64,000 bases of DNA from an uncultured Chitinophaga sp. (lineage in GTDB: Bacteria; Bacteroidota; Bacteroidia; Bacteroidales; GCA-2748055). A model generated the notes under the pieces. That model searched no databases and had not been told where the DNA came from. It was given only the letters and a program-made list of their open reading frames with translations. The position numbers and the translations under genes are program-made. Position 1 is the stretch's first letter; each line of letters opens with the position of its first letter. This document shows positions 1-64,000 of this stretch, piece after piece. The stretch lies in the NCBI GenBank assembly GCA_964404825.1, contig CAYOLQ010000007.1:2346-66345 (forward strand). Reading direction: 5' to 3'.

Positions 1-3000
1 GATAATCAGATTAGAAATGTTTCAACTCCCGATATTGGAGCAGATGAATTCAGTTCTCCCTTATTACCACTTGCCGGTGGGACGTATACAATCGGCGGAG
101 CCTCTCCGAATTATGCAAACTTTTCTGCAGCTGTTAACGATTTGAATACCAAAGGGATTTCCGGTCCTATAGTATTTAATATCAGAGATGGGATCTATAA
201 TGAGCAAATCAGAATTTTCGACATAAATGGTTCTTCGGTTGTGAATACCGTTCTTTTTCAATCACAATCGCTGGATTCAACCAAGGTTGAACTTTCGTTT
301 TCAGCAAATGTAAACAGCAGACATGTGATTCAACTTACCGGAACAGATAACATTACATTCAGAAAGATGACCATTTCAGCCCTAAATCCTTCCTATTCAC
401 TGGTTTTCTTTTTAGGTGGAGGGATCGAAAGACTTAATATAAAAAACTGCATCTTAAACGGAAGCGGTTCCTCCGGTAGTGAATTTAATACTTCTGTTGT
501 TTATTCAGGAAACGGCTCATTTGCAGAATTGCTGATTGAGAATAGTCTTTTAGCGGGCGGACGGTCAGGTATTTGGATGGAAAGTCCGGCAGCAGGCCAA
601 AGTAGTGGAACGCAAATCAGTAATAACCAGTTTACAGGACAGAATTATGATGCAATTTACCTGAGATATCATGATGCTCCGAAAATTGAGAAAAACCATA
701 TTGAAAATACAACTTTGTATACCTATTTCAGTGGGATTTCTCTGAACTATTGTAATAACGATTTTTTAATTCAGGGCAATTATATCACAGCACCGGCCGG
801 TAATTCGGGCATTTTTGTGAGCTACTGCATCGGGAATACAACAAAAAGAGGACTGATAGCAAATAACCTTATCGATGTTGGAGGAAACTATTATTCTAAT
901 GGAATATCCACTGAAAACTCAAGTTACCTGCGAGTATTCAGCAATTCTGTAAGGGTAACAAGCCCAGAAATGACTGGAGGAAGATCTTACAATAATGTTA
1001 ATGGTTCAAACCTGGAAGTCCAGAATAACATTTTTGCAAATCTCGGGGGAGGTTATGCTTATTATTCTAATACTGCAGCACCATTTATCAGTTCAGATTA
1101 CAATAATTTGTTTACGATTGGTAACTACCTGGCCTATTTAAACGCAAACAGCATTAATATCAGCACATTTAAAACATTAAGCGGACGCGAAAACAATTCT
1201 GTTTCGGTAAACCCGGTATTTACTTCCAATATGCATACTTCCAGTTATTTCCTTAATAATAAGGGAGTTTACATAGCATCCGTATCAAAAGATTTTGACG
1301 GTGAATCAAGAAATGCTTCCACCCCTGATATCGGGGCTGATGAATTTGCACCAACCCTTAATCCTCTGGCCGGTAACTATACAATTGGAGGTACTTCTCC
1401 TTCTTTTGCTTCATTTACTCTGGCAGCTGATGCTCTTAATGAGCGTGGTGTTTCAGGACCTGTTGTTTTTAATGTAAGAAACGGTACCTATAATGAGCAA
1501 TTTGTTTTATTCGAAATTACAGGCTCAAGCTTGGGTAACAAAATTGTTTTTCAGTCTGAATCGGGAGATTCATCGGCTGTCATCCTGAGCTTTAATTCAG
1601 CTTCAGCATCTGCAAATTATCTGATAAAGCTTATAGGAACCGACCATGTGACTTTCAAACAGATGACAATTGCAGGAACACACCCAAGCTTAAGTAATCT
1701 ATTTGTTTTAAACGGGAACGTAAGTCATTTGCAGATATTGAATAATGTACTTAGCCTTAACATAAATTCTACGAGCACTGCCATAACCTCGCCTGACGGG
1801 TACGTTTTGAATTCAATTCTAATCAAAAATAACAAATTCCTCAGTGGTGGTTATGGTGTGGTATTGAGTGGAAACACTTCTCTCCAATCGGATGGAATTG
1901 AAATCAGCACGAATCTCTTTGAAAACCAGAAATCTTCCGCCATTCGTCTGGATGACATGAATAGTCCGCTTATCAAAAGTAACAATCTTACAAGCACATT
2001 TTATAGTTATGAAGGAATCTACCTTTACAACTGTAATAATAAACTTGAGATAAGCAATAACCAGATATACTCAGAAAATTACAGTGTAGGTATAACAATT
2101 AGTTCATGTAATGGTACTTTGGTTAATCAGGGAATAATTGCAAATAATTTCATAAGCATTGCTGGTAGCTCTTATGCAACCGGAATTTCATTTAGTGCCT
2201 CCCAGTACCAGAATGTTGTATATAATTCTGTGAATATTGCTTCGACCCTAAATGCCCCTACCAGCAAGTATGCTTTTTATCTGACAAGTGGTGATAATAT
2301 TTTTGTGCGAAACAACGTATTTTCCTGTGCCTCGGGTGGGTATGCCTATTATGTAACATCCCCTGCTTCTGTTGACGCTTCCGACTTCAACGATTACTTT
2401 TCCACCAGTGATTTAGCTTATTGGAATGGGGCAAGAACAAATCTTGCTGCTCTCAGAACAGCTAATGGTATGGACGCAGCTTCCCTTTCTGTAAATCCGG
2501 CGTTTGCCTCAGTTAATGATCTCAGGGTCGGGCAGGCTTTATTGCACAGGGCAGCAACTCCTTTGTCATATGTTTTATACGATTTCTTTGGAAATATTCG
2601 TGATGCAGTTAAACCGGATATAGGCGCAACCGAATACAGTTGCTCAACACCTATATTTGATATATCTGCATCCTCATCCTGTTTTGGAGACAGCACAGTA
2701 TTTACATATGCAATTGCCAATGTATCTCTGGGTTCGGATATTAGTGTTGATTTCGACAATGATTTTAACCCGGACGCCTCTGTTACCAATCCGGTTGGAA
2801 TAATAAAGCACATGTATTCGTCATCAGGTACAAAAACAGTGAATTTTATTGTGTCACAGATTGCCGGATGTAACGATTATATTTCTGAATCAATTACCGT
2901 TGAACCTTCACCGGTTGTTGAAGTTATTGCAACAGGAACCTATTGCGGGAATAATGATGGTTCCGCAACTTTAAATATTTTGCAGGGATCGGGTCCGTTT

Positions 3001-4887
3001 ATTTATAATTGGTCTAATGGTAGTAAGAATGATAATCTGACTAATCTTTCAAAAGGACTTTACTCCGTGACCGTTGCAAACCAAAATAACTGTTTTAGTA
3101 CAAGTAATTTCGAGATTGGAGACAGGATGACTACCACTGTCACTTCGATTTCTCCATCAACATGTGGTAAGACGGATGGTTCTGCAATTGTAAGTGTTTC
3201 CGGTGGAGTTGAGCCTTATGCTTATGTTTGGTCAAATGGTGAAACTCAGGCAACGGCTCTTAAACTATCTTCCGGTGCACATTATGTAAATGTCACTGAT
3301 GCTTCAGGATGTACTTCCGTGGGTTCTGTGAACATAAGTACAGATGGATCCGGACCGAAAATTACACTGAAAACAGTAAGCCATAACAAATGCTATGGTG
3401 ACAAATCAGGAGCATTGGATGTTAATCTGACTGGCGGAGCACAGCCTTATTCCATACAATGGTCAAATGGAGCAATTACTGAAGATCTTACCAATCTGGC
3501 TGCCGGGATTTATGATGTGTTGCTAACAGACAATTCAGGTTGTCAGGCATCGGCTTCATTCGGTATCGATCAACCGGTTTTCCTGAATATTTCAACAGTT
3601 ACTGAAGATGCAAGCTGCAGCGGTACCGATGGTAAAGCTGTTGCCCTGGCAGGAGGCGGTGCCAAACCATATAATTATCTGTGGTCTAACGGTGCGGCAG
3701 GTCCGGTTGCACAAAACCTTTCGGCCGGTATATATACTCTTACCCTGACTGACAATAACAACTGTTCGGTAGTTACTCCGGTTCTCATTAATAACACCGG
3801 GGGACCAAAAATTGCTGTGAATAATCTTAAAGGTGTCAATTGTACAAATGCGGCAATTGGTTCAATAGATATACAGATTAGTGGCGGAACTCCCTTATAC
3901 ACTTATTCATGGCTTCCCGGTGGACAAACTTCCCAGGATATTAATAATCTTACAGAAGGTATTTATGAAGTAAGGGTAACTGATAATGCAGGTTGTGTAG
4001 GTGTTAGCAGTTTTGTTGTAGGAATTGAAAACCCTGCTGTTAATCCAATATGTTTGGTTACGGTTGACAGTATTACTGGTAAAAACCTGATATTATGGGA
4101 AAAACTGAACCAGCCTCAGGTTGTATCTTTTAATATTTACAGGGAAAGTTCCTCTAAAGGAATATTCCAGCTTATCGCCAGCAAACCCTATGCTGATGTC
4201 TCTGAATATCTTGATGAAATTGCAGACCCATCGCTACGATCCTGGAGGTATAAAATATCAGCAGTAGATAATTGCGGAAATGAATCAGAACTTAGTGAAG
4301 CGCATAAAACCATTCACCTTACACAAAATGTAGGATTGAACAGAAAAGTTAACCTGATTTGGGATAAATACGAAGGTTTTATAGCAAGTTCATATAGGAT
4401 CCTCCGTTACTCTAAGGCGGAAGGGTGGATTACATTGGCAACTATTCCCGGAGATTTAACTTCATTTACTGACGATAAAGCCACGATTGATGAGGATTTG
4501 TATTATGAGATCGAAGTTGAAAATCCCAATGGAAGTTGTACTTCTTTAAAAGCCAGTACGCATAATACTTCCAGATCAAACAGACAGAGTACAAACGTAA
4601 GCAGTACTTTAGGATTAATAAATTATGATATTCTGAACTCAATTGCAGTTTATCCCAACCCTGCCAGAAACGAATTTACGCTAAGCCTGAATCAGCAAAA
4701 TCTAAAAAAGGTTGCAGTGGAAATTATTGATTCAAAAGGCCAGATAATGCGAAATTTCAAATATTCCGCACAATCTGATGATTTCAGCACCACCATCGGA
4801 ATAAGCGATATCAGCGAAGGGGTTTATATTTTAAGGGTCAGCAGCGATACAAATGTTAGTTTCGTGAAACTGGTAATCAGACCCTGA
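1..4887 (+). CDS. Giant T9SS-secreted surface protein, 5'-truncated by the window edge (parallel beta-helix modules, PKD-like domain, SprB-type repeats, FN3-like domains, por-secretion C-terminal domain)
   Basis: Frame 1 is open from nt 1 (DNQIRNVSTPDIGADEFSSPLLPLAGGTYTIGG...). This stretch repeats the module boundary seen again at nt 1324 and 2614, so the tracked TTG at 142 is internal and not a start. The C-terminus (IAVYPNPARNEFTLSL...GVYILRVSSD...VKLVI) fits the Bacteroidota T9SS CTD pattern. Confidence 0.85.
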   Translation, partial: DNQIRNVSTPDIGADEFSSPLLPLAGGTYTIGGASPNYANFSAAVNDLNTKGISGPIVFNIRDGIYNEQIRIFDINGSSVVNTVLFQSQSLDSTKVELSFSANVNSRHVIQLTGTDNITFRKMTISALNPSYSLVFFLGGGIERLNIKNCILNGSGSSGSEFNTSVVYSGNGSFAELLIENSLLAGGRSGIWMESPAAGQSSGTQISNNQFTGQNYDAIYLRYHDAPKIEKNHIENTTLYTYFSGISLNYCNNDFLIQGNYITAPAGNSGIFVSYCIGNTTKRGLIANNLIDVGGNYYSNGISTENSSYLRVFSNSVRVTSPEMTGGRSYNNVNGSNLEVQNNIFANLGGGYAYYSNTAAPFISSDYNNLFTIGNYLAYLNANSINISTFKTLSGRENNSVSVNPVFTSNMHTSSYFLNNKGVYIASVSKDFDGESRNASTPDIGADEFAPTLNPLAGNYTIGGTSPSFASFTLAADALNERGVSGPVVFNVRNGTYNEQFVLFEITGSSLGNKIVFQSESGDSSAVILSFNSASASANYLIKLIGTDHVTFKQMTIAGTHPSLSNLFVLNGNVSHLQILNNVLSLNINSTSTAITSPDGYVLNSILIKNNKFLSGGYGVVLSGNTSLQSDGIEISTNLFENQKSSAIRLDDMNSPLIKSNNLTSTFYSYEGIYLYNCNNKLEISNNQIYSENYSVGITISSCNGTLVNQGIIANNFISIAGSSYATGISFSASQYQNVVYNSVNIASTLNAPTSKYAFYLTSGDNIFVRNNVFSCASGGYAYYVTSPASVDASDFNDYFSTSDLAYWNGARTNLAALRTANGMDAASLSVNPAFASVNDLRVGQALLHRAATPLSYVLYDFFGNIRDAVKPDIGATEYSCSTPIFDISASSSCFGDSTVFTYAIANVSLGSDISVDFDNDFNPDASVTNPVGIIKHMYSSSGTKTVNFIVSQIAGCNDYISESITVEPSPVVEVIATGTYCGNNDGSATLNILQGSGPFIYNWSNGSKNDNLTNLSKGLYSVTVANQNNCFSTSNFEIGDRMTTTVTSISPSTCGKTDGSAIVSVSGGVEPYAYVWSNGETQATALKLSSGAHYVNVTDASGCTSVGSVNISTDGSGPKITLKTVSHNKCYGDKSGALDVNLTGGAQPYSIQWSNGAITEDLTNLAAGIYDVLLTDNSGCQASASFGIDQPVFLNISTVTEDASCSGTDGKAVALAGGGAKPYNYLWSNGAAGPVAQNLSAGIYTLTLTDNNNCSVVTPVLINNTGGPKIAVNNLKGVNCTNAAIGSIDIQISGGTPLYTYSWLPGGQTSQDINNLTEGIYEVRVTDNAGCVGVSSFVVGIENPAVNPICLVTVDSITGKNLILWEKLNQPQVVSFNIYRESSSKGIFQLIASKPYADVSEYLDEIADPSLRSWRYKISAVDNCGNESELSEAHKTIHLTQNVGLNRKVNLIWDKYEGFIASSYRILRYSKAEGWITLATIPGDLTSFTDDKATIDEDLYYEIEVENPNGSCTSLKASTHNTSRSNRQSTNVSSTLGLINYDILNSIAVYPNPARNEFTLSLNQQNLKKVAVEIIDSKGQIMRNFKYSAQSDDFSTTIGISDISEGVYILRVSSDTNVSFVKLVIRP
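52..2637 (+). repeat. Two tandem coding modules of about 430 aa (1296 and 1290 nt) inside the giant protein
   Basis: The in-frame motif P-D-I-G-A-[DT]-E-[FY] occurs at nt 28, 1324 and 2614. The sequence after the first two copies aligns by eye: LAG.YTIGG.SP..A.F......LN..G.SGP.VFN.R.G.YNEQ, then ..FQS.S.DS....LSF. Confidence 0.8.
2944..3996 (+). repeat. Five tandem SprB-type Cys-bracketed repeats (period 219-228 nt)
   Basis: Repeats start at the Cys codons 2944, 3163, 3391, 3616 and 3841. Each reads C-x2-3-DGS/KSG-A...GG..PY.Y.WSNG......L.NL..G.Y.V.V.D..GC. Confidence 0.8.
4630..4884 (+). other. T9SS C-terminal sorting domain (CTD) of the giant protein
   Basis: The last ~85 aa are ILNSIAVYPNPARNEFTLSLNQQNLKKVAVEIIDSKGQIMRNF...ISDISEGVYILRVSSDTNVSFVKLVIRP. 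The YPNP, GxY and final hydrophobic beta-strand pattern is typical of por-secretion tails. Confidence 0.75.
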
Positions 4888-4925
4888 TAATCTGATCGGG
4901 TCCCTCTTTCTGATCAAAGTTTTTT

Positions 4926-4976
4926 CCCTCATGTTTTTTGTGTCTTAAAAACCACAAAGGACATGAGGGAATTTTT
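4926..4976 (+). terminator. Rho-independent terminator after the giant surface-protein gene
   Basis: ccctcatgttttttgtg (4926-4942) pairs with cacaaaggacatgaggg (4953-4969). The stem is about 17 bp including two G-U pairs, with a 10-nt loop, followed by aattttt. Confidence 0.75.
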
Positions 4977-5051
4977 GATTCATGAAATAACGTGCTTTGC
5001 TTGCAGAAAAGGATTCTGTATGTGCGTGTGTTAATTTTGGTTGGAATTTAT

Positions 5052-8000
5052 TCAGATTTTTATCCCCATTACAAGGATATCATCAATTTGGGAATAATTA
5101 CCCATCCATGAGACAATCGATTCCCGCAAAAGTATTTCCTGCTTATTCATATCTTCCTTATGAATGGACAGCAGTAATTCCTTAAGGCGTTTTATCATAA
5201 ACTTCTTGCCCTCCGATCCCCCGAACTGATCAACATACCCATCCGATAAGGTGTAAAAAATATCATCTTTTTTCATATCAATTGTATGCAAAGTAAAGGA
5301 ATCCTTACTCCTGAGATGTATACCTACGGGCATCTTGTCTGCCGGGAATAAAATAATTTCTCCGTCACGGATAAGGATAAGAGAATTGTTAGCACCTGCA
5401 AATTGTACTTTCATGTTTTTCAAATCGTAGATGCATAGTGATATATCCATACCATCCTGATTATCTCCTTCTTTTCCTGTTTGTCTGAGCGATTTAATTA
5501 CGTATGATCTAAGCTCATTGAGTATCTGATCGGCGCTTTTATCCTCATGTCTGATAATAATTTCATTTAAAAATGCCACTCCCAGCATACTCATGAACGC
5601 TCCCGGTACCCCATGCCCGGTGCAATCTGCAGTAACAGTAATTAAACGACCATTTTCGCTGTGCATCCAGTAAAAATCTCCGCTTACGATATCTCTGGGC
5701 ATATATAGAATGAAATACTCGTTTAGTATGCTGTCCAGGTACTCTTCAGGAGGCAGAATTGCCGATTGGATGCGGCTTGCATAATGGATGCTATCTGTTA
5801 TTTCCTTATTAATTATTTCAATCTCTGTCTTTTGTCTGACCACTTCAGCTGTTCGCTCCTGAATTATACTTCGCAAATTCTTTGTATAAACTTTAACAAT
5901 TCCCAATATCAGCAATGCCAGTAAAATCAGGTAGCTGATATATGCCAGAACAGTTCTGTACCAGGGCGATAAAATTGTAAATGAAAAACTTGCCTGAGTC
6001 CCTTCGTTCCCATATACATTTTTTGATTTTACTTTTAAAATATAGCTGCCTTCATTAAGGTTTGTATACTCTTTAACGCTTTGGTTGGTCCATTCGCTCC
6101 ATTTTTTATCGTATCCTTCCAGAATAAAACTCAGAGTGTGAAGGGATTCATTTTCTCCTGAAAGAGCTGAAAATTCGAACCTGATAGAATTCTGAGAATA
6201 GGGCAGGACAGGAAAAATGGTTTTTGGTTGTTCTAAAGCAACATATCCCGATGGATCAAACGCGGCTCCGGCAAATATTGTATCTCCACTACTGAGTATA
6301 ACACTTCTGATAAGAGTGTGATATACTGCCTTGTAATCCTTGCTTACAAATGGATCATAGCGGTAAACGCCGTCGGGTCCGCCAAACCACACAATACTAT
6401 CAACAGACTGGAAAACAGAATGCTGAACGCTTTCAGATATTCGCGAAAATGCCTGCGAATTCCAATGATAATCCATCCCTGCAACTGAGCTGAGATATCC
6501 GGCCTGGTATTTATTCCGGGATTGTTCAAAAGTTACCAGCCATGTTTTATCATATGTCTGATCGCTGATTCTGTGAATATAATGTGTTCCATCTGCAAAC
6601 ATAAGCCCAAATGAAGAATCAGGTTCAAAGCTGTTTCGGACGGGAACATATTTATATAAGCCTTTACTGGTACCTATTATTAGTCGCCCTGATATCTGGG
6701 AAATCAATGTAGGTCCGGAAGGAATTCCGCTATTCGCATCAAATTTGAATAATTCAATATCATGAATTCTTTTATTGTTAAAGGATTTGATATTCATTTT
6801 AATCAATCCCTGACTGAGTGTTCCCATCCAAAGATTGCCAAGATGGTCTTCAGAAATACTGGATATAGTTTCATCAATATCTTTTATTTTTTCTTCTTTT
6901 ATCCAGACACCCTTCTCATAATAGCAGGATGTAAGGCCATCCTCAAGTCCGACAAAAACCCTTGCAGGGTCAAGTTTTGACTGGTAAATGTCATATGCCG
7001 CTCCAGACATCAGGACCTCTGTTTTATGGTTTTTATTGATCTTCCAGATTTGGTCATTAGCCACACATAGCAATACATTATAACCCTCGTACCTGAAATC
7101 GAGCAAATCCCAGCATTCAATTGATAAACCCTCTACGGGTCTGAAAAAAGGTTCTGTGCTTTTGGCCCCATTCAGATCCCTGATTCTGGTATCAAGATAA
7201 AAGACCCCTACATTAGTTGCTGCATATATACTACCATTAAAACTTGCAATTGACTGAACGGTTCCCTGAAGACCATTTTGATTGTTGAAAAGACTTACCG
7301 GTGAAAGAACTTCAATTCTAGATATTCCTTTACTAAGTGCGAGCCAAATATTTCCGGCAGAATCGGGTTTTTGATCAAGAATAATCTGGTCTTGCAAGCC
7401 ATATGCTTTTTCTATAATACTATGGATTTCACCTTTTAGATTTACAATAACCAATCCGCCACCCCAGGTGCCAATCGAAATGAGATTTTTTCCCAGAGGG
7501 ATTGCATTAAATATGGTGTGTTTCCGGAGGTAACTGTCGGCCTGAGTCCTGAAAGCTTTTAATCCCGCAGGTTCTGAATTATCACCAGCGGTATTTAGTA
7601 TAAAGAGTCCTTCTTTATCGGTAGCAACAACAAATTTGCCGGAATCCAAAGCTACAATTCCATAAACCAGTTTATTTGCAAAGAATTCACCTTCGGGAAA
7701 TACTTCAAACGATTCCCCGTCAAATCGGACAAGTCCTTTGCCTTCAATTCTTGCAAAAAAGGTGTCTCCGGCAAGGAATGATTCATGAATCCTGGAGTAG
7801 GAGGAAACTTTTTTTATTCCGCTCCCATTCCAAATCAGTAAGGAATTATCGGTTTGAAAGATAATAAGATCCCCCATGGAATAAACATTCCAGACAACCT
7901 GAAAATCTTCTGAATTTTCAGGTAAATATGCCATCAGAGAATTGTATTTCAGATTACCGGTTGAATCAGGTGCCAGATATCCTATTTCATTTTCAGATCC

Positions 8001-8306
8001 CACATATACTCTTCCTTTATTATCAGTAGTAAGGGAACGGGGTACTTTTTCATTTACAAGTTTAATGAGTCTCCAGTGAATGCCATCGTATTCAAGAATA
8101 CCTGAAGTATTGGCAAAATACATCAGCCCGCGGGCATCCCGGGTGATCGCCACATTCATTTCCTGTGCATTGTATGATTTGGAGGAAAAATTATATACCG
8201 GAAAGTAGCCGTGACCGGGGTGATTCTGTCCAAAAAGAATTGTCTGAAAGAGAATTGCTCCTGCTAATGTTATTAAAAAGTGAATAAAACTCTTTTTTCT
8301 CAACAT
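5052..8306 (-). CDS. Transmembrane sensor phosphatase: periplasmic two-component-regulator beta-propeller repeats + Y_Y_Y domain + TM helix + PP2C/SpoIIE-family Ser/Thr phosphatase
   Basis: 1084 aa with an N-terminal signal/TM (FLITLAGAILFQTILF). A long propeller-like region is followed by a Y_Y_Y-like stretch (IRFEFSALS...YILKVKSKNVYGNEG) and a TM helix (VLAYISYLILLALLILGIV). The C-terminus carries SpoIIE/PP2C motifs (ASRIQSAILP, SGDFYWMH, TADCTGHGVPGAFMSMLG, DGMDISLC, LSDGYVDQFGG). Confidence 0.8.
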   Translation of the reverse strand: MLRKKSFIHFLITLAGAILFQTILFGQNHPGHGYFPVYNFSSKSYNAQEMNVAITRDARGLMYFANTSGILEYDGIHWRLIKLVNEKVPRSLTTDNKGRVYVGSENEIGYLAPDSTGNLKYNSLMAYLPENSEDFQVVWNVYSMGDLIIFQTDNSLLIWNGSGIKKVSSYSRIHESFLAGDTFFARIEGKGLVRFDGESFEVFPEGEFFANKLVYGIVALDSGKFVVATDKEGLFILNTAGDNSEPAGLKAFRTQADSYLRKHTIFNAIPLGKNLISIGTWGGGLVIVNLKGEIHSIIEKAYGLQDQIILDQKPDSAGNIWLALSKGISRIEVLSPVSLFNNQNGLQGTVQSIASFNGSIYAATNVGVFYLDTRIRDLNGAKSTEPFFRPVEGLSIECWDLLDFRYEGYNVLLCVANDQIWKINKNHKTEVLMSGAAYDIYQSKLDPARVFVGLEDGLTSCYYEKGVWIKEEKIKDIDETISSISEDHLGNLWMGTLSQGLIKMNIKSFNNKRIHDIELFKFDANSGIPSGPTLISQISGRLIIGTSKGLYKYVPVRNSFEPDSSFGLMFADGTHYIHRISDQTYDKTWLVTFEQSRNKYQAGYLSSVAGMDYHWNSQAFSRISESVQHSVFQSVDSIVWFGGPDGVYRYDPFVSKDYKAVYHTLIRSVILSSGDTIFAGAAFDPSGYVALEQPKTIFPVLPYSQNSIRFEFSALSGENESLHTLSFILEGYDKKWSEWTNQSVKEYTNLNEGSYILKVKSKNVYGNEGTQASFSFTILSPWYRTVLAYISYLILLALLILGIVKVYTKNLRSIIQERTAEVVRQKTEIEIINKEITDSIHYASRIQSAILPPEEYLDSILNEYFILYMPRDIVSGDFYWMHSENGRLITVTADCTGHGVPGAFMSMLGVAFLNEIIIRHEDKSADQILNELRSYVIKSLRQTGKEGDNQDGMDISLCIYDLKNMKVQFAGANNSLILIRDGEIILFPADKMPVGIHLRSKDSFTLHTIDMKKDDIFYTLSDGYVDQFGGSEGKKFMIKRLKELLLSIHKEDMNKQEILLRESIVSWMGNYSQIDDILVMGIKI

Positions 8307-8808
8307 AAAAATCAGATTCAGGATGATTGAAATACTATACTAAAACACTTGCTGCGCAATAATTGTTAAATTCGACGGGAAGAAAATATTCCAAATTTTT
8401 GTAAGCAAGTTAAACTAAAATTACTTGACTTTTAATGCAGCAGCTTTTTTTTCTCTTAAAGTTTATTGTAGTAATTTTTATCCCTAAGAATCGGAAAAAA
8501 CTCCTGCCTTATTTAGAATAAGAATATATTTGATTAAACTGGCGTATCATTTCTGGATATTCTTATAATAATTTTGTATGGCGCTACCTGATTTAAATTG
8601 CTATATATCAACACGATATTATTGTTTTATTTGGATTTGTTATTTATAATTTAGTTGTTAATCACCGGATGAGTATTTACTTTTAGGTTTTATGATTTTG
8701 ATATTGAATAACATTTTTCCATATCTTTAGCCCTTCAAAAATTAAACCGTAAGATTTGAAGGCCCCTTGCTTTATATCTGACACTTTTTCCCTCGGGATA
8801 TCCCCGAA

Positions 8809-8816
8809 TAGATTTG
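8809..8816 (+). promoter_or_regulatory. Candidate Bacteroidota sigma-A -7 box (TAGATTTG) for hppA
   Basis: Exact match to TAnnTTTG, 50 nt upstream of the ATG at 8867. Confidence 0.45.
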
Positions 8817-8866
8817 CTTTTAATAGTTTAAATTATAATTTCAATCTTAATTAACAGATAAATATT

Positions 8867-11164
8867 ATGAGCTCAGATGCCTTATTTTGGTTAGTGCCCA
8901 TCGCTTCGATTGCGGCACTTGTATTTGCCTGGTTCTTTTATCAGGATATGATGAAGAACTCTGAAGGAACAGACAGAATGAAAGAAATTGCCCTTTATGT
9001 AAGAGAAGGTGCAATGGCTTACCTGTCAAGTCAGTACAAAGTTGTTGGTAAAGTATTTATTATTTTAGTTCTTATCTTACTTGGACTTGCTTATTTAGGC
9101 GTTCAGAACCCTTTTGTTCCGATAGCTTTTCTTACCGGTGGATTTTTCTCCGGGCTGTGCGGTTACCTGGGTATGAAGACAGCAACAAACGCTTCTGCCA
9201 GAACGGCGCATGGAGCTTCAAAATCACTTAATAAAGGTCTTACTATTGCATTCAGGGCAGGTGCAGTTATGGGTTTGGTTGTTGTTGGATTTGCCGTGCT
9301 TGATATTGCTGCATGGTATCTTTTACTCACCGAAGTTGTTTACACTCCTGAACATATGCAAACCGGTATTCATATGTTTGGATTGAATTTTGTTCATGCC
9401 GGAATTTCTGAACATGAGAAAATGATTGAGATTACAGCTACCATGCTTACCTTTGGTATGGGTGCGTCAACTCAGGCACTTTTTGCACGCGTCGGTGGCG
9501 GTATTTTCACAAAAGCAGCTGACGTAGGCGCTGACCTGGTAGGAAAAGTTGAAGCAGGAATTCCTGAGGATGATCCCAGAAATCCAGCTACCATTGCTGA
9601 TAACGTGGGTGATAACGTTGGTGATGTAGCCGGAATGGGTGCTGACCTTTATGAATCATATGCCGGATCAATTCTGGCAACAGCTGCTCTGGGTGCTGCT
9701 TTACCGGTTATCTCCGACACTAGTCAAACCTCTGCTATTATTGCACCTATGATTGTTGCCGCAGTAGGTATAATATTATCCATTATCGGTATTTTTATGG
9801 TTCGTACAAAAGAATCTGCTTCACAGAAAAGTCTGTTGAACGCTCTTTTGCTGGGAACAGGCGGAAGCTCAGTTTTAATTCTGATTGTTCTTGCTGTTAT
9901 GGCATATTTCAGTATGATTACCTGGGGCGTTTTTGCTGCAGTTGTTTCAGGTTTGGTTGCCGGTGTTATTATCGGTCAGGGAACAGAATATTTTACTTCC
10001 GATGAATACAAACCAACACGTGGTATTGCCGGCCAGACTCTTTCAGGACCTGCAACTACCATTATTGATGGATTGGCTGTAGGGATGTTTTCAACCTGGA
10101 TTCCCGTTGTAACAATCGTTGCCGGTATTCTTGCTGCCTATGGTTTCGCAGGCGGTTTTCATGATTTTGCACAAGGTGTATACGGAATAGGATTCGCTGC
10201 TGTTGGTATGCTTTCAACACTAGGAATTACTCTGGCAACCGATGCATTCGGTCCGATTGCTGACAACGCAGGAGGAAATGCTGAAATGGCTCATCTTCCT
10301 AAAGAAGTAAGGGAAAGAACAGATGCACTCGATATGCTTGGCAATACAACTGCTGCAACAGGAAAAGGTTTTGCAATTGGTTCTGCAGCATTAACTGCTC
10401 TGGCACTTATGGCGGCTTATATCGAGGAGGTAAAACTCTGGATAAGCAAAATCGCCGATAAAACTGATGGTATTATGGAAGTTGGAAATGTTGTTTTCTA
10501 TAATGCAAAGGCAGCTATAATCCCTGTGGCACAGGAAGGACAAAGAGTTGTGATGGTTACTACTGCTAACATTAAAGACTTTACAGAAGCATATGATCTT
10601 ACCCTCTTTAATCCTATGCTGCTCGGCGGTATTTTCCTCGGAGCCATGATGGCCTTTCTTTTTTCTGCGATGGCAATGAAAGCTGTTGGCCGTGCCGCTG
10701 GATCTATGGTTGAAGAAGTAAGAAGACAGTTCAGAGAAATTCCCGGCATTATGGATGGCACTGGTAAACCTGAATACGCAAAATGTGTTGCAATCTCTAC
10801 CAAAGGAGCTCAGAGAGAAATGGTTATTCCTTCATTAATTGCTATTATCGCTCCTATTTCTGTAGGACTTATTTTGGGGGTAGCCGGAGTCGTTGGTCTT
10901 ATTGCAGGTGGACTTACTGCAGGATTCACTCTTGCTTCCATGCTGAATAATGCTGGTGGTGCCTGGGATAACGCTAAAAAATATATCGAAAAAGGAAATC
11001 ATGGCGGAAAGGGAAGCGATGCTCACAAAGCAGCGGTTGTTGGGGACACTGTCGGAGATCCCTTTAAAGATACTGCCGGACCGGCACTTAACATTCTGAT
11101 TAAACTTATGACAATGGTTGCGGTTGTAATGGCCGGACTTACCGTTTCATTCAGTATTTTCTAG
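8867..11164 (+). CDS. hppA: Membrane-bound ion-translocating inorganic pyrophosphatase (K+-stimulated type by motif)
   Basis: 765 aa and polytopic. Canonical motifs are [37 protein letters not shown] and [31 protein letters not shown] carries Ala rather than Lys in the GNTTAA motif, the signature usually linked to K+ dependence. Confidence 0.93.
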
Positions 11165-11181
11165 AATAACATTTTTTTAAT

Positions 11182-11234
11182 AAAAAACGCCACTGATTTC
11201 CGGTATAAATTTCCGGTTTTCAGTGGCGTTTTTT
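11182..11234. terminator. Bidirectional rho-independent terminator between convergent hppA and the DUF4139-like gene
   Basis: aaaaaacgccactga (11182-11196) pairs with tcagtggcgtttttt (11220-11234). The 10-bp GC-rich stem is flanked by an A-run on one side and a T-run on the other, so it reads as hairpin plus U-tract on both strands. Confidence 0.8.
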
Positions 11235-11369
11235 ATGTAGTGGGATCAAAGAGAATCCTAACTCCCTTTTTCTCCTGATTTATGGCAACAATAAAAGGCC
11301 ATTAATTGAATTAATGTCCAATAATAAGTATAAGTCCCATTCAAGGTAGATAAAGGCCTGATTCGAAAA

Positions 11370-12989
11370 CTATTCAAGAATCACTGTACTGCTTTTTGGA
11401 TATTTTGCAGAATAGCTTAAAATTAAGACCTTAGATTGTCCCGCGGGAATATCAAGATCCCATGTAACCAAACCTGTATTCTGATCTAATTTTCCACCAC
11501 TGAGTTCAATAGTTTCTACTACTATTTCCTTATTCTGTGAAACAGGAATCTGGTCTGTCAGGTGTATTTTTACGCTCTCTTTTTTATTATTTCTGACGGA
11601 GATTTCCCAGGAACGGGAAACAACTTTATTGGAACCGATAAATTTCTCGCTGGTAAAATCCTTGCGTTTCTCCCTCTTAACAACGATTCCCAAATCTCTG
11701 CCAAGTGATAAATTCAATGTATCAGAAACTGTTTTAAGATTTAGCATTGATTTACCAACAAATGTATTTTCGAAATAGAGGTTGGCCTCACCTTCCAGCA
11801 AGTCATATTGTTGCCATTCCCTTACCTGAGCAACCAGAAAGGCAGTGGGATCAAGTTTTGGAACCGCCTGATATTCAAATCCTGCAGGCAATTCAAGAAA
11901 CATCATATCTATACTTTTCGATTTACCACCGGTTTCAATGGTGTAGGGGATATCTACGCTGAATTCAACACTTGTTGTATTATCGGATGTTACAAAACCT
12001 ACCGGCATTTGTTTAGCTTTACCCAATAAAGATGACTCATCAGCTACAGCCATTTCATTCAAAGCCATAGCAGGCGCGGATTTTCTGTAACTATCATCAT
12101 AAGAGTTTAATCCTCTGATCTGGATAAAATCAAGAAACCAGGGATTAAGCCTCGGAACATTCCCGCTCTGATTTGGAGTAGCATTTGAAAAAGTAAGTTT
12201 TACGTTCTTCCAGGGTACACCGGTATTTTGGTATACATTGGCTTTGTAAATAAGTGAAACAGGCTCGGTTAGCTTGTCAATTCTGATATCATAGGATGGA
12301 TACCAGCCGGCTCCCTGAACCAGATAATTGATTTCAAGAATTCCAGCTGTGGCAACATCTGCTTTTAAAGTAACAATTATCTGACCCGAAGGTATGTTTT
12401 CGGATGTCTGAAGTGTTGAAAGCTGATTATTCATTTTGGAAAGTTCCTCTTCCAGTATTTTTATTTTCCTTTCGCGGGCAAGAATATCGGAACGGATTGC
12501 AGTAAGACTTGATTTATAAAATTCGAAAAGAATCTTGAAATTAGCGGCATCCAGACTCTCATTTTTACCACCTACATTTTTATTTGTAACAAGAAAAGAT
12601 TCTTCTTCTTTTAAAATACCTGTCTGAAGTCTTTCATCTTCAATCTTAATGGCAAGTTCCTCAATTTTCGTTCGTAAGACTTCTATTTGCTCTTTTTCTT
12701 TTAACTCGGAAATGTAATTCTTTTCAAGGCTTGCCGAAAGAACTATAAACTTTCCCTTGCCTTTTACCTGAATACTTTGTTCGTCGATATATGGGGAAAG
12801 TCCCCGGATTGCAAATGTGTTGATTCCCTGAATCAATGAGACCTCTGATACACCTGTTACCTGCGCTCCGCTGTTAAATATAGTAACGTGGGTTATGGTT
12901 GAGTTGAGTGTTTTTGCATTATCATCTGCTTTTAGTGTCAGGCCAGAAAATAATAATGATAACCCAAGAATGAAAGTGATTTTTTTCAT
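11370..12989 (-). CDS. Secreted DUF4140/DUF4139-type protein (mucoidy-inhibitor MuiA-like family), coiled-coil centre
   Basis: It has a signal peptide (MKKITFILGLSLLFSGLTLKA). The N-terminal ITHVTIFNSGAQVT...GLSPYIDEQSIQVKG, a central coiled coil and GWYPSYDIRID...VYQNTGVPWKNVKLTFS resemble that family as I recall it. The tracked start at 13013 is a TTG, so the ATG at 12989 is preferred. Confidence 0.6.
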   Translation of the reverse strand: MKKITFILGLSLLFSGLTLKADDNAKTLNSTITHVTIFNSGAQVTGVSEVSLIQGINTFAIRGLSPYIDEQSIQVKGKGKFIVLSASLEKNYISELKEKEQIEVLRTKIEELAIKIEDERLQTGILKEEESFLVTNKNVGGKNESLDAANFKILFEFYKSSLTAIRSDILARERKIKILEEELSKMNNQLSTLQTSENIPSGQIIVTLKADVATAGILEINYLVQGAGWYPSYDIRIDKLTEPVSLIYKANVYQNTGVPWKNVKLTFSNATPNQSGNVPRLNPWFLDFIQIRGLNSYDDSYRKSAPAMALNEMAVADESSLLGKAKQMPVGFVTSDNTTSVEFSVDIPYTIETGGKSKSIDMMFLELPAGFEYQAVPKLDPTAFLVAQVREWQQYDLLEGEANLYFENTFVGKSMLNLKTVSDTLNLSLGRDLGIVVKREKRKDFTSEKFIGSNKVVSRSWEISVRNNKKESVKIHLTDQIPVSQNKEIVVETIELSGGKLDQNTGLVTWDLDIPAGQSKVLILSYSAKYPKSSTVILE

Positions 12990-13049
12990 GATTTGTTTTT
13001 TTTGTCTGTACAAAGACTATACCGTAAATCGTGTAGTGCAAATAAACTA

Positions 13050-13057
13050 CAAAAATA
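13050..13057 (-). promoter_or_regulatory. Candidate -7 box (TATTTTTG on minus strand) for the DUF4139-like gene
   Basis: The plus strand reads caaaaata, an exact TAnnTTTG on the minus strand, 61 nt upstream of the ATG at 12989. Confidence 0.35.
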
Positions 13058-13136
13058 CTGCTTCCGGATGGGAATTCACAATCAAATAGATTATTAGCAA
13101 AATTCAGATGATCAGAATTTTCCGGATTTCAGGAAA

Positions 13137-13904
13137 CTATTGTTGTTTGTATGACTTGAGAGAGATGTCATTACCGTTGAAAACAGCATAAGTAAAATTA
13201 AAGAACCAATCCCCGAGACAAATTAGCCGGCTATTATCGTCTAAACGAAAATCCAGAGGCAGATGACGGTGCCCGTAAACAAAGAAATCGAAATGTTCTT
13301 TTTCCAATACCTGCTTTGAGTATAGGATCTGAAATTCTTTATCCTCTCCCTGAAATGGAAGAGAGGCATCTTTAGAAAGCCGGCTGTGCTTCGACCATGC
13401 ATGAGCAAACGCTATTGATGCATTGGGGTGTATTCTTGCAAAAAACCATTGCAGGACTCTGTTTGTGAAAATCCATTTGATAATATTATAAGCTTTCTCA
13501 TATGATCCCAGTCCATCTCCATGAGCAATGAAAAACTTTTTACCGTTAATTTCAATCTTTAAGGGGCTTCTGAAAACCTGTATCCCTGTTTCTGATGGAA
13601 GATAATCAAATACCCACACATCATGGTTCCCGGTGAAAAAGTATACCGGTATTCCGGAATCAGTAATCTCTGCGATTTTGCCAAGTAAACGCGTAAATCC
13701 CCGTGGCACTACCTTGCTGTATTCAAACCAGTAATCAAATATATCTCCAAGCAGGTATATCGAGTGTGCGTCTGTTTTTGCCTCATCCAGCCAACGGGTA
13801 AGCATTTTTTCCCTGATAAGACTTTTTTCAAGGGGTGGATGCCCCAGATGAGCATCAGAGAGAAAATAAATTTTTTTATTTGCGGGCAATTGTAATTGGT
13901 TCAT
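13137..13904 (-). CDS. lpxH: UDP-2,3-diacylglucosamine diphosphatase
   Basis: 255 aa with calcineurin-like metallophosphoesterase motifs in LpxH order: LSDAHLG, LGDIFDYWFEY, TGNHDVW, IAHGDG, YGHRHLP. Its ATG overlaps the stop of the upstream gene (ATGA at 13902-13906). Confidence 0.88.
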   Translation of the reverse strand: MNQLQLPANKKIYFLSDAHLGHPPLEKSLIREKMLTRWLDEAKTDAHSIYLLGDIFDYWFEYSKVVPRGFTRLLGKIAEITDSGIPVYFFTGNHDVWVFDYLPSETGIQVFRSPLKIEINGKKFFIAHGDGLGSYEKAYNIIKWIFTNRVLQWFFARIHPNASIAFAHAWSKHSRLSKDASLPFQGEDKEFQILYSKQVLEKEHFDFFVYGHRHLPLDFRLDDNSRLICLGDWFFNFTYAVFNGNDISLKSYKQQ

Positions 13905-15058
13905 CAGAGTTTATTATCGAGCCATTTTTCGAGTTCTGTTCCATATAGATTACGTGCCAAAATGTTCCCCTCTTTATCAAGGAGGTAAGTAGAAGGTATA
14001 GAACGCATATTGTAAGCGAATGCTGACTGAGAATCGGGGAAATCCGGTCCGATGGTATTGATAAAACTAAGTTCATCAAAACGAACTAATTTCATCCAGT
14101 TTTCAGGGTTTTTATCAACGCAAACAGCAAAAATTTCAAACCCTTTGCTTTTGTATTTTCTGTAAATTTTTTCAAAAAGCGGATTCTGTTGTTTGGATGC
14201 ATCAGAATATACTGACCAGAAATATAATAAAACAGTTTTCCCTCTCAGAGTTGAGAGACTTTTTATATTTCCTGCGGGATCGGGATAGGAGATATCGGGC
14301 AAGCCGCTTTGAGATTCAATAATTTTCTTCTGAATACCTATAAGATTATTGTATCTTTTTTCCGCGGTACGGGCATCATTAACAAAGGTCTTCACAAAAG
14401 ATGACGTGGGATACTTAACTGATAAGGTATCTGCAACGATTTTCATATACTGAATATCCCTGTTTTCACCAAGAACGAGCTCATCCGGACCAAGCTTTTG
14501 ATACAACGCGTACGCACTCGCGATTGAAGAAAGATGTTCAACAATAAATGAAATTGAAAAATCCCTCTGTTCCTTAATAATTTCCTTTCTCCGAATAAGG
14601 TATTCACTTGCCTGAACTTCAGTAAGAGCATTATTGCCCCTATATTTACTGTCAAGGTCCTTCAACCTGGTTCGTGTATCACTTAACTTTTCCACAAGTT
14701 GTCTGACAAATTCAGATTCCGGAGATCCCGTTACACTATAATTCTTATCGAATTCCTGAAAGTCACCGTCAATTTTAATTTTTTCACCGGGAGAAATAAA
14801 AAGGTTAATAATTTTCCCGCTTTCGTTTCTGAGAATATACAATCCGGGTTCCTCAACAAATAATTTGAAACGAAATTTGCCATCTTTTTTCACTCCTGCC
14901 GAATCTATCTGACTGGTTTTGTTAATGTCAAGATACTCGAGCTTTATGGAGTATTTTTCAGTGTTTCTGAATGATCCTTCAACGATTGCATTTGGCCTGT
15001 CTTTGCATGATACAGCAGCAAAAGCTACTAAGGCAAATATTAGAATTCTCTTTTTCAT
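13904..15058 (-). CDS. TlpA/ResA-like thioredoxin-fold lipoprotein with N-terminal DUF4369-like domain; CXXC motif absent
   Basis: It has a lipobox (FAAVSC). The C-terminal thioredoxin fold (KTVLLYFWSVYSDASKQQNP...KGFEIFAVCVD) has W-S-V-Y-S-D-A-S (14195-14218) where its paralog has W-C-Q-P-C. The tracked first codon (15061) is a TTG, so the ATG at 15058 is preferred. Confidence 0.75.
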   Translation of the reverse strand: MKKRILIFALVAFAAVSCKDRPNAIVEGSFRNTEKYSIKLEYLDINKTSQIDSAGVKKDGKFRFKLFVEEPGLYILRNESGKIINLFISPGEKIKIDGDFQEFDKNYSVTGSPESEFVRQLVEKLSDTRTRLKDLDSKYRGNNALTEVQASEYLIRRKEIIKEQRDFSISFIVEHLSSIASAYALYQKLGPDELVLGENRDIQYMKIVADTLSVKYPTSSFVKTFVNDARTAEKRYNNLIGIQKKIIESQSGLPDISYPDPAGNIKSLSTLRGKTVLLYFWSVYSDASKQQNPLFEKIYRKYKSKGFEIFAVCVDKNPENWMKLVRFDELSFINTIGPDFPDSQSAFAYNMRSIPSTYLLDKEGNILARNLYGTELEKWLDNKL

Positions 15059-15064
15059 CAAAAA

Positions 15065-16261
15065 TTATTCATTAAAAAGTTCCTGTAATTTTTCACCAAG
15101 TGCCGGACCCCGAAGATTGCTGGCAATAACCTTTCCGTCTTTATCCAGAAGGTAATTCATAGGGATTCCCTGGATATTAAATTGAGCAACAACCCCAGAT
15201 TCCCAATATTTGAGTTCGCTTACCTGGGTCCAGCCAAGATTATCCTGCTCTATTCCATTTACCCATTCTTCGCGGGTTCTGTCGAGGGAGACCTGATAAA
15301 TCTCAAAACCTTTTTTGTTGAATTGCTTATAGTTTTCAACCAGATTCGGATTTTCAAGTCTGCAAGGCTGACACCACGCTGCCCAGAAGTCAAGCAATAC
15401 AATCTTTCCTCTAAGGGATGACAATCTGATTATTTTTCCATCGGGGGAGGGAAGGGATATTTCCGGAACCTCAGTTCCCGGAGCAAAAGTACCCGGAGTG
15501 GTTTGCTGCTGTGCTGCCAGCTGTGCTTTAATTACAGTCACATACTCATGCAGACTTTGCACCAGCGGAAGATCAGGATATTTTGCGTTCAGAGAGGAAT
15601 CTAATTTTTCATATACCTCAAGATCCTTAACCGGATGAAATACCATCATTTGTGGTCCAACCTGTCCGTAGAGGGCAAGCAGACTGATAAGTGAGTTTGA
15701 ATTTTCATTAATAAAACTTAACGAATAAGTCCTGAGATCTTCCAACAAAGTCTGGAATTCTTCGTTATTCTTTACCCTGATATCTGCATAGTTTGGGCTT
15801 TCTGAGCTGTCTCTGGCCATGATATTAAATTTATCCATAGCTGAGATTAGTTTGTTGGTTTCAATGTTAAGCAGCCTGATCTTTTCAGATTCATCGGATC
15901 CTGATACTTTATAATCCTCCAGGTTGTTGTAGTCAGCTGTAATCTTTATTTTCTCTTTACCATAAATCAGGAGATTTATGAATGGGCCACCTTCAGTCCT
16001 TACTATAAAAAATTCGGGTAACTGGGTCGATTCCCGGAAAGAAAACACACCATTTTCGTCAAGGATTATGGTGTCAAGAGAGATAAACTTATCAATACCA
16101 ATTTTCTGAAAGTAAACTGCACGACCTGTACTGTTTTCAAGCTTTCCTTCAACGGTAAATTTATGAGCTTTTCCGGAAATCTTATTTTCATTTCCTTTTT
16201 TCCCGCAGGAAACTAAAAAAAAGCCTGCCAAAAACACAAATAGGAATATTGAACTTTTCAT
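15065..16261 (-). CDS. TlpA-family thiol:disulfide oxidoreductase lipoprotein (intact CXXC) with N-terminal DUF4369-like domain
   Basis: It has a lipobox (FFLVSC). Thioredoxin motif KIVLLDFWAAWCQPCRLENP has its CXXC at 15362-15373. It is paralogous along its whole length to the downstream gene. Confidence 0.8.
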   Translation of the reverse strand: MKSSIFLFVFLAGFFLVSCGKKGNENKISGKAHKFTVEGKLENSTGRAVYFQKIGIDKFISLDTIILDENGVFSFRESTQLPEFFIVRTEGGPFINLLIYGKEKIKITADYNNLEDYKVSGSDESEKIRLLNIETNKLISAMDKFNIMARDSSESPNYADIRVKNNEEFQTLLEDLRTYSLSFINENSNSLISLLALYGQVGPQMMVFHPVKDLEVYEKLDSSLNAKYPDLPLVQSLHEYVTVIKAQLAAQQQTTPGTFAPGTEVPEISLPSPDGKIIRLSSLRGKIVLLDFWAAWCQPCRLENPNLVENYKQFNKKGFEIYQVSLDRTREEWVNGIEQDNLGWTQVSELKYWESGVVAQFNIQGIPMNYLLDKDGKVIASNLRGPALGEKLQELFNE

Positions 16262-16295
16262 AAGTATTGTATAAGTTAGAGTTCTGAATTGAATG

Positions 16296-16303
16296 CAAAT
16301 TTA
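16296..16303 (-). promoter_or_regulatory. Candidate -7 box (TAAATTTG on minus strand) for the tlpA-like/lpxH gene string
   Basis: The plus strand reads caaattta, 35 nt upstream of the ATG at 16261. It sits within the small palindrome ttgaat...attcaa. Confidence 0.45.
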
Positions 16304-16632
16304 TTCAAAATATTATGAACTAACGTTGTTATATTTTGTATATTGTAAATCGCTTATGATGGATGAGCCTAAGATGCTATTATTCAAGGAATAATTTGTA
16401 TTTTTGTGGTTGAAATAAGTTGAGTTTTCAACAGGGAGTATTAAATTTTGGGTTTCATTCACCAGCCTGTCAAATGATATTATCGTTTGAGTAAATAATT
16501 GAATTGATGAAACCTATATGATTTTCAGACCCGGACACAAATACAATAAAATCAAATACATGCGGGTTCTCTCAATAGAGAAGGACAAGCAATCATTATT
16601 TTTTTATGAAGAAATTTAATCAGTATTAATTT

Positions 16633-18588
16633 ATGGGATATCTACAATTCGAAAAGAGTAAGTTGATTAATCTTGAATACTCGCTGGACAAGGAATTTGT
16701 AAGATCGAACCGTGCTGGTTCATATTCCTCAACTACTATTGTTGGATGTAATACCAGGAAATATCATGGTATGCTTGTTGTCCCGGATGCTGTTAGCGGG
16801 GATAAAAATGTGCTTTTATCTTCTCTGGATGTTACAATTGTGCAGCATGATCAGGAGTTTAATCTTGGCATTCATAAGTATCAGGGGGATCTGTATGTTC
16901 CGAGAGGGCACAAATATGTCCGCGATTTTGAAGCTGAAAGTGTCGGGGTAACAACCTACAGGGTGGGAGGTGTCGTTTTAAAGAAAGAATATTTGCTTGT
17001 TGAAAAAGAAGAACAGATACTTATTAAATATACCCTTGAAGAGGCAACCTCGCCCACTTTTTTAAAGTTCAAACCTTTCCTTGCTTTCCGGAGCATGCAC
17101 TCTTTAAGCAAAGCAAACTTATATGCCAATACCAAGTATCAGGTAGTTAAAAATGGCATCGTTTCTAAGTTATATGATGCCCTCCCTTCACTTTATATGC
17201 AGTTTAATAAGGAAGTGGAATTTATATCCTGTCCCGACTGGTACTACAATATCGAATACATGGAGGAACAAAAAAGAGGCTATGACTTTAAAGAAGATCT
17301 TTTTGTTCCCGGCTATTTCGAATGCTCCATTAAAAAAGGAGAAAGTATAATCTTCTCCGGAAATACAATACTTGCAGAAGAACCTGAGTCTCTTGTCAGG
17401 AAATATGAAAAAGAAAAGGCTAAAAGAAATCCCAGGGATAGTTTCAAAAGTTGCCTTATTAATTCTGCAGAACAATTTCTGGTAAAAAACGAGGGCAGAA
17501 CAGAAATTATTGCGGGATTTCCCTGGTTCGGAACATGGGGCAGAGATACTTTCATTTCCCTTCCGGGAATCACCCTTACAACCGGGAAACTGCAACAGGC
17601 TAAAGATATTATCGATACAATGGTAAAAAGGATGAAAGGCGGGCTTTTTCCCAACATGGGTAACAATGAGAATCCTGCTTTCAATTCAGTTGATGCTCCT
17701 TTATGGTTTTTCTGGTCACTCCAGGAGTACCAGAAATATGACTCCGTACTTGATATTTGGGAAACCTACAAAGCCCCAATTAATGATATTCTGAATTCCT
17801 ATCGGAACGGTACAATATTCAATATCCGTATGCTTGAAAACGGTTTGATATGGGCTGGTCAGGAAGGTAAATCACTGACCTGGATGGACGCAATAAACGA
17901 TCAGGGTCCTGTGACCCCACGTATGGGCATGGATGTGGAAATTAATGCGCTATGGTACAATGCGGTGTGTGCTTGTCTTGAATGGGCAAAAAAATCCAAA
18001 GACAGCAAGTTTATCAAAAACTGGAAAGATCTGCCCGAAAAAATCAGTCAGTCTTTTATTGAAACCTTCTGGGATGAGAAAAAAGGATATCTGGCTGATT
18101 ATGTAAATGGTGATTTTAAGGATTTCAGCGTAAGGCCGAATCAGGTTTTTGCTGCAGCTCTGCCTTATAGTCCGATTTCGAGAGACATGAAAAAAAGTGT
18201 AGTTGATATTATTACCCGTTACTTATTAACTCCTAAAGGTCTCCGGACCCTTTCACCAAAGGATGAAAAGTATAATCCCTGTTATGAAGGAAATCAGAAT
18301 ACAAGAAACTCCGCCTACCATCAGGGAACAGTATGGCCATGGCTATTGGAACATTATGTAAAAGCTTACCTGGATTTGCACAAAGCAGGAGGCTTGAACA
18401 CGGTTAAACAACTTTTCCATGGTTTTGAAGAGGATATGCTGGTGCATGGAATTGGATCCATTTCTGAAATATATGATGGAGATCCGCCTCACACACCCAG
18501 AGGTTCAATTTCTCAGGCCTGGAGTGTTGCGTCAGTATTACGGATAGGTGAAATAATTGAAAAATTTGAATCAGAAAAAACAATTTAA
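16633..18588 (+). CDS. Glycogen debranching enzyme (N-terminal GDE domain + amylo-alpha-1,6-glucosidase, GH133-like)
   Basis: 651 aa. The N-terminus MGYLQFEKSKLINLEYSLDKEFVRSNRAGSYSSTTIVGCNTRKYHGMLV is typical of bacterial GDE_N proteins. The C-terminal (alpha/alpha)6-type region includes GFPWFGTWGRDTFISLPG and AYHQGTVWPWLLEHY. Confidence 0.85.
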   Translation: MGYLQFEKSKLINLEYSLDKEFVRSNRAGSYSSTTIVGCNTRKYHGMLVVPDAVSGDKNVLLSSLDVTIVQHDQEFNLGIHKYQGDLYVPRGHKYVRDFEAESVGVTTYRVGGVVLKKEYLLVEKEEQILIKYTLEEATSPTFLKFKPFLAFRSMHSLSKANLYANTKYQVVKNGIVSKLYDALPSLYMQFNKEVEFISCPDWYYNIEYMEEQKRGYDFKEDLFVPGYFECSIKKGESIIFSGNTILAEEPESLVRKYEKEKAKRNPRDSFKSCLINSAEQFLVKNEGRTEIIAGFPWFGTWGRDTFISLPGITLTTGKLQQAKDIIDTMVKRMKGGLFPNMGNNENPAFNSVDAPLWFFWSLQEYQKYDSVLDIWETYKAPINDILNSYRNGTIFNIRMLENGLIWAGQEGKSLTWMDAINDQGPVTPRMGMDVEINALWYNAVCACLEWAKKSKDSKFIKNWKDLPEKISQSFIETFWDEKKGYLADYVNGDFKDFSVRPNQVFAAALPYSPISRDMKKSVVDIITRYLLTPKGLRTLSPKDEKYNPCYEGNQNTRNSAYHQGTVWPWLLEHYVKAYLDLHKAGGLNTVKQLFHGFEEDMLVHGIGSISEIYDGDPPHTPRGSISQAWSVASVLRIGEIIEKFESEKTI

Positions 18589-18602
18589 TCTATGTTAAGC
18601 CT

Positions 18603-19889
18603 ATGAAGGTATTGATGTTCGGTTGGGAATTTCCACCACATATTTCAGGTGGCCTTGGAACTGCTTCTTATGGTCTTACCAAAGGAATGAGCAAAATCCC
18701 CGGAATGCAAATAAAATTTGTCGTTCCAAAAGCATATGGAGATGAAGACCAAAGCCGCATGCGGATTGTAGGTGCAAATGATATAGTTATAAGCAAAAGA
18801 CTTGTAAATTATGAGTCATTCCTTAGAGAAATTGAGTATGTTGAAATTAATTCCAGAATTGTTCCCTATACCGATCCTGATGAATATTACACAGCCGTAA
18901 AAGAAGCTAAAGAAGAAGGACGACCATTTATCTATACAAATTTCAGGGGGAAAATCCCCTTTACCGGAAAATATGGAGGAAATCTGTATCAGGAGATAGC
19001 TAATTATGCAGTGATAGCATCTGTTCTGGCTGAAGAAAACGATTTTGATGTAATACATGCACACGACTGGCTTACTTTCCCTGCCGGAATTGCAGCTAAG
19101 AGAGTTTCAGGAAAACCATTGGTAATACATGTTCATGCTACCGATTTCGATCGAAGCGGAGGAAGTGTTAATCCTGCTGTATTCGATATAGAAATGAAAG
19201 GAATGAGGAATGCGGATAAAATTATAGCAGTTTCCAATCTCACTCGAAACACAATCATTGAGAAATATGGGATCAGTCCGGATAAAGTTGTAACAGTTCA
19301 TAATGCCGTTGAGCCTCTGCAAGAGTCTGAAAAACTAATGCTGGGGAAAAATATTAATGATAAGATTGTAACATTTTTAGGAAGAGTTACCTTACAAAAA
19401 GGACCTGAATATTTTGTTGAGGCAGCATACAAAGTCCTTCAGAAAATGGATAATGTTCGTTTTGTCATGGCTGGTAGCGGGGAATTGCTGAACCGTATGA
19501 TTATGCGTGCAGCATCTTTGCGGATTGCAAATAAATTCCACTTTACGGGATTCTTAAAAGGAGATGATGTATACCGAATGTTTTCAATAAGTGATGTTTA
19601 TGTTATGCCTTCTGTTTCTGAGCCTTTTGGGATTTCACCCCTCGAAGCCATGCAATCAAATGTTCCGGTAATCATATCTCACCAGTCCGGAGTTTCTGAA
19701 GTATTGCAATACGCTATGAAGGTTGATTTCTGGGATATTGACGCTATGGCTGATGCAATTTATGGATTGCTTAACTACAGCGCTTTGTCGGATATGTTTA
19801 AAATCTATGGAAAGGAAGAAGTTGAGAATATGAAATGGGAAAACTCGGCAATTAAAGTAAATGAAGTATATCATTCAGTTGTAAAATAA
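18603..19889 (+). CDS. GT-B retaining glycosyltransferase (GT4/GT5-like, putative alpha-glucan synthase)
   Basis: 428 aa. The N-terminus MKVLMFGWEFPPHISGGLGTA resembles archaeal-type glycogen synthases. The C-terminal Glycos_transf_1 motif is VMPSVSEPFGISPLEAM. Confidence 0.7.
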   Translation: MKVLMFGWEFPPHISGGLGTASYGLTKGMSKIPGMQIKFVVPKAYGDEDQSRMRIVGANDIVISKRLVNYESFLREIEYVEINSRIVPYTDPDEYYTAVKEAKEEGRPFIYTNFRGKIPFTGKYGGNLYQEIANYAVIASVLAEENDFDVIHAHDWLTFPAGIAAKRVSGKPLVIHVHATDFDRSGGSVNPAVFDIEMKGMRNADKIIAVSNLTRNTIIEKYGISPDKVVTVHNAVEPLQESEKLMLGKNINDKIVTFLGRVTLQKGPEYFVEAAYKVLQKMDNVRFVMAGSGELLNRMIMRAASLRIANKFHFTGFLKGDDVYRMFSISDVYVMPSVSEPFGISPLEAMQSNVPVIISHQSGVSEVLQYAMKVDFWDIDAMADAIYGLLNYSALSDMFKIYGKEEVENMKWENSAIKVNEVYHSVVK

Positions 19890-19914
19890 CCAGAGTAAAA
19901 AGTAACAGTGTACC

Positions 19915-21360
19915 ATGAGAACAATATGTTTATACTTTCAGATTCACCAGCCTTTCCGGTTCAGGAAATATCGTTTTTTTGATATTGGCAGCGAGCATTA
20001 TTATTACGACGATTACATGAACGAAAGCATCATGAGAAAAGTCGCTGATAAGTGTTATTTGCCTGCAAATAAAATTATGCTGGATCTGATCAAAAAGCAT
20101 GAGGGTAAGTTTAAAATTGCTTTTTCTATTTCAGGAACTGCTATTGACCAGTTTGAACTTTATGCACCTGAGGTTATTGATAGTTTTAAAAAATTGGCTA
20201 ATACCGGATGTGTCGAATTCCTGTCTGAAACCTATTCTCATAGTTTAGCCTCCCTTTCAAATCGCGAAGAATTCGAAAAGCAGGTAGTTAAACATAAATT
20301 AAAAATAAAGGAGCTTTTTAAAACAGAACCTGTTGTTTTCAGAAATACTGAATTAATCTATTCCGATCAAATTGGAGCAATGGTTGCCGATATGGGTTAC
20401 AAAGCCATGATTACTGAAGGCGCCAAGCATGTTCTGGGATGGAAGAGCCCAAATTTTCTGTATTATAATGCTATTAATCCTAAACTTAAGGTATTATTGA
20501 AAAACTTCAAGCTCAGCGATGATATTGCTTTTCGTTTCTCCAATAAATCATGGGCAGAATATCCCCTTACAGCTGAAAAATTTGTTTCATGGATTAAGGC
20601 CATAGATAAAAACGAGGAAACAGTGAATCTTTTTATGGATTACGAAACATTTGGAGAACATCAGTGGGCTGAGACAGGAATTTTTGAGTTTCTTAAAGCT
20701 CTTCCTTCCGCTGTATTTAAAAGTACCAAGTTTAAGTTCAGTACCCCTTCTGAGGTAGTTAATACCCTTCAACCCGTTGCACCCGTTCATGTACCCCATG
20801 CAATATCCTGGGCTGATGAGGAAAGAGATCTCACTGCCTGGCTGGGTAATGAACTCCAATGGCAGGCATTTGGAAAGCTTTATGAACTGCAGGAAAAGGT
20901 GAAAATTGCCAATGACTCAAAACTGCAAAAAGACTTTGAGTATTTCCAGGTAAGTGATCATTTTTACTATATGAGCACAAAATTTTTCTCTGATGGTGAA
21001 GTCCACTCATACTTTAATCCTTATGATAGCCCATACGATGCTTTTATAAATTATATGAATATTCTAAGTGATTTTGAAATACGATTAAACAGTCTTCAAT
21101 CAGATGATAGCAATTTCGAAGTGAATCGGCTAAGTAAATTGCTGAAAGAAAAAGAAGAATTAATAATACAATACGCTAATCAGCTTAATACTGCAGGGAA
21201 AGTTAAGAAAACCTCACAGAAAATACCGGTGAGCGTTGGAACGACTAAAAAAGCTGTTAATAAGAAAAGTCAGGTAAAGGAACCCGGTACAAAAAAAAGT
21301 TCTCCGGTTCAAAAGCAGGATTTTAAGAAAACCACAAAACCAAGGGGTGGTAAAAAATAA
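19915..21360 (+). CDS. GH57-family alpha-glucan-active enzyme with Lys-rich C-terminal tail
   Basis: 481 aa. CLYFQIHQPFRFRKY and MDYETFGEHQW are GH57-type motifs. The last ~55 aa are KVKKTSQKIPVSVGTTKKAVNKKSQVKEPGTKKSSPVQKQDFKKTTKPRGGKK. Confidence 0.8.
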   Translation: MRTICLYFQIHQPFRFRKYRFFDIGSEHYYYDDYMNESIMRKVADKCYLPANKIMLDLIKKHEGKFKIAFSISGTAIDQFELYAPEVIDSFKKLANTGCVEFLSETYSHSLASLSNREEFEKQVVKHKLKIKELFKTEPVVFRNTELIYSDQIGAMVADMGYKAMITEGAKHVLGWKSPNFLYYNAINPKLKVLLKNFKLSDDIAFRFSNKSWAEYPLTAEKFVSWIKAIDKNEETVNLFMDYETFGEHQWAETGIFEFLKALPSAVFKSTKFKFSTPSEVVNTLQPVAPVHVPHAISWADEERDLTAWLGNELQWQAFGKLYELQEKVKIANDSKLQKDFEYFQVSDHFYYMSTKFFSDGEVHSYFNPYDSPYDAFINYMNILSDFEIRLNSLQSDDSNFEVNRLSKLLKEKEELIIQYANQLNTAGKVKKTSQKIPVSVGTTKKAVNKKSQVKEPGTKKSSPVQKQDFKKTTKPRGGKK

Positions 21361-21383
21361 TTTTAATTCACATTAGTTATAAT

Positions 21384-24300
21384 ATGATTAAAGAAAGAAT
21401 TAGTCCCAATTATTTATTCGAAGTCAGCTGGGAAGTTTGTAATAAAGTGGGTGGTATTCATACTGTTATTTCAACAAAAGCACTAACACTGCTTAAAGAA
21501 TTTGGTGATAAGTATATTTTACTTGGTCCCGATGTCTGGCGCGATGAAGCCGAACATCCGGAGTTTAACGAAGACCCGAACCTTCTTGCCGGATGGAGGC
21601 AGCAAGCTGCGGTTGAAGGACTGCGTGTGAGGGTGGGTAGATGGAAAATTGCCGGACGACCTTTGGTAATTCTTGTGGATTTCACCACCTTTTTCGCAAG
21701 TAAAGATCAAATATATAGTAAGCTATGGGAAACGTATAAACTCGATTCAATCTCTGGTCAGTGGGATTATATTGAACCTACTTTATTTGGATATGCCACC
21801 GGACAGGTAATTGAAAGTTATTGTAAGTACCACCTCACCCCAAGTGATAAAATAATCGCTCAGTTTCATGAATGGATGACCGGAGCAGGTCTGCTCTATT
21901 TACGTGATGTTCTTCCTCAGGCCGGTACAGTGTTTACAACTCACGCAACTGTCATTGGACGATCCATTGCCGGAAATCTTCTCCCTCTGTATAGCAAAAT
22001 GAAGGAATATAACGGAGATGTGAAGGCAACAGAGTTTAACCTGGCTGCTAAACAATCCATTGAAAAAATATCTGCACGTTATGCCGATGCTTTTACTACA
22101 GTAAGCGAACTTACAGCGCATGAATGTGAACAGTTTTTGCAAAAAGAGGTTGATCTGGTAACCCCAAACGGCTTTGAAGATGGTTTTGTACCCGACCATG
22201 CAAGCTTTAATTCCAAGCGCAAAGCAGCCAGAAAGAAAATTCTTGAAGTTGCCGGAGCCTTGCTTGGTGAGACGTTTGGAGATGATACCTTTCTGGTGGC
22301 AAACAGCGGTAGATACGAGTTTAAAAATAAGGGAATCGACCTTTTTGTTGACTCTCTTGGAAAGCTTAAACAAGGAAATTCATTAGATAAAACGCTCCTT
22401 GCATTTATACTTATTCCGGCAAATCATTACGGTCCGCGTAAAGACCTTCTTGAAAAACTCGAAGGTAAGGCTGTTGAAATTATTGGTGAAAATTATCTGA
22501 CACATAATCTGCATTATGCAGAAAGCGATCCAAGCCTGAGCCGAATTAAAGCTGCCGGAATCAATAATCAGAAAGGCGATAGTGTCCGGGTCATATTCGT
22601 ACCATCATACCTTAATGGTTTTGACGGGATCTTTAATAAGGAGTATTACGAACTGCTCATAGGTTTTGATCTTACCGTTTTCCCTTCTTATTACGAGCCA
22701 TGGGGGTATACCCCGCTTGAAAGTCTTGCATTCCATATCCCAACCATTACTACAAGCCTTGCAGGTTTTGGACTCTGGGTAAGAGATAATTATAAAGATC
22801 CCGGTAACGGAATTTTTGTAATAAACCGGGATGATTATAATGACGCGGAAGTGGTAGATGGCATATGTGAAGCCATCCGCATTATGGATTCTCTTCCCCC
22901 AAAAGCGTTAAAAGAAGCCCGGGATAAGGCATTTGACATTTCACGTATAGCTTTGTGGACGAATCAGGTTGATTATTATTATAAAGCATTTGATGTTGCC
23001 CTGACCAAAGTGATGGAACGTGTCGACACATTTGTTGAACACGAAAGAGTTGAACAATTGCCTCAGATAGAGGTTAATCTGGGAGCCACTCCTGTTTGGA
23101 AAAGAGTTATTGTTCAGCAAAGTTTACCTGAAAATTTGCAAGCACTTGAAGAATTAAGTAAAAATCTTTGGTGGTGCTGGAATCAGGATGCAATTGAACT
23201 TTTTAAATCTATTGATCCGTCATTATGGAAAGAAACTGCTGAAAATCCTGTTGAGCTTTTGGAAAGAATTCCGTTTAACAGGCTTGATAATCTTCATAAA
23301 GATAAAGAATTCTTATCACGCCTCCTGAGCGTACATAACCATTTTACTGCCTATATGTCTGAGAAACCTAAAGAAGGTCCTACAGTAGGCTACTTTAGCA
23401 TGGAGTTTGGTTTGCACGATTCACTTAAGATATATTCCGGAGGACTTGGCCTTCTTGCCGGTGATTACCTCAAAGAGGCAAGTGATTATAATTACAAAAT
23501 AATAGGAATTGGATTTCTCTACCGGTATGGGTATTTTAAACAGCTTATGTCTGTTGCCGGCGAACAATTATCAGTAACAGAGAAGCAGGTTTTTTCAAAA
23601 ACACCTGCGCAGCCAGTTTTTGAAGAAAACGGAGATTTCAAGAAAATCCGTATAGTGTTACCCGGCCGCGACTTAATTGCACGTATCTGGCAGGTAAATG
23701 TTGGCAGGGTTAAGCTGTTTCTTCTTGATACGGATATCGATGAGAATCAGGAAAGTGATCGCTCCATTACTCATCAGTTATATGGAGGGGATAATGAAAA
23801 TCGTCTCAAGCAGGAAATACTTCTTGGAATTGGTGGAATCAGGGCATTGAGGGCACTTGGGCTGGAACCGGATATTTATCATTGCAATGAAGGACATGCC
23901 GCCTTTATTGGACTTGAAAGATTACGTGAGTATATTCAACTCAAAAATCACACTTACCCCGAAGCACTCGAGATTGTAAGGTCTTCCTCTTTGTTTACAA
24001 CTCACACACCTGTACCTGCTGGACATGATTATTTTAGTGAGGATCTTATGCGTGCATATATTGCTCATTATCCTACGCGTCTCAAAATTACCTGGAACCA
24101 ACTGATGAATCTGGGAAAAATGCATCCGAACTCGGGAAGCGAAAAGTTCTCAATGAGTTGCCTTGCTGTTAATCTTTCTCAGGAAGTTAACGGAGTCTCC
24201 AGACTTCATGGAAAAGTAAGCAGGGATATGTTTGCCGATATGTGGAGCGGATACCTTACAGAGGAAATACCTATTGGTTACGTAACAAACGGAGTTCATA

Positions 24301-25625
24301 TTCCCACCTGGATCTCAAAAAGATGGAAAGAGCTTTATCATCAGGAACTCGATTCGGAGTTTTACAAAAAGCAGGACGACCGCTCGATGTGGGCAAAAAT
24401 AAACAATGTCGATCAGGCTGTAATCTGGAATATCAAGAATCAGGAAAGGAAAGATCTCATTGATTTTATTAATGACGCAATTGTTTCAAACTCTCTTAAA
24501 TCATACGAAGATCCCCGAACCATTGTAGAAATTCAGGAGAAGCTTAACCCCAATGCACTGACAATAGGTTTTGCCAGAAGATTTGCTACCTACAAAAGGG
24601 CGCACCTGCTTTTCATGGATCTCAAAAGATTAGCTGAAATAGTGAATAATCCGTTTATGCCGGTTCAGATATTTTTTGCCGGTAAAGCGCATCCTCAGGA
24701 CAAGATGGGGGCTGACCTGATAAAAATGATTGTTGAGATCTCCCGGAAACCCGAATTTATTGGAAAAATTCTTTTTCTGCCCGGATACGAAATTGCACTG
24801 GCAAAAAAACTTTTGCACGGCGTTGATATATGGATGAATACTCCTACACGACCTCTTGAAGCTTCGGGCACCAGTGGAGAGAAGGCAGTTATGAACGGAG
24901 ATCTCCATTTTAGTGTCCTTGACGGCTGGTGGGCAGAAGGATACAAAAAGGATGCCGGCTGGGCTTTAGATGAAGAAAGAGCCTATGATAATCAGACATT
25001 TCAGGATCAGCTTGATGCCGAGACTATCTATAACCTTATTGAATCGGAAATTACACCCGCATTCTACAAGCGCGATTCACGAGGAGTTCCAACGGCCTGG
25101 GTAAGCATGATACAGAAATCGATTACCGAAGTGTGTCCGGAATTTACTATGAACCGTCAGTTGCAGGATTATATAAAGCAATATTATGAGCCCTTGTACA
25201 AAAGGACACTGAAAATGAGGGAGAAGGATTATGATTTGGCCTCCGTTATTGCTTGCTGGAAAAAGAAGATCCTCAATTCATGGAATGATATTGAAATTGT
25301 ATCGATTAATTATCCTCAGATGGATAACCAGATAGTCTGCCTTGGTAATCATTATTTTTCCAAAATTGTTCTGGATCTTAAATCATTAAGATCTGAAGAA
25401 ATTGGGGTTGAACTTGTTGTTGCTGAATTGGAAACAAAAAGCAAAAAGCCCCAAATCCTCGAGAAGAAGGAGTTTATCTTTACCAGTAAGGAGGGATCGA
25501 AAGCTACTTATGAAATCGAATTCTCACCAACCAAACCCGGGATTTTCGATTTTGGAATCAGAATTTATCCGAAGAACAAACACCTTGCACACAGGCAGGA
25601 ATTGCCACTTCTGCGCTGGATATAA
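21384..25625 (+). CDS. Fusion protein: GT3 (eukaryote-type) glycogen synthase + DUF3417/GT35 alpha-glucan phosphorylase
   Basis: 1413 aa in one uninterrupted frame. The N-terminal half has LFEVSWEVCNKVGGIHTVISTKA and FPSYYEPWGYTPLES (GT3). From about aa 570 come LWWCWNQDA, YFSMEFGLHDSLKIYSGGLGLLAGDYLKEASD and EASGTSGEKAVMNG (GT35). The putative PLP lysine codon is at 24882-24884. Confidence 0.85.
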   Translation: MIKERISPNYLFEVSWEVCNKVGGIHTVISTKALTLLKEFGDKYILLGPDVWRDEAEHPEFNEDPNLLAGWRQQAAVEGLRVRVGRWKIAGRPLVILVDFTTFFASKDQIYSKLWETYKLDSISGQWDYIEPTLFGYATGQVIESYCKYHLTPSDKIIAQFHEWMTGAGLLYLRDVLPQAGTVFTTHATVIGRSIAGNLLPLYSKMKEYNGDVKATEFNLAAKQSIEKISARYADAFTTVSELTAHECEQFLQKEVDLVTPNGFEDGFVPDHASFNSKRKAARKKILEVAGALLGETFGDDTFLVANSGRYEFKNKGIDLFVDSLGKLKQGNSLDKTLLAFILIPANHYGPRKDLLEKLEGKAVEIIGENYLTHNLHYAESDPSLSRIKAAGINNQKGDSVRVIFVPSYLNGFDGIFNKEYYELLIGFDLTVFPSYYEPWGYTPLESLAFHIPTITTSLAGFGLWVRDNYKDPGNGIFVINRDDYNDAEVVDGICEAIRIMDSLPPKALKEARDKAFDISRIALWTNQVDYYYKAFDVALTKVMERVDTFVEHERVEQLPQIEVNLGATPVWKRVIVQQSLPENLQALEELSKNLWWCWNQDAIELFKSIDPSLWKETAENPVELLERIPFNRLDNLHKDKEFLSRLLSVHNHFTAYMSEKPKEGPTVGYFSMEFGLHDSLKIYSGGLGLLAGDYLKEASDYNYKIIGIGFLYRYGYFKQLMSVAGEQLSVTEKQVFSKTPAQPVFEENGDFKKIRIVLPGRDLIARIWQVNVGRVKLFLLDTDIDENQESDRSITHQLYGGDNENRLKQEILLGIGGIRALRALGLEPDIYHCNEGHAAFIGLERLREYIQLKNHTYPEALEIVRSSSLFTTHTPVPAGHDYFSEDLMRAYIAHYPTRLKITWNQLMNLGKMHPNSGSEKFSMSCLAVNLSQEVNGVSRLHGKVSRDMFADMWSGYLTEEIPIGYVTNGVHIPTWISKRWKELYHQELDSEFYKKQDDRSMWAKINNVDQAVIWNIKNQERKDLIDFINDAIVSNSLKSYEDPRTIVEIQEKLNPNALTIGFARRFATYKRAHLLFMDLKRLAEIVNNPFMPVQIFFAGKAHPQDKMGADLIKMIVEISRKPEFIGKILFLPGYEIALAKKLLHGVDIWMNTPTRPLEASGTSGEKAVMNGDLHFSVLDGWWAEGYKKDAGWALDEERAYDNQTFQDQLDAETIYNLIESEITPAFYKRDSRGVPTAWVSMIQKSITEVCPEFTMNRQLQDYIKQYYEPLYKRTLKMREKDYDLASVIACWKKKILNSWNDIEIVSINYPQMDNQIVCLGNHYFSKIVLDLKSLRSEEIGVELVVAELETKSKKPQILEKKEFIFTSKEGSKATYEIEFSPTKPGIFDFGIRIYPKNKHLAHRQELPLLRWI

Positions 25626-25628
25626 ATA

Positions 25629-27647
25629 TCAGGGAGTGTCGTACACTCCCTTAATTTTTTCCTTCTTCAATACAAGAGCCGTACGTGAAGGAAGGTATAA
25701 TCTGAGGTGATTTCCCGGTAAACCTACCTTGCCGGAGAGAGTACGATAGCTTATAGTATGATCAATACGACCCTGACCACCAAAAATTATATCATCAGTA
25801 TCCAATACTATCTTGTATTTTGAGGGAGAAGCATTTAAACCGTAATCAGGGTATGAATGTACCGGACTGAAATTAAAGGCAAAATACATATCATCCCTCT
25901 CAAATCCCAATACCTGACCATTTTGGTTATCATGAAATAGTCTGGGAGATTCTCCCCTGAAAATGTGACTTTTACGAAATAGTCTGATCATTTGCCTGTC
26001 GAATTCATCAAGAAAGCCAAAGCGCAGAAGTTTATTGCTTGCCAGACTCCACTGCCGGCGGGCATATTGGTAGGACCAGTTATTTCCTAACCGTGGGAAA
26101 TCAATCCATTCAGGATGTCCGAATTCATTCCCCATAAAATTGAGATAGCCGTTTCCTGAAGTTGCAAGAGTAAGTAAGCGTATCATTTTATGGAGGGCAA
26201 TTCCGCGGTCGACTTCCAGATTTCGGGAAAGTTTATCCATACTGAAATACATCTCTTTACCAATAAGTCTGAAGATTATTGTCTGATCGCCTACCAGCGC
26301 CTGATCATGTGATTCAGCATATCCTATAGTTTTTTCTTCAACCCTTTTATTTGTGAGTTCGTAATACATTTCACTTACATTCCATTTTTCATCTGCCTTC
26401 TCTTTGATTATCCTAATCCAGTAATCTGGTGTACCCATAGCCATCCGGTAATCAAAGCCCAGACCACCATCAGTTAATTTTGCAGCAAGACCAGGGTATC
26501 CCGACATTTCCTCAGCAATTGAAAGAGCTTCAGGATCATTCTCATGTATAAGTGCATTTGCAAGACCAAGGTAACAGATGGCATCCTCATCCTGATTATT
26601 GTCGAAATACATACTATAGTTCGTAAAATCACGGCTCAGCCCATGATCGTAATAAAGCATAGAAGTGACTCCGTCGAATCGAAAACCATCGAATCGGTAC
26701 TCTTTTTGCCAGAATTGAATGTTGGATAAGAGAAAATGAAGCACCTCATGTTTTCCATAGTTGTAACAAAGCGAATCCCATGCAACATGTTCCCTCTTTG
26801 CTCCGGTATGAAAAAATTGCCAGGGAGAACCATCATAGAGTCCAATGCCTTCATTCTCGTTTCTGACAGCGTGAGAGTGCACAAGGTCCATGATTACTCT
26901 TAATCCGGCGCCATGAGCTTCGTCAATCAGTGCCTTAAGTTCTTCAGGCTCTCCGAAACGGGAGGATGCAGCGAACAAACTGGATACATGGTAACCGAAG
27001 GAACCATAATATGGGTGTTCCTGCACGGCCATCAATTGCAAAGTATTATAGCCGGCTTCTATTACCCGCGGAAGCACTTTTTCCCTGAATTCTTTGTATT
27101 GTCCTACCTTGAAATCTTCGGTAGCCATTCCCACATGGGCTTCATAAATAAAAGGAGGATCATTTTTTAATGGGGCTGAAAATTTCCATTTGAATTCTGT
27201 TTCAGGAAACCACACCTGGGCGGAAAAAAGTTTAGTCTCATCGTCCTGCACAGTGCGCATGGCGTAGGCTGGTATTCGTTCACCATGCCCGCCTGACCAA
27301 TGCATAGAGAGTTTGTATAAATCCTTATGATGAATTTGTTCCGGTTTAAGCAGTAGTTCCCAGTTGCCGTTTTCGAGTCGGGAGAAACGGAATGCATCCG
27401 ATTCTTTCCATTTGTTGAAATCACCGATAAGATAAATTTCAGTTGCATTTGGTGCCCATTCTCTGAAAACCCAATCGCCGGAAATACGGTGGAGTCCGAA
27501 ATACAAATGTCCAGTGGCAAATGAAGAAAGCCTTGCCTCTCCGGCAAGTTCTTCTTTCTTTTGCTGTACTCTTTTCATCCTCTCCTGAATGACTTGAGTA
27601 TACTGTCCAAGCCAGGAGTCTGATTTTACAATACCGGGTACCTTCAT
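25629..27647 (-). CDS. 1,4-alpha-glucan branching enzyme, eukaryote-like GH13 type with N-terminal CBM48-like domain
   Basis: 672 aa. The GH13 conserved regions are DLVHSHAVRN, GFRFDGVTSMLY, IAEEMSGYPG and YAESHDQALVGD, the pattern I associate with the eukaryotic/Bacteroidota GBE subfamily rather than E. coli GlgB. Confidence 0.85.
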   Translation of the reverse strand: MKVPGIVKSDSWLGQYTQVIQERMKRVQQKKEELAGEARLSSFATGHLYFGLHRISGDWVFREWAPNATEIYLIGDFNKWKESDAFRFSRLENGNWELLLKPEQIHHKDLYKLSMHWSGGHGERIPAYAMRTVQDDETKLFSAQVWFPETEFKWKFSAPLKNDPPFIYEAHVGMATEDFKVGQYKEFREKVLPRVIEAGYNTLQLMAVQEHPYYGSFGYHVSSLFAASSRFGEPEELKALIDEAHGAGLRVIMDLVHSHAVRNENEGIGLYDGSPWQFFHTGAKREHVAWDSLCYNYGKHEVLHFLLSNIQFWQKEYRFDGFRFDGVTSMLYYDHGLSRDFTNYSMYFDNNQDEDAICYLGLANALIHENDPEALSIAEEMSGYPGLAAKLTDGGLGFDYRMAMGTPDYWIRIIKEKADEKWNVSEMYYELTNKRVEEKTIGYAESHDQALVGDQTIIFRLIGKEMYFSMDKLSRNLEVDRGIALHKMIRLLTLATSGNGYLNFMGNEFGHPEWIDFPRLGNNWSYQYARRQWSLASNKLLRFGFLDEFDRQMIRLFRKSHIFRGESPRLFHDNQNGQVLGFERDDMYFAFNFSPVHSYPDYGLNASPSKYKIVLDTDDIIFGGQGRIDHTISYRTLSGKVGLPGNHLRLYLPSRTALVLKKEKIKGVYDTP
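25631..25660 (+). terminator. Rho-independent terminator of the glycogen operon, embedded in the 3' coding end of the convergent branching-enzyme gene
   Basis: agggagtgt (25631-25639) pairs with acactccct (25643-25651). The stem is 9 bp with a 3-nt loop and is followed by taatttttt. It starts 6 nt after the TAA at 25623-25625. Confidence 0.7.
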
Positions 27648-27692
27648 GAGAGCTGATTTTCAGGAAGGTAAGTTAGTGAATTTTGGGATTGA

Positions 27693-28202
27693 TTATTCTA
27701 AATTCAGATTAAATGAATTGATAAACCGATCAACCACCACCTCGGAGGGATATTCATTGGATTGTAAAATTCCTATCTGGTACAATCGGTTTCCAACAAT
27801 GAAGTCTTTCAAAACACAAAAAGTTTGTTCATTTCCAGCCTGAAAATAAATACCCTCATAAATGTCCTTGCTTATTGCCCATTCAGTTGCTACTACAAGC
27901 TCAAGACTTGTAAGAAATCCGTTTTTAGCGGATTCCAGAAGTCCCGACTGTTGCATGTGTTCTGCAGGGTATTCGGTATAAGCAATCATCCAGGCAGTAT
28001 AGGCATCTTCATAGATATAGGAAATCATCTGAACTATTCCTAAACCATCAGTTTCGATATCCTGAACCTGCCTGACGGGCTCATAAGGAAAGACAATGGA
28101 AAAAAGATCCTCTTTAACGAGATGTTGCGCACAGGCTATGGCTGAAAGGAATAATATTCCTGAAATAAGTAAAACAGTTTTTTTCATTGGAGTGAGTTTC
28201 AT
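27693..28202 (-). CDS. Hypothetical secreted protein
   Basis: 169 aa with a signal peptide (MKKTVLLISGILFLSAIACAQ; the alternative ATG at 28187 may be the true start). No recognisable motif. It is co-directional with and 45 nt upstream of the branching-enzyme gene. Confidence 0.5.
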   Translation of the reverse strand: MKLTPMKKTVLLISGILFLSAIACAQHLVKEDLFSIVFPYEPVRQVQDIETDGLGIVQMISYIYEDAYTAWMIAYTEYPAEHMQQSGLLESAKNGFLTSLELVVATEWAISKDIYEGIYFQAGNEQTFCVLKDFIVGNRLYQIGILQSNEYPSEVVVDRFINSFNLNLE

Positions 28203-28312
28203 TTAGGATTCATAAATGTATATCACTTTTTTTAGATGGAAGTAATTGTTTATGATTTTTTCACTGAAACTGCCCTTAACCATTTATTTTGCTATTTTTA
28301 CTTTTTTGAAAA

Positions 28313-29263
28313 ATGAAAATCTGGAACGAAATAGATGATTTTAGTGTCAGTAATCCTGTTGTTACCATTGGAATATTTGATGGAGTGCATCAGGGTCATC
28401 GGTTTCTGCTGGACCAGCTGAAGCAAACTGCAAATAAAATTTCAGGTGAAACTGTAGTAGTTAGCTTATGGCCTCATCCGCGGCTGGTACTAAATAAAGA
28501 TCCCGAAAACCTCAGATACCTTTCCAGTCTTGAAGAGAAATCTTATCTGATGAATCAAGCTGGTATTGACCATTTTGTTGTTCTTCCCTTTACTGAAGAA
28601 TTTGCTGAAATCGAATCGTGTCCTTTTGTAAAGGAATATCTGGTAAACAAAATTGGGATTAAGAAACTTATTGTCGGGTTTAATCATAAGTTTGGAAAGA
28701 ACCGGGAGGGGGACTTTGAAAACCTTAAACTTTGTGCTTCGCTCTATAATTTTGAGATTGAAAGGATGGAGTCTAAAAGTATTGAAGGGGTTAAGCTGAG
28801 TTCCTCGTTGATCCGCGAACTTCTTAACTCAGGAAACCTTCAACTGGCTAACGATTATCTTGGTTATGATTATTTTCTAAGGGGAAGAGTTGTTGGAGGA
28901 AACCGGATAGGGCGAAAAATTGGATTCCCAACTGCTAATATTGTTCCCGATGATCCCCACAAATTAATTCCCCGGGACGGGGTTTATGCTGTTCATCTTG
29001 ATCTCAACGGATACCTTTATCCCGGGATGCTCAATATCGGGTTTCGTCCAACTATTGAAAGCGGAATGCCTATTAAAACTGTTGAGGTAAATCTCTTCGA
29101 TTTTAAAGATGACATCTATGGACAAGAAGTATACCTTCATTTCAGAAATCGAATCCGCGATGAAAAAAAGTTTTCAGGAATTGAACAACTCAGGGAACAA
29201 TTGGTTTTAGACAGGGAGATGGCAAAGGAATTACTTGGTGACAAGCGGTTCGGCATACAATAG
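28313..29263 (+). CDS. ribF: Bifunctional riboflavin kinase / FMN adenylyltransferase
   Basis: 316 aa. [13 protein letters not shown] is the nucleotidyltransferase motif. The C-terminal riboflavin kinase region includes [21 protein letters not shown] and VEVNLFDF. Confidence 0.9.
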
Positions 29264-29369
29264 ACAGAAGGTCGAAGAAGGTGCAAAAACATTGGTTTCT
29301 TCCACATTTTTTCGTTCTGTACAACTCCTGACCATAATCACCCGACTCCCATCTTACCAAAAAAATATT

Positions 29370-29377
29370 TACCTTTG
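29370..29377 (+). promoter_or_regulatory. Candidate -7 box (TACCTTTG) for ahcY
   Basis: Exact TAnnTTTG ending 13 nt before the ATG at 29391. This would imply a very short leader. Confidence 0.45.
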
Positions 29378-29390
29378 CAAAAAAAATAAA

Positions 29391-30815
29391 ATGAACACAC
29401 AAAGTACCATCGTGGAAGAGCTAAAGTATAAAGTGAGGGATATGAGTCTTGCTGACTTCGGCAGGAAAGAAATTGATATTGCAGAGAAGGAAATGCCCGG
29501 ACTTATGGCAATCCGGAATAAATACTCTGCTACAAAACCACTTAAAGGAGCAAGGATAATGGGTTCATTACATATGACCATCCAGACCGCTGTTTTAATA
29601 GAAACGCTTAAATCTCTTGGTGCTGACGTTCGTTGGGCCAGTTGTAATATTTTTTCTACCCAGGATCATGCTGCTGCAGCAATCGCCGCTGCCGGTATTC
29701 CCGTTTTTGCATGGAAAGGAGAAACCCTGGAGGAGTATTGGTGGTGTACCGCACAGGCACTTACTTTTCCCGGGGGAAAAGGACCTACTCTTATTGTTGA
29801 CGATGGGGGTGACGCCACGCTGATGATTCATAAAGGCTTTGAGGCAGAAAACGACTCCCGTGTACTCGATGTTGAACCATCCAACCATGAAGAATCAATA
29901 ATTCTATCTCAGCTTAAGGAAATTCTTGCCGAAGATAAGAACCGCTGGCATCGTGTTGTAAAGGAAATAAAAGGAGTTTCGGAAGAAACTACCACCGGTG
30001 TTCATCGGCTTTATCAGATGCAGGAGAAAGGCAGGTTGCTTTTTCCGGCTATCAATGTTAATGATTCTGTTACCAAATCAAAATTTGATAACCTTTACGG
30101 ATGTCGTGAATCTCTTGCAGATGGCATTAAGCGGGCAACCGATGTTATGATTGCCGGAAAAGTTGTTGTAGTTCTCGGATATGGAGATGTTGGAAAGGGA
30201 TGCGCACATTCAATGAAATCATATGGAGCCCGCGTTATTGTTACCGAAATAGATCCAATATGCGCTCTTCAGGCTGCAATGGAAGGTTTCGAAGTGAGTA
30301 CTATAGAAGATACACTCAAAGAAGGTAATATTTATGTTACCACTACCGGTAATAAAGATGTTATTACGCTGGAATACTTAAAGAAAATGAAGGATCAGGC
30401 TATCGTTTGTAACATTGGCCATTTTGATAACGAAATACAGGTCGATCAGCTTAATAAATTCAAGGGAGCAAAGAAGCTTAATATCAAGCCTCAGGTTGAT
30501 AAATATATTTTCGACGATGGTCATGCAATATTCCTTCTGGCTGAAGGCCGGCTGGTAAACCTTGGCTGCGCAACAGGTCATCCTTCCTTTGTGATGAGCA
30601 ATTCATTTTCAAATCAGACACTTGCCCAAATAGAGCTCTGGCAGAAACCTTATGAAATAGGTGTTTACCGACTCCCTAAGCAGCTGGATGAAGAAGTTGC
30701 AAGACTGCACCTCGAACAGATAGGTGTGAAACTCACTAAACTTACAAAGGATCAATCTGATTATCTCGGCGTTCCGGTTGAGGGGCCATATAAACCGGAT
30801 CATTACAGGTATTAA
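29391..30815 (+). CDS. ahcY: Adenosylhomocysteinase
   Basis: It starts [39 protein letters not shown]. It also has [16 protein letters not shown], the NAD-binding [10 protein letters not shown] and GHFDNEI. The tracked ORF start at 29235 is a stop-free upstream extension that overlaps ribF. Confidence 0.92.
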
Positions 30816-31261
30816 TTTTGTACCCTTAGAATTTCGCCATCTCTGTATGACAGGTATTGTACTAATGGATATTTAGCCGGACTTTTAAAAACATTACCGT
30901 CGGAACTCAGTAAAAAACTGGAGGAACAACAAGGACATACCATCAGCTCGGGGAAGGATTCCCCGGGTTCAACATAGCAGCCATCATAATAATCGTGTGT
31001 ACAGGCTGCATCGAAAACAAAATAATGATACTCGAAATCCTGATATACAATCAATCCCCCTACACCACCGTACGGATTCTTAGGCAGAAGTTTCAGTCCA
31101 CCTGGTGCAAGGCCGCCAAGGTCGCTGTTAATTCCTAAATTGAGGTTAATGCTCACATAGGGAAACCTGAAAGCATCTTTTCTGCATGCCGGGTACGAAA
31201 AAAGTATCAGAATCGAAACAACAAAGATTTTTATTTTCAAAAGTTTTAACATACTTTGCAT
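30812..31261 (-). CDS. Small lipoprotein with Rieske-like fold and atypical CxH...CxCC ligand pattern
   Basis: 149 aa with a lipobox-like signal ([10 protein letters not shown]). [27 protein letters not shown]...[42 protein letters not shown] matches the Rieske layout by eye, with CPCC in place of CPxH. Confidence 0.55.
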
Positions 31262-31278
31262 GAATTCAGAAACGTAGT

Positions 31279-31286
31279 CAAAGTTA
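31279..31286 (-). promoter_or_regulatory. Candidate -7 box (TAACTTTG on minus strand) for the Rieske-like lipoprotein gene
   Basis: The plus strand reads caaagtta, 17 nt upstream of the ATG at 31261. Confidence 0.4.
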
Positions 31287-31342
31287 ATTATATTTTTTTC
31301 TTAACTTTAACGGACAATTAGTTTACATTATTGCAGGAATAA

Positions 31343-31909
31343 ATGAAAGCTGACTTCGATATCGGAAATCTGTTATACGTGGCTCTTACCATCGTATTCC
31401 TTATTATTGGGGCCATGGGTAAAAAGAAAAAACCTGTTCAGCGTCAAACAGAAGAATCCCCTGAAAGCACTCCGGTTTCTGAAGATATAAAATCACAGTT
31501 TCAGGAATTATTCAGGGAGTTTAATCCTGTTCCACAGGATTATAAGGAAGAAGAATATTCGTTTACACCAACTGAAAGCATAGAAGACGGTCCAGTTCTT
31601 GATGTTGTTCCTGATGAAAGAATAGAGTCTGTTGAGTATCCTGCATATCAGGAATATGTACCGCCTCTTGACAGTAATATTAATTATAATGATCAGGCTC
31701 AGAGTTCTCTGGATACAACCGGCATGGATGAAGGAACACCTGCATTTAATTACCAGAAGGACGAAGGATCATTGATCTACAATGATCTCACAAAGGAGTA
31801 CACTTCAGTTCTTTCAGACGAAGAAGAGGAACTGGCAGGTATTGTTGATAATTTTAATCCAAAATCTGCATTTGTTTATTCAGAAATATTTAACCGTAAA
31901 GAATTCTAA
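31343..31909 (+). CDS. Hypothetical membrane-anchored acidic protein
   Basis: 188 aa. It has one N-terminal TM helix (LLYVALTIVFLIIGAM) followed by KKKKP, then an acidic, low-complexity, probably disordered region. No recognisable motif. Confidence 0.5.
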   Translation: MKADFDIGNLLYVALTIVFLIIGAMGKKKKPVQRQTEESPESTPVSEDIKSQFQELFREFNPVPQDYKEEEYSFTPTESIEDGPVLDVVPDERIESVEYPAYQEYVPPLDSNINYNDQAQSSLDTTGMDEGTPAFNYQKDEGSLIYNDLTKEYTSVLSDEEEELAGIVDNFNPKSAFVYSEIFNRKEF

Positions 31910-31969
31910 CATAAATCCTTAGTATCTTTTAAAGCATATCAGGATTATTTTAAATCAGAAAAAAAGTTA

Positions 31970-31977
31970 TAATTTTG
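31970..31977 (+). promoter_or_regulatory. Candidate -7 box (TAATTTTG) upstream of greA
   Basis: Exact TAnnTTTG, 65 nt upstream of the greA ATG and immediately before the hairpin at 31985. Confidence 0.35.
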
Positions 31978-31984
31978 CATCAAA

Positions 31985-32015
31985 GAGTTCAGGCTGCCTG
32001 AATTCTTTTTCTTTT
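31985..32015 (+). terminator. Intrinsic-terminator-like hairpin plus U-tract between the hypothetical gene and greA
   Basis: gagttcagg (31985-31993) pairs with cctgaattc (31997-32005). The stem is 9 bp including one G-U, with loop ctg, followed by tttttctttt. It lies 76 nt after the upstream stop and 27 nt before the greA ATG. Confidence 0.65.
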
Positions 32016-32041
32016 ATACTTATCCAAACAGGGAGGTTACA

Positions 32042-32515
32042 ATGACAAAGGTAAATTACATGACCCAGGAGGGTTTGCTGAAACTCAGGAAAGAGCTGGA
32101 TCATCTTACAAAAGTTGAAAGACCTGCAATTTCACTTCAGATAGCTGAAGCCAGAGATAAAGGCGATTTGTCGGAAAACGCAGAATACGATGCTGCAAAA
32201 GATGCCCAGGGTATGCTTGAAATGAAAATTTCCCAGCTTGAGGAAAAACTTGCAATGGCGCGTATTATTGACGAATCGAAAATTGATACCGAAACAGTTC
32301 AGATTATGAACAGGATTAAAATCCGCAACAAATCAAATAACGCTGTTTTGCAATATATGATAGTATCCGAAACTGAGGCCGACCTCAAAGCAGGTAAACT
32401 CTCAGTTAGCACCCCTATTGCCCAGGCCTTACTAGGTAAAAAATTAGGTGATAATGTAACTGTTAAAATTCCATCCGGACAGGTTGAGTATGAGATAGTT
32501 GAGATTGCAATTTAG
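32042..32515 (+). CDS. greA: Transcription elongation factor GreA
   Basis: 157 aa: MTQEGLLKLRKELDHL...RPAISLQIAEARDKGDLSENAEYDAAKDAQGMLE and a C-terminal FKBP-like domain. It is preceded by an unusually strong GGAGG (32032-32036). Confidence 0.92.
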   Translation: MTKVNYMTQEGLLKLRKELDHLTKVERPAISLQIAEARDKGDLSENAEYDAAKDAQGMLEMKISQLEEKLAMARIIDESKIDTETVQIMNRIKIRNKSNNAVLQYMIVSETEADLKAGKLSVSTPIAQALLGKKLGDNVTVKIPSGQVEYEIVEIAI

Positions 32516-32525
32516 AATATGCACA

Positions 32526-32918
32526 ATGTCTACCATTTTCACAAAAATAGTTAATGCCGAGATCCCCTGCTATAAAATAGCCGAGGATGAGAATTATTTT
32601 GCCTTTCTGGATATCAATCCACTGGCTAAAGGTCATACACTTGTTATACCGAAAAAGGAAGTCGATTATATTTTCGATGTCGATGATCAGTTACTTGAAG
32701 GCATGATAGTTTTCGCTAAAAAAGTAGCTAAGGCAATCGAAAAAGCTGTTCCCTGCAAGAGAATCGGGATAGCTGTACTTGGACTTGAGGTGCCTCATGC
32801 ACATATCCATCTGATCCCCATTAATAAACTCGGCGATATCAACTTTGCCAACCCGAAATTAAAGTTTTCCGGTGAAGAGTTTGCTGCTACAGCTAAAGCG
32901 ATCATTTCTCAGCTTTAA
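32526..32918 (+). CDS. HIT-family (histidine triad) nucleotide hydrolase
   Basis: MSTIFTKIVNAEIPCYKIAEDENYFAFLDINP...GHTLVIPK...VPHAHIHLIP carries the HxHxHxx motif. The tracked start at 32499 overlaps greA, so the ATG at 32526 is preferred. Confidence 0.88.
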   Translation: MSTIFTKIVNAEIPCYKIAEDENYFAFLDINPLAKGHTLVIPKKEVDYIFDVDDQLLEGMIVFAKKVAKAIEKAVPCKRIGIAVLGLEVPHAHIHLIPINKLGDINFANPKLKFSGEEFAATAKAIISQL

Positions 32919-33015
32919 ATAAGTAACGATTATCAAACAGGGTATTTTTTTTACCCGGCATTCTGTGTTCTGATAAACACAGAGTACAATTGAGTGTGTG
33001 AAGTATGGTTTAAAG

Positions 33016-33570
33016 CTATTTCAACCTGTCCGGATTCTTTCTAAGAAAGTCATTCCAGCTGGTAAAACTTTTCCCGTTACCAGCTGGTTTTGCCTGAAAA
33101 AAATGACAAACAGCTGCTGCAAGTCCATCTGTTGCATCAAGTTTTACTGAGTCGGTTTTGAAATGAAGGATGCGTTCCAGAATATCCGCAACCTGCTCTT
33201 TTGAGGCACTGCCCTGACCGGTTATAGACATTTTTATTTTCCGGGGAGCGTATTCGAAAATGGGTATTTCTCTTGAAAGAGCCGCTGCAATTGCTGCTCC
33301 CTGAGCCCTTCCAAGCTTCAGCATACTCTGAACGTTTTTTCCGTAAAAAGGGGCTTCAATCGCCAGCTCATCGGGGTGATACTTGTCAATAAGTTCAATT
33401 ACATCCCTGAAAATCGTTTGTAATGTTTTGTAAGGATCTTTTTCTTTTCGCATATCAGTAATGCCCAGAGTTAAAAGAAAGGGTTCCTTACCGCGCACTT
33501 CTATAACACCATACCCCATGATATTGGTTCCGGGATCAATTCCAAGAATAATTCTTTCAGCTGACTTCAT
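33016..33570 (-). CDS. ruvC: Crossover junction endodeoxyribonuclease RuvC
   Basis: 184 aa: IILGIDPGTNIMGYGVI...DELAIEAPFYGKNVQSMLKLGRAQG...ATDGLAAAVCH. Confidence 0.9.
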   Translation of the reverse strand: MKSAERIILGIDPGTNIMGYGVIEVRGKEPFLLTLGITDMRKEKDPYKTLQTIFRDVIELIDKYHPDELAIEAPFYGKNVQSMLKLGRAQGAAIAAALSREIPIFEYAPRKIKMSITGQGSASKEQVADILERILHFKTDSVKLDATDGLAAAVCHFFQAKPAGNGKSFTSWNDFLRKNPDRLK

Positions 33571-34448
33571 TCTTTTGGTTTTAACTTTTGAAACAATATT
33601 CCGGCAACAACCAGTGCGAGTCCGATGGGAGTAGTGTAATATATTTTTTCACCGGCAATATAATGAATTAAGAACAGTGACAAAAACGGGCTGATATAAA
33701 TCAGGTTACTTATTTTATCAGTTGAAGAGCTTAGTTGCAGAGCTTTCATCCAGAAAATAAACGCAATTCCCATCTCGAAAATCCCCACATAAACTCCTGA
33801 TGCCCAGGCCTCGGGTAAAGCGGGAAGATTTTTATTCATGACAAACATGAAGATCAAAAGAAACACAAAGCCAAAAAGAAAATTCAGAAATAGTTTCACC
33901 ACCTCATCGCGTTTGTCTTTTACATTCAGAATCCAGAAAAAAGCCCATATTACAGAACTTCCAAGAGCCAATAATATTCCCGGGATTTGTTCAGGGCTGA
34001 AATTCCCTTTTCCTCCCTGGGAAGAAATGAAAAAAACACCTGAAAAGCTTATTAGAAGTCCAAAAATGCTTCGAAAACCTATCTTTTGTTTTAAAAGAGG
34101 AATAGAAATCAGAACCAGAATCACCGGCCAGATCATATTCAAAGGCTGAGCAACCTGTCCGGGTAAAATTGAATAGGCTTTAAATAGGATAAGGTAATAT
34201 GCAAAGGGATTCAGGAATCCCAGAATGGCTGAAAAGAGTAATTCCTTCGGGGTAAGACCGGCTATTGCTTTCATTTTCCCCTGAACCAGCATTACCCCTG
34301 CAAATAACAGAATGCTGACAAAGGTTGATATAAACAGCAGTTGAAAATTATCCTGATACCGCAATGCTATTTTAAAAGCAGTGGGAACCGTTCCCCAGCA
34401 CAAAATGGTTAGACCTGCAAAGAGATAGGATTTTTGCTGGTTATTCAT
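33567..34448 (-). CDS. DMT-superfamily (EamA-like) transporter
   Basis: 293 aa with about 10 predicted TM helices arranged as two EamA-like halves. It overlaps the ruvC start by 4 nt. Confidence 0.7.
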   Translation of the reverse strand: MNNQQKSYLFAGLTILCWGTVPTAFKIALRYQDNFQLLFISTFVSILLFAGVMLVQGKMKAIAGLTPKELLFSAILGFLNPFAYYLILFKAYSILPGQVAQPLNMIWPVILVLISIPLLKQKIGFRSIFGLLISFSGVFFISSQGGKGNFSPEQIPGILLALGSSVIWAFFWILNVKDKRDEVVKLFLNFLFGFVFLLIFMFVMNKNLPALPEAWASGVYVGIFEMGIAFIFWMKALQLSSSTDKISNLIYISPFLSLFLIHYIAGEKIYYTTPIGLALVVAGILFQKLKPKE

Positions 34449-34458
34449 TCAGAGTTTC

Positions 34459-35733
34459 TCAGTTTATCATATCGAAACCTGTAAAATTACGCAGAACTTC
34501 AGGAATAACAATTCCTTCTGGAGTCTGATTGTTTTCAAGAATTGCTGCAACGATGCGCGGCAAAGCCAGTGATGAACCATTTAGTGTATGTGCAAGTGTG
34601 GTTTTTTTATCAGCTTTATCTTTGAACCGGAGTTTAAGCCTGTTCGCCTGAAACGATTCGAAATTGGAAACCGAACTAACTTCGAGCCATCTGGCCTGAG
34701 CAGCTGAATACACCTCAAAATCGTAGGTAAGAGCTGATGTAAAACTCATGTCGCCTCCGCATAGCTTGATGATCCGATAGGGTAGTCCGAGTTTAATAAC
34801 AAGCCCCTCCACATGTTTTACCATTTCTTCAAGAGCCTCATAAGATTTTTCGGGATGTGAAATATATACGATTTCAACTTTGTCGAACTGGTGAACGCGG
34901 TTTAGTCCTCTGACATCTTTTCCATAAGAGCCGGCTTCTCTGCGGAAGCATGGAGTGTAAGCGGTGTTTTTGCAGGGGAGTTCGGATGCATCCAGAATTA
35001 CATCCCGGTAAATATTGGTTACAGGGACTTCAGCCGTAGGAATAAGGTAAAAATTGTCAATCTGACAATGGTACATCTGACCTTCCTTGTCTGGAAGTTG
35101 TCCTGTACCGAAACCGGAGTCTTCGTTTACCATCAGGGGAGGGAGAATCTCCCGGTATCCGGCTTTTACATTTTCATCCAGAAAAAAATTTATAAGTGCG
35201 CGCTGGAGCTTTGCTCCTTTCCCTTTGAAAACAGGAAATCCGGCACCGGTAAGCTTTGTTCCCAGGTCAAAATCGAGAAAATCGTATTTGGTTCCTAATT
35301 CCCAGTGAGGGAGTGCATTTTCAGGGAGTGTGATTTTAATATCGTTACCACGGATGAATGTGTTATCTTCAGCTGATTTTCCAACGGGAACTGATTCATG
35401 AGGGAGGTTGGGTATCTGCACCAGTAGCTCATTAAGTTTAGTACTGGCTTCATCGTATTTAAGGTTGAATTCTTTGATATTTTCTTTAAGCAGGGCTGTG
35501 CGGTCTTTTGCTTTATTAGCTTCTTCAGTTTTTCCGTTTTGAAAAAGCCTTCCGATTTCCTTTGAGAGGAGATTCATCTCAGCCTGGGCATTATCGGCAT
35601 TTTTCTGAGCTGCCCGTCGCAGATTGTCGAATTCGATTACAGAATCGACTATTGAACTGTCTTTGAAGTTTTTAACTTTTAACCGGCTGAGTACAAAATC
35701 CCTGTTTTCACGGATGAAATTAATAGTAAGCAT
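34459..35733 (-). CDS. serS: Serine--tRNA ligase
   Basis: 424 aa with an N-terminal coiled-coil arm. Class II motifs are YLIPTAEVPVTN, CFRREAGSYGKDVRGLNRVHQF and LNGSSLALPR. Confidence 0.93.
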   Translation of the reverse strand: MLTINFIRENRDFVLSRLKVKNFKDSSIVDSVIEFDNLRRAAQKNADNAQAEMNLLSKEIGRLFQNGKTEEANKAKDRTALLKENIKEFNLKYDEASTKLNELLVQIPNLPHESVPVGKSAEDNTFIRGNDIKITLPENALPHWELGTKYDFLDFDLGTKLTGAGFPVFKGKGAKLQRALINFFLDENVKAGYREILPPLMVNEDSGFGTGQLPDKEGQMYHCQIDNFYLIPTAEVPVTNIYRDVILDASELPCKNTAYTPCFRREAGSYGKDVRGLNRVHQFDKVEIVYISHPEKSYEALEEMVKHVEGLVIKLGLPYRIIKLCGGDMSFTSALTYDFEVYSAAQARWLEVSSVSNFESFQANRLKLRFKDKADKKTTLAHTLNGSSLALPRIVAAILENNQTPEGIVIPEVLRNFTGFDMIN

Positions 35734-35753
35734 ATCAGAATTTATAAAATAGA

Positions 35754-35799
35754 AAATCTCCTTAAACTGTACTCAAAGTTAACAGTTTGAAGGAGATTT
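35754..35799 (-). terminator. Rho-independent terminator of the rplU-rpmA operon
   Basis: aaatctccttaaactgt (35754-35770) pairs with acagtttgaaggagattt (35782-35799). The stem is 17 bp with one bulged G and an 11-nt loop. On the minus strand it is followed by tctattttataaa. Confidence 0.75.
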
Positions 35800-35818
35800 A
35801 GAATAAGTTTAAGTAGAA

Positions 35819-36079
35819 TTATTCAGCAGGAGGAAGAACTGAGACGAATGATTTGTTGTCTCTTCTTTTCTTAAACTGAACGATCCCGGAAATAAGTGCA
35901 AAAAGAGTATGATCTTTTCCAATTCCTACGTTTTTACCGGCCATGTGTACAGTGCCTCTCTGGCGAACGATGATGTTTCCGGCTGTAGCTACCTGACCGC
36001 CGTATAATTTAACTCCTAATCGTTTGCTTTCTGATTCGCGACCGTTGCGTGAACTTCCGGCTCCTTTTTTATGTGCCAT
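35819..36079 (-). CDS. rpmA: 50S ribosomal protein L27
   Basis: [29 protein letters not shown]...[11 protein letters not shown]. Confidence 0.95.
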
Positions 36080-36109
36080 AGCTTATTACTTTTATTGTCT
36101 TAATCGTTA

Positions 36110-36691
36110 TTATTTTTTTGTTCCGCTTGCTTTTTTAGGAGCTGCGGGTTTTTTGGCTGCAGGTTTCTTTTCGGCAGTTTTTTTGGCTGCAGGAGCTTTT
36201 TCAGTTGCAGGTTTTTTTGCTGCGGGAGCTTTTTTCTCAGCTGCAGGTTTTGCAACAACTTTGGGCTCGGAAACTTTCTTTTCTGCTACTTTAGGTTTAG
36301 CTATTTCAGCAACCTCAGGCTTTGCAGCTTTTGCAACCACCGGTTTAGCAGCTTTTTCAGCTACTTTTGGTTTAGCACCTGTTTCAACAATTTCTTCAAT
36401 AAGGATTTGGGTCATATACTGTCTGTGACCATTTTTAACCCTGTATCCTTTTCTTCTCTTTTTCTTAAAAACGATTACTTTATCACCTTTAACATGTTCA
36501 AGGATTGTTGCAGAAACCATTGCGCCCTGAATAACCGGAGCTCCAACGCTGACGTTTTTATCATTATCGATAAGAAGAACTCTTTCGAAGTCTACCTGAT
36601 TACCAACTTCACCTTCGAGCCTGTGGACGAATATCTTCTGGTCTTTCTTAACCTTAAACTGCTGTCCTGCGATATCAACAATTGCGTACAT
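36110..36691 (-). CDS. rplU: 50S ribosomal protein L21 with ~90-aa Lys/Ala/Pro-rich C-terminal extension
   Basis: The N-terminal ~103 aa ([14 protein letters not shown]...[26 protein letters not shown]) are canonical L21. The rest is [24 protein letters not shown]...[19 protein letters not shown]. Confidence 0.92.
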
Positions 36692-36728
36692 TATTACGAG
36701 TTTTACTTTATTTCATGAAAATGGAGTG

Positions 36729-36736
36729 CAAAAATA
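36729..36736 (-). promoter_or_regulatory. Candidate -7 box (TATTTTTG on minus strand) for rplU-rpmA
   Basis: The plus strand reads caaaaata, 38 nt upstream of the rplU ATG (36691). Confidence 0.5.
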
Positions 36737-36878
36737 TGAAAGTTAAATGGAATAGCAAATATTTCTGGTGATTATTTTGCTGTAAAAACTAATTATTTCA
36801 TTTTAAATGAGTATGATATTGGATTTATCCCAATTATCAACTTAACCAATTTTTTAGCTTGTACTAAAACAAAAACAT

Positions 36879-36886
36879 TATATTTG
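36879..36886 (+). promoter_or_regulatory. Candidate -7 box (TATATTTG) for the nuclease-nupC-kinase-GT2-permease gene string
   Basis: Exact TAnnTTTG, 38 nt upstream of the ATG at 36924 and divergent from the rplU promoter candidate. Confidence 0.5.
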
Positions 36887-36923
36887 TTTTTCGATATTTG
36901 AAGATCAAGTTGCCTAAAACAGT

Positions 36924-37532
36924 ATGGTAAAGTTAAACGTATTAGGAATATCCTATAGTCAAACCCAGTCGGGGGCATACGCCCTGATTCTCACGGAGGA
37001 GAATGGAGAAAGACGTATCCCCATTATTGTCGGGGGGTTTGAAGCTCAGTCAATTGCAATTGAACTTGAAGGACTTAAGCCGCCCCGCCCGCTTACACAT
37101 GACCTTTTTATGAATTTCGCCAGGGTCTTCGGAATTACCATAAATGAAGTAGTCATCTATAAACTTGAGGAGGGAGTTTTTTACTCTCAGCTTCAATGTA
37201 ATAATGGCGAGGAAAACATTACCCTGGATGCTCGTACTTCAGATGCTATTGCGCTGGCTCTGCGTTTCAAATGCCCGATTTTTACAACTGAAGAAATAAT
37301 TGCAAAAGCTGGTATTGTGCTTGATTTTGAAAAGGAAAGCCCTTTAGCACCGGTAAGTCAGGAAACCGAAAAGTTCAAATCCCCGACACCTTCGCCAAGT
37401 TATCCATCCAATGAGTTTAAAGCATATTCGCTCGAAGAACTTAATGAAATTCTTGATGAGGCGATTGGCAATGAAGATTATGAAAGAGCCTCCAAAATCA
37501 GAGATGAAATTAACCTTCGAAAAAAGATATAA
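36924..37532 (+). CDS. Bifunctional nuclease (BFN/DUF151) with C-terminal UVR motif
   Basis: 202 aa: RRIPIIVGGFEAQSIAIELEG...PRPLTHDL...LDARTSDAIALALRFKCPIF. The C-terminus has EDYERASKIRDEI, a UvrB/C-like motif. Confidence 0.8.
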   Translation: MVKLNVLGISYSQTQSGAYALILTEENGERRIPIIVGGFEAQSIAIELEGLKPPRPLTHDLFMNFARVFGITINEVVIYKLEEGVFYSQLQCNNGEENITLDARTSDAIALALRFKCPIFTTEEIIAKAGIVLDFEKESPLAPVSQETEKFKSPTPSPSYPSNEFKAYSLEELNEILDEAIGNEDYERASKIRDEINLRKKI

Positions 37533-37541
37533 TTCCCATCC

Positions 37542-39056
37542 ATGACACATTTCAGGAAATTCCGGTTTTTACTGATAGTTATTTTTCTCATTTCATCATT
37601 TACTTTATTTGCCTCTTCAGGTAAGAATGATACTTTAATCCCGAATCAAACTATACAGGCAAGTTTTCAGGATAGCACAGTCTCTTCAGATTCAGTATCT
37701 GTAACTCCGATTAAAAATACCAAAGCAAATTTAATTCCGGCGAAAAACCAGTATAAGTTTAACTTTCTTACTATACTGCGTGGTCTGATTGGCATGCTTG
37801 TTTTAATTGGAATTGCTTATGTTTTCAGTGATAACAGGAAGGCAATTTCATGGAAAATAGTTGGTTACGGACTTTTGATTCAGGTGATACTGGCAATCGG
37901 AGTACTTCAGGTGCCTTTCATTCAGGGAACGTTTGAATTTATAGGAAAGTTATTTGTTAAAGTACTCGATTTTACCAATGAAGGGACAAAGTTCCTTTTT
38001 AGTTCATATTCTACCGGGGTTATCGAAGCTCCCTTGCAGACTTTTGCCATAAATATCCTTCCTACCATAATATTTTTCTCAGCTCTTACATCTGTTCTTT
38101 TTTATTTTGGGATCATTCAGAAAGTAGTCTGGCTCCTGGCATGGGTGATGACCCGTGTACTGAAACTCTCTGGCGCTGAAAGTCTTTCGGTGGCCGGAAA
38201 TATTTTTCTGGGCCAAACCGAATCCCCTTTAATGATAAAGGCCTACCTCGAAAAAATGAACAAATCAGAGATGCTTCTGGTTATGGCTGGAGGAATGGCA
38301 ACTTTGGCAGGCGGTGTGCTTGCTGTATATATTAATTTTCTCGGGGGAGATGATCCGGTGCAAAAATTATTATTCGCTAAACACCTCCTTGCTGCATCTG
38401 TAATGGCAGCACCAGGTGTGGTTGTCATCTCAAAAATTCTCGTTCCCCAAACAGAAGATATCAGCCAGGAAGTTGTGATTACACAGGATAAAATAGGTAA
38501 AAATGTGCTGGATGCCATAAATAATGGCACGTACGAAGGATTGAAACTTGCAGTGAATGTTGCTGCTATGCTTCTGGTATTTATTGCTTTTCTGGCCATG
38601 ATAAACTTTACCTTTATTAAAATAGGGAACTGGACCAGTCTGAACGAGTGGATAAGTTCCTTTACCGACGGCAGGTACAATCAGCTTTCCCTGCAGTTTA
38701 TTCTTGGTTATTCTCTTTCACCTCTTATGTGGCTAATTGGCGTAAATGTTCATGATATTACCCTGGTTGGTTCGCTGCTCGGAGAAAAACTTATAATGAC
38801 AGAATTTGTCGGATATATTAGTCTGGCAAACCTGAAAAACACAGGAGCTTTTTCCGATCCAAAATCCATTATCATGGCTACTTACATGCTCTGTGGCTTT
38901 GCGAATTTTGCATCGATAGGAATACAGATTGGCGGCATCGGCGCACTGGCGCCGGGAAAAAGAGTTATGCTGGCAAAATTCGGCATGCGTGCACTATTAG
39001 CCGGTACACTTGCATCATTACTTTCAGCCACAATTGTTGGCGTAATATTGTCCTAA
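37542..39056 (+). CDS. NupC/CNT-family concentrative nucleoside transporter with ~90-aa N-terminal extension
   Basis: 504 aa with motifs ESLSVAGNIFLGQTESPLMIKAYL, MAGGMATLAGGVLAVY and ATYMLCGFANFASIGIQIGGIG. Confidence 0.85.
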   Translation: MTHFRKFRFLLIVIFLISSFTLFASSGKNDTLIPNQTIQASFQDSTVSSDSVSVTPIKNTKANLIPAKNQYKFNFLTILRGLIGMLVLIGIAYVFSDNRKAISWKIVGYGLLIQVILAIGVLQVPFIQGTFEFIGKLFVKVLDFTNEGTKFLFSSYSTGVIEAPLQTFAINILPTIIFFSALTSVLFYFGIIQKVVWLLAWVMTRVLKLSGAESLSVAGNIFLGQTESPLMIKAYLEKMNKSEMLLVMAGGMATLAGGVLAVYINFLGGDDPVQKLLFAKHLLAASVMAAPGVVVISKILVPQTEDISQEVVITQDKIGKNVLDAINNGTYEGLKLAVNVAAMLLVFIAFLAMINFTFIKIGNWTSLNEWISSFTDGRYNQLSLQFILGYSLSPLMWLIGVNVHDITLVGSLLGEKLIMTEFVGYISLANLKNTGAFSDPKSIIMATYMLCGFANFASIGIQIGGIGALAPGKRVMLAKFGMRALLAGTLASLLSATIVGVILS

Positions 39057-39073
39057 ACAGATAGCTTCGATTA

Positions 39074-42000
39074 ATGTCGCATGAAAAGAAATATCCGGAT
39101 ACTACACTTGCAGAAACAGGTGAAATGGCGAATATTGAAGATATTAAGCGAAAAATACGGGAATATGAACAGGAACTAAGTCGTCTTAAAAGCCTGGTCC
39201 GGGAAGGTCCCATAACTGAACCCCCTGAAAAGAAAGTGTCGGCATTGTCTTATGGCTTCAGCGTAGAAGAACTGGAGAAAATCTTCACAAATTCAAAATA
39301 CCACGAGACCTTTTTCAACCAGATTCCTTTCATGGTCTGGGCTAAAGATACAAATGGAAAGTTTTTATCAGCTAACAAAAGTTTCGCGGCTGCTTTTGGA
39401 AAGTTGCCAGAAGAGATAGTTGGTAGAAACGACTACGACTTCTCTCCCTCAATTTTTGCAGATAAATATACTGCAGACGACAATCTGGTTATCAGTACCG
39501 GTGAACAAAGGACCTTCGAGGAATTAATTCCTTTGAAAGATGGATTCAGATGGCATGAAACCCTTAAGATTCCTTTGATTGGAATCGACGGAAAGGTTGT
39601 TGGAACTGCAGGACTGGCAAGGGATATAACTGACCGGAAAAATTATGAAATTGCTCTAAAGGAAAGCGAAGAAAAATTCAGGGAGCTTGCCGAAAACACC
39701 AGTGATTCATTTGTACTCAGAAGTGGAAATAAAATTCTATATGCCAATCCTGCTTTTGAACAGATTTATGGGATAAAGAGAGAGGACCTCTATAAAAATC
39801 CAAATGTATATCTGGACTGGATTCATCCGGAAGACCGCTCCAGAATTGAAAATATTATCAAATCAAGGGAGCATAAATCGGCCTATATTTTTAATGAGCA
39901 ATATCGTATTGTACTTCCCGATAAATCGGTAAACTGGATCTGGCACAGATCGTATCCTGTCTGGAACGACAAAGGCGAAGTATACAGGGTAGTGTCGGTG
40001 AGCAGTAATATAACGGGTATAAAAGATCTCGAAGATAAAGTTCAGAAATTTCAGTCACAACAACAGGCCATCCTCGATAACATTCCCCATCAGGCATGGA
40101 TTAAGGATATGGATGGCAAGTACCTTATGGTTAATGAAGCTTTTTGCAGGTTTTTTGACTGGAAGGTAAATGATATTATCGGAAAAACGGATTTCGATTT
40201 GTGCGATGAAGAGCTCGCTCTTGATTATGTGCGGAAAGATAAAACAGTATGTGAGCAGCGAAAAGCTATCAGATTTATGGAAGTGGAGGATGGACGGTTC
40301 GGAAAACGGTATTCAGAAACTTTTAAAACCCCCGTTATTAATGAGAACGGAGAAGTTATAGGAACAGCGGGTATTTCAAGAGATATTACCGAGCAAAAAA
40401 TTGCAGAGCAGGCCCTCCTGAAAAGTGAAGAGAAATTTAAAGACCTGGTGACTCTGTTGCCGGAAATGGTCTTTGAAACAAACAGTAATCTGAAAATTAC
40501 ATTTGCCAACTTCAGTGCATTTGAACGTTTCGGTTACGAGCAGAATGATTTTGACAAGGGCCTTTCACTCTATGATCTCGTAGCTGAAAGGGAAATCGGG
40601 AGGGTTAAGGATGAAATCATTAATGCCCAGAATGGAGGTGAGCTCATAGCTGCAGAATATGTATTGGTCTCGAAAAAGGGTCATGAGTTTCCTGCTCTTG
40701 TTTATACAAACAACATGTACAATAATGGGAAATGGTCAGGTTTAAGAGGAGTTGCAGTCGATATCGCACAAAGAAAAATTTCTGAGGAAAAAGAAAAAGT
40801 CTATCAGGAGAAACTTAAGTTTCTTAGCAATACAGCTCTGGATTTTCTAAGTCTGATGCAGGATGAAGATATCTATATCTATACCGGCCGTAAGCTGAAG
40901 GAATTCATTCGCGAAGGATATGTGCTTGTCTCCCGGTTTAACGAATCCGAACATACAATTGAATTAGTTTATTTTTCGGTTAATGATGAGATTAAAGAAA
41001 CCATCAGAACTGAAACCGGTTTTAATGTTGATAACCTGAAAATTAAAATATCCCCGGAATCGGAGGCTGTTTTAATACAGAATGCAGAACACCTGATGGA
41101 ATTTACCGAAGGCGTTTACGAACTGTCATTTGGTACCATTCCACGACCTCAGTGCCGTATTGTAGAAAGGATTTTACAGGTCAGAAAGATATACGGGCTT
41201 TCATTGCTCAGAGGAGGAAAACTGTACGGAAGTGTTGAGATTATTACCAGTCAGGAAGACCTCGACGATAAACCTCTGATCGAAACCTTTATATACCAGG
41301 CTTCTATTGCACTTCACAGAAGACAACTGGAACAGGAGCTTATCGCAGCAAAATTCAAAGCTGAAGAATCCGATAAACTGAAAACAGCTTTTCTTGCAAA
41401 TATGTCGCATGAAATCCGTACCCCGATGAATGGTATAATTGGCATAAGTCAGCTTCTAACCCGCCAGGAAGTGGGAGAAAAAGACCGCAATGAATACCTG
41501 TCAATGATTAATGCCAACGGGAATATCCTGTTAAATCTTGTAAATGATATAATTGAAATCTCCAAAATAGAATCAAATCAGGTTGATCTCTTTGTATCAG
41601 AATTCTCCCTTAATAAACTTTTCCATGAGATGAACTGTTTCCTTCTTACTGAAAAGATGACCAAAAACAAAGATTCTGTTGAACTTTTAATGAGTCTGGG
41701 GAGAAAAGATGAAGAGTCATTTATTTATGCCGATAGACAAAAACTCAATCAAATCCTTCTGAATCTGATTGGTAATGCCATTAAATTTACTCTTTCCGGG
41801 CAGGTTGAATTCGGCTATTTCGTTAATGATGATAACAGGCTTGAATTTTTTGTAAAGGACACGGGAATCGGTATACCTGAAGATAAACTTGATTTAATAT
41901 TTAACCGTTTTACTCAGGCTGATCAGTCACTTACCCGGCCCTTCGGAGGATCAGGCCTGGGACTCGCGATTTCGAAAGGATTTGTTGAAATAATGCATGG

Positions 42001-42499
42001 GAAAATCTGGGCGGAATGCAGAGAAAACGGAGGTTCCATTTTCCGTTTCCATATACCGTTTAAACCATCATCACCCGGAGCTAAACAAGCTCCCAGAGTT
42101 AAACTCAGACCGGATGATTTCGACTGGGCAAAGTATCACCTTTTGGTAGTTGAAGATAATTACATGAGTTTTAAGTTGTTACAGGCCTTGCTGAAAAACA
42201 CAAAAGTAGTTATTCTGCATGCTGATAACGGAGAGCGGGCTATTGAAATGGTTAAAACACATCCTGAAATTGACCTTGTTCTTATGGATATTCAGCTTCC
42301 ACTAATGAATGGATATGAAGCGACAAAAGCAATAAAGCTTATCAGACCGGAATTAACTGTGATAGCACAAACCGCAAATGCTATGGACGAAGACAGATTA
42401 AAATGCCTGAATTCAGGTTGCAACGATTATATTACCAAACCCATTGTCTTTGAAACCTTTCTGACACTTATCGATAGTTATATTCAGGAGAAACACTGA
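39074..42499 (+). CDS. Cytoplasmic hybrid sensor histidine kinase/response regulator with four PAS domains and a GAF-like region
   Basis: 1141 aa with no TM helix. PAS linkers recur (ARDITDRKNYEIALKESEEKF, SRDITEQKIAEQALLKSEEKF, AVDIAQRKISE). Kinase motifs are the H-box ANMSHEIRTPMNGI, LNLIGNAIKFT, DTGIGIP and GGSGLGLAISK. The REC domain has LLVVEDN, DLVLMDIQLP and ITKP. Confidence 0.88.
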   Translation: MSHEKKYPDTTLAETGEMANIEDIKRKIREYEQELSRLKSLVREGPITEPPEKKVSALSYGFSVEELEKIFTNSKYHETFFNQIPFMVWAKDTNGKFLSANKSFAAAFGKLPEEIVGRNDYDFSPSIFADKYTADDNLVISTGEQRTFEELIPLKDGFRWHETLKIPLIGIDGKVVGTAGLARDITDRKNYEIALKESEEKFRELAENTSDSFVLRSGNKILYANPAFEQIYGIKREDLYKNPNVYLDWIHPEDRSRIENIIKSREHKSAYIFNEQYRIVLPDKSVNWIWHRSYPVWNDKGEVYRVVSVSSNITGIKDLEDKVQKFQSQQQAILDNIPHQAWIKDMDGKYLMVNEAFCRFFDWKVNDIIGKTDFDLCDEELALDYVRKDKTVCEQRKAIRFMEVEDGRFGKRYSETFKTPVINENGEVIGTAGISRDITEQKIAEQALLKSEEKFKDLVTLLPEMVFETNSNLKITFANFSAFERFGYEQNDFDKGLSLYDLVAEREIGRVKDEIINAQNGGELIAAEYVLVSKKGHEFPALVYTNNMYNNGKWSGLRGVAVDIAQRKISEEKEKVYQEKLKFLSNTALDFLSLMQDEDIYIYTGRKLKEFIREGYVLVSRFNESEHTIELVYFSVNDEIKETIRTETGFNVDNLKIKISPESEAVLIQNAEHLMEFTEGVYELSFGTIPRPQCRIVERILQVRKIYGLSLLRGGKLYGSVEIITSQEDLDDKPLIETFIYQASIALHRRQLEQELIAAKFKAEESDKLKTAFLANMSHEIRTPMNGIIGISQLLTRQEVGEKDRNEYLSMINANGNILLNLVNDIIEISKIESNQVDLFVSEFSLNKLFHEMNCFLLTEKMTKNKDSVELLMSLGRKDEESFIYADRQKLNQILLNLIGNAIKFTLSGQVEFGYFVNDDNRLEFFVKDTGIGIPEDKLDLIFNRFTQADQSLTRPFGGSGLGLAISKGFVEIMHGKIWAECRENGGSIFRFHIPFKPSSPGAKQAPRVKLRPDDFDWAKYHLLVVEDNYMSFKLLQALLKNTKVVILHADNGERAIEMVKTHPEIDLVLMDIQLPLMNGYEATKAIKLIRPELTVIAQTANAMDEDRLKCLNSGCNDYITKPIVFETFLTLIDSYIQEKH

Positions 42500-42513
42500 T
42501 ATTCACCTTTTCC

Positions 42514-43638
42514 ATGACAGCCATTCTGATTTTTTCAGCATGTATCAGTATTGCATATGCTATTATGATTGTCAGGTTCATAAAAGGCTGGAATTCAATT
42601 CCAGAATTCAGGTGCGGATCTTTAGATCAGCGGTTATATGTCAGCGTTATTGTTGCATTCCGTAACGAAGAAAAGAACCTCCCTGCTCTTTTCGATGCAC
42701 TCAGGCGACAATCATACCCTTCGAATGAGCTTGAATTTATTTTTGCCGATGATCATTCTGATGACGGGTCGGTTAGTCTTGTTGAAGTATTTGTATCTTC
42801 TGTTGCAAATGCCGGTCTAATCAGGTTAAGGGATGATGAGGAAGGGAAAAAGAAATCCTTGATTCGGGCCGCGCAAAGAGCCAGAGGGAAACTACTCGTT
42901 TTTACTGATGCAGATTGTCTTCCCGGACCAGATTGGATAAAAACCATTGCAGCTTATTATCTGGAAACCGGGTCTGTTTTAATTGCTTCTCCGGTTATTA
43001 TGAATCCGGAAAATAGCTTCTTTTCCCGTTTTCAGTCACTTGAATTTTTTAGTCTCATGGGATCTACTGCCGGATCATTCGGCATTCATGATCCCATTAT
43101 GGTAAATGGTGCAAACCTGGCAGCTGAAAGGGATGTGTATCTTCAAAGTATTGACAGTATTCTGAATCAAACCGCATCAGGTGATGATGTTTTTTTAATG
43201 CTCCATCTGAAAAAAGCATCTCCCGGCAAACTTAGTTTTTTAAAATCCCGCGAAGCAAGTGTCTTTTGCAGCCCCATTTCGGGTTTCTATTCTTTTATTA
43301 TGCAAAGAATGAGGTGGACATCAAAATCCAGGCATTACCGCGATTTATCAATAGTACTAACAGCCATTCTGGTTTTGCTTTTGAATTTCTGGTTACTGAA
43401 TTGCTTTGTATTGTCTTTTTTTCAGGATCAATTTATTTATGTCGGAGCAGGTGTATTTCTGATCAAATCGATTTTAGATTTTGTCTTCATTGGTAAGATC
43501 CTGAAGTTTTTCGGGAGGTCAGAGCTTTTGCGGATTTTTGTTTTATCTCAATTTCTTTATTTCCTTTATATTTCCTTTGTCGGCCTTGCAGGCAATATTT
43601 TCCCATCAAAATGGAAGGGAAGAAGAGTAAATTTATAA
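42514..43638 (+). CDS. Membrane-embedded GT2-type glycosyltransferase with D,D,D,QxxRW signature (processive or lipid glycosyltransferase-like)
   Basis: 374 aa with an N-terminal TM helix. Motifs are FADDHSDDGS, FTDADCLP, GANLAAERD and QRMRW (43303-43317), followed by 3-4 C-terminal TM helices. Confidence 0.75.
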   Translation: MTAILIFSACISIAYAIMIVRFIKGWNSIPEFRCGSLDQRLYVSVIVAFRNEEKNLPALFDALRRQSYPSNELEFIFADDHSDDGSVSLVEVFVSSVANAGLIRLRDDEEGKKKSLIRAAQRARGKLLVFTDADCLPGPDWIKTIAAYYLETGSVLIASPVIMNPENSFFSRFQSLEFFSLMGSTAGSFGIHDPIMVNGANLAAERDVYLQSIDSILNQTASGDDVFLMLHLKKASPGKLSFLKSREASVFCSPISGFYSFIMQRMRWTSKSRHYRDLSIVLTAILVLLLNFWLLNCFVLSFFQDQFIYVGAGVFLIKSILDFVFIGKILKFFGRSELLRIFVLSQFLYFLYISFVGLAGNIFPSKWKGRRVNL

Positions 43639-43641
43639 AGG

Positions 43642-44850
43642 ATGGTAAACGAATCCACACCCGCAACAATTGCCTGGAATAAATTCAGGAGAAATCCTTT
43701 AGCCATAGCAGGACTTCTGATTATTATTTTCGTTGTTTTAACAGCAATACTTGGATACCTTATTTGCCCTGATAAAACGCCATTTGCAAACACGCAGCAT
43801 CTTGAACTTTCCGGTAAAAAACCCGGATTCAGGGTTTCGATGTTAAAAGTCAGAAAAAATGAGATCTTTGATCAATCTGGTTTTTTCCGTACGATGTTTT
43901 ATGGCCGTGAAGCTGAATTTGAAGAGATACCATTTTCAGATTATTCTTTTGATGACCGGCAATTGATACTAACCGAATTTACAGATGTTCCTGATGAAGA
44001 GGTATTTTTAAAAACATTGAACATTGTGGATATTGTGTACCCTGTTGCTTCCGGTTTCACGATTCGGAATTTCGAAGAAAACGACAGTATTTCCTTTCAG
44101 CAAATCGGCGGAAATGAAGTTTTTACCACTATTTCAGCATTAAGAGACGTAATTGAAGAAGATTATATTTCCGAAAGAGTGTTTTATCTGGGAACCGATC
44201 GTTTCGGACGTGATCTGCTCAGCAGACTGATACTCGGTGCAAGGATTTCTCTTATGGTAGGCTTTATTGCAGTAAGCATTTCTCTGGTGATAGGTATAAG
44301 TATGGGCGCAATTGCCGGATATTACAGAGGAAGAATCGATAATCTTATCATGTGGGTAATAAATGTTATATGGTCTGTACCTACACTATTACTCGTCATA
44401 GCCCTGACAATGGTTATTGGTCGTGGTTTCTGGCAGGTGTTTGTTGCTGTTGGAGTAACCATGTGGGTTGAAGTTGCCCGTGTTGTAAGGGGGCAGGTAC
44501 TTAGTCTGCGTGAAAAGGAATTTATAGAAGCAGCAAAAGTACTTGGGTATAGCGATACGCGCATTATTCTGAAGCATATTATTCCAAATATTATTTCTCC
44601 CGTTATTATAATTTCTGCAGCTAATTTTGCATCTGCAATCCTGATTGAAGCAGGACTAAGTTTTCTGGGAATCGGTGTTCAGCCACCCATGGCATCATGG
44701 GGAGGAATGGTAAAGGACCATTACGGGTTTATTTTAGCCGGAAAAGCATATCTGGCTTTTATCCCGGGGTTTGCAATTATGCTTATGGTACTTGCTTTTA
44801 CAATGCTTGGTAACGGTTTGAGGGATGCGTTTGATATACGCAAGGAATAA
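43642..44850 (+). CDS. ABC transporter permease, OppC/DppC-like, with a large loop after TM1
   Basis: 402 aa with an OppC_N-like start (AWNKFRRNPLAIAGLLIIIFVV). The EAA loop is EFIEAAKVLGYSDTRIILKHIIPNI. No cognate OppA/B/D/F genes are in the window. Confidence 0.8.
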   Translation: MVNESTPATIAWNKFRRNPLAIAGLLIIIFVVLTAILGYLICPDKTPFANTQHLELSGKKPGFRVSMLKVRKNEIFDQSGFFRTMFYGREAEFEEIPFSDYSFDDRQLILTEFTDVPDEEVFLKTLNIVDIVYPVASGFTIRNFEENDSISFQQIGGNEVFTTISALRDVIEEDYISERVFYLGTDRFGRDLLSRLILGARISLMVGFIAVSISLVIGISMGAIAGYYRGRIDNLIMWVINVIWSVPTLLLVIALTMVIGRGFWQVFVAVGVTMWVEVARVVRGQVLSLREKEFIEAAKVLGYSDTRIILKHIIPNIISPVIIISAANFASAILIEAGLSFLGIGVQPPMASWGGMVKDHYGFILAGKAYLAFIPGFAIMLMVLAFTMLGNGLRDAFDIRKE

Positions 44851-44875
44851 GTGAACGCTTATTAACGTGCTTACG

Positions 44876-45712
44876 CTAATTAAACCTTTTCTTCTTTAAA
44901 ATCCAATATGAAATAAGTAAAAGGATTGCAATCAGAATGAAGGTAAGTAAAAGGTTTTGCCAGATAGGTAATCCAACCGTTGTAATGGTATCTAGAGGGT
45001 TTTTATCCGGATCCGGTGGAGGCCCACCTGCCACTTTTTGCATATTTTGCTGAATCATTGATAAAACCTCTGGTCTGGGGGTGAGATTGGTCACGAATTT
45101 GGAAGGAAAGTAAAATCTGAAATCTTCAGGAACATTAACACGGATAATGGGTTCGATGATTACTCTGTACATCAGATAAACCACACCTGATACAATCATA
45201 TTTCTGAATATCAGCGAAAAAAGCAATCCGAAAGACAGGTAAGTAAAAATCTGAACGAAAAGTGTGGCCATGATCCAGGATCGCTCGAAAGCCATTCCTA
45301 AGGTTAATTTATAACTGTAAACAAAACCGGAGGCAACACTGGAGAATCCCACGAGAAGAATAACATAAAATGATAAGATGGTAATCAGGATAATCTTTTG
45401 CATAAGAAGATCTGTACGGCTTAATCCAAATATCAGCTGCTGCTTATAAGTTTTGTTATTAAATTCGTTACAGGTCATCATAATTACAAGTAATACAAGG
45501 CTGATATTATAAAAGCTCGAAATCCAGGTTGTGAAATTCCAGACATGCGGGAACTGGTAAAGAGGAAGAATGGTAACAAAGGGGATTTTCATGTCGATCC
45601 TCGGGATAAAGAATATTCCCACAATGAAAAGTACAAGATGCAACCCGATTAATATCCTGAAAGGTATATAGTTGAGCGTTTTTTGAAGTTCTATTTTTAG
45701 CAGTTTTATCAT
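44876..45712 (-). CDS. ABC-2-type exporter permease
   Basis: 278 aa with about 6 TM helices. It begins 4 nt downstream of the ABC ATPase gene on the same strand. No sharper motif was found. Confidence 0.55.
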   Translation of the reverse strand: MIKLLKIELQKTLNYIPFRILIGLHLVLFIVGIFFIPRIDMKIPFVTILPLYQFPHVWNFTTWISSFYNISLVLLVIMMTCNEFNNKTYKQQLIFGLSRTDLLMQKIILITILSFYVILLVGFSSVASGFVYSYKLTLGMAFERSWIMATLFVQIFTYLSFGLLFSLIFRNMIVSGVVYLMYRVIIEPIIRVNVPEDFRFYFPSKFVTNLTPRPEVLSMIQQNMQKVAGGPPPDPDKNPLDTITTVGLPIWQNLLLTFILIAILLLISYWILKKKRFN

Positions 45713-45716
45713 TGCG

Positions 45717-46616
45717 TTATTCTTTTACCAGTTCGAGAAACTGGCTTTCGAGAGATTTTTGATGAAGAATAATTTCGCTCAGTACAACTCCTTTTTCAAA
45801 CACATACTGGTTGAGATCAGATGAGTTATTTCCTTCCTTAAGGGCTACTTTTACTCCTGATTCTTCAGGAATGAGCTCAGTTAAAAACGGACACTTTTCA
45901 AGAATTTTCAACAATAGGGGTATATCGGCAGCTTTAATTTCAAGTATACTTTCGCCTTTAAGCAGTGCCTTAACATTCCCCTTAGCCAGCAATTGTCCGC
46001 TTTTTAAGATTGCAACATCGCTGCATACTTTTTCAACTTCGCTAAGAATATGGCTGGCCATTATTATAGTCTTCCCTGCCTCAGCCTGTTGTATAATGAG
46101 TTCCCTTACTTCGGCAATTCCTTCAGGATCAAGACCATTAGTGGGTTCGTCAAGTAACAGTATTTCCGGATTCCCCAGAAGAGTCGATGCAATTCCGAGT
46201 CTTTGTTTCATTCCCAGGGAAAGTGTTGAAAACCGGGATTTTCTTCTTTCATAAAGCTTTACAAGACTAAGGACTTTGGGGATATCTTCGGCTCCGCATT
46301 CTTTTATCCGGGTAATAATTTTGAGATTACTCTCAAGACTAAGGTATGGATAGAATGAAGGAGTCTCGATCATGGAGCCAATTCTTCTGCGAATTGCAGC
46401 ATGAGGTTTTTCACCAAACCAGGTAAATTCACCCTGATCCTGCTCCAGAATTCCCGAAAGAATAGAAAGAGTGGTGGTTTTTCCACTCCCATTGGGTCCC
46501 AGAATGCCATAAACCTGTCCCGGGAAAACTTCAATGTTTAATCCGGAAATGGCTTTGACTTTGCCATAGGATTTTGTAAGATTTTTTATTTGGAGAACTG
46601 GTTCAGAAAAGGACAT
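45717..46616 (-). CDS. ABC transporter ATP-binding protein (ABC-2/DrrA-like)
   Basis: 299 aa with Walker A GPNGSGKTT, signature LSLGMKQRL, Walker B ILLLDEPTNGLDP and the H-loop SHIL. Confidence 0.88.
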   Translation of the reverse strand: MSFSEPVLQIKNLTKSYGKVKAISGLNIEVFPGQVYGILGPNGSGKTTTLSILSGILEQDQGEFTWFGEKPHAAIRRRIGSMIETPSFYPYLSLESNLKIITRIKECGAEDIPKVLSLVKLYERRKSRFSTLSLGMKQRLGIASTLLGNPEILLLDEPTNGLDPEGIAEVRELIIQQAEAGKTIIMASHILSEVEKVCSDVAILKSGQLLAKGNVKALLKGESILEIKAADIPLLLKILEKCPFLTELIPEESGVKVALKEGNNSSDLNQYVFEKGVVLSEIILHQKSLESQFLELVKE

Positions 46617-46639
46617 ATCAGGTGAATTGTTTAGAAAAA

Positions 46640-48826
46640 TTAATGTCCCATTTCTGTCATAAACTTGATTCGGATAAGACGAATATCTTCTTCCGAATAA
46701 TGTTCTTCACCCAGCTCTCTCAATGCATCATCAAGTGATTCGGTTTCTGCTTCCTCCCTGAAATAGCTGTAAATTTCTTCCTGTTTATCTTCATCCATAA
46801 CCTGGCTGATATAATAATCGAGATTCAGCCGTGTGCCGCTATTGATGATTGCTTCAATTTCGGTGAGCAATTCAGGCATTTCAATTCCTTTTGATTCAGC
46901 TATATCGTCGAGTGCAATTTTACGGTCAACACTCTGGATAATAAATACTTTTAACCCTGATTTATTTACCACGGATTTAACTACCATATCCTGAGGCCTG
47001 ATAATTTCTTTCTCCTCAACATAGGTACTTATGATCTTAAGGAACTCACTTCCATAACGCTGTGCCTTACCTGCTCCGACTCCTACACAGTTCTGCAATT
47101 CCTCCGGGGTTATGGGGTATTGAATGGACATATCTTCGAGTGAAGGGTCCTGGAAAATTACAAAAGGCGGAAGTTTGGATTCTTTAGCTATTTTTTTTCT
47201 GAGATCCTTAAGAATATTAAAAAGCTCTGTATCTACACCGCCACCTGATGAGCCGGGACCAGGTTCCACCTCGGTACTTTCCTCGTAATCGTGGTCCTGA
47301 GTCAGCATAAATGACTGGGGATCTTTAAGATACTCATGGCCTGCCTCGCTAAGATACAGAAGACCATAGTTTTCGATATCTTTCAAAACAAAACGGGCAA
47401 TTAGGGTTTGCCTGATGACACCATTCCAGAAACGGGTATCCTTGTCTTCTCCGATTCCGAATATTTCCAGTTTATGATGGCTATAAGCTTTAACACCTGA
47501 TGTTGCTTTTCCGGCAAGAACTTCAGCAACATGATCGGCTTTAAATTTTTCTTTTACTTCGAGTATAACATTGAGAGCGTTTACTACGTATTCCTGTCCT
47601 TCAAATTCTTCTTTCGGGTTAATGCAATTATCGCAGTTATCACAATTATCCACCATAACCTCTCCAAAATAATTAAGCAGTACTTTGGGCCGGCAAACAG
47701 CTGATTCGGCATATGCAACGGTTTCAAGAAGTAATTGCCTTCCGATTTCCTGTTCGGCAACGGGCTTTCCCTGCATGAATTTTTCAAGCTTCTGAATATC
47801 CTTGTAGCGGTAAAATGCTATACATCTTCCTTCGCCTCCGTCACGCCCGGCCCGGCCCGTTTCCTGATAATATCCCTCCAGACTTTTTGGCATATCATAA
47901 TGGATAACAAAGCGCACATCAGGCTTATCAATTCCCATTCCAAAAGCTATTGTTGCAACAATAACATCCACCTCTTCCATGAGAAACTTGTCCTGATTTT
48001 GTGTCCGGGTTGATGCATCCATACCAGCATGATATGGCAAGGATTTTATGCCGTTAACTTTAAGTGCCTCAGATAATTCTTCTACTTTTTTACGACTCAG
48101 ACAATAGATAATACCTGACTTACCTTTATTGTTAAGGATAAATTTTATAATTTCCTTGGTAGCATTAATTTTAGGTCTTACTTCATAATACAGATTGTGT
48201 CGCCTGAATGAGGATTTGAAAACATCGGCGTTAAGCATCTCCAGATTTTTCTGAATATCATGCTGCACTTTTGGAGTAGCTGTAGCAGTCAGGGCAATGA
48301 TGGGAGCATTACCAATTTTATTAATGATGGGACGAATTCGTCTGTACTCCGGTCTGAAATCGTGACCCCACTCAGAAATACAATGAGCCTCATCCACGGC
48401 ATAAAAGGAAATTTTTACTCCCTTCAGGAAATCAATATTTTCTTCCTTTGTCAGCGATTCGGGTGCAACATAAAGCAGTTTGGTAAGACCACTTGTTACA
48501 TCTTCTTTTACCTTGGCTATCTGTACTTTTGTAAGTGATGAATTAAGAAAATGCGCAACTCCGTCGCTGGTGCTGAAACTGCGCATCGAGTCCACCTGAT
48601 TTTTCATCAAAGCGATCAAAGGGGAAATAATAATAGCCGTTCCTTCCATGATTACAGCCGGAAGCTGATAGCATAAGGATTTCCCTCCGCCAGTCGGCAT
48701 AAGAACGAATGTATCGTTTCCATTCATCACATTCAGGATAATCTGTTCCTGAGCGTCCTTAAAATTATCAAACCCGAAATACTTCTTCAGGTATTCATGC
48801 AAATTTATATTTTCTGATTTGCCCAT
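46640..48826 (-). CDS. recQ: ATP-dependent DNA helicase RecQ
   Basis: 728 aa: MPTGGGKSLCYQLPA, DEAHCISEWGHDFRPEY, the RecQ zinc/C-terminal region (CDNCDNC) and an HRDC-like region (LFNILKDLRKKIAKESKLPPFVIF). Confidence 0.92.
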   Translation of the reverse strand: MGKSENINLHEYLKKYFGFDNFKDAQEQIILNVMNGNDTFVLMPTGGGKSLCYQLPAVIMEGTAIIISPLIALMKNQVDSMRSFSTSDGVAHFLNSSLTKVQIAKVKEDVTSGLTKLLYVAPESLTKEENIDFLKGVKISFYAVDEAHCISEWGHDFRPEYRRIRPIINKIGNAPIIALTATATPKVQHDIQKNLEMLNADVFKSSFRRHNLYYEVRPKINATKEIIKFILNNKGKSGIIYCLSRKKVEELSEALKVNGIKSLPYHAGMDASTRTQNQDKFLMEEVDVIVATIAFGMGIDKPDVRFVIHYDMPKSLEGYYQETGRAGRDGGEGRCIAFYRYKDIQKLEKFMQGKPVAEQEIGRQLLLETVAYAESAVCRPKVLLNYFGEVMVDNCDNCDNCINPKEEFEGQEYVVNALNVILEVKEKFKADHVAEVLAGKATSGVKAYSHHKLEIFGIGEDKDTRFWNGVIRQTLIARFVLKDIENYGLLYLSEAGHEYLKDPQSFMLTQDHDYEESTEVEPGPGSSGGGVDTELFNILKDLRKKIAKESKLPPFVIFQDPSLEDMSIQYPITPEELQNCVGVGAGKAQRYGSEFLKIISTYVEEKEIIRPQDMVVKSVVNKSGLKVFIIQSVDRKIALDDIAESKGIEMPELLTEIEAIINSGTRLNLDYYISQVMDEDKQEEIYSYFREEAETESLDDALRELGEEHYSEEDIRLIRIKFMTEMGH

Positions 48827-48876
48827 TTAACTGCCTCGATTTATTAAAAAAAAATAAAACACACTTACTCAAAAAA

Positions 48877-48884
48877 CAAAGATA
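48877..48884 (-). promoter_or_regulatory. Candidate -7 box (TATCTTTG on minus strand) for recQ
   Basis: The plus strand reads caaagata, 51 nt upstream of the recQ ATG (48826). Confidence 0.35.
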
Positions 48885-49175
48885 TATCTGGTTACCAGAC
48901 ATATAATTTGTTAAGCGGTTAGGGTAGGCTGACTACAACAATAATCGTAAAATTAAATTTAATGCTATTTTTTGCAATAAAAAAATAGTACCGGTAAAAA
49001 AATCTCTTTTTTAATTCCGGAAATTCATTCTTAAGGTTGGATTCAGACTCTAAAGATAGTCATTTTTCCTTATTATCACTGACTTATCAAAAACCCCCAT
49101 CAATAGAGGCTGAAATCACATATATTTTTATTTACTTTGCGCGGGAAATCTTTTTAAATAGAAGGAATACTTTAA

Positions 49176-50003
49176 ATGGTAAAAAAGAAAGACGATGAAA
49201 TGTCATTTCTCGATCATCTTGAGGAGTTGAGATGGCGGCTTATTCGATCTGTTTTAGCTATTGTAATTGGTGCGATAGTGGCTTTTGTTTTCAAGGATAT
49301 AATTTTCGGACAGGTTATTCTTGCCCCCAGAACACCCGAATTCTGGACTAACAGGGTGTTTTGCCAGTTAAGTAATTATTTTGATGTGCCCAGTCTTTGC
49401 ATAAATACCAATCCACTGGAAATCATCTCTGTGAAGATGGCGGGTCAGTTTAATATGCACATTCTTGTGAGTCTGGTTGTTGGACTTATTGTCGCATTTC
49501 CATATGTTTTTTATGAGTTCTGGAGTTTTATTGCGCCTGCTCTTAAATCAAAAGAAAGAAAGCATGCAAATGGAGCGATATTCTTCAGTTCATTTCTTTT
49601 TTTATTGGGAGTAGTTTTTGGTTTTTTTATGATTGTTCCGCTTACAGTTCATTTTCTTGGGAGTTACAGCGTTAGTGCGGATGTTACCAATAAAATCAAT
49701 CTGATATCTTATGTTTCGACCATTACCTCGGTAGTTTTTGCTTCGGGTGTGGTTTTCGAATTACCTGTAATTATTTTTTTCCTGACGAAAATCGGGATCG
49801 TTACACCTGATTTCCTGAAAAAGTATCGTAAACATTCCATAGTTGCGATTTTTATTCTTTCCGCAATAATAACACCTCCTGATATTTTTAGTCAGACACT
49901 GGTAGCAATACCTTTACTTATCCTTTATGAGGTTAGCATTCTTATTTCGATGCGGATTACCAGACAGAGGAAAAGAAAAGAAGCTGAAGAAAATAATTCC
50001 TGA
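49176..50003 (+). CDS. tatC: Twin-arginine translocase subunit TatC
   Basis: 275 aa: MSFLDHLEELRWRLI plus 6 TM helices. The ATG at 49200 is an alternative start. No tatA-like ORF was seen nearby. Confidence 0.88.
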   Translation: MVKKKDDEMSFLDHLEELRWRLIRSVLAIVIGAIVAFVFKDIIFGQVILAPRTPEFWTNRVFCQLSNYFDVPSLCINTNPLEIISVKMAGQFNMHILVSLVVGLIVAFPYVFYEFWSFIAPALKSKERKHANGAIFFSSFLFLLGVVFGFFMIVPLTVHFLGSYSVSADVTNKINLISYVSTITSVVFASGVVFELPVIIFFLTKIGIVTPDFLKKYRKHSIVAIFILSAIITPPDIFSQTLVAIPLLILYEVSILISMRITRQRKRKEAEENNS

Positions 50004-50024
50004 TCCAAAATATAAAAATCCGAA

Positions 50025-50747
50025 ATGAAACTTTATACCAGGAGTTTGGTCAAACGATATCGCTCCAGAACAGTAGTGAAAGGGGTGTCTATCGAGCTTA
50101 ATCAGGGAGAGATTGTAGGTTTGTTAGGTCCGAATGGTGCCGGCAAAACAACATCTTTTTATATGATTGTTGGCCTCATTACCCCGAATGAAGGTGAAAT
50201 TTTTATTGACGATCAGGATATTACCAAAGAACCTGTTTACAAAAGAGCACGAAGGGGGATCGGTTACCTGGCTCAGGAAGCATCTGTGTTCCGGAAACTA
50301 AGTGTTGAGGATAATATCAGAGCGGTACTGGAGCTTTCCGGAATGTCGAAGGAAGAGCAGAACGAAAGACTTGAATCACTTCTGAATGAATTCGGACTTA
50401 ACAAAATCAGAAAAAGTCTGGGTATTCAGCTTTCCGGTGGTGAACGGCGTCGTACCGAAATTGCCAGAGCCCTTTCTCTTAATCCTTATTTTATTTTGCT
50501 CGATGAGCCCTTTGCAGGTGTAGATCCTATTGCAGTTGAAGATATACAATCCATAATTTCACAGTTAAGCAAAAAGAATATCGGGATTTTGATAACTGAC
50601 CATAACGTACATGAAACCTTGTCTATCACTGACAGGGCATACTTACTCTTTGAAGGTGAGATACTTAAAGCAGGAACAGCCAAAGAACTTGCTGAAGATG
50701 AGGAAGTAAGAAGACTCTACTTAGGGAAAAATTTTGAATTGCGATAA
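50025..50747 (+). CDS. lptB: LPS export ABC transporter ATP-binding protein LptB
   Basis: 240 aa: [54 protein letters not shown] and [12 protein letters not shown]. Confidence 0.85.
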
Positions 50748-50762
50748 TTATTAAAATTTAAG

Positions 50763-50770
50763 TACCTTTG
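50763..50770 (+). promoter_or_regulatory. Candidate -7 box (TACCTTTG) for tRNA-Leu
   Basis: Exact TAnnTTTG ending 13 nt before the first tRNA nucleotide. Confidence 0.5.
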
Positions 50771-50783
50771 CCAAAATTTTTTC

Positions 50784-50865
50784 GCGGGTGTGGCGGAATT
50801 GGTAGACGCGCCAGACTTAGGATCTGGTACCGCAAGGTGTGGGGGTTCGAGTCCCTTCATCCGCA
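50784..50865 (+). tRNA. tRNA-Leu (anticodon TAG), CCA not encoded
   Basis: Hand-folded cloverleaf of 82 nt. The acceptor stem is gcgggtg/catccgc (one G-U) and the D-arm is gcg-gaattggtaga-cgc. The anticodon stem is ccaga/tctgg with loop cTTAGga. It also has a long variable arm (taccgcaaggtgt), T-arm ggggg-ttcgagt-ccctt and discriminator A. Confidence 0.85.
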
Positions 50866-50871
50866 CTTGAT

Positions 50872-50921
50872 AAAACCGCTGATGATTCCTGTTGAAATGA
50901 CGGTGATATCATGCGGTTTTT
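50872..50921 (+). terminator. Rho-independent terminator after tRNA-Leu
   Basis: aaaaccgc-tgatg (50872-50884) pairs with tatca-t-gcggtttt (50907-50920) with one bulge, followed by a T-run through 50921. Confidence 0.6.
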
Positions 50922-50971
50922 AAGATTTTATCAGGATGAGTTTTAGCTAACAATTTGAAAATTGAATCAGG

Positions 50972-52324
50972 ATGAACATTACAAATCAAAAAGTTGACAA
51001 TCTAAATGCAGTAGTAACCATCAAAGTTGTACCTGAAGACTATCAGGCTAAGGTTGATGAGGTATTGAAAGATTATAAAAAGAAAGCGAAAATAGACGGA
51101 TTTCGCCCCGGTATGGTACCCATGGGCTTAGTTAAGAAGCTCTATTACAGACCTGTACTTGCTGAAGAAATCAATAAGCTCATTTCCGAAAATCTTATGA
51201 ATTATATCAGGGATGAGAAGATCAAAATTCTTGGAGAACCCTTGCCCCATAAGGATGATACTAAGGTAATCGACTTTGATAATGATACTGATTTTGAATT
51301 TTCTTTCGATATTGGTATGTATGAAGATTTTTCACTTAACATTTCGGAAAAGGATAAGGTAACTTATTACACAATTAAGGTTGAGGATTCTGTGGTAAAT
51401 GAATATTCCGATAATGTTACCAAACGTTTTGGCGACTTTAAGCCGGTTGAGAAAGCAGGCTCCGATGAACTCATCAAAGGTAACCTTAAACAGCTTGATG
51501 CTGAAGGCGGCACTCTTGAGAATGGAATTATAGCAGATAATATCAGCATGTCTCTGGATATGATGAAGGACGATTCTGTTAAGAAACTTTTCAAAGGAAA
51601 AATGGCCGGAGACAGTGTTGTTTTTGACATCAGAAAAGCATATCCCAGTGATGTTGAATTAAGCTCTCTTCTGAGGATTGACAAGGAACTACTGGCTTCT
51701 GTCCAGGGTCCGTTCAGAATTGAAATTGCAGAAATCCTGGAGTTTAAAAAACATGAGCTTAACCAGGAACTATTCGATAAGGTTTATGGCGAAAATGTTG
51801 TTACATCGGAAAAGGAATTCCATGACAAACTCATTGAAGAGCTAAAGGCTAATTATGAAAGGGAATCGAATTACAAATTTGCTATTGACGCAAAGGATTA
51901 TCTTATAAATAAAGCTAAACCGGCCTTACCTCTTGACTTTCTGAAAAGATGGATTCTAGAGGCCAACGAGAAGATGACCGCTGAAATGCTGGATAAGGAA
52001 TTCGCAGATTATGAAAAGGAATTCCAGTGGCAATTAATAAAAGATCAGATGGTTCGTGAGAATGAGATTAAGGTTACTGAAGAAGAACTCCTCGATTTTT
52101 CTGTTGCCCTGGCTAAAAACCAGTTTTATCAGTACGGGCTCTATAATGTTCCCGAAGAACATATTATTCAGTATGCAAAAGAGCAGCTTGGAAAAAAAGA
52201 AGAGGCCCGCAGGCTGTATGAACAGAAATTCGAAGACAAAATCTATACATTTATGAAAGAAAAGGTGAAACTGGATAAAAAGGAGATTTCTGCAGAGAAA
52301 TTTAAAAGCCTGTTTGAAAAGTAG
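50972..52324 (+). CDS. tig: Trigger factor
   Basis: 450 aa. The N-terminal ribosome-binding region includes IDGFRPGMVPMGLVKKLY. The three-domain length and the position upstream of clpP-clpX also fit. Confidence 0.88.
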   Translation: MNITNQKVDNLNAVVTIKVVPEDYQAKVDEVLKDYKKKAKIDGFRPGMVPMGLVKKLYYRPVLAEEINKLISENLMNYIRDEKIKILGEPLPHKDDTKVIDFDNDTDFEFSFDIGMYEDFSLNISEKDKVTYYTIKVEDSVVNEYSDNVTKRFGDFKPVEKAGSDELIKGNLKQLDAEGGTLENGIIADNISMSLDMMKDDSVKKLFKGKMAGDSVVFDIRKAYPSDVELSSLLRIDKELLASVQGPFRIEIAEILEFKKHELNQELFDKVYGENVVTSEKEFHDKLIEELKANYERESNYKFAIDAKDYLINKAKPALPLDFLKRWILEANEKMTAEMLDKEFADYEKEFQWQLIKDQMVRENEIKVTEEELLDFSVALAKNQFYQYGLYNVPEEHIIQYAKEQLGKKEEARRLYEQKFEDKIYTFMKEKVKLDKKEISAEKFKSLFEK

Positions 52325-52462
52325 AAAACCATCAAAATGCCACAGATTAAAGCTGTGCTCCTGAGTCCGATACTTTACGTCCGCAGTTATAATTGGTAAA
52401 TAGCAGATAATTCTGCGAATCTGTAGCAAATTTCCTAAGTTTACACCAAAAAATCATTTACT

Positions 52463-53146
52463 ATGAATCCAAAAGACGATTTCCGGAAATATGCAACAAA
52501 GCATATAGGCATCAGTAGTCAGAATCTCGATCGCTTTACTTCCGTTTACGACAGCTATATTTCACCTACAATTATCGAAGAGCGTCAGCTTAATATAGCT
52601 ACTATGGATGTTTTCTCAAGACTCATGATGGATCGCATCATTTTCCTGGGAACTCCGATTGATGATTACGTGGCTAATATTATTCAGGCACAGCTTCTTT
52701 ATCTCGAATCAGCCGATCCCTCTAAAGACATACAAATATATTTTAATACTCCCGGAGGAGGAGTACATGCCGGACTTGGTATATACGATACCATGCAATA
52801 TATTTCTTCCGATGTTGCAACCATTTGTACCGGTATGGCAGCTTCTATGGGTGCTGTTCTGCTTTGTGCAGGCACCAAAGGCAAACGTTCAGCACTGAAA
52901 CATTCACGTGTTATGATACATCAGCCTATGGGAGGCACACAGGGTCAGGCTTCCGATATTGAAATCACAACACGGGAAATATTAAAACTAAAAAAGGAAC
53001 TCTATCAGATTATTGCAGATCATTCCGGAAATCCATTTAAAAAAGTGGAAAAAGATTCTGACCGTGACTACTGGATGACAGCTGATGAAGCAAAAACGTA
53101 CGGAATGATCGATGAGGTTCTAATAAGGAATGCTCCCAAAAAGTGA
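52463..53146 (+). CDS. clpP: ATP-dependent Clp protease proteolytic subunit
   Basis: 227 aa: INTPGGGV-type region ([16 protein letters not shown]), catalytic Ser in [11 protein letters not shown], His in MIHQPMGG and Asp in DRDYWM. Confidence 0.93.
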
Positions 53147-53163
53147 CAAAAACAAATAGTAAA

Positions 53164-54387
53164 ATGGACCGATGCTCTTTTTGCGGTAGGGAAAAGAAGG
53201 ATACCAACCTGCTTATTGCAGGTATATCGGGACACATATGCGACCGCTGTATTGATCAGGCATATACAATTGTGCAGGAAGAAATCGGGAAAAAAGGGGA
53301 TTTTAATCTTGATTTGGTTAAACTTCTTAAACCTGCCGAAATTAAAAATTTCCTCGACCTTTATGTTATTGGTCAGGATGAGGCGAAAAAATACCTTGCA
53401 GTTGCTGTTTATAATCACTACAAGCGCCTGATGCAGACAAATACCAAAGAGGATGTTGATGTAGAGATTGAAAAGTCAAATATCATTCTGGTTGGTGAAA
53501 CAGGTACCGGCAAAACACTTCTCGCCCGTACAATTGCAAAAATGCTTCATGTTCCCTTTACTATTGTTGATGCAACTGTTCTTACTGAAGCTGGCTATGT
53601 TGGTGAGGATATTGAAAGCATTTTAACAAGACTTTTGCAGGTTGCAGACTATAATGTTGATGCTGCTGAAAAAGGAATTGTGTTTATTGATGAAATCGAT
53701 AAAATTGCCAGGAAGGGAGATAACCCCAGCATCACCCGCGATGTATCCGGTGAAGGCGTTCAACAGGGACTTCTGAAACTTCTGGAAGGTTCGGTTGTTA
53801 ATGTGCCTCCCCAGGGTGGACGAAAACATCCCGACCAGAAGATGATTCCGGTTAATACAAAAAATATTCTTTTTATCTGTGGGGGAGCATTCGACGGTAT
53901 TAACAGAAAAATTGGTCAACGATTGAATACACAGGTGGTTGGTTATACCGCCAGTAAAGCAAAAGACCATATTGACCGCGATAATCTCCTTCAGTATATA
54001 GCACCTCAGGACTTAAAGGCATTCGGATTAATTCCTGAAATTATTGGCAGATTACCAATTCTTACCTACCTGAATCCTTTGGATCGGATTACTTTGAGGC
54101 GCATTCTTACTGAGCCAAGAAATGCTATCATAAAACAATATGAAAAATTGTTTCATATGGATGGTATAACTCTCAGCTGGGATGAACAGGTTCTCGATTA
54201 CATAGTTGATAAAGCTATAGAATTTAAACTCGGAGCACGCGGACTTCGTTCAATTTGCGAGGTAATCATTATTGATGCAATGTTTGATCTCCCTTCCAAA
54301 AATGAAAAAGAAGTAAATATCGGACTTGGATACGCAAAGGAGAAGCTCGAGAAGGCAAATATTCAAAGGCTAAAGATGACCGGGTGA
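53164..54387 (+). CDS. clpX: ATP-dependent Clp protease ATP-binding subunit ClpX
   Basis: Zinc-binding N-terminus CSFCGR...CDRC, Walker [12 protein letters not shown], Walker B FIDEIDK and the pore loop GYVGED. The tracked start at 53143 is a GTG overlapping the clpP stop, so the ATG at 53164 is preferred. Confidence 0.93.
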
Positions 54388-54479
54388 GGTATTAAAGAGT
54401 ATTTGAATATTATGTTTCATTGCACTTTCTGTTCCGGTTCGCATTTTTGAAGTATTTTCAAAGTTTACCTTGTTCGATA

Positions 54480-55409
54480 ATGAAACCTAAACTTAGTCTG
54501 GTTTATCTCAGTCTTATCCTGGCGATGCTTTTGTGGGGATATACTTTTGTAGCCTTCAAATTTGCTTTGGAATCTTTTGGGCCTATCAGCATAATCTTTT
54601 TAAGACTTATTATCTCAGTTGTATTTCTCTTCGGTATTTCTTTAATAATGGGTAAGCTGCAGCCTATAAGAAAAAGCGATTATAAGTTTTTTGTCCTGCT
54701 TGCTTTTTTTGAACCATTTCTTTATTTTCTGGGGGAGAGTTTCGGATTAACCTACGTTTCCTCTACTATGGGTTCTGTGATCATCGCGATTATCCCTCTA
54801 ATTGTACCAATTGCTGCATATTTCATTTACCGTGAACGTCTCACTATCCTTAACTGGATTGGTCTTGTGGTTTCCTTTATAGGAGTAATTGCTGTAGTTT
54901 TTGCAAGCGACGTGGAAATAGTTGCCCGTCTGAAAGGGGTTTTACTTTTGTTTCTGGCGGTTTTATCTGCGGTTGGATATTCCCTTACTGTTAAGGGACT
55001 TTCGCACAAATATAACGGTTTTACCATTACAGCCTATCAGAATGCTCTGGGATTAGTGATGTTCCTTCCATTATTTCTCTGGTTTGATGCAGGAAGTATT
55101 CTGAGTCTCAAGCCAACAACAGCAGCATGGACTTCTTTATTATATCTGGGGATTTTCGGATCTTCACTGACTTTTGTTTTATTCACTTTTTCAATCAGGG
55201 AAATTGGAGCTTCCAGAGCGAATATTTTTACTAACCTTATTCCCGTTTTTACAGCTATTCTTTCGTATTTCCTTCTCAAAGAAGCAATGCCGGGACTAAA
55301 GGTTGCCGGTATTTTCATCGTTCTTATCGGAGTATTCTTATCGCAGGTACAGTCCATAAAACTCAGAAAGCAAAAAATACCTCCCGTTAATTATCAGTTT
55401 CCCGCATAA
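54480..55409 (+). CDS. DMT-superfamily (EamA-like) transporter
   Basis: It has 10 TM helices in two EamA-like halves. The tracked start at 54420 is a TTG, so the ATG at 54480 (MKPKLSLVYLSLILAML) is preferred. Confidence 0.7.
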   Translation: MKPKLSLVYLSLILAMLLWGYTFVAFKFALESFGPISIIFLRLIISVVFLFGISLIMGKLQPIRKSDYKFFVLLAFFEPFLYFLGESFGLTYVSSTMGSVIIAIIPLIVPIAAYFIYRERLTILNWIGLVVSFIGVIAVVFASDVEIVARLKGVLLLFLAVLSAVGYSLTVKGLSHKYNGFTITAYQNALGLVMFLPLFLWFDAGSILSLKPTTAAWTSLLYLGIFGSSLTFVLFTFSIREIGASRANIFTNLIPVFTAILSYFLLKEAMPGLKVAGIFIVLIGVFLSQVQSIKLRKQKIPPVNYQFPA

Positions 55410-55418
55410 TTCATTCTT

Positions 55419-55922
55419 ATGGCATATTCCGCAAGTGACATAGAAAGAAAAGCTTTTGAGGATGATAAAGCCAACAGGCAACTAATAAAAAGTTTAAAAA
55501 AGAAGTATCCCCGCAATCTCGATGAGATAGTTCATGACGCACATTTCCGCGCATTTGAAAAAATTGATTGTCTGTCTTGCGCAAATTGTTGCAGGTCACT
55601 TGGACCAAGGCTAATTGATAAAGATATTGAAAGACTATCGAAATACCTGAAGATGAAATCTTCTCTTGTAATTCAAAACTGGCTGAGAATTGATGAAGAT
55701 GGAGATTATGTTTTCAGGGAAATGCCTTGTCCTTTTCTCGAAGCGGATAACCGGTGTAAGGTATATGAAAACAGGCCAAAGGCATGCAGAGAATATCCTC
55801 ATACCGACAGGAAAAAATTTCACCAATTGCTCGATCTGACTCTTAAAAACAGCTATGTTTGTCCCGCTGTAAATGAAATTTTTGGCGAACTCCATATCCT
55901 GAAATCAGCAGGAAAACTATAG
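55419..55922 (+). CDS. YkgJ-family cysteine-cluster protein
   Basis: 167 aa with the CxxCxxCC motif (CLSCANCC) and a second cluster (CPFLEADNRCKVYENRPKACREYP). Confidence 0.75.
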   Translation: MAYSASDIERKAFEDDKANRQLIKSLKKKYPRNLDEIVHDAHFRAFEKIDCLSCANCCRSLGPRLIDKDIERLSKYLKMKSSLVIQNWLRIDEDGDYVFREMPCPFLEADNRCKVYENRPKACREYPHTDRKKFHQLLDLTLKNSYVCPAVNEIFGELHILKSAGKL

Positions 55923-55936
55923 CTAAAACCACCAGT

Positions 55937-56992
55937 ATGAAGTATTTCTTCATCGTTCAGGGAGTAGGAATGGGGCACACAACCCAGTCTCTGGCATTGC
56001 GGTTCATGCTTGAGAAAAATGGTCATGAAGTGGTTAATAGTTTTATAGGAACCAACGTTTTCTCCGGTAAAAATCCCTTTTACAAGTCTTTACATCATGA
56101 AAGTTTTTTTAGTCCGGTACTGTTGAACAGAACAAACAAAAAGGGAATTAACCTGTTTACCAGCTTTTGTTTCAACTTAATTATATCACCCGTTTACCTT
56201 TTTTCCATATTCAGAATTGCATACAGGATCAGAACATCAGATGCAAATGCCGTTATTGTTTTTTATGATTTCATTGGACAACTGGGATCATTCTTATCTT
56301 TCTCACGAAAACCTGTTTATTCTGTTTCTCATCATTTTTTCTTCAGACATCCGGTTTTCACCTGGCCCGAAAAACGGAAAGCAGAACGGTGGTTACTCAA
56401 AATTCATTCCCGGCTGGCATCGCTAGGCGCAAGGAAAATACTGGCTCTCTCTTTTACAAGCGAAGAATCCATCCCTTCAGAAAAAATTGTGGTTGTACCA
56501 CCTCTATTAAGACCGGAAATTCTTTATGCTGAGGCAGTTTCAGGTGATCATGTTCATGTTTATTGTTTGCATTCCGGATTTTTGGATATAATTGTAAGTT
56601 TGGCTATACGAACTCCCCAAAAAAAATTTAAAGTGTTTCTGCACGAACAGGATAGTAAAACTGAAATTCCAAAAAATATTGATGTTTTATTAATTTCAGG
56701 GGAGGAGTTTATTGAGTCCTTAAGAACATGTGGAACGGTAATATGTACTGCCGGATTTGAGACTCCGTCCGAAGCAGTTTATCTGAACAAAGCTCTTATC
56801 CTTATCCCTTCAGAAGCCCATTTTGAGCAATATTGCAATGCTCTGGATGCAACCAGGGCGAAGGCTGCAGCGTTTCGGGAACCATTTATTCTTAATGAAC
56901 TTCCCGGTTATAAAAATAATCCTGCACATTTTCCGTTTATCACATGGATTGGTTCGGCCGAAAAAACATTTCTTAAAATTTTAACCGAATGA
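55937..56992 (+). CDS. GT-B glycosyltransferase, MJ1255/TIGR00661-like (GT1/GT28-related)
   Basis: 351 aa. The N-terminus MKYFFIVQGVGMGHTTQSLAL fits the G-x-G-H loop typical of this family. The C-terminal GFETPSEAVYLNKALILIP fits the donor-binding half. Confidence 0.55.
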   Translation: MKYFFIVQGVGMGHTTQSLALRFMLEKNGHEVVNSFIGTNVFSGKNPFYKSLHHESFFSPVLLNRTNKKGINLFTSFCFNLIISPVYLFSIFRIAYRIRTSDANAVIVFYDFIGQLGSFLSFSRKPVYSVSHHFFFRHPVFTWPEKRKAERWLLKIHSRLASLGARKILALSFTSEESIPSEKIVVVPPLLRPEILYAEAVSGDHVHVYCLHSGFLDIIVSLAIRTPQKKFKVFLHEQDSKTEIPKNIDVLLISGEEFIESLRTCGTVICTAGFETPSEAVYLNKALILIPSEAHFEQYCNALDATRAKAAAFREPFILNELPGYKNNPAHFPFITWIGSAEKTFLKILTE

Positions 56993-57081
56993 ACAGCTTG
57001 TGAACCAGGTTGTTTTTTAGTATGTTTAAACATTGGAATTTGACCGGATTTACTATCTGAAAAATTTGCAGGTACGTTTAC

Positions 57082-58158
57082 ATGAAGAAATCACTTTTTA
57101 TTATTTCATTACTAATAAGCCTCACCGCCAATTTAAGTTCTCAGATTGGTGGTCATTATACTTATGCCTTTCTGAATCTTACAAATTCAGCCAGAGTAGC
57201 TTCTCTTGGAGGAAAATCTGTTTCAATCTGGGGTGATGATCTGAATATGCCTTTTCATAACCCGTCCCTGCTTAATCCTTCCATGGATAAACATTTAGTT
57301 TTTAACTATGTCGGGTATTTCGATGGTATAAAGTACGGATATGCCAGCTATGCACGTGATTTTAAGAAAGCAGGAACCTTTGCAGCCGGAATGCATTATT
57401 CAAATTATGGGACATTTACTGCCGCAAATGAATTGGGAGTTATTACCGGAGAATTCAGGGCTGCCGAGTATGCCCTGAATCTTATTTATTCCCGGAAAAT
57501 CGACAGTCTGATTAGTGTTGGAGTGAATGTGAAACCAATTTATTCGAATCTTGAAACCTATAATTCTTTAGGCGTTTCTACAGATATCGGAATCACATAT
57601 TTTAATCCTGATCGTCTGTTTGGAGCTGCAGTTGTAATTAAAAATCTCGGCACTCAGATTATTAAATACTATGAGGGTGCCGATCGTGAAAACCTCCCAT
57701 TCGAAATTCAGGCCGGGGTATCACAGAAACTTCAGCATGCCCCCTTTCGTTTTTCACTTACTTTACAGCATCTTCAGAAATATGATCTTACCTATGAGAG
57801 TACCATTGATAATAGTAATATCTATGATCCCCTGAATGGTGAAAAAGTTGGTAAAAATAAGCTGGAAACTCTGGGAGATAAACTTATGCGTCATGCAATT
57901 ATCGGGATGGAATTTTTACCCGGGGAAAATTTTTATGTTAATCTGGGATATAATTATCAGAGACGACAGGAACTTAAGGCGGGTATAAGTCCGGGAATGG
58001 TTGGATTTTCATGGGGTTTTGGACTTAAAGTAAAAAAATACCGATTCAGTTACGGACGTTCAACGTACCATCTCGCCGGTGCCTCAAATCATTTCTCATT
58101 AAGCGTTAATCTTTCTGAGTTTTATTCGCGCCAGCAGCCGCAAAGTAAAGTTGATTAA
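57082..58158 (+). CDS. porQ: Type IX secretion system outer-membrane protein PorQ
   Basis: 358 aa with a signal peptide. The mature N-terminus QIGGHYTYAFLNLTNSARVASLGG matches the PorQ family signature as I recall it. The alternating beta-barrel pattern runs to the C-terminal aromatic-rich end. Confidence 0.7.
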   Translation: MKKSLFIISLLISLTANLSSQIGGHYTYAFLNLTNSARVASLGGKSVSIWGDDLNMPFHNPSLLNPSMDKHLVFNYVGYFDGIKYGYASYARDFKKAGTFAAGMHYSNYGTFTAANELGVITGEFRAAEYALNLIYSRKIDSLISVGVNVKPIYSNLETYNSLGVSTDIGITYFNPDRLFGAAVVIKNLGTQIIKYYEGADRENLPFEIQAGVSQKLQHAPFRFSLTLQHLQKYDLTYESTIDNSNIYDPLNGEKVGKNKLETLGDKLMRHAIIGMEFLPGENFYVNLGYNYQRRQELKAGISPGMVGFSWGFGLKVKKYRFSYGRSTYHLAGASNHFSLSVNLSEFYSRQQPQSKVD

Positions 58159-58220
58159 AAAACACTCTTCCCGGTTTATTAATAATTCGATTTTAAAGTG
58201 GAATTAAGTTTCAGGAATGC

Positions 58221-58228
58221 TATTTTTG
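58221..58228 (+). promoter_or_regulatory. Candidate -7 box (TATTTTTG) for cmk-ispH
   Basis: Exact TAnnTTTG, 19 nt upstream of the ATG at 58247. It lies inside the tracked 58217 ORF extension, which argues for the 58247 start. Confidence 0.45.
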
Positions 58229-58246
58229 TTATTCAATATACTTTTT

Positions 58247-58957
58247 ATGAATAGCAGCCTTCCACCCCTGGTCATCGCAATCGACGGACATTCATCTACA
58301 GGTAAAAGCACTTTCGCAAAGGCAATTGCTGCCCTGCTTGGATATACCTACATTGACAGCGGGGCTATGTACAGAGCCGTTACATTGTTTGCTCTCAGGG
58401 AGAAAATAATTATTGGAGAGCATGTTGATGAGCCTAAACTGGAAGAAGCAATAGACCTGGTAATGATTTCTTTTGTTAAAAACGCCAATAATGGCAGAAT
58501 CGAGATGCATCTGAATCTTGAAAATGTAGAAGATGAAATCAGGGGAATTAAAGTTTCGGAGAAGGTCAGCATAATTAGTAAAATAGCATTTGTAAGAAAA
58601 AAAATGGTCCGATTCCAGCGCAGAATGGGAGAGAATAAGTCGGTGGTCATGGATGGACGCGACATTGGAACAGTTGTATTTCCTAAAGCAGATATTAAAA
58701 TATTTATGACTGCTGATCCCATAATCCGCGCTGAAAGGAGATTCAGGGAACTTCAGGAAAATGGAGTGAAAATTACAATTCAGGAAGTTGAACATAATAT
58801 CCTTGAACGCGATTTTATTGATCAGAACAGAGAGGAAAGCCCTTTAAGAAAGGCCGATGATGCTCTGGTTCTGGACAATAGCTATATGACACCGGCTGAA
58901 CAGATGAACTGGTTTAAAAAACTTATTTCCGAAAAATACAATTATCACATTTCATGA
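58247..58957 (+). CDS. cmk: (d)CMP kinase
   Basis: VIAIDGHSSTGKSTFAKAIA (P-loop), YIDSGAMYRAVT and VMDGRDIGTVVFPKADIKIFMTA. Confidence 0.9.
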   Translation: MNSSLPPLVIAIDGHSSTGKSTFAKAIAALLGYTYIDSGAMYRAVTLFALREKIIIGEHVDEPKLEEAIDLVMISFVKNANNGRIEMHLNLENVEDEIRGIKVSEKVSIISKIAFVRKKMVRFQRRMGENKSVVMDGRDIGTVVFPKADIKIFMTADPIIRAERRFRELQENGVKITIQEVEHNILERDFIDQNREESPLRKADDALVLDNSYMTPAEQMNWFKKLISEKYNYHIS

Positions 58958-59823
58958 AAATCCGGATAGAGGAAAAAGCAGGCTTTTGTTATGGTGTTGT
59001 AAAAGCAGTTGGCATGGCTGATGAAATTCTCAACCGGGGTGAGACTCTTTACAGTCTGGGACAGATGGTTCACAATGAGATGGAAGTGAAACGACTCGAA
59101 CAGAAAGGTCTGATAATTATAAGTCATGAAGAACTTGCTTCGCTTCGGAATTGTAAGATTCTCATCAGGGCTCACGGTGAACCACCTTCAACATATGAAA
59201 TTGCGCGAAAGAACAATATTGAGCTTATCGACGGAACATGTCCCATTGTAAAAAAAATCCAGGCAGGAATACTGTCAAGAGCTGTTGAAAAAGATACTCT
59301 AATAGTTATCTTTGGAAAGGCTGATCACCCGGAGGTTAAAGGACTTTACGGACAGTCTCCTGAAAACAGTATTATTATTCAGTCTGCTGAAGAAACGGGT
59401 GAACTGCCATTTGCCCCGGTTATTCACCTGTATTCACAAACTACCATGGATTCAGATGCATTTCTGGTAATCGTATCCCTGATTGAGCAGAAACAGAAAT
59501 TGTCAGGCGGAAAGTTAATTGTTCATAATTCTATTTGTGGTCACGTTTCGCACAGAAAGCCCGGGCTTGAAAAATTCGCTGCTGAAAATGATGTTGTTAT
59601 TTTTGTCGGAGGCACCAAAAGTTCCAATGGAAAAGTACTTTTTCAGATATGCAAAGAGGTTAATCCAAAGAGTTATTTTATAGGGAGTCCCGGTGAATTG
59701 GACGATTCATGGTTTTCAGGAGCAGAATCGGTTGGAATTACCGGAGCCACATCCACACCCCGGTGGCAAATAGAGGAAATTGCAGGGAAAATAAGGGAAT
59801 TCATCGAAAGTCCTTCCAACTAA
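58954..59823 (+). CDS. ispH: 4-hydroxy-3-methylbut-2-enyl diphosphate reductase
   Basis: 289 aa: AGFCYGVVKAV, IRAHGEPP, GTCPIVKK and the third Cys in SICGHV. It overlaps cmk by ATGA (58954-58957). Confidence 0.9.
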   Translation: MKIRIEEKAGFCYGVVKAVGMADEILNRGETLYSLGQMVHNEMEVKRLEQKGLIIISHEELASLRNCKILIRAHGEPPSTYEIARKNNIELIDGTCPIVKKIQAGILSRAVEKDTLIVIFGKADHPEVKGLYGQSPENSIIIQSAEETGELPFAPVIHLYSQTTMDSDAFLVIVSLIEQKQKLSGGKLIVHNSICGHVSHRKPGLEKFAAENDVVIFVGGTKSSNGKVLFQICKEVNPKSYFIGSPGELDDSWFSGAESVGITGATSTPRWQIEEIAGKIREFIESPSN

Positions 59824-59842
59824 CCAGATCAGGCTTTCTTCC

Positions 59843-59870
59843 GGTTTGTATATCATGGCACATACAAATC
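59843..59870 (+). terminator. Possible terminator hairpin after ispH (weak U-tract)
   Basis: ggtttgtat (59843-59851) pairs with atacaaatc (59862-59870). The stem is 9 bp including one G-U and is followed only by ctttgg. Confidence 0.3.
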
Positions 59871-59963
59871 CTTTGGAAAACACGGAATCTCATTTACTGA
59901 ATTGTAATGTAATTTGTTAATCATAAATTAATTTAAAGTTGAGATTGTTATTTGTTTAAGTAT

Positions 59964-59971
59964 TATTTTTG
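59964..59971 (+). promoter_or_regulatory. Candidate -7 box (TATTTTTG) for pfkA
   Basis: Exact TAnnTTTG, 58 nt upstream of the ATG at 60029. A TTG lies 22 nt further upstream. Confidence 0.5.
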
Positions 59972-60028
59972 CATCTGTGTTTTCCGGTATAGGGAAAGCC
60001 GCATTTTGTAAAGCAAAACAATTTATAC

Positions 60029-61012
60029 ATGGGAAAAATTAAGAAAATTGGTGTTTTAACTTCAGGAGGTGATTCTCCGGGCATGAATGCTGCAATTCGC
60101 GCAGTTGTTCGTACTGCTATTTATAACAGACTTGAGGTTGTAGGTATCAGACACGGCTACAATGGCATGATTAACGGCCATTTTAAAGAAATGAAAACAT
60201 TTAGTGTAAGTGATATTATTGCTAGGGGAGGAACCATTCTGAAAACCGCCCGGAGCGAAGAGTTTCGTACTGCAGCAGGCCGCAAAATTGCTTACAATAA
60301 TCTTAAAAAAGAAGGAATTGATGCTGTAGTAGTTATCGGGGGAGACGGTTCACTTACAGGAGCCAGAACCTTTTGCGATGAGTACTATGATATTCCATTT
60401 GTAGGGATCCCGGGAAGTATTGATAATGACATTTTCGGAACCGATTATGCAATTGGTTACGATACTGCTTTAAATACCGTAATTGATGCTGTTGATAAGA
60501 TCAGGGATACAGCCAGCAGTCATAACCGCTTGTTTTTTATTGAGGTGATGGGTCGAGATGCCGGTTTTATTGCTATTCACAGCGGTATTGCCTGTGGGGC
60601 TGAAGCTGTTTTTATCCCTGAAGTGAAAAACCAGGTGGCAGGTCTTAAAGATTACCTTGAAAAAGGTTTCAAGAGAAAAAAATCAAGTAATATTATCATT
60701 GTTGCAGAAGGCGATGACGAAGGCGGAGCGATGGAAATTGCTGAAAAAGTTAAGGACGACTTTAAGGAATACGATGTAAGGGTTTCTATTCTTGGACACA
60801 TTCAACGAGGTGGATCTCCTACCGCATACGACAGGGTATCAGCCAGTAAATTTGGATTTTATGCCGTACAGGCTTTACTCGACGACCAGAAAAGTGTTAT
60901 GATAGGATTTAAAAACGGGGAAATTGTTCATGTTCCCTTCAGTAAAATTATCAAACAGTCAAAATCCGTGGAGGAATCTTTGATTAGAATGGCGGAGATA
61001 CTTTCGGTTTAA
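60029..61012 (+). CDS. pfkA: ATP-dependent 6-phosphofructokinase
   Basis: 327 aa: IGVLTSGGDSPGMNAAIRAVVR, IGGDGSLTGA (GGDGS fits the ATP-dependent rather than the PPi-dependent type), PGSIDND, MGRDAG and GHIQRGG. Confidence 0.92.
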   Translation: MGKIKKIGVLTSGGDSPGMNAAIRAVVRTAIYNRLEVVGIRHGYNGMINGHFKEMKTFSVSDIIARGGTILKTARSEEFRTAAGRKIAYNNLKKEGIDAVVVIGGDGSLTGARTFCDEYYDIPFVGIPGSIDNDIFGTDYAIGYDTALNTVIDAVDKIRDTASSHNRLFFIEVMGRDAGFIAIHSGIACGAEAVFIPEVKNQVAGLKDYLEKGFKRKKSSNIIIVAEGDDEGGAMEIAEKVKDDFKEYDVRVSILGHIQRGGSPTAYDRVSASKFGFYAVQALLDDQKSVMIGFKNGEIVHVPFSKIIKQSKSVEESLIRMAEILSV

Positions 61013-61031
61013 GGACTTCCTGGTAGAAAGG

Positions 61032-61141
61032 TTAAGCGCAAATCCCGCTTTGCGGGACCGCAGAGACGCGGTTTATAAACGCAATAGAAACCGCGTATTC
61101 TCTGCGCCCTTGCGGTCCCGCAAAGCGGGATCTGCGCTTAA
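61032..61141. repeat. 110-nt GC-rich near-perfect palindrome (long hairpin/cruciform element) between pfkA and priA
   Basis: 61032-61062 pairs with 61111-61141, giving 30 bp with one A/C mismatch. The apical stem cgcggttt (61067-61074) pairs with aaaccgcg (61088-61095) across a 13-nt loop. Each arm also contains the local hairpin cccgc-ttt/aaa-gcggg. Confidence 0.9.
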
Positions 61142-61173
61142 TATGAGTTTATCTTTATGTGAATAAAACTTCC

Positions 61174-63645
61174 ATGAGTAACCCGGTCCAATTTGCCGAA
61201 ATAATCCTTCCATTCCCGATAAACCAGGTTTTCAGCTACCAGGTACCCGAAGCTTTACAGGGCTCCGTTCAGGCAGGAAAACGGGTAATTGTCCAGTTTG
61301 GCCCCAGGAAGCTTTATACAGGGCTTGTGAGGCGGACACACAGCACATCCCCCGAAATAAAAGAACTGAAAACCGTACTTGAAGTTTTAGATAATACAGC
61401 ATTAGTGGATGAGATCCAGATGAAATTCTGGGAATGGATGGCGGATTACTACATGTGCGCAGTGGGTGAAGTTTTTAAGGCTGCGCTTCCGGCAGGACTG
61501 AAGCTTGAAAGTGAGTCAAAGATTATTCCTGACGATGATTTTGATCCATCTGAGATAAAAAAGGAACATCTGGAGACCTTGTTTTATACCATACAGAATA
61601 ATCCCGGATTATCCATACAGGAACTTTCGAAGCTTACCGGTAAACCAAACCTTCTTTCCGACATCCGCAAACTCATTGATACCGGCGCGGTTTACCTGGA
61701 GGAAAAACTCAGGGAAACGCTGAGAATTAAAAAGGAAAAGTTCATTTCCCTTGCCGAACATCTTTTATATGAAGAAGAATTGCAGAATTGTCTCGATAAA
61801 CTTTCCAAGGCACCGAAACAGCAGCAACTCTTATCCGAAATTATTGATCGCTCGCTTGATCCGGAGGGGAATATTAAGAAAACGATTATCCTGTTGAGTG
61901 AAATCCGGGAGAAACATAGCCACGCTGCCCTCAGTGCTTTGGTTGAAAAGAACCTTCTTGATAAGGGGGAGAGAATTCTCAGAGCACTTGAAGATACAGG
62001 TCCAAAATCTATAGAGCCGGCAGACCTGAATCCTGCTCAGATTGCATCAATTGACTCCATTCGTAATCTTTTCCTGGAAAAGGATATAGTTCTGTTGCAC
62101 GGAGTAACCTCAAGCGGGAAAACAGAGATTTACATTCACCTTATCCGGGAAATGATTTCTCAGGATCGACAGGTCCTTTATCTTCTTCCTGAAATAGCAC
62201 TTACCTCGCAGATTGTTAACCGTCTGAGAAAGGTATTTGGTGACGAGGTAGGCATTTACCACAGCCGGTTTTCAGACGCCGAAAGGGTTGAGGTGTACCG
62301 TCGTACAGCAGCAAATGCAGAAAACAAATATAAAATCATTTTGGGTGTTCGCTCGGCAATTTTTCTTCCTTTCAGCAAGCTGGGACTTATAATTGTTGAT
62401 GAAGAACATGAGAACACATATAAACAGTTTGATCCGGCTCCACGATACAACGCACGCGATTCCTCAATGGTGCTTGCTGCTCTTCATGGCGCAAAAGTGT
62501 TGCTGGGAACTGCAACCCCATCAATAGAGACATTTGCCAATGCGCGTTCCGGGAAATACGGACTGGTAAGCCTTACGGAACGATATAATAAAGTTCTGAT
62601 GCCTGAAATACGGATTTCCGATATACGGGACGCCCGCAAAAGGAAAACAATGAAGTCGGTTTTTACCCCGGCACTTATCGATGAAATATACAGAACCATC
62701 GCCGCAGGCAAACAGGTTATTCTTTTCCAGAACCGGAGGGGATTTTCATCCTATATTATGGATGAAACATGTGGATGGATTCCGAAATGCAAGCTCTGCG
62801 ATGTGAGTCTGACATATCATAAATTTAAAAATGTGCTTGAGTGTCATTATTGCGGATTCACCCGAAAAGTTCCTGGCAGTTGTGATAATTGCGGCAGCAC
62901 ACGCATAAGCAACAAAGGATTTGGCACCGAGTTGGTTGAGGATGATATTGCTTTGATTTTTCCGGGGATCAGAGTTGCCCGGCTTGATTTTGATACCAGC
63001 CGCACCCGGAACTCCTATGAAACAATACTTGAAAATTTTGGCAGGGGAGATATAGATATTCTTGTTGGAACACAGATGCTTTCCAAAGGTCTTGATTTTG
63101 AGAATGTGGCTCTTGTAGGCATTCTCGACGCAGACCAGATGCTGAATTTCCCCGATTTCAGGGCCTTTGAAAGAAGTTACCAATTGATGGCACAGGTTAG
63201 CGGAAGGGCGGGCCGGAAGGATAAGCAGGGGAAGGTCATTATTCAGACCACTGATCCCAATCTGGCTCTGATTCAATATGTCAGGAATAACGATTACGAA
63301 GCCATGTTCAGGGAGCAGATTTCAGAACGGCAGGCATTTAATTACCCGCCTTTCGTGAGGATGATCAGAATTACGCTTAAGCATAAGGAATTTCCTGCAT
63401 TGCAGAAGGCAGCAAATTCTTTGGCAGATGAGATGAGAATTGTCTTCGGCAAAAGAGTGCTTGGACCGCAGCAGCCGTTGGTGGGGAGGATCAGTAATTA
63501 TTACATACTGAATATTTTGTTGAAGATTGAGAAGAAGTCCTCGTTTGAGAAGGCGAGAAAACTCCTTGCGGACATACTAAAGGAGGCATCAGCATCGGAT
63601 GTAATGAGTGGTGTAAGGATTTTGCCGGATGTGGATCCGTACTAA
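61174..63645 (+). CDS. priA: Primosomal replication restart protein N' (PriA helicase)
   Basis: VTSSGKTEIY (Walker A), IIVDEEHE (DEEH box) and the Cys-rich zinc region CKLCDVSLTYHKF...CHYCG...CDNCGS. The tracked start at 61159 is a GTG, so the ATG at 61174 is preferred. Confidence 0.92.
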   Translation: MSNPVQFAEIILPFPINQVFSYQVPEALQGSVQAGKRVIVQFGPRKLYTGLVRRTHSTSPEIKELKTVLEVLDNTALVDEIQMKFWEWMADYYMCAVGEVFKAALPAGLKLESESKIIPDDDFDPSEIKKEHLETLFYTIQNNPGLSIQELSKLTGKPNLLSDIRKLIDTGAVYLEEKLRETLRIKKEKFISLAEHLLYEEELQNCLDKLSKAPKQQQLLSEIIDRSLDPEGNIKKTIILLSEIREKHSHAALSALVEKNLLDKGERILRALEDTGPKSIEPADLNPAQIASIDSIRNLFLEKDIVLLHGVTSSGKTEIYIHLIREMISQDRQVLYLLPEIALTSQIVNRLRKVFGDEVGIYHSRFSDAERVEVYRRTAANAENKYKIILGVRSAIFLPFSKLGLIIVDEEHENTYKQFDPAPRYNARDSSMVLAALHGAKVLLGTATPSIETFANARSGKYGLVSLTERYNKVLMPEIRISDIRDARKRKTMKSVFTPALIDEIYRTIAAGKQVILFQNRRGFSSYIMDETCGWIPKCKLCDVSLTYHKFKNVLECHYCGFTRKVPGSCDNCGSTRISNKGFGTELVEDDIALIFPGIRVARLDFDTSRTRNSYETILENFGRGDIDILVGTQMLSKGLDFENVALVGILDADQMLNFPDFRAFERSYQLMAQVSGRAGRKDKQGKVIIQTTDPNLALIQYVRNNDYEAMFREQISERQAFNYPPFVRMIRITLKHKEFPALQKAANSLADEMRIVFGKRVLGPQQPLVGRISNYYILNILLKIEKKSSFEKARKLLADILKEASASDVMSGVRILPDVDPY

Positions 63646-63733
63646 GTATGGTATTTATGATAATTCGATAGATTTCTAAATATTTGATAAAGTCTGTATC
63701 TTTGGTCTATGTTAAAGTTGAGTTTTGGCAAGT

Positions 63734-64000
63734 ATGATTATTGAGGTTATGGATAAAAGAACAAATAAAAGCATAAGTGATTATATTGCTGCAATTGCAA
63801 AGAATGACAAACGGTTGGTGAAAGCTTATCTGTTTGGCTCGTATGCAAAAGAAATTGATAATGAAGAAAGTGATATTGATTTAGCTTTGGTTTTCAATAA
63901 TATGGATGATACTGAAAAATTCGATTACCAGGTTCAATTACTGATTATGGGATCAAAATTTGATTCCCGGATAGAGCCACACCCGATATCTACAAATGAA
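63734..64000 (+). CDS. Minimal nucleotidyltransferase (MNT-type) domain protein, 3'-truncated by the window edge
   Basis: This ORF is not in the supplied track because no stop is reached. My translation is MIIEVMDKRTNKSISDYIAAIAKNDKRLVKAYLFGSYAKEIDNEESDIDLALVFNNMDD..., and the G-S-x(9-10)-D-I-D motif is typical of Pol-beta-superfamily NTases. Confidence 0.65.
   Translation, partial: MIIEVMDKRTNKSISDYIAAIAKNDKRLVKAYLFGSYAKEIDNEESDIDLALVFNNMDDTEKFDYQVQLLIMGSKFDSRIEPHPISTNE

Follow-up and report, generated by a model that had tools for sequence, protein, structure and literature searches.

We found that a single gene in the window (the whole stretch of 64,000 nucleotides that was analyzed) encodes a GT3 glycogen synthase joined to a GT35 alpha-glucan phosphorylase (Table 1). 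The fusion is a real single gene and not an assembly artefact. Its architecture is already known: it is named in KEGG and IMG and is widespread. Sequence comparisons are most consistent, with a probability of roughly three in four, with a bifunctional glycogen-bound enzyme of the KEGG K16153 type in which both halves are active and loosely tethered.

Under this reading, the GT3 half would transfer glucose from a sugar nucleotide onto non-reducing alpha-1,4 chain ends. The GT35 half, with pyridoxal phosphate (PLP) and phosphate, would take glucose off the same ends as glucose-1-phosphate. The main effect of the fusion would be co-expression, 1:1 stoichiometry and co-localization on the glycogen particle; it is reasonable, given the covalent arrangement, that both activities would act on one particle. 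Net direction would be set by the levels of UDP-glucose, phosphate, glucose-1-phosphate and AMP (the last acting on the phosphorylase half). The eukaryotic switch based on phosphorylation and glucose-6-phosphate would play no part, as its elements are missing.

Because synthase and phosphorylase work against each other at the same chain ends, a natural covalent pair would be a clean system for studying how bacteria avoid or exploit futile glycogen cycling, a process documented for rumen bacteria (PMC4432691).

Table 1. Positions of the fusion gene, its parts and its neighbors in the window
Feature	Coordinates (nt)	Strand	Description or evidence
Whole fusion ORF	21384..25625	+	ATG start, 1413 aa plus stop; GT3 joined to GT35
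GT3 glycogen synthase module, aa 10-547	21411..23024	+	Glycogen_syn profile, GYS1 alignment, GYS1/Gsy2p fold match
E-X7-E motif, E438...E446 (= GYS1 E510/E518)	22695..22721	+	Alignment of relatives
Inter-module tether, aa 548-577	23025..23114	+	pLDDT ~35; Bacteroidales E-R-V-E-x-L-P motif, then P-x-W-K
Alpha-helical domain DUF3417, aa 581-681	23124..23426	+	Pfam DUF3417, 115.6 bits
GT35 catalytic core, aa 669-1270, TIGR02094 'alpha-glucan family phosphorylase'	23388..25193	+	TIGR02094; ScGP 9l6i ~52% identical
Codon of K1167, predicted PLP Schiff-base lysine (= ScGP K609)	24882..24884	+	Conserved in 111/111
C-terminal beta-sheet domain, ~aa 1290-1413 (GlgP_C, PF28476 in newer Pfam)	25251..25622	+	ScGP alignment; clade-2 feature
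GH133 amylo-alpha-1,6-glucosidase (GDE_N + GDE_C), 651 aa	16633..18588	+	Synteny in related loci
GT4 glycosyltransferase, 428 aa	18603..19889	+	Synteny in related loci
GH57 enzyme, 481 aa	19915..21360	+	Ends 23 nt 5' of the fusion start codon; synteny
Cluster gene next after the fusion	25629..27647	-	Adjoins in ~29/80 related loci

Integrity and distribution of the fused gene

The only stop codon in the fusion ORF is the terminal one. The GT3 module is followed by a tether of ~30 aa and then by a clade-2/TIGR02094 GT35 module (aa 578-1413). Public data contain a 1413-aa protein 99% identical to the window's fusion. Identity to the 120 best database matches was 58-99%, and nearly all of these were ~1400-1433 aa long (a few incomplete entries were shorter). 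At the 80 best species-representative genome loci, we found an open frame of at least 1380 aa in 78; one of the two exceptions ends at a contig edge and the other has a single frame break. GC content was similar in the two halves of the gene (0.415 in the first and 0.407 in the second). The initial annotation had described one polypeptide, and these results bear it out. Its domain calls (GT3, DUF3417-like and GT35) were correct, based on the Glycogen_syn, DUF3417 and TIGR02094 profile scores, and the motifs lie where it had placed them: EVCNKVGGIHTV (aa 17-28, nt 21432-21467) and FPSYYEPWGYTPLES (aa 433-447, nt 22680-22724) in the GT3 half, and EASGTSGEKAVMNG (aa 1159-1172, nt 24858-24899, including K1167) in the GT35 half.

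The fused architecture is common in Bacteroidota and extends to Planctomycetota, Desulfovibrionaceae and Acidobacteriota. Among Bacteroidales of the gut and rumen (e.g., Alistipes, Muribaculaceae, Rikenellaceae and Dysgonomonas), members of the family are abundant. K16153 is defined as 'glycogen phosphorylase/synthase [EC 2.4.1.1 2.4.1.11]', as quoted in PMC8307300 and PMC11017998, and IMG product names match ('glycogen phosphorylase/synthase'). The window's protein shares this architecture, with GT3 preceding GT35 in one polypeptide, and is collinear with members over its full length. The newness implied by the initial annotation is therefore not upheld. That annotation had also allowed that the architecture might already be biochemically characterized; we found no paper characterizing a fused synthase-phosphorylase in the literature searched. 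The protein is common yet uncharacterized, and its NCBI name, 'alpha-glucan family phosphorylase', by itself conceals the synthase half.

The fusion gene is part of a glycogen cluster that synteny in related loci shows to be conserved, in the order GH133 debrancher, GT4, GH57, fusion, GH13 branching enzyme. Among proteins of solved structure, the cluster GT4 is most closely related to the maltose-1-phosphate synthase GlgM and to archaeal GlgA.

The two halves are also found as separate genes. In Prevotellaceae-like genomes, GT3 and phosphorylase are encoded by neighboring genes in the same order. In a collinear split pair, a GT3 of 559 aa is followed after 17 nt by a phosphorylase of 858 aa that is ~80% identical to ScGP, the phosphorylase of Segatella copri; the boundary between the two genes lies within the tether. 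In an organism closely related to S. copri, the synthase gene lies directly upstream of the phosphorylase gene. A crude tree gave 10 parsimony changes, which suggests repeated fission or loss.

Active sites of the two halves

The N-terminal half is a GT3 enzyme by its score of 313.9 bits against Pfam PF05693 Glycogen_syn (cut-off 27). It falls outside bacterial GlgA (GT5, TIGR02095), with 36.9 bits against a cut-off of 328.45. Two Rossmann domains make up the module (AlphaFold pLDDT ~90), which aligns to residues 28-384 and 444-620 of human GYS1. The catalytic set of a retaining GT-B enzyme is present (E438, E446, R310, K316, H187, R193 and Y442, the last equivalent to GYS1 Y514), as are the uridine-stacking positions L343, Y409 and Y421. 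K21, G23, H187, R193, R310, K316, Y421, E438-PWGY and E446 (in the same order, GYS1 K39, G41, H205, R211, R331, K337, Y493, E510-Y514 and E518) were kept in 108-111 of 111 relatives; E438 was kept in 110 and E446 in all 111.

In the GYS1 alignment, the GT3 half had no counterpart of GYS1 385-443 (the stretch of tetramerization-domain helix alpha16) and no N- or C-terminal phospho-regulatory tails. At the glucose-6-phosphate/arginine-cluster site, GYS1 H501 is replaced by D429, R582 is deleted, R579 is variable and only R586 is kept (R513). The half thus does not have the set of tetramerization domain, glucose-6-phosphate site and phospho-tails that marks eukaryotic regulatory-type GT3 enzymes. 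PMC7935935 describes a UDP-glucose-dependent synthase in Prevotella bryantii, a species without glgC. By analogy with that synthase and with eukaryotic GT3, the sugar donor is most likely UDP-glucose.

The GT35 half scored 826.2 bits against NCBIfam TIGR02094 over aa 669-1270 (cut-off 191.7), and the Pfam Phosphorylase profile gave 106 bits. It is related to, and not a member of, the NF041129 equivalog (Thermococcales maltodextrin phosphorylase; 728.8 bits against 1500). The DUF3417 match and an alignment that reaches the last residue of ScGP place it in clade 2, a feature of which is an extra C-terminal beta domain (PMC12912991). PF28476 GlgP_C is listed for fusion homologues and for the split-form phosphorylase. 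All 111 relatives kept K1167, H874, R1065, R1066, K1071, Y1070 and E836 (in the same order, ScGP K609, H316, R507, R508, K513, Y512 and E278), which include the proximal AMP-site residues E836, Y1070 and R1066. K1167 is the lysine that had initially been proposed to bind PLP, and its conservation agrees with that proposal.

According to PMC12912991, ScGP is active without a synthase, and its pentamer, in whose assembly the helical domain takes part, wraps glycogen and is regulated by oligomerization. The same source reports that AMP inhibits ScGP rather than activating it and induces decamers. By analogy, the fused protein probably oligomerizes through its phosphorylase helical domain. AMP inhibition, if shared by the fusion, would leave the regulatory logic of a synthase-phosphorylase pair puzzling, and this counts against our main explanation. 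The 2026 ScGP structures provide a framework for half of the fusion protein, and studies of stand-alone ScGP may address half of a functional pair.

We also compared 27 divergent fusions, with identities of 34-57% in GT3 and 32-59% in GT35. The two halves had similar evolutionary rates. The catalytic residues were almost always kept; single sequences had R310E, E438Q, R1066D or K1071S, one each. In the alignment with the 111 relatives, no essential catalytic residue was lost from either half of the window's protein. Judged by these alignments, each half has an intact active site, and the constraint on the two is comparable.

The tether and the relation between the halves

A linker had been placed at nt ~23000-23100 by the initial annotation. 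It is present there, and we refined its limits to nt 23025-23114: the GYS1 match ends at aa 547, the ScGP match begins at aa ~563-568, and the AlphaFold low-confidence stretch, predicted to be disordered, covers aa 548-577. The E-R-V-E-x-L-P motif is Bacteroidales-specific and is kept in close relatives; the P-x-W-K that follows belongs to the phosphorylase N-terminal loop. In distant fusions having 34-50% GT3 identity, the tether differed in length and was 7-23% identical. The conservation of E-R-V-E-x-L-P in Bacteroidales counts against loose tethering, as a linker with a purely passive role could do without such a motif. The AlphaFold model of a two-module 1200-aa construct had a pTM of 0.75, against a rough expectation of ~0.5 for freely tethered modules. 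The halves may thus prefer a certain position relative to each other, a hint that goes beyond the needs of the loose-tether explanation.

These features might instead reflect a coupled 'glycogen metabolon', with the synthase docked in a defined way on an ScGP-like phosphorylase pentamer. Effector-driven changes in oligomer state (e.g., AMP-induced decamers) would gate both activities reciprocally, and a complex that is non-covalent in split-gene species would have been made covalent by the fusion. We regard this as possible but doubtful. By Rosetta-stone logic, the collinearity of fused and split forms, the latter with a gap of only 17 nt, argues for physical interaction. The GT3 half no longer has its own tetramerization domain or most of the glucose-6-phosphate site, so it may rely on the partner for assembly and regulation. 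The pTM, the tether motif conserved in Bacteroidales and the glycogen-wrapping, oligomerization-regulated ScGP pentamer (PMC12912991) point the same way. However, the tether, for which disorder is predicted, lacks sequence conservation between phyla; ScGP assembles and functions on its own (same source); and the halves exist as separate genes elsewhere, apparently through repeated fission or loss. Intramolecular reciprocal regulation, an option in the initial annotation, may operate, but a tether variable in sequence and length and probably disordered, halves in separate genes and an ScGP active alone do not demonstrate tight coupling.

Somewhat less probable is that fused and split pairs report an unrecognized synthase-phosphorylase holoenzyme, in which five minimal GT3 modules, without oligomerization or glucose-6-phosphate control of their own any longer, sit on an ScGP-like pentamer around the glycogen particle. 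One effector-driven oligomer change (e.g., to AMP-induced decamers) would turn the particle from growth to breakdown and back, or would control how fast glycogen is cycled. If this were true, bacteria would have a form of reciprocal control fundamentally unlike the kinase/phosphatase system of animals.

We think it unlikely that the phosphorylase half mainly builds maltooligosaccharide from glucose-1-phosphate or trims chains, another option in the initial annotation, and so primes the GT3 half. To our knowledge glycogenin is not found in bacteria, and eukaryotic GT3 cannot self-prime; the GT3 half would therefore need a primer. Cellular phosphate, however, normally tips the balance to phosphorolysis, and the conserved cluster GT4, a GlgM/GlgA relative, could serve for priming just as well. 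Eukaryotic GT3 synthases do need a glycogenin-made primer (PMC11046441). ScGP catalyzes the reverse reaction with good affinity for glucose-1-phosphate, but with a kcat far below that of other phosphorylases (PMC12912991).

That one half is catalytically dead and merely anchors the other to glycogen, as the initial annotation had allowed, is very improbable. The four singleton substitutions suggest that occasional degenerate members may exist elsewhere. This role is nonetheless disfavored because the catalytic and cofactor residues that were checked in the two halves show little or no variation among the window's protein and its 111 relatives and are largely kept in the 27 divergent fusions, and the halves evolve at like rates. 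Finally, although other lineages do have gene pairs with a 17-nt gap, an assembly or frameshift error that merged two neighboring genes is ruled out by the frame open in 78/80 independent loci, and the typical homologue length (~1411 aa), the even composition and a fused tether that carries ~12 additional in-frame residues rather than spacer read-through also speak against it.

Comparison with known systems

The ~1400-aa Bacteroidota proteins of K16153 and IMG have the same module order, length (1400-1448 aa) and gene neighborhood as the window's fusion. We found no material difference, and the window's protein is an ordinary member of this group.

ScGP (PDB 9L6I, 20YR) is ~52% identical, end to end, to the C-terminal 850 aa of the fusion. 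The PLP lysine and the catalytic and proximal AMP-site residues are identical, and the helical domain and extra C-terminal beta domain are common to both. In contrast, ScGP is a stand-alone protein of 852 aa, and the window's GT35 module has a synthase covalently attached at its N-terminal end.

Eukaryotic GT3 enzymes (human GYS1, yeast Gsy2p) share with the GT3 half the GT-B fold (TM up to 0.82), the E-X7-E motif and the residues that bind the UDP diphosphate and glucose, at 26-29% identity in structure-based alignments. The position of their C-terminal tail is occupied in the fusion by the tether and phosphorylase.

TreS-Mak/Pep2 and Neisseria GlgB-MalQ, from bacterial alpha-glucan metabolism, likewise unite covalently two enzymes that belong to a single glucan pathway and have separate genes elsewhere (PMC11046441). 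Those proteins join consecutive steps in the same direction, whereas the window's fusion combines reactions that oppose each other at shared chain ends.

A single reading frame with two modules

We found that the fusion of a GT3 glycogen synthase to a clade-2 GT35 phosphorylase is one ORF, with an ATG start, 1413 codons and a single terminal stop. In the checked translation, the motifs quoted in the initial annotation lie where it had placed them, and codon 24882-24884 encodes K1167, the predicted PLP lysine. Matches to Glycogen_syn, DUF3417, Phosphorylase and TIGR02094 all fall in this frame, bearing out the description of a single polypeptide with both halves. The scores were 313.9 bits for Pfam Glycogen_syn, 115.6 bits for Pfam DUF3417 (aa 581-681) and 106 bits for Pfam Phosphorylase. 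The NCBIfam profile TIGR02094, named 'alpha-glucan family phosphorylase', matched aa 669-1270 with 826 bits, greatly exceeding the cut-off of 191.7. Neither the bacterial GlgA (GT5) profile nor that of the maltodextrin phosphorylase equivalog of Thermococcales reached its cut-off with this protein.

The N-terminal module (aa 10-547) aligned to residues 28-384 and 444-620 of human glycogen synthase (GYS1). The C-terminal module, from aa ~563-568 to 1413, aligned end to end with ScGP, the stand-alone glycogen phosphorylase of Segatella copri, at ~52% identity. The AlphaFold prediction for aa 1-1200 drew on 111 sequences. Both modules were confidently predicted (model mean pLDDT 83, pTM 0.75), and the tether between them (aa 548-577) had a pLDDT of ~35. 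A PDB fold search gave a match for each module on its own, one to ScGP and the other to eukaryotic glycogen synthases (TM up to 0.82), and no solved structure spanned both.

The frame is a real fusion rather than the product of a missed stop or frameshift. Public data already contain a 1413-aa protein that is 99% identical to it. Nearly all of the best 120 database matches are ~1400-1433 aa long and span the full query with 58-86% identity; truncated entries are few. A scan of species-representative genomes yielded at least 596 confirmed GT3-containing loci. The best 80 of these all match query residues ~1-1413, and 78 of the 80 have an unbroken frame of at least 1380 aa. Of the two exceptions, one runs off its contig and the other contains one frame break. 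GC content is unchanged over the synthase/phosphorylase junction. A search for an internal start for a separate phosphorylase found none at the position where the phosphorylase of split forms begins, and M544 is not conserved. The sole related locus with a broken fusion frame (L051, 3-3860; longest open frame 1120 aa) could be a pseudogene or a MAG assembly error.

Active-site residues and the tether

We compared both halves with residue roles published for human GYS1 (PMC9287172) and ScGP (PMC12912991). The synthase donor and acceptor set (K21, G23, H187, R193, R310, K316, Y421, E438-P-W-G-Y and E446) is kept in 108-111 of 111 relatives. In the phosphorylase half, K1167, H874, R1065, R1066 and K1071 are kept in all 111, as are the proximal AMP-site residues E836 and Y1070. 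The catalytic residues are also retained, with isolated exceptions only, in 27 far more divergent fusions, whose synthase halves share 34-57% identity with that of the window protein and whose phosphorylase halves share 32-59%. This retention in both halves argues against a dead 'anchor' half. The evidence best supports a bifunctional enzyme whose halves, both predicted to be active, are joined by a flexible tether. The initial annotation was right about the fusion, and its interpretation is partly supported; its option of a non-catalytic, glycogen-anchoring half is disfavoured.

Among the distant fusions (e.g., P0169 and P0176), R310E, E438Q, R1066D and K1071S each occur in one sequence, and the LWWSW motif is degenerate in some. 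Judged by these substitutions, such proteins may represent lineages with one degenerate half. Two labels in the GYS1 paper, His287 and Arg311, read F and H in the aligned GYS1 chain and were left uninterpreted; the mismatch is probably a numbering slip in the paper or a fault of our own alignment in a gapped stretch. The other labels (H291, E292, Q294, K301, R331, K337, E510 and E518) agree with the chain.

Among close Bacteroidales relatives, the connector is nearly constant in length and has an E-R-V-E-x-L-P motif. In fusions of other lineages the connector shares 7-23% identity, and its length differs by between roughly -12 and +18 residues. We rejected the motif as a general docking element, since it is missing from fusions of other phyla. 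The P-x-W-K downstream of the tether is part of the N-terminal loop of the phosphorylase, and stand-alone ScGP has it too.

Gene neighbourhood and distribution

Four closely spaced genes run in the same direction, the fusion coming last (see table). The GH133-GT4-GH57 trio adjoins it in 50 of 80 related loci, most of the others ending early at contig ends, and a branching enzyme is often adjacent in this set. In the window, 3 nt separate the stop codons of the fusion and the branching enzyme gene (25623-25631), so there is no intergenic space for a shared terminator.

The nearest solved relatives of the GT4 protein are the maltose-1-phosphate synthase GlgM (6tvp) and archaeal GlgA, and it also matches the starch-synthase N-terminal domain profile. 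The protein could form primers or act as a second alpha-glucan synthase. According to a 2024 review (PMC11046441), it is unclear what such GT4s do in archaeal glycogen gene clusters. The GH57 protein had no solved relative at E <= 1e-5, and its C-terminal ~55 aa form a lysine-rich low-complexity tail (…KKTSQKIPVSVGTTKKAVNKKSQVKEPGTKKSSPVQKQDFKKTTKPRGGKK). Neither GalU nor GlgC, sought as clues to the sugar donor, was among the ORFs scanned within the 64-kb window, a stretch too short to show that the genome lacks them. The remaining window is ordinary Bacteroidota chromosome, and the context genes in the table fit this.

Coordinates of the fusion, its neighbours and related loci (window nucleotides unless a locus or protein is named)
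Feature	Location	Strand	Remarks
SprB-repeat protein	142-4887	+	1581 aa; T9SS C-terminal sorting domain
Membrane H+-pyrophosphatase	8867-11164	+	context gene
DUF4369 paralogue	13904-15061	-	thioredoxin-like/AhpC-TSA domains; tandem pair, directly upstream of and divergent from glycogen cluster
DUF4369 paralogue	15065-16261	-	as above
GH133 amylo-alpha-1,6-glucosidase	16633-18588	+	glycogen cluster
GT4 glycosyltransferase	18603-19889	+	glycogen cluster
GH57	19915-21360	+	glycogen cluster
Fusion	21384-25625	+	GT3 and GT35
GH13 branching enzyme	stop codon at 25629		convergent, immediately downstream of fusion
tRNA	50784-50865	+	context gene
Phosphofructokinase	60029-61012	+	context gene
Split pair	L082 10001-14274		also L083, L084; GT3 559 aa, 17-nt gap, phosphorylase 858 aa
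Full-length fusion	P0156, MBO4312014.1		Desulfovibrionaceae MAG
Full-length fusion	P0172, MCZ7606996.1		Planctomycetota MAGs
Full-length fusion	P0186, WP_237377747.1		Sulfidibacter corallicola

The GT3 half alone, searched against 1.84 billion cluster representatives, matched 542 representatives at E <= 1e-30. Of the top 150 (together with four close relatives and the window protein), we tallied the 130 that cover most of the GT3 domain. Phosphorylase sequence follows GT3 in 53 of these 130, and 74 are stand-alone. By source names, fusions occur across many Bacteroidales families. Outside Bacteroidota they were found in Desulfovibrionaceae and Planctomycetota MAGs and in the complete genome of Sulfidibacter corallicola, with GT3 halves 34-39% identical to that of the window protein; this spread could reflect an ancient origin or inter-phylum transfer. 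On a crude neighbour-joining tree, the fused forms lie in the half nearest the window protein, with one coherent stand-alone clade nested among them, and parsimony gives 10 changes of state. This pattern is suggestive only.

The initial annotation had implied that the architecture might be novel, but it is already catalogued and very common. KEGG lists it as K16153, 'glycogen phosphorylase/synthase [EC 2.4.1.1 2.4.1.11]' (PMC8307300, PMC11017998), an entry in routine use in metagenome studies. IMG names ('phosphorylase/glycogen(starch) synthase', 'glycogen phosphorylase/synthase') match it, and the NCBI name is 'alpha-glucan family phosphorylase'. In the literature searched, which took in few subscription journals, we found only lists citing K16153, and none of the papers examined the biochemistry or structure of a fused protein.

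Comparison with ScGP and eukaryotic glycogen synthase

Prevotellaceae-like contigs carry a split form, in which a GT3 gene is followed on the same strand by a DUF3417-Phosphorylase-GlgP_C gene. Its stop and restart lie within the region equivalent to the tether: the stand-alone GT3 ends at ~aa 549 of the fusion and the split phosphorylase starts at ~aa 561. The split phosphorylase matched ScGP with 1552 bits and ~80% identity over the 306 ScGP residues compared, indicating that ScGP is closely related to the downstream member of the split pair. The ScGP paper (PMC12912991) does not mention a synthase partner. In L082, the pair lies between genes for a Na/Ca exchanger and glucosamine-6-phosphate isomerase and not beside GH133, GT4 or GH57.

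It is a possibility that the synthase module docks on a pentamer like that of ScGP and that the two are regulated together. The loss of synthase oligomerisation elements, the collinearity of split and fused forms, and the pTM of 0.75 for aa 1-1200 are hints of such docking. The new ScGP structures now make the fused enzyme tractable.

In such a bifunctional enzyme, selection would favour fusion mainly because the two activities are expressed together, in equal stoichiometry, and are co-localised on glycogen. Metabolites, rather than eukaryote-type phosphorylation or glucose-6-phosphate, would exert control. Rumen bacteria cycle glycogen, and activation of the P. bryantii synthase by fructose-1,6-bisphosphate has been reported (PMC4432691). 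According to a secondary citation in PMC7935935, P. bryantii has no glgC and its synthase is UDP-glucose-dependent. The 2024 review (PMC11046441) nests Bacteroidetes GT3 synthases within DPANN archaeal sequences; its available text does not discuss the fusion.

The synthase half differs from GYS1 in its regulatory elements. GYS1 residues 385-443, which include the tetramerisation helix alpha16 (K429/R430), are replaced by ~9 residues. At the glucose-6-phosphate site, an invariant Asp replaces H501, R582 has been deleted and R579 varies. Both phosphorylated tails, N- and C-terminal, are missing, and the tether and then the phosphorylase take the place of the regulatory C-terminal tail. Therefore, compared with GYS1, the synthase half amounts to a minimal catalytic core that lacks the control elements of the eukaryotic enzyme.
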